In this document: in pieces, positions 1 to 24,931 of the stretch
How the letters are laid out: each line of letters begins with the position of its first letter
How positions within the stretch are numbered: the stretch's first letter is position 1
Virus record (IMG/VR): IMGVR_UViG_3300042475_001758
Span: 1 to 24,931 of that record
Reading direction: 5' to 3' (one strand)
Source: a virus
Lineage: Duplodnaviria; Caudoviricetes
DNA length: 24,931 bases
Program-made: the position numbers and the translations under genes
The notes under the pieces: model-generated
Databases searched by the model: none
Seen by the model: the letters and a program-made list of their open reading frames with translations, nothing else
What the model was told of the DNA's origin: nothing

Positions 1-139
1 TTCTAAGCACAATATCACGTCTATCTACTAGACCTTCAATCATCGTTTCAAAAATAACATCTAAGGCTCCTTTTATTGTTTCATTCTTTAAGTGTGGGAA
101 GTCTTTTTTTAGTTTATAATATAAATCTCTTTTTAACAT
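1..139 (-). CDS. HU/IHF-like DNA-binding protein (N-terminal part, runs off left end)
   Basis: Not in ORF track. Manual translation from ATG at 139: MLKRDLYYKLKKDFPHLKNETIKGALDVIFETMIEGLVDRRDIVLR..., matching the IHF-beta N-terminal pattern (M.K.L...PHL....IF....L......LR). No clear SD. Confidence 0.7.
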   Translation of the reverse strand, partial: MLKRDLYYKLKKDFPHLKNETIKGALDVIFETMIEGLVDRRDIVLR

Positions 140-150
140 TAAGGAATACC

Positions 151-1506
151 ATGTCTATTATTAAATTACACCGTGCTCAATCGGAAGTTATACATCATCT
201 TTTTAAACCAGTTCAACCAAAGACAGAAGACTGGAAGATGAGGTTTGCAGTAGTTGTGGGTTCTCGCGGCTTAGGTAAATCTTACGTTTCAGCGAGTGCA
301 GTAACTCTTGCTGTTGGTGAGCTTGAAACTCTTGCAGAGTCAGTCCCTAACAAAAACATTGCTCTTCTTTGCGGTAGTCATACGCAGGTAACAGATATCT
401 ACTGGCCAATGTTAGCTTATCAATTTGGACTTGAGAGTCGTTGCTGGAAACATTCACGTTCTTTAGGTAAGTTTGTGTTCGCAAATGGAACCGAAATTCG
501 TTGTTGGTCCGCTGATGCTTACGAACGACTGCGCGGTTCAGGACAGTACTTAGTAGTAGCTGACGAATTACCATCTTGGAAAGTCCCCGGTGGTTCTATT
601 AAGGATGCTTGGGAGTCTGTTATTGAGCCTTGCGTTGTTACTCGTTGGAGTCCAAAGCAGGCTGCAGCAGTAGGAGCGGTAAGTCCGGGTCGGGCACTGC
701 TACCCTCGACGCCTCTTGGGAAAGATTATTTTTATGATCTTGCACAACGCGAACATATTGATGACCGTTGGAAAACATTTTCTTACTCTTATAAAGACTC
801 ACCTCTCTTATCACAAGAGGAGATTGAGAGAGCAAAGAAACACTCAGACCCACTAAAGTTTGCTCGTGAATATGAGGCGAGTTTTGAAGAGTCTGGTTTG
901 ACATTGTTTCATACATTTTCTCGTAAACTCCATGTTGATCCTAATCTTCCCTACTTTGAAGAAGATGAGACAGTTCATTGCGCTATCGACTTTAACATCA
1001 TGTTAAACTGTACTAGTTTCCATGCTGTTAGAGGTGGTCAAGTTCATACTCTTGATGAATCAAAAGGCACGGCTAACACTGAGGAGCTTGCCCGTCTTAT
1101 CCGTTCCAAATTCCCTAAAAATAAGATTGTCTGTTATCCAGACCCTGCTGGGAAGGCCCGTAAGACTTCCGCCGCGGTAGGCGTAACTGACTTCAGCATA
1201 CTCCGCGAGGCGGGATTTACCGTTTTGGCGAAAGACAAGGCCCCTGCAATAGTTGATAGTGTTGCTGCTGTTAATCGTAAACTCCTTAATGCTAGTGGTG
1301 ATGTTGACATGCTGATTCATCCTCGTTGTACAGGAGTTATTGGCTCTTTCGAGAGAACTAGCTGGCTTGAGAACAGACCAGAGACAGCTACAATTGACAA
1401 GACTCAAGGTGTAGAACACTACACTGATGGTATCCGTTATTTTGTAGATTATCTCTGGCCGTTAACTCAATCTAAACCTGTTATTTTTACAGGTTCTAGT
1501 TTCTAA
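151..1506 (+). CDS. terL: Terminase large subunit
   Basis: Walker A GSRGLGKS, Walker B LVVADE, STPLG motif, RNase H-like nuclease acidic motifs IDFN and DGIRY; ATG at 151 has AAGGA SD (preferred over TTG at 76). Confidence 0.93.
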   Translation: MSIIKLHRAQSEVIHHLFKPVQPKTEDWKMRFAVVVGSRGLGKSYVSASAVTLAVGELETLAESVPNKNIALLCGSHTQVTDIYWPMLAYQFGLESRCWKHSRSLGKFVFANGTEIRCWSADAYERLRGSGQYLVVADELPSWKVPGGSIKDAWESVIEPCVVTRWSPKQAAAVGAVSPGRALLPSTPLGKDYFYDLAQREHIDDRWKTFSYSYKDSPLLSQEEIERAKKHSDPLKFAREYEASFEESGLTLFHTFSRKLHVDPNLPYFEEDETVHCAIDFNIMLNCTSFHAVRGGQVHTLDESKGTANTEELARLIRSKFPKNKIVCYPDPAGKARKTSAAVGVTDFSILREAGFTVLAKDKAPAIVDSVAAVNRKLLNASGDVDMLIHPRCTGVIGSFERTSWLENRPETATIDKTQGVEHYTDGIRYFVDYLWPLTQSKPVIFTGSSF

Positions 1507-1937
1507 CACAAGTAGTTTACTTGCGGATGGTCTTTTGACAAGATTGACCAGTAGCTTGACCATTGATCTTTTGCTTCTTGGATCAAATCATCTACTGGTT
1601 TTCCTAACACCATACGTAACTGCCAAACAGGGTGATACAATGCTTCTACAGCATCTGGCACTTCTTTTTGACAAAGTTTTTGAACTAAACTCCAGTTAGG
1701 ATGATAACCAGTATGAATATAAGAAGACCACCAAATCTTTGGATTAGAGATTTCTCCTTTGACCCAAGCCTTATGTTTTAATGGATCATTTAGAAAGTCT
1801 CGTTCGCTAGTACCTACATATACATATAAACGATCTTCTTCTACATAAGGCAGCTGCTCAGGGTATTTAGCTTCCATAGTCAACAGCTTAATCTTTACTG
1901 TTGGTTTGAAAGAAGGTAGAGCTGGATGATTAGTCAT
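1503..1937 (-). CDS. Hypothetical protein (144 aa)
   Basis: Last ORF of the minus-strand block; stop overlaps terL stop convergently; GGAG SD. Confidence 0.75.
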   Translation of the reverse strand: MTNHPALPSFKPTVKIKLLTMEAKYPEQLPYVEEDRLYVYVGTSERDFLNDPLKHKAWVKGEISNPKIWWSSYIHTGYHPNWSLVQKLCQKEVPDAVEALYHPVWQLRMVLGKPVDDLIQEAKDQWSSYWSILSKDHPQVNYLC

Positions 1938-1945
1938 TTGATAAA

Positions 1946-2158
1946 CTAAACTCCTAGTACTTGACGGATTTCTTTTGATCGATGTTCTTTTCCTAAGTTA
2001 TACATATCACGCATATTTTTTACAACTACTCTAGCAGCTTCGATAGGAATAGACTCTGTTTTAAAGTAGTAAATTTTAGCATGTTTAGTTCCTTCTGCTC
2101 TAGGGTCTGGGTTTTCGATGTAAACTTCACCTGCATGATAGTCAAAAATAACAGTCAT
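1946..2158 (-). CDS. Hypothetical protein (70 aa)
   Basis: AGGAG SD upstream; fits gene tiling. Confidence 0.75.
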   Translation of the reverse strand: MTVIFDYHAGEVYIENPDPRAEGTKHAKIYYFKTESIPIEAARVVVKNMRDMYNLGKEHRSKEIRQVLGV

Positions 2159-2192
2159 AGTGACTCCTGTTTGAAGAAAAAAGGAAAGTAGT

Positions 2193-2217
2193 AAAAAAGG
2201 AGGCCCGAAGGCCCCCT
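2193..2217 (-). terminator. Rho-independent terminator
   Basis: Minus strand AGGGGGCC-TTCG-GGCCTCC followed by TTTTTT, right after the stop of 2221-2403; cUUCGg tetraloop. Confidence 0.85.
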
Positions 2218-2220
2218 AAG

Positions 2221-2403
2221 TTAGATATGTTTGAACACTAGTTCTTTTTGTTTAGTTGTAACATCAAGCATACTACAAAGCTTTGCTGCTTTACGTTGAT
2301 AAGTAGTCCACTCAATATTCCAAAGCAGATCTTCTTTGTTGTTTATCTGACGTTCAAGTTTGATCATTTTACGAAGATAGTAACCTAGCTCATGCTTGTT
2401 CAT
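2221..2403 (-). CDS. Hypothetical protein (60 aa)
   Basis: ATGA start/stop overlap with upstream gene. Confidence 0.7.
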   Translation of the reverse strand: MNKHELGYYLRKMIKLERQINNKEDLLWNIEWTTYQRKAAKLCSMLDVTTKQKELVFKHI

Positions 2404-2582
2404 GTTGCTCTCTTTTCATTCCAAACCTCATAAAGACGGTTGTCTACGCTAGCTTGATAGTAAGCTAAGGTGTCCTGTTCAACAATAAGTATATCGTTCG
2501 GTAAGTGTTTTTGACTAGCTATTTTACGTAGGCAACGTACTTGGTCTCCTACTTTTACTGTCGGATGCTTAACGTAGTTCAT
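2400..2582 (-). CDS. Hypothetical protein (60 aa)
   Basis: ATGA overlaps at both ends; AAGGA SD. Confidence 0.7.
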   Translation of the reverse strand: MNYVKHPTVKVGDQVRCLRKIASQKHLPNDILIVEQDTLAYYQASVDNRLYEVWNEKRAT

Positions 2583-2755
2583 CGGTGATCCTTTGACTTT
2601 GGTTTAGCTCTTTTATGTTTCATAGTTTGATAGCCAGAGGCTGCACGAGTATGCTTGCGACCTTTTCTAAGTTCTCCACCACCACAACAACGACAGTGAG
2701 GTCGAACACCAAGACGCACGTCTGCGTTAGCTTTTTCGTGGTTTCCTGTATCCAT
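2579..2755 (-). CDS. Small basic Cys-containing hypothetical protein (58 aa)
   Basis: Not in track. MDTGNHEKANADVRLGVRPHCRCCGGGELRKGRKHTRAASGYQTMKHKRAKPKSKDHR; TAATG coupling upstream, ATGA coupling downstream. Confidence 0.7.
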   Translation of the reverse strand: MDTGNHEKANADVRLGVRPHCRCCGGGELRKGRKHTRAASGYQTMKHKRAKPKSKDHR

Positions 2756-3057
2756 TACCAGTCCTTTATAGCTCTGTGTACCTTGTAAGGTAACACTCGT
2801 CTAGCATAACAACGATACCAATCTTTTAATGCTTCTTCTTTTGTGAAGTGATTATTTAAGAAAGAACATTCCATTCCTACGAGTAGATAAGAAGGTCCAT
2901 AAAGCACACGACGATTTAAGTATACTCTTCCATCATCTCTGACTTCAAAGTAATGATTAGTAAGGCTTTCATACGCTTCAGCTAAAGTATTGCCTCTGCC
3001 GATAACTTTATCTTTATACTCGATAAGGTAGTACGTCGAAGGAAGTGTACCAGCCAT
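2755..3057 (-). CDS. Hypothetical protein (100 aa)
   Basis: Start moved to ATG 3057 (MAGTLP..., AAGGA SD); the TTG at 3108 lies within the tRNA-like gene. Confidence 0.75.
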   Translation of the reverse strand: MAGTLPSTYYLIEYKDKVIGRGNTLAEAYESLTNHYFEVRDDGRVYLNRRVLYGPSYLLVGMECSFLNNHFTKEEALKDWYRCYARRVLPYKVHRAIKDW

Positions 3058-3076
3058 GTTTAGTTCCTTTTTGAAT

Positions 3077-3168
3077 TGGTAGAAGTGCTGAGTTTCGATC
3101 TCAGTCAAGAACAGTCATCTACTGCTAAAGGGATTATAAGGCCCTCCCGCGTCCCAACGCCCACTTCC
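3077..3168 (-). tRNA. Non-canonical tRNA-like gene, anticodon UAU (putative tRNA-Ile2(UAU)), long variable arm
   Basis: GGAAGTG/CACTTCT acceptor + A + CCA; D arm GCGT-TGGG-ACGC; anticodon loop CT-TAT-AA; V arm AGCAGT/ACTGTT; T arm CTGAG-ATCGAAA-CTCAG; 8 nt downstream of tRNA-Leu. Confidence 0.75.
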
Positions 3169-3176
3169 ACAGTTAT

Positions 3177-3253
3177 TGGTAGGGGTAGTCGGATTCGAAC
3201 CGACACTACACAGATTTTAAGTCTGTTGTCTCTACCTGTTGGACTATACCCCC
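3177..3253 (-). tRNA. tRNA-Leu(UAA), short variable loop
   Basis: GGGGGTA/TACCCCT acceptor + ACCA; anticodon arm ACAGA-CTTAAAA-TCTGT; T arm GTCGG-TTCGAAT-CCGAC; 77 nt. Confidence 0.93.
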
Positions 3254-3261
3254 ATTTTGAT

Positions 3262-3429
3262 TTAAGAAGGATAAAGTTTTCTAAACAACTTTATGAAATC
3301 CTCTAGATCGTCTTCATCTTTTAAACTGTAGTATTCATCTGGTAAAATCCTACCTACAGCAAGCAGATAATTATCTAATAGTTCTACAAACTCTAGCTCT
3401 TTCTTTGTTAGCTTAAGATTAGTATTCAT
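3262..3429 (-). CDS. Hypothetical protein between tRNAs (55 aa)
   Basis: ATG 3429 (MNTNLK...) with AAGGAG upstream; the track's longer start lies inside tRNA-Arg. Confidence 0.65.
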   Translation of the reverse strand: MNTNLKLTKKELEFVELLDNYLLAVGRILPDEYYSLKDEDDLEDFIKLFRKLYPS

Positions 3430-3450
3430 AGCTACTGATGCTCCTTTATT

Positions 3451-3526
3451 TGGCGACCCCGGCAGGACTCGAACCTGCAACTTACTGCTTAGAAGGCAGT
3501 TGTTCCATCCATTGAACTACGGGGCC
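3451..3526 (-). tRNA. tRNA-Arg(UCU)
   Basis: GGCCCCG/CGGGGTC acceptor + GCCA; anticodon arm ACTGC-CTTCTAA-GCAGT; T arm GCAGG-TTCGAGT-CCTGC; 76 nt. Confidence 0.95.
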
Positions 3527-3885
3527 ATATAGAATTGAGCGTACGTATGAACTGCATGACAATTAGCACATAGTACTCTACATTTCCGAATCTCGGATTT
3601 CACTCGAAGAATGTTATACGTTTGCATTCTTGAGAGTGCTCTTTCTTTTTCTTTAGGGTCTAGATGATCTAATTGAAGGGCAGCAAAATGCTCTTTGTAA
3701 CCACAGATCTCACAACCTTTTCGAAGCTTATAACGTTTGACAAGCGTAGTAATATACTGACGCCTTTTCTTTTGTTGTTTATTAGCACAATCTTTACATT
3801 GTGACATTAAGCCTAAGCTTCTTTTCTTTTGTTTATAAAATTGATTGAGATCTTTAGTCTCGTTACAAGTAGTGCATTCCTTCAA
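3517..3885 (-). CDS. HNH endonuclease with N-terminal Cys4 Zn-ribbon
   Basis: CTTC...CKDC then CEICG...LDHLDP...CRVLCANCHAVH (HNH signature); TTG start with AAGGA SD. Confidence 0.85.
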   Translation of the reverse strand: MKECTTCNETKDLNQFYKQKKRSLGLMSQCKDCANKQQKKRRQYITTLVKRYKLRKGCEICGYKEHFAALQLDHLDPKEKERALSRMQTYNILRVKSEIRKCRVLCANCHAVHTYAQFYMAP

Positions 3886-3912
3886 TTATTTATTTTCCTT
3901 TCTTGAAAGAGT

Positions 3913-3938
3913 AGAAGGCCAGCCGTAACCAGCCTTCT
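3913..3938 (-). other. UACG-tetraloop hairpin
   Basis: AGAAGGCTGGT-TACG-GCTGGCCTTCT (11 bp including G-U pairs), directly downstream of the repeated motif. Confidence 0.6.
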
Positions 3939-3958
3939 GCTTTATCGCTAAGAGGTCA
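3935..3958 (-). promoter_or_regulatory. Repeated motif copy 1, candidate phage-specific promoter
   Basis: TGACCTCTTAGCGATAAAGCAGAA; 22/24 identical to 7048-7071 on the opposite strand; begins at the upstream stop codon and runs into the gap upstream of the HNH/tRNA cluster. Confidence 0.55.
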
Positions 3959-4138
3959 ACTCATTTCCTCGATGATTTTGTCAATGCGTTGATGCAACTG
4001 TTCAACAGTATTTACAATTTCTTTAGTAGAAGTCCAGTCGTCCTCAGCGTCTTTACCAGAGTAGTTGAGAACGAAACCGTTACTAACGATTTCTACATCG
4101 AAAGTTTCTACACCTTTTGTTACTTGTTTTTTAGCCAT
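3956..4138 (-). CDS. Hypothetical protein (60 aa)
   Basis: GGAGG SD; tiles with neighbours. Confidence 0.8.
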   Translation of the reverse strand: MAKKQVTKGVETFDVEIVSNGFVLNYSGKDAEDDWTSTKEIVNTVEQLHQRIDKIIEEMS

Positions 4139-4139
4139 G

Positions 4140-4469
4140 TTAAGCCTCCAGCTGATCTAGAGCAAACCACCAGAGCTTTAGCCGAGTGTTTGCATGTTGT
4201 TTTTTAGTTGCCCACTTAGTAGACTTGAAGCCAATGTCTTTCAAGAAGGCATTAGCTTTTACTTGTTTATCATTAGTAAAGGCTGTAACCATAGCCTTAC
4301 CCTCATGTTTAAACTTCAACATTTCGTTAAGCAAAGCTTCTTTAGTTTCTGTTATATTCATACCTGGGTAGTTGTAATCAGCTCCTTGTGCAGGAACTCC
4401 ATCACCATCAAATCGAAAGCTAGACAGCATTACAGCAGTGCAGCACGAAGGTACGTTATCTACTTTCAT
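4140..4469 (-). CDS. Hypothetical protein (109 aa)
   Basis: TAATG coupling with upstream gene; AGGAG SD. Confidence 0.8.
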   Translation of the reverse strand: MKVDNVPSCCTAVMLSSFRFDGDGVPAQGADYNYPGMNITETKEALLNEMLKFKHEGKAMVTAFTNDKQVKANAFLKDIGFKSTKWATKKQHANTRLKLWWFALDQLEA

Positions 4470-5065
4470 TACAGTTCTCCTACGACAAGACGTTTAGCAT
4501 TTTTAGCCGACATTTCAGGGCAGTTGTCTTGCTTAGTGTCTAGTTCAACTACAGACCAGATAGAGCCTGCCCAAAGAACAATGTCGTTCTTTCCAAGCTT
4601 ATCTTTCTCTACTGTTGCATGACGAGGATTACCAGCCCCTGTAACATTCACTAGTTTAACAGTGTAAGGCTTGACTTCTTCAAGAAGGTCTTTCTTGAAA
4701 GCCTTGATAGCATTGTTAGCGTCTCCGCGGATTTCAAGTACTAGCTCACCAGCAGTGTTAGTGCCGATATGGATACCATAGACTTCTTCGCCGATTACTT
4801 TGAAAAGCTTAGACATTGTGTTGTTTCCTTCTTGTTCGTTTACGTTGCCATCATACTTGTAGTAGTCATTTAGATCACGATCGTTATAAAGACTAACTGG
4901 ATAACTACTAGCTGTTTTATAGCTCATGCCTTTCCAGTAGTCCATAGGCTCAAGTACAATATAATCGAGTCGATCATTCCTAGTGTAAATCTTTACTACT
5001 TTTTTAGGAACCTTAGCACGTTTAGGTAGTAGAACGTCTCCAACTTTTAACTCTAATAGCTTCAT
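4469..5065 (-). CDS. Hypothetical protein (198 aa)
   Basis: GGAG SD; possible internal in-frame start MSKLFK with GAAGGA upstream. Confidence 0.8.
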   Translation of the reverse strand: MKLLELKVGDVLLPKRAKVPKKVVKIYTRNDRLDYIVLEPMDYWKGMSYKTASSYPVSLYNDRDLNDYYKYDGNVNEQEGNNTMSKLFKVIGEEVYGIHIGTNTAGELVLEIRGDANNAIKAFKKDLLEEVKPYTVKLVNVTGAGNPRHATVEKDKLGKNDIVLWAGSIWSVVELDTKQDNCPEMSAKNAKRLVVGEL

Positions 5066-5068
5066 AAT

Positions 5069-5230
5069 TTACTCCACAAGAGTGTTAACTGCTTCTTTAC
5101 CAAGTACGATAAAGAAGGGGTTTTTACTAGGCGTAGGAGCTTCTGAGTAGTCTAGAAACTCCTGGTGATCCCAGTCATCTTCATTCCAAGCTTTATGCTC
5201 CTTGATTAGGTTAAATTCTGCTTTATTCAT
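5069..5230 (-). CDS. Hypothetical protein (53 aa)
   Basis: Start moved to ATG 5230 (MNKAEF), overlapping the stop of the hydrolase gene by 8 nt. Confidence 0.55.
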   Translation of the reverse strand: MNKAEFNLIKEHKAWNEDDWDHQEFLDYSEAPTPSKNPFFIVLGKEAVNTLVE

Positions 5231-5579
5231 AGAACGTGTGCTCGCCATAGCGACCGATCCTTTTTCTGGTTTTGAAGAAGCCTTTACGAGGCCCACTGTG
5301 AAAAAACAAAGCCTTTGTACCGGGTAACTCAACGTAGTTCCAGTACACTTCTCCTGCCATAGTAATCGAGTCTAAGAAGACATCTTCAGTGATAGGTAAG
5401 TCTTTGTTAGACCAAGAGAATTGTTTAGGTTGATAAACTACCTCGCAAATAGTTGCTGGGAAGTCTTCGTGGTTGACTCTGTTCATAATTACTTCAGCTA
5501 CAAGTAGTTGAGCTTCAATAGTTTCTGAACGAGCTTCGTGGTAGAGAGCTAGGGCTAAGCATAAAATACTTTCTAGCAT
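5223..5579 (-). CDS. SleB-like cell wall hydrolase (Hydrolase_2 family)
   Basis: CLALALYHEARSE...VIMNRV...FPATICEVVYQPKQFSW...HTFY motifs; AAGGAGGT SD. Confidence 0.88.
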   Translation of the reverse strand: MLESILCLALALYHEARSETIEAQLLVAEVIMNRVNHEDFPATICEVVYQPKQFSWSNKDLPITEDVFLDSITMAGEVYWNYVELPGTKALFFHSGPRKGFFKTRKRIGRYGEHTFYE

Positions 5580-5593
5580 ACTACCTCCTTTTG

Positions 5594-5800
5594 TTAGAAG
5601 GGAATCAGTAGAGACTCCACATACTCCATGTGATTTTGACTCATTTCAACTAAGTCTTCATCAGTTAACTCCTTCCAAGTTAAGTTATCGAGAGAGCGTT
5701 CGATGTGTTTCCAGTCTCTACATCGATAGTACCAAACTGTTCCGTCAAACTCTGTATAGAAGTCTAACGGGTGATAAGTGCAGTCTTCACACATAGTCAA
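5594..5800 (-). CDS. Hypothetical protein (68 aa)
   Basis: ORF tiling; start uncertain (TTG 5800 or ATG 5794). Confidence 0.65.
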   Translation of the reverse strand: MTMCEDCTYHPLDFYTEFDGTVWYYRCRDWKHIERSLDNLTWKELTDEDLVEMSQNHMEYVESLLIPF

Positions 5801-6203
5801 TAGCTACTCCTGCTTCACGAAGCAAGTTACGAGCTTCTAAGAAGTTACCATACCAAGAGCTTTCCTTTTCAATTTCAGGAACCACAACTCTCTTAATTCC
5901 TCTCTGTATTGCTAAACCTGCACAAGTGCAACACAAGAAGCTAGTACAGTACAAAGTAGCTCCGTAGCAGTCACTAGAACGCAAAAGAGCATGAGACTCT
6001 GCATGTATTACGATTAGGTTCTTATACTCTCTGTTTGCCCAACGTTCATCGGTGTTAGCGATACCTCTGGGAAACTGATTAAACCCTCTAGTGAGAACTC
6101 TACCGTTTCTTTCAACTACACAACCTACTTTCTTGTTAGGGTCTAGTGACCAAGAAGCCTGTTCTTTTGCCAGGCCAAAGTAGAACCGATCTTCATCATT
6201 CAT
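5787..6203 (-). CDS. dCMP deaminase-like Zn-dependent deaminase
   Basis: S.DP..KVGCV, GFNQFPRG, HAE, LYCTSFLCCTCA, IQRGIKRVV motifs typical of dCMP deaminase/ComEB. Confidence 0.87.
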   Translation of the reverse strand: MNDEDRFYFGLAKEQASWSLDPNKKVGCVVERNGRVLTRGFNQFPRGIANTDERWANREYKNLIVIHAESHALLRSSDCYGATLYCTSFLCCTCAGLAIQRGIKRVVVPEIEKESSWYGNFLEARNLLREAGVAIDYV

Positions 6204-6376
6204 TCTAGTTCCTCTGTACAGTCACAGTCATAAACATACTCAGACCAGATAGAGTCATAGCCGATGTCCATCTTAGCTTTCCATTCTCCTAGTGAAGTAG
6301 GATCAAGTAGAACAGCTAATCCAAACATAAACAAAATAGCTTTGTAGACTTGGTTGATATACTCATTCAGTCTCAT
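6200..6376 (-). CDS. Small membrane-anchored hypothetical protein (58 aa)
   Basis: Not in track. MRLNEYINQVYKAILFMFGLAVLLDPTSLGEWKAKMDIGYDSIWSEYVYDCDCTEELE; ATGA overlaps at both ends; AGGAG SD. Confidence 0.72.
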   Translation of the reverse strand: MRLNEYINQVYKAILFMFGLAVLLDPTSLGEWKAKMDIGYDSIWSEYVYDCDCTEELE

Positions 6377-6792
6377 TTGGTTTCTCCTAGTTCGGCCAGC
6401 GTGTCATTCAGCATCTTGCTAAGTGGGTCCGATGGGTGTGCAACTTTATCGAACATGTCTCGACAAAGCGTTAGAAGCTCCACCGCCTTATTCAGTTTGT
6501 CCACGGCAGACACCCACTCTTCTTCGAAAAATTCACGCTCGGCGGTCAGGGCTTCGATGCTGGTATCAGGGGTGCGTGTGTTCCATGAAGCGATAGCTTC
6601 GTCTTTTGTTTTCTCCCACACATGGGGCTCCACACGACACTGAGAATTTGAACATCCAACTTCCCACGCTGTAGAGTGGCCGTAGTCTTCAAAGGAGAAG
6701 GGTTCTCCACCACAGAACGGGCAGGGCTTTAGATCGTCACTCATCTCGGCCTCTAAGATTTTTGCAAATTCGATGAGTTCTTCGTCAGTCAT
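6373..6792 (-). CDS. Lar-like (restriction alleviation) Zn-finger domain protein
   Basis: LKPCPFCGG...VGCSNSQC...EAIASWNTR is the Lar-family pattern; ATG 6792 overlaps upstream stop (ATGA). Confidence 0.75.
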   Translation of the reverse strand: MTDEELIEFAKILEAEMSDDLKPCPFCGGEPFSFEDYGHSTAWEVGCSNSQCRVEPHVWEKTKDEAIASWNTRTPDTSIEALTAEREFFEEEWVSAVDKLNKAVELLTLCRDMFDKVAHPSDPLSKMLNDTLAELGETK

Positions 6793-6959
6793 TTCACGCA
6801 ACTCCCCCAAATCCATTGCTTATCGGCGGCGATACACTGCTCGTAGCGGATTTGGCTTTTATCCATGTTGTACATCATGAGCTGCCCAAGCCCAAAAAGC
6901 AGAAATACGACAGCCGCAATTCCTGCGAATGGGACGATGTTATACCTAGAGTCTCTCAT
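6789..6959 (-). CDS. Small membrane protein (56 aa)
   Basis: MRDSRYNIVPFAGIAAVVFLLFGLGQ... one TM segment; ATG 6959 with AAGGAG SD and ATGA overlap. Confidence 0.72.
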   Translation of the reverse strand: MRDSRYNIVPFAGIAAVVFLLFGLGQLMMYNMDKSQIRYEQCIAADKQWIWGSCVK

Positions 6960-7021
6960 TTTGTTCTCCTTGCAGGGCAATCTCTGCCTTGGTTGCAGTT
7001 ATTGTTACAGGGTGGACACAT
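6956..7021 (-). CDS. 21-aa Cys-rich micropeptide
   Basis: Not in track. MCPPCNNNCNQGRDCPARRTK; AAGGAG SD; stop coupled to next start. Confidence 0.65.
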   Translation of the reverse strand: MCPPCNNNCNQGRDCPARRTK

Positions 7022-7047
7022 AGTTTTCTCCTTAGTTTGTTGAACTC

Positions 7048-7071
7048 TCACCTCTTAGCGATAAAGAAGAA
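7048..7071 (+). promoter_or_regulatory. Repeated motif copy 2, flanked by a 9-bp inverted repeat
   Basis: TCACCTCTTAGCGATAAAGAAGAA; GAACTCTCA (7042-7050)/TGAGAGTTC (7072-7080) arms enclose the core. Confidence 0.55.
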
Positions 7072-7179
7072 TGAGAGTTCTTTGGGGGTGTCAGTAGGCT
7101 TAGTTAGAAGATTCTAACATAATCCTCTTCTGTCTGTGTTAAACAGGGGGAGGGGGGTTGTAGTAGGATAGTTAGAAGA

Positions 7180-7422
7180 TTAAGATAAACTATACTCTTC
7201 TTCTTTCTTAGCTTTATACTCACTTAGAATATGATAAGCCTTTAGTTCTGTTTCTACTACACAGTATTCTAGTTGATACTCTCTAGTAGACATACTTGAA
7301 AGGTCTTCTAGTACTCCTTCCCAGTAGCCTTGTTCTTTACCAAAGCCAAAGAAAGGTCGTCCTAGACTAATCCATACTTGAGGAACATAGCCTTTTGATA
7401 CTTTTACTACTCTGGTTTTCAT
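7180..7422 (-). CDS. Hypothetical protein (80 aa)
   Basis: Start moved to ATG 7422 (MKTRVV; ATGA overlap, AAGGA SD). Confidence 0.72.
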   Translation of the reverse strand: MKTRVVKVSKGYVPQVWISLGRPFFGFGKEQGYWEGVLEDLSSMSTREYQLEYCVVETELKAYHILSEYKAKKEEEYSLS

Positions 7423-7610
7423 TGTTGCATCCTTTTGTTGTAGTCTACATAGTCTTCTAACCAACGATAATTTTTAGTAAAGACTTGTCCAGTAGCTTGA
7501 CTACGTACTTCTACTCCTCCTCGTCCTTTAAATCTAAGTACTACAGCAGGAAAACCTGTATCAAGGTTAACTACTAGTTGACCATGACGAAATGGACCTT
7601 TTCTCTTCAT
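7419..7610 (-). CDS. Hypothetical protein (63 aa)
   Basis: ATGA overlap, GGAGG SD. Confidence 0.72.
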   Translation of the reverse strand: MKRKGPFRHGQLVVNLDTGFPAVVLRFKGRGGVEVRSQATGQVFTKNYRWLEDYVDYNKRMQQ

Positions 7611-7861
7611 ACTAGTGCCTCCAGACGGTTATAAACAGGCATAGGTACATCTTGTTGTACTTTACGCTCCCAGCGGTCTTTTGCTAGACTACGCACATTG
7701 TCTCCTACCTCGTAGTCGTAGACATAGTCGTTGTCAAACCAGGTTACCTTTACTTTATCTACAGTAATACGAGCCCACTTGTTACGAGTCTTATGCTTGT
7801 ACCAACCTTGATCACAGTAGAAATGACGGTTGTTACGGTTTGTTACAACAATATCGCTCAT
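7607..7861 (-). CDS. Hypothetical protein (84 aa)
   Basis: ATGA overlap, AAGGA SD. Confidence 0.75.
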   Translation of the reverse strand: MSDIVVTNRNNRHFYCDQGWYKHKTRNKWARITVDKVKVTWFDNDYVYDYEVGDNVRSLAKDRWERKVQQDVPMPVYNRLEALV

Positions 7862-8160
7862 AGACCTAGTTCCTTCTTTAGTTTTTCATATTGGTTAAGT
7901 TTGTAATTTAACTGACTCTGCTCCGCTTTCTTCTTGCGTAGAGCACACTCTTCTGCTGTTTCCAGTCGATAAAAGACCCAGTTATGATTACAAGCTCTTT
8001 CATCATAAGGGTCGTCAAAGTCTAAACTATAGTAAACACCATCACAACCTTCAGTCTTCTTTGCTTCTACGTCGATACGAGAACAGTAGAGACTTAACTC
8101 ACTAGCTGACATAGACTCAGGAGTAAAGCTTACTCGTTTAAGTTCGATTTTACTCGACAT
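7858..8160 (-). CDS. Hypothetical protein (100 aa)
   Basis: Likely start ATG 8160 (MSSKIE), overlapping the deaminase stop. Confidence 0.7.
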   Translation of the reverse strand: MSSKIELKRVSFTPESMSASELSLYCSRIDVEAKKTEGCDGVYYSLDFDDPYDERACNHNWVFYRLETAEECALRKKKAEQSQLNYKLNQYEKLKKELGL

Positions 8161-8530
8161 TCCATCCATCCTTTGTTGTGTAGTAAACAGTAGGTATAAA
8201 AAAGGCTTCAATCGCCTTCTGACAACCTACACAGGGTTTAGAGTTACTCAACGAACCATCCTTACAAACTCTTGCTACGTACAGTGTAGAGTGCTTTAAA
8301 ACAGTTGTACCATAGCGACGTATAGCACGAGTTATACAGTCGATTTCAGCATGCAACTCTACTGCTTCAGGATGCTTACAATACCGTTTCATCATTGGAT
8401 GAGTTTTGTATTGGTTAACTCCTGTTGCTAACAATCGGCCTTTATAGTACAACGCAGCTGCATGCTTCGATCGATAGACAGGTGGTGTTGCTATTGCTAG
8501 CGCTACAGTCTTTATTTTTTCTTTTCCCAC
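8150..8530 (-). CDS. Second cytidine/dCMP-deaminase-superfamily protein
   Basis: HAEIDCI and SKPCVGC Zn-binding motifs; KHAAAL..KGRLLATGVN N-terminus; LYVAR. Confidence 0.82.
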   Translation of the reverse strand: MGKEKIKTVALAIATPPVYRSKHAAALYYKGRLLATGVNQYKTHPMMKRYCKHPEAVELHAEIDCITRAIRRYGTTVLKHSTLYVARVCKDGSLSNSKPCVGCQKAIEAFFIPTVYYTTKDGWNVE

Positions 8531-8820
8531 AATCGACCTGCTTCAAAAGCTTCTTTAAAGGTTTGACGAACACTATAGTCTTGTTCTGCAGGTTGTCCCT
8601 GCCACTCGTCAAAGGCTTTCTCCCAGTCTGCTTTACAGTTACGTAGTTTCATATTCGGACCAGAATAGTAGTCTCCGTCTTCCTTTTTAGTGAAAGACCA
8701 GATGACTCCATTCCACCATTCTACTATAACACGGTTGTTAGACGCTGTACCAATTAGCGTTACACGAGTGTCATTAATACTATCTCCAAAAGCTTCTAGT
8801 GGTTTTTTCAAGTCGATCAT
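8512..8820 (-). CDS. Hypothetical protein (102 aa), paralog of 8817-9110
   Basis: ATGA overlap; shares motifs with neighbour. Confidence 0.75.
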   Translation of the reverse strand: MIDLKKPLEAFGDSINDTRVTLIGTASNNRVIVEWWNGVIWSFTKKEDGDYYSGPNMKLRNCKADWEKAFDEWQGQPAEQDYSVRQTFKEAFEAGRLWEKKK

Positions 8821-9110
8821 TTCTTAGCTCCTGCTTCATAGCCTTTTCTAAAGATAGTCTCTTCTGTGTAGTCAAAGTTAGGAGCTTTATTCAGGTAGTA
8901 TCGGTCAAAAGCTACTTCCCAAGGCTCTTTGACGTTGCGAATACAACCTACTCCGTTGATATGCCCTGTTGTTGCATCTGCACGATAGATAAGACTAGCA
9001 AAAGAGGATTCTACAATTGCTTGTCTACCATTAAGACTCCAACCTACAAAGTGCAGTTTTACAGAGGGGTCGGTGACTAGCTCAATAGGACGGTGCCAGT
9101 TAATCGGCAT
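8817..9110 (-). CDS. Hypothetical protein (97 aa), paralog of 8512-8820
   Basis: GAAGGA SD; shares motifs with neighbour. Confidence 0.75.
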   Translation of the reverse strand: MPINWHRPIELVTDPSVKLHFVGWSLNGRQAIVESSFASLIYRADATTGHINGVGCIRNVKEPWEVAFDRYYLNKAPNFDYTEETIFRKGYEAGAKK

Positions 9111-9324
9111 AGTAAGTTCCTTCTGGTAAGCCGAGAGCTGTTAGAGCTTCTCGAAGCTGTTGGTTTGACATTTCTACTACTTCATATCGTTCATACTCTT
9201 CATTCCATTGTCGTACAAAGACACCGTCTTCATCGAGAATCCACTCGATGTCTTCTAGCTGACCTTCATCGTCTAGGACAGTTACTACAGAGGCTTTGAA
9301 TACGTGTTCTACTGTAAAGGTCAT
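9100..9324 (-). CDS. Acidic hypothetical protein (74 aa)
   Basis: ATGA overlap with upstream ORF. Confidence 0.78.
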   Translation of the reverse strand: MTFTVEHVFKASVVTVLDDEGQLEDIEWILDEDGVFVRQWNEEYERYEVVEMSNQQLREALTALGLPEGTYYAD

Positions 9325-9458
9325 TTACGTACCGTTCCATACCAGTATAGACCTTCTTTATATACTAAGCCTACTGTTGACCAGCCTAGAGACTGTAGTC
9401 GAGCTAACTCTGCGAGTAACTTAGACTCAGAGAAAGCTCGTAGTGTTTGTTGGATCAT
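9321..9458 (-). CDS. Hypothetical protein (45 aa)
   Basis: Not in track. MIQQTLRAFSESKLLAELARLQSLGWSTVGLVYKEGLYWYGTVRK; GAGGT SD; ATGA coupling. Confidence 0.68.
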   Translation of the reverse strand: MIQQTLRAFSESKLLAELARLQSLGWSTVGLVYKEGLYWYGTVRK

Positions 9459-9502
9459 TTTGACCTCAGTTAGCCATGATAAAAAAAGTTAAGTGTAGTA
9501 GA

Positions 9503-9520
9503 AGCCCCCCGAAGGGGGCT
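9503..9520 (-). terminator. cUUCGg hairpin, possible weak terminator
   Basis: AGCCCCC-TTCG-GGGGGCT; the T7 run is displaced ~15 nt downstream. Confidence 0.55.
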
Positions 9521-9704
9521 AATACGCCAAGCAGCAGCCTACTACTATACTACCCCCTAGCGCAATTAAAAAACCAGAGGGTAGTAAAAATAAGAAGAAT
9601 AGGAAACCACCTATGATACCATTAGTAGTTCCTAACTTAAGACCTACTCTTCCGTGAATGATTACCCAGAAGATACTGAACAGCAGGATAGAGCTTGCTA
9701 ACAT
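9519..9704 (-). CDS. Hydrophobic hypothetical membrane protein (~61 aa)
   Basis: MLASSILLF...; weak SD, overlaps 9637-9789 by 68 nt. Confidence 0.45.
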   Translation of the reverse strand: MLASSILLFSIFWVIIHGRVGLKLGTTNGIIGGFLFFLFLLPSGFLIALGGSIVVGCCLAY

Positions 9705-9789
9705 TTTTCTTGTATCCAAAGAAGAGAAATTGAAGAGTCAGCCTAGTTCCTAACCATGAAGTTAGAATAACTAGAAAAGCTTCTGTCAT
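9637..9789 (-). CDS. Small hydrophobic protein (50 aa)
   Basis: Not in track. MTEAFLVILTSWLGTRLTLQFLFFGYKK...; GAGGAGG SD; ATGA overlap. Confidence 0.6.
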   Translation of the reverse strand: MTEAFLVILTSWLGTRLTLQFLFFGYKKNVSKLYPAVQYLLGNHSRKSRS

Positions 9790-9872
9790 CTTTCCTCCTC
9801 TTCTTTATACATTAGATACAAAATAAAAGCAGAAGCCGCAAGCATAAACAAGATTTCAAGTGCGGTAAGCAT
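9786..9872 (-). CDS. 28-aa single-TM micropeptide
   Basis: Not in track. MLTALEILFMLAASAFILYLMYKEEEER; AGGAG SD. Confidence 0.65.
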   Translation of the reverse strand: MLTALEILFMLAASAFILYLMYKEEEER

Positions 9873-9935
9873 TTAGTTTTTCTCCTGTAAAGGCAAGAAA
9901 CACCCGATTAAGAAAATAGTAAAAAGTACTAGCAT
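9873..9935 (-). CDS. 20-aa hydrophobic micropeptide
   Basis: Not in track. MLVLFTIFLIGCFLPLQEKN; AAGGAG SD; stop abuts next ATG. Confidence 0.55.
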   Translation of the reverse strand: MLVLFTIFLIGCFLPLQEKN

Positions 9936-9946
9936 AGTTTTTCTCC

Positions 9947-10213
9947 TTACACAAGGGTTGGGGCAGTGAAGCCTGGATAGTAAACAGCAACTCGTTTAGC
10001 TGCTTTCTTCAGCAACTCATTTACCGAAGCTACTTCTTGAACACTCATTGTAGGCCTTTCATCGTAGTAACGAAGTACCTCATAAAAGTAATCAAGTTGG
10101 TATTTTTTAACTTCTTCACGAAGTTTGTTAAACTTGTAAACTCGTTCATACCATTCATGAGCAGCTACTACGATACCGATTACAACAAGAGTTACAAAGG
10201 TTGCAGTCCACAT
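9947..10213 (-). CDS. N-terminally membrane-anchored hypothetical protein (88 aa)
   Basis: AAGGAG SD; hydrophobic N-terminus. Confidence 0.78.
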   Translation of the reverse strand: MWTATFVTLVVIGIVVAAHEWYERVYKFNKLREEVKKYQLDYFYEVLRYYDERPTMSVQEVASVNELLKKAAKRVAVYYPGFTAPTLV

Positions 10214-10237
10214 TTCAATCTCCTTTTAAGGGTTAAG

Positions 10238-10354
10238 TAAGCAGTTTCTCACTTGCTTAGGTGATGTCGTGGTTATACTCAATAGCTCCTTATCCACACT
10301 ATTGAGAACTCCGCATGCTCCCGGAGTAACGAGCTAGCCTCTGTAGTTGCTAGC
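10238..10354 (-). ncRNA. Structured leader RNA, copy A (tandem pseudoknots)
   Basis: 35 bp identical to 11540-11574; remainder keeps stems through compensatory changes with conserved loops. Confidence 0.75.
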
Positions 10355-10410
10355 GAACGCAGTTTCATTTGTTTTGTGGTATATTTATACACCCCCACTA
10401 GGGTGTTTCC

Positions 10411-10632
10411 TTAATAAGAACGTCTACCTGAAAAAGGCTTTAAACCAGCTGCTACATCATATAGCATCTGGTAAGCTACGTCAGTTGACGCGTAGTAGCA
10501 CTCAGGCCAGCAAAAGCCAGCCTGAATTTTTCTGTTACAGACAAACTGTCCAAACCTTAGAGTTGACCGAAGACTTGAATCGCTAGACCAAGTGTTCCAG
10601 AGCGTTCTAAGCTCTTCAGTTGTGAGTTCCAT
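10411..10632 (-). CDS. Hypothetical protein (73 aa)
   Basis: GGGAG SD; LRFGQFVCN segment. Confidence 0.72.
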   Translation of the reverse strand: MELTTEELRTLWNTWSSDSSLRSTLRFGQFVCNRKIQAGFCWPECYYASTDVAYQMLYDVAAGLKPFSGRRSY

Positions 10633-10781
10633 TTCTTTTTGACTCCCTTTATTCTAAACACAATAACAAGATCAGCTTCTCTCAGCCGATGCTTCCAACC
10701 GTGTTCAGTTACAAGTAGCTCATAGGTGACCCAAGAAACTTCAAGAAGTTTACCTGAGTCCAGTTGTGCGTAGTATCTCAT
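10557..10781 (-). CDS. Hypothetical protein (74 aa)
   Basis: Starts 2 nt after upstream stop; 3' end overlaps next gene by 76 nt. Confidence 0.6.
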   Translation of the reverse strand: MRYYAQLDSGKLLEVSWVTYELLVTEHGWKHRLREADLVIVFRIKGVKKKWNSQLKSLERSGTLGLAIQVFGQL

Positions 10782-10783
10782 TC

Positions 10784-10954
10784 TTAGCTCAACAATTTTA
10801 TGGGCTCAGGAGTATAATCTTTTTCAATAGCAGCAACACAAAGACGACCGTAGTTGCTTAACTCTTCTTTTGAAAGAGTTTTGAGTTCATCGTGTCGAAC
10901 TACTTTACCCGTGCTAGCGTGAACGACTTTAGCTTCAGAGTTGATCGCGAACAT
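10784..10954 (-). CDS. Hypothetical protein (56 aa)
   Basis: Start moved to ATG 10954 (MFAINS; CAGGAG SD); the track's extension covers a pseudoknot motif. Confidence 0.72.
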   Translation of the reverse strand: MFAINSEAKVVHASTGKVVRHDELKTLSKEELSNYGRLCVAAIEKDYTPEPIKLLS

Positions 10955-10981
10955 TTTGTTCTCCTGTGAGGGGTTGATGTT

Positions 10982-11009
10982 GAGCAGTTTAAAGACTTGC
11001 TTAGGTCTT
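10982..11009 (-). ncRNA. Single H-type pseudoknot motif
   Basis: AAGAC-CTA-AGCA-A-GTCTT-TAAAC-TGCT; stem 1 covaries relative to the other copies. Confidence 0.65.
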
Positions 11010-11013
11010 AGCC

Positions 11014-11268
11014 TCAAGAAATACGGTTTAGCTCTTCTTCAGCCAACCATAGCTCTTCTCTTGCACTTTGAACGGCTTCTTGCAAAGCATCGTCTTCAGG
11101 GGCAGATTCGAGTGTGTCTTCACTAAGAAAATAAGCAGCTTGCTCGGCGAGCAGCAACTTTGTCTTAGCATGAGCAACACTCTCTTCGTACCATTTCTTT
11201 TCAAAGTATCCGCAAGCTTGATTAAGCTCGGCATCTACGGAAAAGAGGTTACGAATGAACTTCAGCAT
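11014..11268 (-). CDS. Hypothetical protein (84 aa)
   Basis: AGGAGG SD. Confidence 0.78.
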   Translation of the reverse strand: MLKFIRNLFSVDAELNQACGYFEKKWYEESVAHAKTKLLLAEQAAYFLSEDTLESAPEDDALQEAVQSAREELWLAEEELNRIS

Positions 11269-11293
11269 GGGGTCCTCCTGATTGCTGAGTGGG

Positions 11294-11318
11294 TGAGCAG
11301 TTAGTCGCTTGCTCAGGC
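11294..11318 (-). ncRNA. Single H-type pseudoknot motif (weak stem 1)
   Basis: GC-C-TGAGCA-A-GC-GACTAAC-TGCTCA; stem 2 covaries (TAAGCA/TGCTTA to TGAGCA/TGCTCA). Confidence 0.55.
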
Positions 11319-11325
11319 CAAGACG

Positions 11326-11514
11326 TTAAAGCGTCATTACGAGGTGATATACTGCAGCACCATCGAGGGTTGCTGTCACATCTTCATGCAGCTGAAGAGC
11401 TTCTTTCAAAGCTTCTTCTTTGTTAGCCGACATGAAGTAGTCACTCGTCATAAAACCGTTTTCACCATCGTCGGTAGTGAAAGCCAGTTTGACTAGGTAC
11501 GGCATCGCTCTCAT
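11326..11514 (-). CDS. Hypothetical protein (62 aa), first gene of minus-strand block
   Basis: AAGGAGG SD. Confidence 0.78.
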   Translation of the reverse strand: MRAMPYLVKLAFTTDDGENGFMTSDYFMSANKEEALKEALQLHEDVTATLDGAAVYHLVMTL

Positions 11515-11539
11515 TAGAGCCTCCTTGGTTCAGGGTTGA

Positions 11540-11657
11540 TAAGCAGTTTCTCACTTGCTTAGGTGATGTCGTGGCTATATCCTACAGTTCCTTATCCACA
11601 CTGTAGAAACCCGTCCTGCTCCTCGGGTAAGCGAGCCAGCCCCTAGAAAGCTCTGGC
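11540..11657 (-). ncRNA. Structured leader RNA, copy B (tandem pseudoknots)
   Basis: See copy A; stem TTCTACAGT/ACTGTAGGA replaces CTCAATAGT/GCTATTGAG around the identical loop GTGGATAAGGA. Confidence 0.75.
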
Positions 11658-11753
11658 ATGGATTCTCATTAGACTTGATTTAGTCTTTTGATTATTCATC
11701 ATTATAGATACGTACTTTTCCTCACTTTTTAAACACAATTTTTAGGAATACAA

Positions 11754-12452
11754 ATGACCAAAACAAGAACTCGTGTCCGTTCGAATCAAGCTCGTCCCTT
11801 AGTAGATAAGGCAGTTCACATTCAACCTAAAACTCAGACTCAAGATCGATTGTTAAGAGCAGTAGAGAGCAGTCAGTTAGTTGTTACTATAGGACCTGCT
11901 GGTGTCGGTAAGACTTACTGTGCAGTAAATGCAGCTGTAAACTTACTTGTACAAGGACGTGTAAAGAAACTTGTTTTAGTTCGTGCTAATATTCCTACAG
12001 GAAAAACCCTTGGTTCTTTTCCCGGAGACATTTATGATAAGCTTGGGCCTTGGTTGGCTCCAATGACTAGTGAGATTAAGAAAAGACTTGGTGCTAATGA
12101 CTACGACGCTAAACGTCACTCAGGACAGATTGAGTTTCATCCTCTAGAAACTATTCGTGGTGCTAGTTTCGAAGATACAATTATTCTTGTTGATGAGTCT
12201 CAGAATTTAACTTATGAAGAAGTGAAAGCAATTACTACACGTATCGGTGAAGGCTCTAAGATGATTCTCATGGGTGATCCGATGCAGCGTGATACACGTG
12301 ACTCAGGACTTGTGGAATTTAAGAAGATTATTAATAAATATAATTTAGAAGTACCTGTGATTGAGTTCACAGTTGAAGATATTGTTCGTTCAGATCTTGT
12401 TGCGTCTCTTGTAAAAGCTTATCTTTTTCATGAAAAACACACAACTCTCTGA
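11754..12452 (+). CDS. phoH: PhoH-family ATPase
   Basis: GPAGVGKT Walker A, LGSFPGD, IRGASF, VDESQN, TTRIGEGSK, GDPMQRD, DIVRS motifs. Confidence 0.93.
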   Translation: MTKTRTRVRSNQARPLVDKAVHIQPKTQTQDRLLRAVESSQLVVTIGPAGVGKTYCAVNAAVNLLVQGRVKKLVLVRANIPTGKTLGSFPGDIYDKLGPWLAPMTSEIKKRLGANDYDAKRHSGQIEFHPLETIRGASFEDTIILVDESQNLTYEEVKAITTRIGEGSKMILMGDPMQRDTRDSGLVEFKKIINKYNLEVPVIEFTVEDIVRSDLVASLVKAYLFHEKHTTL

Positions 12453-12526
12453 CCTTTTGAAAAATAAGCAAAAAAATTAAACAACTTATTTCAACATGAA
12501 ATGACAAAAATAAAGGACAACAAACT

Positions 12527-12835
12527 ATGGCTAGAAATCAAGAAGCAGTACAAGTGCCAGTTGGCGTGTGGACTGAACTAACAGGTGGCGATGCTACTAA
12601 AATTACTTGGCAAATTGTAACTAATGAAGAGAAACTAAATGGTGTATTTCTTCGCGTAACTTCAAATACAGTAGCCCCTACTGAACAGTATGGTTTGCAC
12701 TTTAGTACTTGGGATGATCCAGAAATTAATCGCACTGTTACTGATTACCAAGCAGGGTTTTCAGGTGCTAAGCGTGTTTGGGCAAAAGCTATCAAAGAAG
12801 CTGTAGTAGTACTAGTATCAGACGATTCTGTATAA
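12527..12835 (+). CDS. Hypothetical protein (102 aa), possibly virion-associated
   Basis: AAGGA SD; beta-rich; directly upstream of portal. Confidence 0.75.
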   Translation: MARNQEAVQVPVGVWTELTGGDATKITWQIVTNEEKLNGVFLRVTSNTVAPTEQYGLHFSTWDDPEINRTVTDYQAGFSGAKRVWAKAIKEAVVVLVSDDSV

Positions 12836-12845
12836 GGAATAACAA

Positions 12846-14411
12846 ATGACTCAAATACCTACCCTTACTTCCAAGACTAGTGTTGGTACTCCAACATACG
12901 AATACGAATCAATGGTACGTATTTGGAAGAGATGCCGTGCTATCCTCAATGGAGAATTATATGCTAAAGAACACGATCGCTATCTTGATGCTGTTAATTA
13001 TACCAACATTCTTGTGCCATTCAGTCCCCGTATGTCAGCGGAGCAATATCGGTGGTATGTTGCAGAGGCCGAACTACCTGGACTAACCTCTCAGTATGCT
13101 AAGATTCTTACTGGTGGTCTGCTAAGAAAGAATCCCGAGATTACTTTCCCTGAGTCTGTTCCTGAAGAGGCTATGTCTTGGATTCGTAATCGTTTCACTG
13201 AAGACGGTCGTCCACTTATCGCTTTCCTTGACGCAGCTATTTGGGAAGAGCTTTCTACTTCTCGTGGTTGGGTCTCAGTAGATTTTCCGGTAGTACCTAG
13301 CTACACAGAGTTAGACCCTGAACAAAAACAAATGATTGCGCCTTATCCTGTTCTTTGGAGAGCTGAGGATGTTATTAACTGGCAGACAGGTATCGATCGT
13401 ACTACAGGTCGTCCAACTCTTACTCGAGTTGTTTTCCGTTACATTGGTAGAACCTACAAAGACTCAGAGTGGCATCCTAACCTTGATATCGTTGCAGTAG
13501 ATCATTATCTTGACGAAGCAGGCATCTACAGAGTACAATACTATAAAAAAGAAGGTGAAGCTACAGTAGATTTAATCAACGGTGATCTAAAGATGACTCA
13601 GCTTTTTGGTACTGAGCTCTTTTCAAATGACCACTGGATTGCAAACGGTGAACCTATCACTCCACTTATGGGTGGCGAGCCTATGACGCAGCTTCCTATC
13701 TTCCCTCTTAATGGTGAAGTAACACTCGAAGCTCCTATGCTAACTCCTCTTATTGACAAAGAGATTGCTCTCTACAATAAGGTATCTCGTCGTAACCACT
13801 TAATGTATGGTGCTAGTACCTTTACTCCTGTAGTTTTCTCAGACATGAGTACTGAAGACTTCCAACAAGTAGTCAATGCTGGTCTTGGATCTTGGATTAA
13901 ACTAGGTTCAGGCGACAAGATTGATGCTTTCCGTACTCCAACAGACGCTTTAGCAGACATGGATCGTGCTATTGAAGGCGCTATCACAGAGATGGCTCGT
14001 ATGGGTGTTCGTATTCTTGCACCTGAAGGTGATCAGTCAGGTGTTGCTCTAGAAATCCGTAACTCAAGCCTTACAGCACAACTCGGTCTACTTAACAACA
14101 AACTTTCGGCTACAATGGGAGAAGTTCTTAAGCTAATGCTCAAGTGGCGTTACGGTAAGGATCTAGACGTAGAAGAACTAAAATTCAAGCTATCAGCTGA
14201 CTTTAACCCTACACCACTAGGCTCAGAGTGGGCTCGTTTAGCCACAGAGTGGTACCAGAACCGCTTGATTCCTCGTTCTGTATGGCTTGGTGTAGCTAAA
14301 CAACACGATATCATCCCGGCTGACTATGATGATGCTATGGGAATAGAAGAGATTGGTCAAGACCCATTGATTCAAGACAACTCTAATATGGAAATTGAGG
14401 AAGCTGTATAA
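12846..14411 (+). CDS. Portal protein (DUF4055-like)
   Basis: 521 aa, head-module position; AEDVINWQ, SGVALEIR, LSADF patterns seen in this portal class. Confidence 0.8.
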   Translation: MTQIPTLTSKTSVGTPTYEYESMVRIWKRCRAILNGELYAKEHDRYLDAVNYTNILVPFSPRMSAEQYRWYVAEAELPGLTSQYAKILTGGLLRKNPEITFPESVPEEAMSWIRNRFTEDGRPLIAFLDAAIWEELSTSRGWVSVDFPVVPSYTELDPEQKQMIAPYPVLWRAEDVINWQTGIDRTTGRPTLTRVVFRYIGRTYKDSEWHPNLDIVAVDHYLDEAGIYRVQYYKKEGEATVDLINGDLKMTQLFGTELFSNDHWIANGEPITPLMGGEPMTQLPIFPLNGEVTLEAPMLTPLIDKEIALYNKVSRRNHLMYGASTFTPVVFSDMSTEDFQQVVNAGLGSWIKLGSGDKIDAFRTPTDALADMDRAIEGAITEMARMGVRILAPEGDQSGVALEIRNSSLTAQLGLLNNKLSATMGEVLKLMLKWRYGKDLDVEELKFKLSADFNPTPLGSEWARLATEWYQNRLIPRSVWLGVAKQHDIIPADYDDAMGIEEIGQDPLIQDNSNMEIEEAV

Positions 14412-14605
14412 TGTTTTTAGCAGTAATTTTAGTTTGTGTTACAGCAGAAGCACAATCTTGTCAGTTATATTACAATACAGAAGAAATATTTGTTACGGAA
14501 ACAGAGTGTAAACAAGATCTAGAAAGAACTATTGAGTTAAATTCAACTCAGCCTTATTACAGTATTAATACTACTTGTCTACCTCTTCCTGGTGAATCAG
14601 CATAA
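14411..14605 (+). CDS. Small secreted/membrane Cys-containing protein (64 aa)
   Basis: TAATG coupling; hydrophobic N-terminus, four Cys. Confidence 0.7.
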   Translation: MFLAVILVCVTAEAQSCQLYYNTEEIFVTETECKQDLERTIELNSTQPYYSINTTCLPLPGESA

Positions 14606-14751
14606 TGCCTCTCAAAAAAGGTTACTCACAAAAGACAGTTTCTTCTAATATTCGTAAGGAAAAGAAGTCTGGTCGATCACAAAAACAAGCTGTAGCTATC
14701 GCATTGTCGGTAGCTGCAGAAGTTAAAAAGAAAAGAAAATCTAAAAAATAA
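14605..14751 (+). CDS. Small highly basic protein (48 aa)
   Basis: Not in track. MPLKKGYSQKTVSSNIRKEKKSGRSQKQAVAIALSVAAEVKKKRKSKK; TAATG coupling; QAVAIALS pattern recurs in phage head modules. Confidence 0.75.
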   Translation: MPLKKGYSQKTVSSNIRKEKKSGRSQKQAVAIALSVAAEVKKKRKSKK

Positions 14752-14817
14752 CTCTCCTCAATGAAGGATTCAAACAACACAACCCAGCTGAGGCTCGGTT
14801 AGAGGAGACACACACAC

Positions 14818-15255
14818 ATGGCACGCAGTAGAATTACTTCTGCTTCCCAAGATCTTATCTCTGATAATGGAGCAGTCTTAGCAAGTATTGTTGATGGTGA
14901 ACAAATTCAGTTAGATGTAACGTTAAATTGGGTAACTAACCTTAGTGGTTATCAGTTAAAAGTTACTGTAATTGAAGCTCTAAATACTGGTGACGGTAAA
15001 ATACCTACTGCTGTACAGCCTAGTGGTGTTATTACTCAACTACCTATTTTAGACGCCACTATAACCGACAATACTTTTAAGATTGTTTTCCCAGAGAATT
15101 TAATTGCTACTTGGACTACACAACCTTCTCCAGATAAACCTGTTTATGGGTATATTGAGTTAGAAGTTAAGGATACAGGAACAGGAAACCTTCAACAGAT
15201 TTGGAAACCTCTTAGAGGACTAGTAGAAGTCTTGTACTCTCCAACGGAGTTCTAA
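14818..15255 (+). CDS. Putative virion structural/adaptor protein (145 aa)
   Basis: GAGGAG SD; beta-rich; precedes tail-fibre genes. Confidence 0.65.
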   Translation: MARSRITSASQDLISDNGAVLASIVDGEQIQLDVTLNWVTNLSGYQLKVTVIEALNTGDGKIPTAVQPSGVITQLPILDATITDNTFKIVFPENLIATWTTQPSPDKPVYGYIELEVKDTGTGNLQQIWKPLRGLVEVLYSPTEF

Positions 15256-15256
15256 G

Positions 15257-15739
15257 ATGACATACAAATTAAGTACTAAAGGTAACAAACTAGAGATTAG
15301 TTTAAATAAAAGCGAGTTCGTTACAGAAGTTGACAAGCTAGAGTATGCTGTCTCACTTGCTAGAACAGGTGGACAAGGCTCAAAAGGAGACTCTATTACT
15401 AATGCTTACATCAATGAAGATGAAGACTTAATTGTAGAAATTACAACTTCTGCAGGAACTATAACTACACTTAACGCAGGTAACTTATTAGAAAACTTTC
15501 AATTAAGTGACTTAATCGATGTAGTTATTACTAATCTTACAAACAACGACTATCTAGCTTATGATGCTACTACCCAAACTTATAAGAATTACCAATTAAC
15601 TACTACTAGAATGACTGATGTTGATAATACTAATCGACAAAATGGAGCATTACTGGTTTTTAACGGTATCACTAATAAGTATGTAGCTACAAATCAGCTA
15701 AATAATCCTGACACGCTAATTATTGGAGGAACCTTCTAA
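15257..15739 (+). CDS. Putative virion structural protein (160 aa)
   Basis: Thr/Asn-rich, LSDLIDV...LAYD repeat type, C-terminal IIGGTF resembling the next gene's LDGGSY end. Confidence 0.7.
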   Translation: MTYKLSTKGNKLEISLNKSEFVTEVDKLEYAVSLARTGGQGSKGDSITNAYINEDEDLIVEITTSAGTITTLNAGNLLENFQLSDLIDVVITNLTNNDYLAYDATTQTYKNYQLTTTRMTDVDNTNRQNGALLVFNGITNKYVATNQLNNPDTLIIGGTF

Positions 15740-17376
15740 TGGCGACTAAAATTATTCTTAAAAAATCTAACACAGCAGGTGCAATACCTTTAACAACTGA
15801 TCTAGAAATTGGTGAAGTAGCACTTAACCTTGCTGATCGTAAGCTTTATACTAAAAACAATTCTAACGCTGTAGTCCCAATTGGCTCTGCCTTTGTAAAT
15901 GCTACAGCTCCTAGCGCACCTGCAGAAGGTGATCTTTGGTATGACTCAGATAACGATCTTTTAAAATCTTATAATGGTACTGCTTGGTCAGCTGCTGGAT
16001 ATACTACACTAACTGCTTTGGCAGACGTTACCATTACTTCTGTAGCTACTGGTGAAGTTCTAAAGTATGACGGAACTTCTTCTAAGTGGATCAATAATAC
16101 TCTTGCAGAAGCTGGTATTAGTGCCGTTGGACATACACATGTTTCAACTGACATTACAGATTTTGCTGAAGCAGTACAAGATATTATTGGTGTAGACGTT
16201 ATTGCTGGTACAGGTATTTCAGTAGCATATAACGACACTACTGGTAAAACTACTGTCACTAACTCTTCTATTTATACTCATCCAACACAAACAGCTATTG
16301 CCGTAGACGCTACTAACAATGGTACTAATGTTATTGACAGCGTTACAGTTAATACGCTAGGGCATGTTACTGCTGTAACAACTCGTGATCTTTCTGCTGC
16401 TACAACTTCTGCAGCTGGGGTAATGAGTGCAGCTGATAAAACAAAACTAGATGGTATTGCTACAGGTGCAGAAGTAAATCAAAATGCTTTTAGCTCTGTA
16501 ATTGTTGCTGGTCAAACTACAGTAGAAGCAGATGCAAAGACTGACGCTTTAACTTTAGCAGCAGGTACTGGTATTTCTATTGCAACCAACGCTACTACAG
16601 ATACTATTACTATTACTAACACAGCTCCTAACCAGACAGTTTCAATTGCTTCTGGTAGTGGTATTACCGTTTCAGGTACTTATCCTAGCTTTACTGTAGA
16701 TCATACAGATACCTCTTCACAAGCTTCTGTAGATAACTCTGGTGCAACTGTAATCCAAGATGTCACTTTAGATAGCTTTGGTCATATTACAGGTTTAGCT
16801 TCTGTAGCTATTACTCCTGCTCTCATTGGTGCAGCTACCTCTGCTCACAACCATACTCTAGACTCTCTTTCTAACGTTACTATTACCAGTAATGCTAACG
16901 GTGAAATTCTACGTTGGAATGGTACTGCTTGGGTTAACAACACTCTTGCAGAAGCTGGCATTCTAACTGCTGAAGCAGATACCCTTGCTACCGTAACTGG
17001 TCGTGGTGCAACTACTGCAACTGCAGTTACACTAACTAATGCTACAGCTTCTACAGGTACTACTTCAGGTGCACTAATTGTAACTGGTGGTGTAGGTGTT
17101 GGTGGAAACCTTAACGTTGGTGGCAATACTATTATTACAGGTAACCTAACCGTTAACGGTACTACTACTACTGTAAACTCTAACACTGTTAACATTGGCG
17201 ACAATATTATCATTCTAAATGCTGATGAAACAGGTGCTGCTAGCCAAAATGCTGGTTTTGAAGTAGAGCGTGGTACTGATACTAACGTACAGTTTATCTG
17301 GAATGAAGCTAATGATGCTTGGGATATGGGCGATTGGCCATTACAAAACGTTAAACTAGACGGCGGTTCTTACTAA
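15739..17376 (+). CDS. Tail fibre-like protein (545 aa)
   Basis: Thr/Ala/Gly-rich; N-terminal P.TTDLE.GE.A.NLAD.KL module; MSAADKTKLDGIA motif; GNLTVNGTTTTVNS motif. Confidence 0.8.
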   Translation: MATKIILKKSNTAGAIPLTTDLEIGEVALNLADRKLYTKNNSNAVVPIGSAFVNATAPSAPAEGDLWYDSDNDLLKSYNGTAWSAAGYTTLTALADVTITSVATGEVLKYDGTSSKWINNTLAEAGISAVGHTHVSTDITDFAEAVQDIIGVDVIAGTGISVAYNDTTGKTTVTNSSIYTHPTQTAIAVDATNNGTNVIDSVTVNTLGHVTAVTTRDLSAATTSAAGVMSAADKTKLDGIATGAEVNQNAFSSVIVAGQTTVEADAKTDALTLAAGTGISIATNATTDTITITNTAPNQTVSIASGSGITVSGTYPSFTVDHTDTSSQASVDNSGATVIQDVTLDSFGHITGLASVAITPALIGAATSAHNHTLDSLSNVTITSNANGEILRWNGTAWVNNTLAEAGILTAEADTLATVTGRGATTATAVTLTNATASTGTTSGALIVTGGVGVGGNLNVGGNTIITGNLTVNGTTTTVNSNTVNIGDNIIILNADETGAASQNAGFEVERGTDTNVQFIWNEANDAWDMGDWPLQNVKLDGGSY

Positions 17377-17398
17377 TTGACAGAAAGGTGTCATCTAT

Positions 17399-20300
17399 AT
17401 GGCTACTAAAATTATTCACAAAAAGTCTAGTGTTACTGAGAAAGTTCCACTAACTACAGACTTAGAAGTCGGCGAGCTTGCTATCAACCTTGCCGATAAA
17501 AAACTCTTTACAAAAGATACTGGTAACAGTATTATTTCTTTAGGTAATACAGAAGAACAAAAACTACCTATTAAGGCAGACGTAGCTTTAGCTAAAGGAG
17601 ATTTTTTGTATGCTACTGGAACAGTAGGAGCTTCTGGTAAAATTACAGTTAACAAGTTTATTGCTAACAATACTATTGAAGAACTTTATACTGTTGGTGT
17701 AGCAGAAAAAGATTTTGCTGTTGGAGATACTGGTTTTGCTGTTAGTTTTGGTGAAATCAAAAATATTAACACTACTGGCAGTACAGTAAGTGAAACTTGG
17801 ATAGATGGGACAATTCTTTATAGCTCAGCTACTACCTCAGGTAAGCTAACAAATGTAAAACCTACTGCACCTAACCAAAGTATTTCTGTTGCGATAGTTG
17901 TTCGTGCTCATGCTACGACAGGTATACTATTTGTACGGCCTATTGCTGGTTTTCACTTAGATGAGCTTCATGATGTTTCTTCCATTACTCCTACTAATGG
18001 TCAACCTTTAACTTGGAATTCTACTACTTCTGTATGGAATCCAAGTAGCACTATTACAGCGTCTACTACAGGCTCCGCTGCAACCCTTACTACTCCTCGT
18101 ACTATTGCTATCAGTGGTGATGTAACAGGTACAGCTACTAGCTTTGATGGTAGTGCTAACATTTCAATTTCTTCAGCTATTACTGCTGGGGCTATTGTAA
18201 ACGCAGACATTAATGCTAGTGCGGCTATTGCTGACACTAAGCTAGCTACTATTTCAACTGCTGGTAAAGTTTCTAACTCAGCTACAACTGCAACAAACGC
18301 AAACACAGCTAGTGCTATTGTTGCTCGTGATGCTTCTGGTAACTTTTCAGCTGGAACAGTTACAGCAGCGTTAAGTGGTAATGCTACTACTGCTACTACT
18401 TGGCAAACAGCTAGAAACCTTACTGTAGGTAACACAGCTAAGTCAGTTAATGGCTCTGTTAACGTAGCTTGGAGCTTAACCGAAATTGGTGCAGAAGCAG
18501 AACAAACTTCTGGTGTTCCAAGAGCTAACTTAGGTACTCCTACAGTTCGGGAAGCTGCTCTGTTCGATGCACAGTTTACAAATAAAACCGATAGATTTAA
18601 CATTGCTAATATTTGGGTAGAAACTTCTACAGACAATGTGACTTGGACGGATACTGCTGCAAGTGATGTAAACAAACGTAGGTTAGTTGGCGGGGATGTT
18701 AGTTTATCAGGTATTGTTATTCCTTATAACACACCTTACTTCCGTATTAGATTTCGTGCTACTAGTTATGTTTATCTCAATTCTTTTTATTCATACTTTT
18801 CAGGAGGAGGTCACAGTACTTCTGTACAAGTATTTAAAAAACATGATAGTGGTGCTTGGACTCAACATACTAGCTCTACAGCTCAAGTGGCTGGTCAACC
18901 TGGTCATATTTATTTACCGTTTAGTACTATTCCTTTTCATCCAACAGGTACACTCGGAACTCATTTTCATGAAGTTTATGTGTTATTTACACCAACTTGG
19001 AATGGAAGTTTTCCTAGTAATAACATCGCTATATACAACAATCAATGGTGGGGTGGTTATCCTACAGGAAGAAGAAACGTATACTCTACAGACGAATTTG
19101 GTAATGTAGACTTCCCAGCAGCTATCGGAGCAGCAAATGGTACAGCAGCAGAACCAGCCTATGACTTTACTTCGGATACTAACACTGGAATGTATCTTGC
19201 TAGTGCAGATACTCTTGGTTTTGCTACAAACGGTACTGCAGCTGCCCAATTTACTTCCGCAGGTAACCTTCGTCTATTCAATACTGCAGGCACCTTCTAC
19301 TCAGAGTTTTCTAATCAACCTACTGCAAACAGAACTATCACAATTCCAGATGGAAACGTGACTTTAACTGCTGGAACAATGGCAACAACTACTGATGTAG
19401 CTGCTAAAGTTTCTTCAGTAACAGGTACTGCTCCTATTGTTAGTTCAGGAGGCATAACTCCTGCTATTTCTATTAGTGCCGCTACAACTTCTGCGGCAGG
19501 TTCTATGAGTGCAGCTGATAAAACAAAGCTAGATGGTATTGCAGCAGGTGCTCAAGTTAACGTAGCAACTAATATCTCTCAAGGAACAAGAACAACTACT
19601 ACTGTCCCTATTACCTCAAGTACAGGAACAGGAGCTACACTTGATATTGCTACAACTAGCTTAGCCGGAGTTATGTCTTCAGCAGATAAAACAAAGCTAG
19701 ACGGTATTGCAGCTAATGCTAATAACTACGTACTTCCTTTTGCTTCTACAACTGTTACTGGTGGTGGAAGGGTATTCAGTGATACTGTGCAATCAGTTGC
19801 AGCTAATGCCGTTTCTTCTACAGCTTCTCGTACTTATGGTACTCAACCTAATGCAGCTGCTCAACTTGTAGTTAACGTTCCTTGGACTGATACTGTTTAT
19901 ACACTTCCAGCTGCAACTTCAACTGCACTAGGTGGTGTAGAGTTGTTTAGTGACACAGTTCAAACTACAGCTGCTAACGCTGTAACTACAACTGCTAGCA
20001 GAACCTATGGCATTCAAGTTAACGCTGCAGGTCAAGCTGTAGTTAACGTACCTTGGACAGATGCTAACTGGTATCCTACAGCTTATAGCTGGACAGATGG
20101 AACTACAGCAGGGCCTACAGGCTCACTAACTGGTGCAGGTATGACTGCTGTTAGCTTTGGAGCTATCCCTAGTGCTTCAGACACAGCTTCAGGTATCGTA
20201 ACTACAGGTACTCAAACTTTTGCTGGTGCGAAAACTTTTACTACAGTTACAGCTACAGACTTTAACACTACTTCAGATGTTAGCCTAAAAGAAAACATTG

Positions 20301-20545
20301 AGGCTATTACTAGCCCATTAGCAATTGTAACCCGACTAAGAGGTGTTTCTTTTAACTGGAAAGAAGATAATCGTGCAGCTATTGGCTTGATTGCTCAAGA
20401 AGTAGAAAAGGTTTTACCAGAAGTAGTCACTGAAAGAGAAAACGGTACTAAAGCAGTAGCTTATGCTAACCTTGTTGCTGTGCTAATTGAAGCAGTAAAA
20501 GAACTAAAAGAAGAAATCGAACTATTAAAGGCTAAAGCCGAGTAA
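17399..20545 (+). CDS. Long tail fibre with C-terminal intramolecular chaperone (peptidase S74-like)
   Basis: Same N-terminal module as upstream gene; C-terminal SDVSLKENI...GLIAQEVEKVLPEVV...LIEAVKEL coiled coil. Confidence 0.87.
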   Translation: MATKIIHKKSSVTEKVPLTTDLEVGELAINLADKKLFTKDTGNSIISLGNTEEQKLPIKADVALAKGDFLYATGTVGASGKITVNKFIANNTIEELYTVGVAEKDFAVGDTGFAVSFGEIKNINTTGSTVSETWIDGTILYSSATTSGKLTNVKPTAPNQSISVAIVVRAHATTGILFVRPIAGFHLDELHDVSSITPTNGQPLTWNSTTSVWNPSSTITASTTGSAATLTTPRTIAISGDVTGTATSFDGSANISISSAITAGAIVNADINASAAIADTKLATISTAGKVSNSATTATNANTASAIVARDASGNFSAGTVTAALSGNATTATTWQTARNLTVGNTAKSVNGSVNVAWSLTEIGAEAEQTSGVPRANLGTPTVREAALFDAQFTNKTDRFNIANIWVETSTDNVTWTDTAASDVNKRRLVGGDVSLSGIVIPYNTPYFRIRFRATSYVYLNSFYSYFSGGGHSTSVQVFKKHDSGAWTQHTSSTAQVAGQPGHIYLPFSTIPFHPTGTLGTHFHEVYVLFTPTWNGSFPSNNIAIYNNQWWGGYPTGRRNVYSTDEFGNVDFPAAIGAANGTAAEPAYDFTSDTNTGMYLASADTLGFATNGTAAAQFTSAGNLRLFNTAGTFYSEFSNQPTANRTITIPDGNVTLTAGTMATTTDVAAKVSSVTGTAPIVSSGGITPAISISAATTSAAGSMSAADKTKLDGIAAGAQVNVATNISQGTRTTTTVPITSSTGTGATLDIATTSLAGVMSSADKTKLDGIAANANNYVLPFASTTVTGGGRVFSDTVQSVAANAVSSTASRTYGTQPNAAAQLVVNVPWTDTVYTLPAATSTALGGVELFSDTVQTTAANAVTTTASRTYGIQVNAAGQAVVNVPWTDANWYPTAYSWTDGTTAGPTGSLTGAGMTAVSFGAIPSASDTASGIVTTGTQTFAGAKTFTTVTATDFNTTSDVSLKENIEAITSPLAIVTRLRGVSFNWKEDNRAAIGLIAQEVEKVLPEVVTERENGTKAVAYANLVAVLIEAVKELKEEIELLKAKAE

Positions 20546-20560
20546 CTCTAGAAAGGAGAT

Positions 20561-21217
20561 ATGAAGATGGCAATTCAAGTTGGAGGTACTACTGTAATCG
20601 GAAACAGTCGTAGCCTCGAAAATATCGCATCAGTAGATTCTGCTACTACTACAGTTCTAACTACTGCTATGACAGGTAAGCAGACTGCTGATGCTACACT
20701 AACAGCACTTGCAGGTTTAGACACTACAGCAGGTTTAGTTGCACAAACAGGAACAGATACCTTTACTAAGCGTACACTTGCTGCAGGTACAGGAGTTACT
20801 GTTACAAATGGCAATGGATCAGCAGGAAATCCCACTGTATCTTTAGGTGTAACTACCCTTGGCGTTTCTGAAGCTAGTAAAGCAGTTACTGCTGCGGCTG
20901 ATGGAACCGTAACCTTTTCAAGTGCTATTAAAGAAACCGTATTTACTCTTGCAGGTACAGCTCTAGATCCTAATAATGGAACTATCCAACTTATAACTCT
21001 TACTGCTAGTCGCACACTGACTGACTCTATTCTTGCAGGTGAAAGTATGACAGTAATGATTGACGATGGTACTAACTTTACAATAACTTGGCCTACTATG
21101 ACATGGGTTAACAACGGTAGAGTTGCGCCTACTCTCGCAACCACTGGCTATACTGTAGTAGCACTCTGGAAAGTTAGTACAACACTTTATGGTGCATTAG
21201 TAGGGAATGGTACATAA
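20561..21217 (+). CDS. Tail fibre-associated protein (218 aa)
   Basis: AAGGAG SD; Thr/Ala-rich; [14 protein letters not shown] and TITWP..TW motifs of fibre proteins. Confidence 0.75.
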
Positions 21218-22167
21218 TGTTTACAACTAAACATTTACTAGGTGCAGATACTGGGGGTAGCAAAAACAGAGGTATCTTTGGTGGTGGTGCTATTAACTCT
21301 TCAAGCACTTACTACAACACCATGGATTATATCACTATTTCTACTCTAGGTAACGCTGTTGATTTTGGTGATTTAACTTCGGCTAGATATGGAACTGCTG
21401 CAACTTCTAGTGGCTCAAGGGGAGTCTTTGGCGGTGGTCAAACCAATGCTTCTAGTAGATCTAACGTAATAGAATACATTACGATTGTAACTACAGGAAA
21501 CTCTATTGACTTTGGAGACTTGACTGTTTCTAGAGCTGGTCTCGGGGCAACCTCTGATGGCTCAAGGGGTGTTTTTGGTGGAGGTTTTACCTCAAATAGC
21601 AGTAACGTAATAGACTACATTACGATTGCAACTACAGGTAATGCTACTGACCTGGGAGACTTAACGGTTGCTAGACATGACATTACTGCCACATCAAATG
21701 GGTCTAGAGGTGTCTTTGGTGGTGGACAAGAAGGTTTCTTCGCGACGGGCCGAACAAACACAATAGACTATAAAACTATTGCTACAACAGGTAACGCTAC
21801 TGACTTTGGAGACTTGACTCTTAATCTATCACAACTCGCGGCCACATCAAATGGGCCTAGAGGTGTTTTTGGTGGTGGAAACAACATTTCCAACTCTGCT
21901 GTAAACACAATAGCCTACATTACGATTGCAACTGCAGGTAACGCTATTGATTTTGGAGACTTGACTCAAAGAAGAAACTTTGTGGCTGCAACTTCTAATG
22001 GCTCAAGGGGAGTCTTTGGAGGTGGGTATCAACCTGATGTGGTTGAAGCAGTGGTTAATGCTATTGACTATATCACAATTTCCACTACAGGTAACGCTAC
22101 TGACTTTGGGGACTTAACGGTTGCTAGACAGGCTCTTGCCGCTCTTTCAGGTTTTACGGGTGCTTAA
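21217..22167 (+). CDS. Six-repeat kelch-like beta-propeller protein
   Basis: Six ~49-aa repeats RGVFGGG...IDYITIATTGNATDFGDLT..R...AATS.GS; TAATG coupling. Confidence 0.8.
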   Translation: MFTTKHLLGADTGGSKNRGIFGGGAINSSSTYYNTMDYITISTLGNAVDFGDLTSARYGTAATSSGSRGVFGGGQTNASSRSNVIEYITIVTTGNSIDFGDLTVSRAGLGATSDGSRGVFGGGFTSNSSNVIDYITIATTGNATDLGDLTVARHDITATSNGSRGVFGGGQEGFFATGRTNTIDYKTIATTGNATDFGDLTLNLSQLAATSNGPRGVFGGGNNISNSAVNTIAYITIATAGNAIDFGDLTQRRNFVAATSNGSRGVFGGGYQPDVVEAVVNAIDYITISTTGNATDFGDLTVARQALAALSGFTGA

Positions 22168-22980
22168 ATGAGTAATATTGTAACTAAAACAGTAACTCTT
22201 CCTGCTACTACTTCGGTAAATGCTGCAGTGCTAGCAAAAGTCTCAGAACGTATGCCAGAACTTGTAGAAAAAACTAAAGCTTTTGATAGAAGTAATAGTC
22301 AGTCTACTCTTCAAATGATGACGCTTACCATGATGAATGGTCAGTCGCCTATGAGAATGTTAAGACAAATTTTAGCAGAAGTAGAAAAACGAAAAATGGC
22401 TTTAGCAGAAGCTCAGTTAAGTCATGCTAAACTTGTAACCGAAATTGAAGAACTTTCCAGTAAACCCTACAGCTTAGTAAATGAGGCTGAGCTGAGACTC
22501 AAAAATATCAGTCTAGACTTGCTAGAAAATAAAGTAAACGGTGCTTTCAAAGATATCGCTTCTTTAGCAGACGCTTACGATGCAATCAAAACTAAGAATA
22601 ATATTTTAGATTGGGATGAATCTACTTTTGAAGCTGAAGAAAAACAACATCATGTACGTAGAGGCTTTGAGTTACTGTACCATAATCTAGTAGAATGTTC
22701 TAGAGCTAAAGAAGCAACTATTGAATACTTACAACAGTATGGTGTTCATGTTCAAATTGCTTTAGCAGAAGTTTCAGGTTATATTAATTACACTAATGAG
22801 CGTATCAAAAATCAAGAAATTTTTTCTAGTGCAGATTTAGAAGAATTCTTAGATGCAATGGCTGCAAAGTATTCCTCTTTTGCTGATGAAATCTCTGAAA
22901 GAATCTTTGGTAAAGTTGAAATGACTAACAAAGAGTATATGATGCTCACTTCTGATAAAAATCAAGATAAGGAAGATTAA
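22168..22980 (+). CDS. Helical/coiled-coil hypothetical protein (270 aa)
   Basis: Starts immediately after the propeller gene; E/K/L-rich helical composition. Confidence 0.8.
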   Translation: MSNIVTKTVTLPATTSVNAAVLAKVSERMPELVEKTKAFDRSNSQSTLQMMTLTMMNGQSPMRMLRQILAEVEKRKMALAEAQLSHAKLVTEIEELSSKPYSLVNEAELRLKNISLDLLENKVNGAFKDIASLADAYDAIKTKNNILDWDESTFEAEEKQHHVRRGFELLYHNLVECSRAKEATIEYLQQYGVHVQIALAEVSGYINYTNERIKNQEIFSSADLEEFLDAMAAKYSSFADEISERIFGKVEMTNKEYMMLTSDKNQDKED

Positions 22981-22983
22981 TCT

Positions 22984-23412
22984 ATGAGTTATGTTAAAGT
23001 AGAAAATGGAGAAGTGGTATCATACCCTTACTCTTTATACCAGCTAAAACAAGACAACCCTAACACCTCTTTTCCAGAATCAATTAGTAGTAGTATCCTA
23101 CTAGAGTATGGTGTACTTGAAGTCGTTCACTTACCACAACCCGGTTATGACTATCTTACTGAAAAACTAACTGAAGAAACTGAAGTTACCCTAGTAAATG
23201 GGTCATGGTGCGTTGGTTGGTCTGTGGTAGCTCTAACTAAAGAAGAAAAAGTAGAGCTAAAGATTAATCAAGAGAATCAACGTAGTATTGCCTATGCTAC
23301 TGAAGCTGATCCTTTGTTTTTTCAATGGCAGGCAGAAGAAGCTACAAAAGAAGAATGGCTAGCAAAACGTCAAGAAATTCGTGATCGCTATCCTTATCCT
23401 GAAGAAATTTAA
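22984..23412 (+). CDS. Putative tail fibre assembly-type protein (142 aa)
   Basis: Follows fibre genes; C-terminal EADPLFF...EWLAKRQEIRDRYPYP motif. Confidence 0.6.
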   Translation: MSYVKVENGEVVSYPYSLYQLKQDNPNTSFPESISSSILLEYGVLEVVHLPQPGYDYLTEKLTEETEVTLVNGSWCVGWSVVALTKEEKVELKINQENQRSIAYATEADPLFFQWQAEEATKEEWLAKRQEIRDRYPYPEEI

Positions 23413-23424
23413 TAGGAGAACTCA

Positions 23425-24931
23425 ATGAGTCTAACCCAAGACCTATTCGACAGGCAGATTGAGCACATGCTCACTATGCGTCGTTATCAAGAAGCGGCTA
23501 ACCTTCTCATCGACAGAGCTTCAACTCGTCATCGTGGGCTACTGAAAAAAATCTTAGGAAAAGACTTAAAAGATCGTTTATCCCTAGAGCGTGAGGTAAC
23601 TCGACATGTTCAAGAACTTTATGCTCTAGGCTCTAACTCTGTTTCTGATTTAATCGGAGCAGAATTGGACTTTCAAACAAACAATCTAAGACGTTCTGTT
23701 GGAGACTTTTACAGTGTCCAATCAGTTAACCGTGGACAGCTGTCTAGAGATATTATTAGCCAGCCTTTAAAGCTTTTTAACGAAACTAAGAATCACCCTA
23801 CTCTTGCTAAGAGCTTTGAGAACATTGGTGGCTCTGAGTTGACAAGAATTAACTTGACTATTCGTAAAGGCATTGCTTCAGGTGAAGTAGAAGAAGATAT
23901 CGTAAAGAAGGTACTTCAAACTACTAAATTGACAGATAACCAAGCTAAAACACTAGTCACTACCCACATGACTCAAGCTGACAACATTGTTAAACAAAAA
24001 GTATTTGAGGCTAACAAAGAAGTTTATTCTGGTTATGTCTTTACAGCTATTCTTGACTCACGTACTAGTGAGATTTGTTCTCGCTATGATAACTTATTCC
24101 AAAGTAATGACAACTTGAAAGTGCGTCCTCCGCTACACTGGCGTTGTCGTTCTGTTTTAGTTCCTGTGTTAAAAGGTAAAAAAGAAATACTTGCTAGCAC
24201 TTCTGATCGAGTAAACAAAACTGCTTTAGCTGCAGTTGCTGATAACAAGCTTACAGGAGCATTACCTCTAAAAGAAACCTTTGCTGATTGGTTGTTACGT
24301 CAACCTATGGCTACAAAGCTAGATAAACTAGGTTCTGAAGAGAAAGTAGCTTTATTTGAAAATGGTGCTTTATCTCTAACTGATTTCTTTAGTAACTTAG
24401 GTTCTCCGCTTGATATTAGCGCAGTTAGACTAAAAGATAACTTACTAACTTTATTTGGCCCAATTACAATGAAAGGGAAAGACCCGCAAGCTGCCTTCGT
24501 AGATGTTGCTCGCCCTTTCCAGTTAGTACGTTCTAAGCAAGCACAAAAAGATCTTGCAGACTTAATCGTAGCAGATTCTACAAATAGCAATTCTTCAATC
24601 AGCTTAACTGACTATCGAGGTACTTCACTTGCTGGTAAGCGTGGTGTAAGAACCGCTTCTAACAATGAATTTGATCCTCGTAATAACACCTTCGACCCCT
24701 TTACAGGTGAGAGCCGTTCTACTCTTTACTATGATCCAGATTTTACTTTGTTGAGAGAACGTGTAGACTACATGAAAGAGTCTAAGCTACTTGATCGTAA
24801 TCAAAAGCAATTTATTGAAGACTTTACAAACTCTCTTGAAGATCGAGTATCAGTAAATCAACAAACAGTAGTAGTTGAAAATCTGCGTGTGTTATTTGAA
24901 CGTTACCAAAAGAATCCAGTTCCTTGGGAAA
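23425..24931 (+). CDS. MuF/SPP1 gp7-like head morphogenesis protein with long C-terminal extension (runs off right end)
   Basis: Not in track (no stop). AGGAG SD, ATG 23425, open to window end; AILDSRTSEICSRYD...RPPLHWRCRSVLVP MuF signature at ~24046-24165. Confidence 0.85.
   Translation, partial: MSLTQDLFDRQIEHMLTMRRYQEAANLLIDRASTRHRGLLKKILGKDLKDRLSLEREVTRHVQELYALGSNSVSDLIGAELDFQTNNLRRSVGDFYSVQSVNRGQLSRDIISQPLKLFNETKNHPTLAKSFENIGGSELTRINLTIRKGIASGEVEEDIVKKVLQTTKLTDNQAKTLVTTHMTQADNIVKQKVFEANKEVYSGYVFTAILDSRTSEICSRYDNLFQSNDNLKVRPPLHWRCRSVLVPVLKGKKEILASTSDRVNKTALAAVADNKLTGALPLKETFADWLLRQPMATKLDKLGSEEKVALFENGALSLTDFFSNLGSPLDISAVRLKDNLLTLFGPITMKGKDPQAAFVDVARPFQLVRSKQAQKDLADLIVADSTNSNSSISLTDYRGTSLAGKRGVRTASNNEFDPRNNTFDPFTGESRSTLYYDPDFTLLRERVDYMKESKLLDRNQKQFIEDFTNSLEDRVSVNQQTVVVENLRVLFERYQKNPVPWE

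What the first reader, a model, noticed from the sequence alone, without database searches (positions are those of the whole stretch)
3077..3168. Non-canonical 92-nt tRNA with UAU anticodon, long variable arm, 4-nt D-loop and AUCGAAA T-loop
Seen (minus): GGAAGTG G GCGT-TGGG-ACGC G GGAGGG C CTTATAA T CCCTTT AGCAGT-AGATG-ACTGTT CTTGA CTGAG-ATCGAAA-CTCAG CACTTCT A CCA. Oddities: one nt (G, not U8) between acceptor and D arm, 4-nt D-loop, extended anticodon stem with a C-U mismatch, 6-bp V arm, A54-type T-loop. Known: most bacteria read AUA with TilS-modified tRNA-Ile(CAU); UAU anticodons are rare, tRNA-Ile is normally class I, and AUCGAAA T-loops typify eukaryotic initiator tRNA. Inference: a TilS-independent AUA decoder, an AUA-recoding tRNA charged by Leu/SerRS (long V arm, A73), or a decoy for host anticodon nucleases. 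Standard scanners may miss it.
Basis: partly seen in the sequence, partly recalled or inferred. Interest (0 to 1): 0.8.

Follow-up and report, generated by a model that had tools for sequence, protein, structure and literature searches.

The report
Phage tRNA with two anticodon arms
This phage gene is a conserved, oddly built tRNA with two anticodon-like arms: one likely reads the isoleucine codon AUA, while the other displays the normal isoleucine anticodon GAU and is predicted to swing into place so that the host enzyme loads isoleucine onto it.

Summary
The 92-nt gene is real and conserved. I found 80 distinct homologues in phage/metagenome contigs, all with UAU, and compensatory changes in all five stems. 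ARAGORN and Rfam miss this copy. The AUCGAAA T loop is only a subfamily trait (37/80). AUA is not recoded: it aligns like the other Ile codons.

GAU sits centred in a 7-nt loop, 11-12 nt before the T stem as in class I tRNA-Ile(GAU), above the IleRS identity pair C29-G41. A GAU-blind scan found this in 75 of 80 long-armed phage tRNA(UAU), against 1 of 61 Leu/Ser/Tyr controls. One 3-nt strand can pair into either arm, with covariation (0/500 shuffles).

Best reading (0.6, untested): the GAU arm swaps in for charging by a host IleRS that disfavours U34, and the UAU arm decodes AUA without TilS. I found no paper describing this. The scan noted the GAU-tipped class before on other DNA (e1-1035274, e1-1068258, e1-5752543); I saw the rewired short-D core and the strand-swap register in none of the summaries shown. 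Cultured Vibrio and Synechococcus phages carry relatives, so it is directly testable.

The parts
3077..3168 (-). Two-anticodon-arm tRNA gene, 92 nt, encoded CCA (gene position p = window 3169-p)
3162..3168 (-). Acceptor stem 5' strand (7 bp, G1.U72), pairs with 3081-3087
   Evidence: all 7 pairs change on both sides among homologues
3149..3161 (-). One-nt connector G8 plus 4-bp D stem with UGGG loop (UGG/UGGN in homologues)
   Evidence: G8 80/80; 2 of 4 pairs covary
3127..3147 (-). First (decoding) anticodon arm, 7 layers incl. C.U at 31:39; anticodon UAU at 3136-3138
   Evidence: UAU 80/80, U33 and A37 80/80
3145..3147 (-). Swap strand (gene 22-24): can pair with 3127-3129 (conformer A, UAU arm on D stem) or 3108-3110 (conformer B, GAU arm on D stem)
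   Evidence: 22:61 paired 80/80 and 22:42 77/80; covariation vs 111
3110..3126 (-). Second anticodon-like arm (the 'V arm'): 7-nt loop 3115-3121 with GAU at 3117-3119; C45-G57 (3124:3112) in the place of IleRS identity pair C29-G41
   Evidence: GAU 77/80, GAC 3/80; C-G 79/80
3105..3109 (-). 5-nt linker CUNGA; becomes the class I-like variable region in conformer B; position 62 covaries with position 21
   Evidence: mutual information 0.58, among the top non-helical pairs
3088..3104 (-). T arm, 5 bp, loop AUCGAAA (subfamily trait)
3077..3087 (-). Acceptor 3' strand, discriminator A73 (3080), CCA
   Evidence: A73 80/80, CCA 79/80
3177..3253 (-). Neighbour tRNA-Leu(UAA), 77 nt, 8 nt upstream; probable co-transcript
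3451..3526 (-). Neighbour tRNA-Arg(UCU)

Best explanation
The gene encodes a conserved phage tRNA with two anticodon-like arms; it likely inserts isoleucine at AUA codons, and it is predicted to be charged by swapping its GAU arm into the anticodon position for the host isoleucyl-tRNA synthetase while the UAU arm is the one that would read the message. SHOWN: covarying five-stem fold; invariant UAU/U33/A37/A73; a GAU-centred 7-nt loop at the class I distance from the T stem, over a C-G pair in the place of C29-G41; a 3-nt strand able to pair into either arm; AUA means Ile in carrier phages. INFERRED: (1) origin by duplication or insertion of an anticodon arm in a tRNA-Ile(GAU) gene; (2) in conformer B the GAU arm stacks on the D stem, the RNA looks like class I tRNA-Ile(GAU) with the UAU hairpin looped out, and IleRS charges it; (3) after a 2-3 nt branch migration (conformer A) it looks like a class II tRNA and decodes AUA; (4) A33' in place of U33 keeps the GAU loop from decoding; (5) the phage thereby gains an AUA reader that needs neither TilS lysidine nor an IleRS that accepts U34.
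For: Fold. Anticodon invariance in blind searches: 28 of 28 true hits among 42 loci, 54 of 54 complete hits among 55, 93 of 93 among 119. GAU-blind scan that excluded this family: of 116 distinct hits, 80 are true long-armed tRNA(UAU); 75 of these have a GAU-centred hairpin, all 75 at 11-12 nt from the T stem. Class II Leu/Ser/Tyr controls have GAU there in 1 of 61. That is the distance in 17 of 17 ordinary phage tRNA-Ile(GAU). C29'-G41' occurs in 67/75 GAU arms but C29-G41 in only 15/75 UAU arms; C29-G41 is an E. coli IleRS determinant (PMC9976931 section 11). Reverse scan (GAU hairpin fixed, first anticodon free): 95 of 97 long tRNAs have UAU. Swap register: in 15 short-D lineages the B pairs are 93% paired with 7 two-sided changes and covariation 0.74, 0/500 shuffles; the competing A pairs show 1 change and 0.47, 23/500. 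In canonical-D members a full 5-bp composite GAU stem forms in 49/75 against a shuffled mean of 27 and maximum of 39. Vibrio phage Thalassa's 93-nt tRNA(UAU) lies next to its tRNA-Ile(GAU) and shares its D-arm sequence and the start of its T arm; in conformer B it has five Watson-Crick pairs and a U44-G45-G46-U47-C48 class I variable region. Need for the trick: E. coli IleRS (Trp905) prefers LAU over UAU 360-fold (PMC3575796 Table 1). AUA = Ile in carriers. Both loops lie 12 base layers from the D loop in the window's core, matching the 7-layer core plus 5-bp stem (PMC4394434 passage; layer count is my inference).
Against: There are no expression, charging or structure data. Secondary-structure energies put B 5.0-6.4 kcal/mol above A in the 80 members (window 6.2) and a median 5.4 above A in canonical-D types; B needs tertiary contacts or enzyme binding. 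The swap is not universal: 26 of 75 canonical-D members lack a full composite stem, the L002/L509 type has a self-contained GAU arm without swap pairs, and 12 short-D members have A.C at 26:44'. Position 37' is mostly G or U (window G; A in 28/75 and 6/119), whereas t6A37 is a strong determinant for bacterial-type IleRS. 5 of 202 second loops are GAC, a Val anticodon. Only 9 of 17 ordinary phage tRNA-Ile(GAU) have C29-G41. AUA use is not higher in carriers (window 9.8% of Ile codons; other carriers 10-21%; related loci without it 4-23%). The host's IleRS is unknown: of 4 alphaproteobacterial enzymes checked, 1 had the Trp and 3 had no alignable Zn domain. The 15-sequence alignment was hand-picked from clusters and covers 3 pairs, and relatedness inflates such scores.
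Confidence: 0.6

Rival explanations
1. It is an Ile tRNA for AUA whose GAU hairpin helps without any strand swap, for example as a fixed structural motif, an extra IleRS contact, or a guard against U34 modification and AUG misreading. IleRS reads the UAU loop directly.
For: Conformer A is the predicted ground state. The swap pairs are missing in some lineages. IleRS with Arg at the Trp905 site, and B. subtilis, accept UAU (PMC3575796 discussion; PMC3919564 abstract).
Against: It does not explain why the triplet is GAU, why it sits at the class I distance in 75/75, why C29-G41 is in the second arm rather than the first, or why the B pairs covary.
Confidence: 0.2
2. It is a non-decoding RNA: a decoy or inhibitor that binds host IleRS, TilS or an Ile-anticodon nuclease, and presents both Ile anticodons as bait.
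For: Six allo-tRNA(UAU) amber variants were inactive in E. coli (PMC5389517). There is no AUA enrichment. 3 of 3 alphaproteobacterial genomes that carry it also have tilS, and 27 of 59 arrays also carry a CAU tRNA.
Against: It keeps a 7/5 acceptor branch, encoded CCA (79/80), D-loop GG, U33 and A37, and sits in arrays with working tRNAs (49 of 59; most often Leu-UAA 31 and Arg-UCU 28). The allo-tRNA amber test changed the anticodon of a different fold.
Confidence: 0.12
3. It is a missense adaptor charged by LeuRS or SerRS through its long arm, like nematode nev-tRNA(UAU), so AUA is read as Leu or Ser. For the GAC variants, ValRS could make it Val.
For: A73 plus a long arm fits Leu identity (PMC9976931 passages). 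nev-tRNA-Ile(UAU) is leucylated in vitro (PMC4300185 abstract).
Against: AUA sites align like Ile codons in carriers and non-carriers alike. G73 (Ser) is absent in 80/80. The D loop lacks the A15 and A20a positions named for LeuRS (passage; sequence). Low-level ambiguity is not excluded.
Confidence: 0.06

Closest known systems
Class I tRNA-Ile(UAU) of Mycoplasma mobile and the B. subtilis tilS suppressor (PMC3575796, PMC3919564)
   Same: UAU anticodon, A37, A73; reads AUA without lysidine
   Different: Those are ordinary short-arm tRNAs that rely on an IleRS accepting U34 (Arg865 in M. mobile). This RNA has a second GAU arm, a 1-nt connector, a 3-4 nt D loop and a 7-layer stem.
allo-tRNA(UAU) (Mukai et al., PMC5389517)
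   Same: Same CUUAUAA loop (179 supplement hits), long arm, D tetraloop, missing 9-10, mobile context, 'five-stem junction' remark
   Different: allo-tRNAs are 8/4 or 9/3 with a long D stem and mostly G73/U73. This RNA is 7/5 with a 4-bp D stem and A73. None of this family's T-loop or GAU-loop motifs occurs in that supplement (0 hits).
Nematode nev-tRNA-Ile(UAU) (PMC4300185; PMC3333845 seen as listing only)
   Same: UAU anticodon on a long-V-arm body
   Different: nev-tRNAs are eukaryotic, Leu-type and leucylated in vitro. Here the arm is tipped with GAU and AUA stays Ile.
tRNA-Pyl / mt-tRNA-Ser(UCN) core (recalled; touched on in the PMC5389517 supplement text)
   Same: One nucleotide between acceptor and D stem, small D loop, lengthened anticodon stem
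   Different: Those have short variable loops and their own synthetase rules; no second anticodon arm.
Cyanophage and Vibrio phage 'tRNA-Ile(TAT)' annotations (PMC3152331; GenBank MG649967)
   Same: Some are relatives: Thalassa and henriette 12B8 (93 nt, annotated tRNA-Ile), S-SRM01, S-SKS1 and S-CRM01 (unannotated) carry both loops
   Different: The annotations and the passages I saw in that paper note only the anticodon, not the second arm.

Membership tests
allo-tRNA (8/4 or 9/3) | 12-bp acceptor branch split 8/4 or 9/3 | tested here: not met
   7/5; acceptor 7 of 7 pairs and T stem 3 of 5 pairs covary; G8 cannot extend the stem
allo-tRNA (8/4 or 9/3) | tRNA-Sec-like long D stem with tetraloop | tested here: not met
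   4-bp D stem, loop 3-4 nt
allo-tRNA (8/4 or 9/3) | G73 or U73 discriminator in most members | tested here: not met
   A73 in 80/80
class I tRNA-Ile(UAU) | UAU anticodon with U33, A37, A73 | tested here: met
   80/80
class I tRNA-Ile(UAU) | short (4-5 nt) variable loop and canonical D arm | tested here: not met
   17-nt arm plus 5-nt linker; 1-nt connector
class I tRNA-Ile(UAU) | charged with Ile by IleRS | not testable with these tools
   indirect only: AUA aligns as Ile
class II tRNA (Leu/Ser/Tyr) or nev-tRNA | long variable arm | tested here: met
   6-bp arm, 3 of 6 pairs covary
class II tRNA (Leu/Ser/Tyr) or nev-tRNA | codon read as Leu/Ser | tested here: not met
   AUA: L 0.15, S 0.01, against Leu codons L 0.55-0.66 and Ser codons S 0.38-0.43
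eukaryotic-type initiator tRNA | A54/A60 T loop as a family trait, CAU anticodon, A1-U72 | tested here: not met
   AUCGAAA 37/80; UAU 80/80; A1-U72 14/80; initiator features recalled
GAU-tipped long-arm phage tRNA(UAU) class (this scan's earlier notes; no paper found) | GAU centred in a 7-nt second loop 11-12 nt before the T stem over a C-G pair | tested here: met
   window: 12 nt, C45-G57; family GAU 77/80

The most novel reading that the evidence does not exclude
A natural tRNA that splits identity and decoding between two different anticodon arms and switches between them by strand exchange: a GAU arm for the synthetase and a UAU arm for the ribosome. It would be used by on the order of a thousand phage contigs to read AUA without TilS.
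Probability: 0.55. Interest if true: 0.95.

Novelty: new variant of a known kind. Interest (0 to 1): 0.85.

Why it matters
In anticodon-reading synthetase systems, the same three bases normally set both which amino acid is loaded and which codon is read. A tRNA that uncouples them with a second, swappable arm would be a new principle of tRNA identity. It would explain tRNA(UAU) genes in phages and bacteria whose IleRS is expected to reject U34, a puzzle raised in PMC3575796 and PMC3152331. It would also give phages an AUA reader independent of TilS, and suggest a design for reassigning codons. The class is common (about 2,000 stored stretches matched the scan pattern, roughly two-thirds real in the sample) and is carried by cultured phages. 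Half of this family escapes ARAGORN (41 of 80).

Tried and rejected
(1) blastn of the window gene and of three homologues against cultured phages gave no full-length match; a weak hit led to S-SRM01.
(2) The GTDB pattern scan gave 47 hits, all chance. That pattern fixed the AUCGAAA loop, so it does not show absence from cells: a looser pattern found 3 real genes among 23 matches in 401 genomes of Erythrobacter's class.
(3) One search was mis-spaced by one base and gave 3 chance hits; it was redone.
(4) One search missed the 91-nt forms; redone.
(5) The canonical-D energies were invalid (B equal to A) and were redone.
(6) The anticodon caller under-called UAU; the recount is.
(7) The first AUA tally was asymmetric; it was redone with the same conclusion.
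(8) Sequencing runs: no RNA holder listed. The one run (probably DNA) held a 175-nt contig covering 3059-3169 with 2 differences and other flanks; I do not use it as evidence.
(9) The promoter/terminator scan was at chance level for promoters.
(10) E. coli genomes: no real match to the Thalassa middle region.
(11) Alternative anticodon registers (AUA/Tyr, UUA/ochre) were rejected because the stems would mispair (sequence).
(12) A kissing interaction between the two loops, or pairing of GAU with the T loop, was considered and rejected: neither explains invariant G34' or the UUC T loops.
(13) Codon-bias compensation as the sole driver is not supported.
(14) Sequence look-ups in earlier scan findings were blank.

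Full report
OBSERVATION. The window is a whole 24.9-kb phage contig. It encodes a terminase, a portal 44% identical to Naomiviridae DSS3 phages, tail and head genes. The element at 3077-3168 (minus) is as described and folds as the stated cloverleaf (z -0.93, so a single sequence proves little). ARAGORN finds only tRNA-Leu(UAA) 3177-3253 and tRNA-Arg(UCU) 3451-3526, and Rfam at E<=1 also misses it. It starts 8 nt after the Leu gene's CCA.

FAMILY. A pattern scan of IMG/VR gave 25 loci: 23 homologues, one divergent (L002) and one chance. Anticodon-blind scans gave 28 true of 42 and 54 complete plus 1 truncated of 55 in metagenomes. All true hits have UAU. In total there are 80 distinct sequences (about 30 effective). 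On 37 of them, 96.6% of cells pair and 19 of 29 pairs change on both sides; 0/500 shuffles reach this and slid controls give 38-52%. G8, the D-loop GG, U33, A37 and A73 are invariant. 31:39 is unpaired in 52/80, and AUCGAAA occurs in 37/80. ARAGORN of 80. Of 59 members with at least 4 kb of flank, 49 lie with other tRNAs, most often Leu(UAA) 31, Arg(UCU) 28 and CAU 27. tRNA-His with A73 (11/14) and two-piece tmRNAs suggest alphaproteobacterial hosts (the taxonomic link rests on PMC5389517 and recall).

WHAT AUA MEANS. Majority residues aligned to AUA sites in carrier phages are I 0.39, V 0.19, L 0.15, M 0.04, S 0.01 (809 sites). This matches AUC and related loci without the gene, and differs from Leu or Ser codons. 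So there is no recoding. AUA use is not raised in carriers.

THE SECOND ARM. The 'V arm' loop can be read as seven nucleotides, Y-R-G-A-U-N-R, with GAU at the centre (77/80; GAC 3/80) and a Y:R closing pair that includes C.A ten times, as at 32:38. I tested this with a scan that did not ask for GAU and excluded this family. It returned 120 loci from 5 of 64 parts (about 2,000 estimated). Of 116 distinct hits, 80 are true long-armed tRNA(UAU) and 36 were dropped as non-cloverleaf. 75 of the 80 have a GAU-centred hairpin, all 11 or 12 nt before the T stem, in 44 clusters at 80% identity; 1 of 61 class II Leu/Ser/Tyr controls has GAU there. The same distance holds in 17 of 17 ordinary phage tRNA-Ile(GAU). 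C29'-G41' is in 67/75 second arms but only 15/75 UAU arms, and the window family's C45-G57 (79/80) is that pair. E. coli IleRS determinants include the anticodon, A73, C4-G69 and C29-G41 (PMC9976931 section 11). Position 33' is A in 71/75. In the reverse scan (GAU hairpin fixed), 118 distinct hits split into 95 long tRNAs with UAU, 2 long others, 3 of class I length and 18 chance. Over all loci then held, 202 distinct two-loop tRNAs were found: 197 GAU and 5 GAC; 119 short-D and 83 canonical-D.

THE SWAP. In the window's core, gene positions 22-24 can pair with 40-42 (A: UAU arm on the D stem) or with 59-61 (B: GAU arm on the D stem). Either loop is then 12 layers from the D loop (my count; 7-layer core plus 5-bp stem in PMC4394434), and 21 covaries with 62. 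Across 15 short-D sequences that I chose from different clusters, the B pairs show 7 two-sided changes and covariation 0.74 (0/500), and the A pairs 1 change and 0.47 (23/500). In canonical-D members a full 5-bp composite GAU stem forms in 49/75, against a shuffled mean of 27 and maximum of 39. Vibrio phage Thalassa shows it most clearly: its 93-nt tRNA(UAU) adjoins tRNA-Ile(GAU), shares its D-arm sequence and the start of its T arm, and in B becomes a class I tRNA with five Watson-Crick pairs. Against this: B is 5.0-6.4 kcal/mol less stable in nearest-neighbour terms, some lineages lack the swap, and 37' is seldom A although t6A37 matters to bacterial IleRS.

MECHANISM. E. coli IleRS prefers LAU to UAU 360-fold because of Trp905 (PMC3575796), so a plain phage tRNA(UAU) would be charged poorly in such hosts. 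I infer that the GAU arm is the synthetase handle (conformer B) and the UAU arm the decoder (conformer A), so that AUA is read as Ile without TilS (0.6). The rivals are a fixed helper hairpin with direct UAU charging (0.2), a non-decoding decoy (0.12) and a Leu/Ser/Val missense adaptor (0.06). The window host's IleRS is unknown: of 4 alphaproteobacterial enzymes checked, 1 had the Trp and 3 had no alignable domain. Three of 401 sampled genomes of Erythrobacter's class carry a two-arm gene, two with the short-D core, and all three have tilS.

CULTURED OR NAMED CARRIERS. Vibrio phages Thalassa and henriette 12B8 were checked by sequence; 43 Vibrio phage records matched a middle-region query. Cyanophages S-SRM01 and S-SKS1 have the window-type short-D core and are unannotated, and S-CRM01 also carries one. 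Plasmids of Xanthomonas and Alteromonas carry it too. Lactobacillus phage 3-521 has GAC in the second loop.

LITERATURE. Ten searches of PMC-CC and bioRxiv listed no paper describing a GAU-bearing second arm; most subscription journals are not covered. What I saw of each paper: PMC5389517, parts 1-4 of 5 of the text, supplement part 1 and supplement term searches (figures not visible); PMC3575796, abstract, kinetics section and discussion; PMC3919564 and PMC4300185, abstracts; PMC9976931, passages and section 11; PMC7609411, PMC13092985, PMC4394434 and PMC3152331, passages; PMC3333845, listing only. tRNA-Pyl and initiator features are recalled. It is not an allo-tRNA (7/5, A73, short D stem), not a nev-tRNA and not a class I tRNA-Ile(UAU).

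EARLIER SCAN NOTES. After I had recorded the idea and tested it, a look-up showed that the scan had noted the GAU-tipped class on other DNA. These notes agree but are not independent evidence. The short summaries shown do not mention this rewired core or the swap register.

VERDICT. Real, conserved and structurally new; most likely an AUA-reading Ile tRNA with a second, synthetase-facing anticodon arm. The mechanism is untested but directly testable.

Noticed in passing
window 3177-3253 (-): tRNA-Leu(UAA) is 77 nt with no long variable arm; at least 28 of 43 distinct Leu(UAA) genes in carrier arrays are 76-78 nt.
   Followed up: no
L205 1449-1543: A 95-nt tRNA with the same rewired core but anticodon CAU and a GAU hairpin one nucleotide shorter; possibly a lysidine-dependent or decaying form.
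   Followed up: partly
L052, L091, L309, L383; Lactobacillus phage 3-521 (L496 797-887): The second loop carries GAC (a Val anticodon) instead of GAU; could mean Val at AUA, or relaxed selection in hosts whose IleRS accepts UAU.
   Followed up: partly
L517, L546; Thalassa L494 3099-3174: Class I tRNA(GAU) genes with A33 or C33 instead of U33.
   Followed up: no
L016/L070 724-814 and 1473-1564 (L016 coordinates): One contig carries both architectures of two-arm tRNA(UAU), canonical-D and short-D.
   Followed up: partly
L618 (Synechococcus phage S-CRM01) 204-350: An unannotated full two-arm tRNA(UAU) is followed by what looks like the 3' half (GAU arm, T arm) of a second one.
   Followed up: no
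L004/L049 and L081: Two-piece tmRNA genes in carrier phages' tRNA arrays; tRNA-His mostly A73.
   Followed up: no
window 5787-6203 and 8150-8530 (-): Two dCMP-deaminase-like genes in a phage whose portal is closest to Naomiviridae (recalled: uracil-containing DNA).
   Followed up: no
window 3517-3885 (-): An HNH endonuclease gene whose end overlaps the first bases of tRNA-Arg(UCU).
   Followed up: no
L020/L077 and L049: ARAGORN calls of a CUA-anticodon ('Pyl') and a UCA-anticodon ('SeC') tRNA in carrier arrays; possible suppressors.
   Followed up: no

Follow-up and report, generated by a model that had tools for sequence, protein, structure and literature searches.

A duplicated compound RNA element of a phage accessory-gene block joins a three-hairpin domain to a widespread 27-nt pseudoknot

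REP hairpins and terminator stems act as intercistronic or 3' stabilisers of messages, and the known 3' stabilisers are hairpins. Decoy small RNAs of the CsrB/RsmZ type consist of several short hairpins that carry GGA in their loops. According to excerpts of the respective sources, a pseudoknot in the T4/T2 gene 32 mRNA, 67 nt upstream of the start, serves as the operator of this one gene and is bound by gp32 (PMC3014915), while the PeSL elements of T4-type phages are composed of a promoter plus a terminator stem-loop (PMC2839356). The put RNA of HK022, with ~70 nt and two stem-loops, binds the zinc domain of beta-prime (PMC9378689), and theta ribozymes are nested double pseudoknots that cut at tRNA 3' ends (PMC10879173). 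STAXI (RF01728) has been described as uncharacterised tandem pseudoknots of Enterobacteriales, in which one knot is repeated two to three times, often with UUCG loops (PMC2864571). Moreover, an excerpted study reports that the scanning of RNase E is blocked by pseudoknots in proportion to their coaxial length and not by plain hairpins (PMC9943677).

The stretch of DNA analysed here (the window) comprises the 24,931 bases of a linear virus record with a completeness of ~36%. Its terminase is 51% identical to the terminase of the Naomviridae phage DSS3_PM1, where phoH lies directly next to the terminase gene, whereas in the window a 10-kb block lies between the same two genes. An initial annotation had proposed two copies of a structured leader RNA on the minus strand. 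We found that both copies, A and B, are present at the positions given in Table 1, that every helix named in the annotation occurs in them as written, and that the duplication is far above chance (68 nt at 88%; 126 nt at 81%, E 6e-25). The SD spacing read from the sequence was borne out as well, with an AGGAG/AAGGAGG site 13 nt after the end of each copy and an ATG 24-25 nt downstream. The element of ~117 nt is made of two modules, a 5' domain of three hairpins in the first ~90 nt and the pseudoknot PK3 in the last 27 nt. Gene direction favours the minus strand, and so does, slightly, the folding energy (-33.9 vs -30.2 and -32.7 vs -28.6 kcal/mol).

Table 1. Positions of the features in the window.
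Feature	Position	Strand	Remarks
Copy A, whole element (P0-P1-P2 domain and PK3)	10238..10354	minus	between ORF 10411-10632 and ORF 9947-10213
Copy A, hairpin P0, 6 bp	10333..10354	minus	3/6 pairs changed on both sides (4 sequences)
Copy A, hairpin P1, invariant GGAGCA in loop	10308..10327	minus	2/6 pairs compensatory (4 sequences)
Copy A, hairpin P2, 9 bp, invariant 11-nt loop GUGGAUAAGGA	10278..10306	minus	3/9 pairs compensatory, 97% of cells paired
Copy A, linker CCACGACA	10265..10272	minus	invariant in 4/4 sequences
Copy A, PK3, 27-nt H-type pseudoknot	10238..10264	minus	4-bp stem 1, C, 6-bp stem 2, A, 5-nt A-rich loop
Copy B, whole element	11540..11657	minus	P0 11657-11635, P1 11628-11609, P2 11608-11580, PK3 11566-11540
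Stand-alone PK3 variant, short bulged stem 1	11294..11324	minus	just past the stop of ORF 11326-11514
Stand-alone PK3	10981..11008	minus	stem 1 begins 5 nt past the stop of ORF 11014-11268
Leftward block, 10 kb, small mostly orphan genes and two tRNAs	1503..11514	minus	between terminase and phoH
Promoter-like motif heading the leftward block	11701..11730	minus	A-tract, GTGAGGAAAA, perfect TATAAT 11706-11701
ORF, 62 aa, downstream of copy B	11326..11514	minus	no PHROG match
ORF, 88 aa, downstream of copy A	9947..10213	minus	weak match to a family of unknown function
GC-rich hairpin, U-run 14 nt later	9503..9520	minus	possible terminator of the first leftward unit

Five IMG/VR contigs were found to carry the 5' domain, including one that is identical to the window, and they yield four distinct sequences: A and B from the window, C from the contigs L234, L235 and L239, and D from L233. 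Its support comes from four sequences of two types within one phage clade. Together, P0, P1 and P2 show 8 compensatory pairs and invariant loops, and their covariation score exceeded that of 500 of 500 shuffles and of all slid controls, in a test that is inflated by the relatedness of the sequences. The conserved loops pointed out in the initial annotation held across all four sequences, in which GGAGCA, the P2 loop and the linker are invariant. Nested folding energies are unremarkable, with z-scores of -1.54 for A and -0.15 for B, and of -1.81 and -0.35 for the other two variants. A conserved upstream ORF running through the element was considered and rejected, as A has a 29-codon frame and C has no start and one extra base.

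A homolog search with a model built from the element, as had been suggested, gave no new members of the 5' domain; neither this model (R1, 55 sources and 5 whole records) nor nhmmer (523 loci) yielded a further one. Searches of IMG/VR with the P2 loop plus CCACG (109 loci), with the loop plus its closing bases (12) and with the linker-PK3 junction (54) led to the same five contigs only. For the 5' domain, the JGI metagenomes returned one chance match within a gene and GTDB no match, and a BLAST search of positions 10200-11760 against 50,697 phage records found short pieces only. The proposed Rfam scan was also run, and no Rfam 15 family matched positions 10238-11657 at E values up to 5. In one freshwater metatranscriptome (run X1), contigs with 1-5 differences and a depth of ~2 extend over both copies. 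These contigs, which carry neither strand nor RNA ends and may include DNA, are weak evidence that the element is expressed, and the uncovered parts of the window are uninformative. Overall, the data support a real, uncatalogued compound structured phage RNA.

In the initial annotation, three tandem pseudoknots had been placed in one leader, with covariation between the copies. Covariation was confirmed for the three hairpins and for PK3, but not for PK1 and PK2, which show no compensatory pair; the picture of a single leader with three tandem knots is hence not supported, and PK3 is an independent module. PK1, the pairing of the P1 loop with an upstream GCUC, has three invariant pairs and one that is broken in variant C, where the shared base changes along with its P0 partner, so that P0 is kept and the first PK1 pair is lost. 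PK2 (GUGG/CCAC) is paired in all four sequences, with all four pairs invariant. By chance, a 4-bp loop partner occurs in random flanks in 12-13% of cases for PK1 and in 25-27% for PK2. Moreover, PK2 has dimensions that are awkward under pseudoknot geometry, with a loop 1 of 0-1 nt and 5 nt spanning an 8-9-bp stem. The linker has two possible partners, namely the P2 loop in PK2 or the UCG(U) that follows P0. The latter pairing, UCG(U)/(A)CGA, would close a three-way junction that appears in the MFE structures of A and C and shows no covariation; this predicted alternative to PK2 is equally unproven. In summary, three hairpins and one knot are supported, and two further knots are possible.

When the window was scanned for structures under strict rules, the terminal 27 nt of A and B were the only minus-strand H-type knots. 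Two stand-alone copies of PK3 lie in the leftward block and show the layout of gene, stop and PK3; both are absent from the initial annotation. The variant with the bulged stem 1 recurs in the same form in the relatives L233, L234 and L237. In the other copy stem 1 is AGAC/GUCU, unlike in A and B, and its counterpart in L233 has a fully paired stem 2.

PK3 is widespread beyond this locus. Its core pattern matched 122 IMG/VR loci, with ~290 estimated in all, and the variable gap measured 5 in 113 of 123 matches; a pattern that left the outer positions of stem 2 unconstrained matched ~3,500 IMG/VR stretches. All four unconstrained pairs were formed in 101 of 127 distinct rows, whereas 1000 shuffles gave 15 such rows on average and 29 at most, and both stems covary with several pair types each. 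Both free stem-1 pairs were likewise formed in 109 of the 113 distinct matches in GTDB genomes. The core of PK3 is nearly invariant, and the knot occurs in phages of Actinobacteria, Firmicutes, Cyanobacteria and Proteobacteria as well as in gut crAss-like phages. Among cultured phages, PK3-like sequences were found in those of cyanobacteria, Staphylococcus, Lactobacillus, Bacillus, Clostridium, Moraxella, Arthrobacter and roseobacters, including SIO1, ICBM1, Amigo and Page; they lie mostly outside annotated genes, and eight of the contexts were examined individually. Hence, the covariation and the spread over thousands of unrelated phage contigs identify PK3 as an independent pan-phage module. 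Rfam models run over three sets of PK3 loci (20, 7 and 20) gave no match; such models score pseudoknots poorly and may miss a knot of 27 nt.

The position of PK3 is tied to the gene upstream of it. Among 180 distinct copies, 103 follow a stop codon at a distance of 4-9 nt, most often 5-6 nt; the spacing to the next ATG varies widely (2-98 nt, 101/180 copies). In the first set of copies, 48 of 92 lie 4-8 nt after a stop, as compared with 10 of 92 on the opposite strand. Sixteen of the 180 copies end 3-11 nt before a tRNA on the same strand and none lies within 20 nt after one, the nearest upstream tRNA ending at least 21 nt before PK3. Fourteen of these 16 are also located 4-9 nt after a stop, where two of the ORFs concerned lie in tRNA arrays and are probably spurious. 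The tRNA is tRNA-Asp in 11 of the 16, and the seven cases checked have one common upstream gene family, so that the set amounts to about six independent arrangements plus the annotated phage Amigo, which has the order SSB gene, PK3, tRNA-Gly. No common function was found among the flanking genes (46 downstream and 55 upstream ORFs at 64 distinct PK3 loci among L393-L472). A same-strand ORF lies upstream of PK3 in 134 of 170 cases and downstream in 108 of 170, a count that is too crude for inference.

In the relatives, the 5' domain changes its place. Its four sequences precede four different ORFs. At the site of copy A, L233, L234 and L237 have no element, and the genes on either side directly adjoin each other. 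L234 shows the series gene, PK3, domain, PK3, U run, gene, PK3, gene, PK3. The domain is thus bracketed by PK3 like the neighbouring genes, followed by a run of 13 U, and sits in a gene's place, in the manner of a cassette. No 5' domain was found in L236, L237 and L257, nor in the complete relative G002 (73.8 kb, rated 100% complete), which keeps one PK3 match.

The promoter-like motif at the head of the block has no canonical -35 and was not listed by the consensus promoter scan. Counterparts were seen by eye in L233, L234, L236, L237 and L257, and judged from its sequence the motif is a putative promoter. Copy B starts ~40 nt downstream of the perfect TATAAT. A hairpin similar to the GC-rich one in Table 1 occurs in L237, and the terminator scan gave no call at this site. 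No terminator was seen after copies A, B and D, and neither a promoter nor a terminator was called inside A, B or the stand-alone PK3 copies.

We propose that the element is a small non-coding RNA cassette in which PK3 would cap the 3' end of the RNA. We put the probability of this reading at roughly 45%, each functional step being deduced from sequence and placement. A leftward promoter would make a single long message over the block, which host nucleases would cut in unstructured A/U-rich spacers. The 3'-to-5' ribonucleases of the host would then trim back to each PK3, so that the unit upstream of PK3 survives. In A and B this unit would be the P0-P1-P2 domain instead of a gene, which would lead to the build-up of an RNA of ~115-155 nt. 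The G/A-rich loops of this RNA, invariant on stems that are exchangeable, would most likely offer a binding surface for a host protein, for which the RNA would act as a decoy. PK3 is read as a 3' cap mainly on account of its placement before tRNAs. RNase P cuts at the tRNA 5' end, and this cut would leave PK3 at the 3' end of the upstream message; the placement hence points to capping of the upstream RNA more than to shielding of the downstream gene. The narrow spacing to the stop codon also speaks for the cap, and the reading of the 5' domain as its cargo draws on the four different downstream ORFs, the PK3 bracket in L234, the absence of the domain from relatives and its covarying stems with invariant loops. 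GGA occurs 4-5 times per element, with one ANGGA each, a count that was reached in 61, 75, 148 and 321 of 1000 shuffles, and a decoy of the Csr type is only a lead. It appears doubtful that a universal 27-nt PK3 cuts early operons into stable units while the three-hairpin RNA, as two diverged paralogs, serves as a trans decoy for a host regulator or defence protein.

The main rival is that the element works in cis, where a chain of knots would block the scanning of RNase E, or RNase J, from the 5' side and leave the SD open. A block of RNase E by pseudoknots, as the excerpted study reports it, would be a reason for the phage to retain PK1 and PK2 (PMC9943677), and GUGG/CCAC is indeed paired in every sequence. 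Two observations fit this reading and count against the small RNA: an SD follows each of the copies A-D, 13-26 nt after the end of the element as in a cis leader, and B and D lie directly behind a promoter. Against the capped small RNA it also counts that no terminator was seen after A, B and D, that the tRNA cases come down to about six independent arrangements plus Amigo, and that PK3 follows promoter-plus-hairpin leaders at several loci. PK3 also precedes scaffold genes in Staphylococcus and Lactobacillus phages, a position that would be easier to explain by protection of the message downstream. However, PK1 and PK2 do not covary, PK1 is broken in C, and PK2 is geometrically awkward. The spacing of PK3 is tight to the upstream stop and loose to the downstream start, and a tRNA that is removed by RNase P cannot be shielded by a PK3 before it. 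We therefore regard this reading as unlikely, albeit worth keeping in view. The 5'-exonuclease roadblock raised in the initial annotation keeps its link of PK3 to RNA decay, whereas the tRNA placement favours upstream capping over its 5' shielding. A put-like antiterminator, which would bind RNA polymerase and carry it through the terminators of the 10-kb block, seems improbable to us. Two related copies, one of them just behind a promoter, are reminiscent of putL and putR as excerpted (PMC9378689), and terminator-like hairpins are available at 9520-9503 and 2217-2198. This reading is weakened by G002, in which the same promoter motif and the hairpin downstream are present and the element is missing; in addition, the slots vary among relatives, there is no Rfam match, and under a strict test a terminator-like site lies within 150 nt downstream at only 5 of 181 PK3 loci.

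PK3 could also act on the terminating ribosome, by insulation against re-initiation or by readthrough, in which case the compound copies would reuse it as a recombination repeat only. The mRNA enters a stop-positioned ribosome about 5-6 nt downstream, which is where PK3 most often begins. The stops before PK3 (86 TAA, 14 TAG and 3 TGA in 103 copies) and an open in-frame link from the upstream gene to the next ATG in only 3 of 55 cases speak against readthrough, which we rejected on these grounds. PK3 is furthermore kept in A-D without a nearby stop and inside tRNA arrays, and an action on the ribosome is improbable as well. The patchy presence of the element, its changing slots and its unremarkable folding z-scores would suit a functionless passenger that is moved by recombination between PK3 repeats, like the PeSL cassettes of T4-type phages; the compensatory pairs over three stems, the invariant loops and the covariation score, inflated by relatedness as it is, make this very unlikely. 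A self-cleaving ribozyme or a precise processing signal would account for the invariant unpaired positions, and PK3 often stands beside tRNAs, a slot that theta ribozymes use according to the excerpted report (PMC10879173). Nevertheless, PK3 stands at variable distances of 3-11 nt on the 5' side of the tRNA, and no Rfam ribozyme matched at E values up to 5, among them hammerhead, hairpin, pistol, twister and hatchet. The core motifs of the first three are absent, and a loose HDV-type descriptor gave 0 sense matches in the four sequences as compared with 21 of 60 background pieces. These results agree with the earlier failure to match the element to hammerhead, twister, pistol or HDV, and they leave such an activity highly improbable. 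Words resembling pistol, hammerhead, purine riboswitch and boxA were judged coincidental after the Rfam scan and the motif search. Finally, a riboswitch or another gene-specific regulator could operate through the GAGCAG of the P1 loop, which pairs with the 3' strand of PK3 in the MFE structures of B and D. The four different downstream genes make this option of the initial annotation unlikely; the genes around PK3 share no function, the SD is outside the structure and there is no overlap with a terminator, so that hardly any weight is left for it.

If the cap is real, phage gene expression would follow a new rule, that of an RNA end cap independent of the host, and PK3 would be available as a 27-nt part with which to stabilise transcripts in bacteria. 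At this locus the unit under the cap seems to be non-coding, which would make accessory-gene blocks a place to seek phage small RNAs. The knot itself is solid and its distribution wide; the three-hairpin domain, new at the present locus, rests on four sequences. A description of either module was not found in the literature searched, including excerpts of two 2026 preprints, PMC5737381, PMC10690425 and PMC5513430; PK3 may be among the 10,006 viral candidates of PMC10690425 or in the supplement of PMC5737381.

Among the described systems, the resemblance to STAXI suggested by the initial annotation did not hold up. The RF01728 model gave 0 matches in G000 at E values up to 10, and the element has three differing modules, one supported knot and no UUCG loop. 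The GP20-b model (RF03003) matched neither the element's own record nor any of five PK3-bearing records. Like the knot of the T4/T2 gene 32 mRNA, PK3 is a compact two-stem H-type fold in phage intergenic DNA, followed by A/U-rich sequence and a ribosome-binding site. Unlike this operator, it occurs in phages of many phyla beside genes that have no function in common, with a position linked to the preceding stop codon. PK3 does not have the place of an SSB operator, as the 46 downstream ORFs have no common family and PK3 follows the SSB gene in Amigo. With the PeSL cassettes the PK3 block shares intergenic repeats between stop and SD, a variable block of orphan genes and the shuffling of cassettes, but PK3 lacks promoter boxes and is a pseudoknot. 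HK022 put is likewise found as two related structured copies in early transcripts, one of them promoter-proximal; the element differs from it in architecture and length, shows no sequence or model match, and is dispensable in the complete relative. Short hairpins with GGA in the loop are common to the element and the CsrB/RsmZ RNAs, whereas the element has only one ANGGA, no clear enrichment of GGA and no Rfam match. Theta ribozymes and PK3 are both small knotted phage RNAs near tRNAs. PK3, however, is a single knot on the 5' side, and its tRNA neighbours lie downstream rather than placing it in the theta cleavage slot (within 5 nt of the tRNA 3' end). A sequence-conserved 27-nt knot that serves as a 3' stabiliser was not found in the literature searched. 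With the 3' stabilisers PK3 shares its location at gene ends and the presumed hindrance of ribonucleases, and it differs from them as a 27-nt knot that is conserved in sequence.

Directly 5' of PK3, the 27-nt H-type pseudoknot that ends the duplicated element and is widespread across phages, we found other lineage-specific structured stretches in four groups of outside loci (L445/L478, L452/L466/L473/L475, L467/L501 and L012/L025/L026/L422). Several of them come just after a TATAAT. An Rfam scan of four of these loci gave no match. These stretches are candidates for further leaders or capped small RNAs, in which PK3 at the 3' end would protect the RNA upstream of it. At seven loci (L344, L346, L350, L371, L372, L389 and L390), PK3 is immediately preceded by a short GC hairpin whose loop contains the upstream stop codon.

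The gene surroundings of PK3 deserve mention as well. On the minus strand of L073, a 38-nt repeat with a PK3 core in each unit occurs three times in tandem downstream of a tmRNA (711-1007), and a fourth, single copy is located closer to the tmRNA. PK3 lies between the minor-head and scaffold genes in L243 (Staphylococcus StB12) and L244 (Lactobacillus Lj965), where a hairpin and a U-run separate it from the scaffold start. Many of the matches in GTDB (L528-L607) come from Saccharibacteria/Patescibacteria assemblies, and their gene contexts are varied.

Further features of the window
Feature	Window position	Remarks
dCMP-deaminase-like genes (two)	5787-6203 and 8150-8530	leftward block
tRNA-Leu(TAA) and tRNA-Arg(TCT)	3177-3253 and 3451-3526	adjoin HNH endonuclease gene
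Inverted repeat, 22 nt, 95% complementary	3935-3956 and 7050-7071	arms 3.1 kb apart, both intergenic
Promoter-like motif	11701-11730	-10 perfect, canonical -35 absent
316-aa ORF	21217-22167	tail region; six repeats of about 49 residues each

Other features of the window itself are listed in the table. The promoter-like motif is kept in relatives with a portal identity as low as 82%. The inverted repeat may be a bidirectional regulatory site. In a related contig from a freshwater metatranscriptome (run X1), the two tRNAs are joined without the intervening 196 nt. Naomviridae relatives use deoxyuridine in their DNA, and the two dCMP-deaminase-like genes of the leftward block, the run of small, mostly orphan genes between terminase and phoH, are therefore noteworthy.
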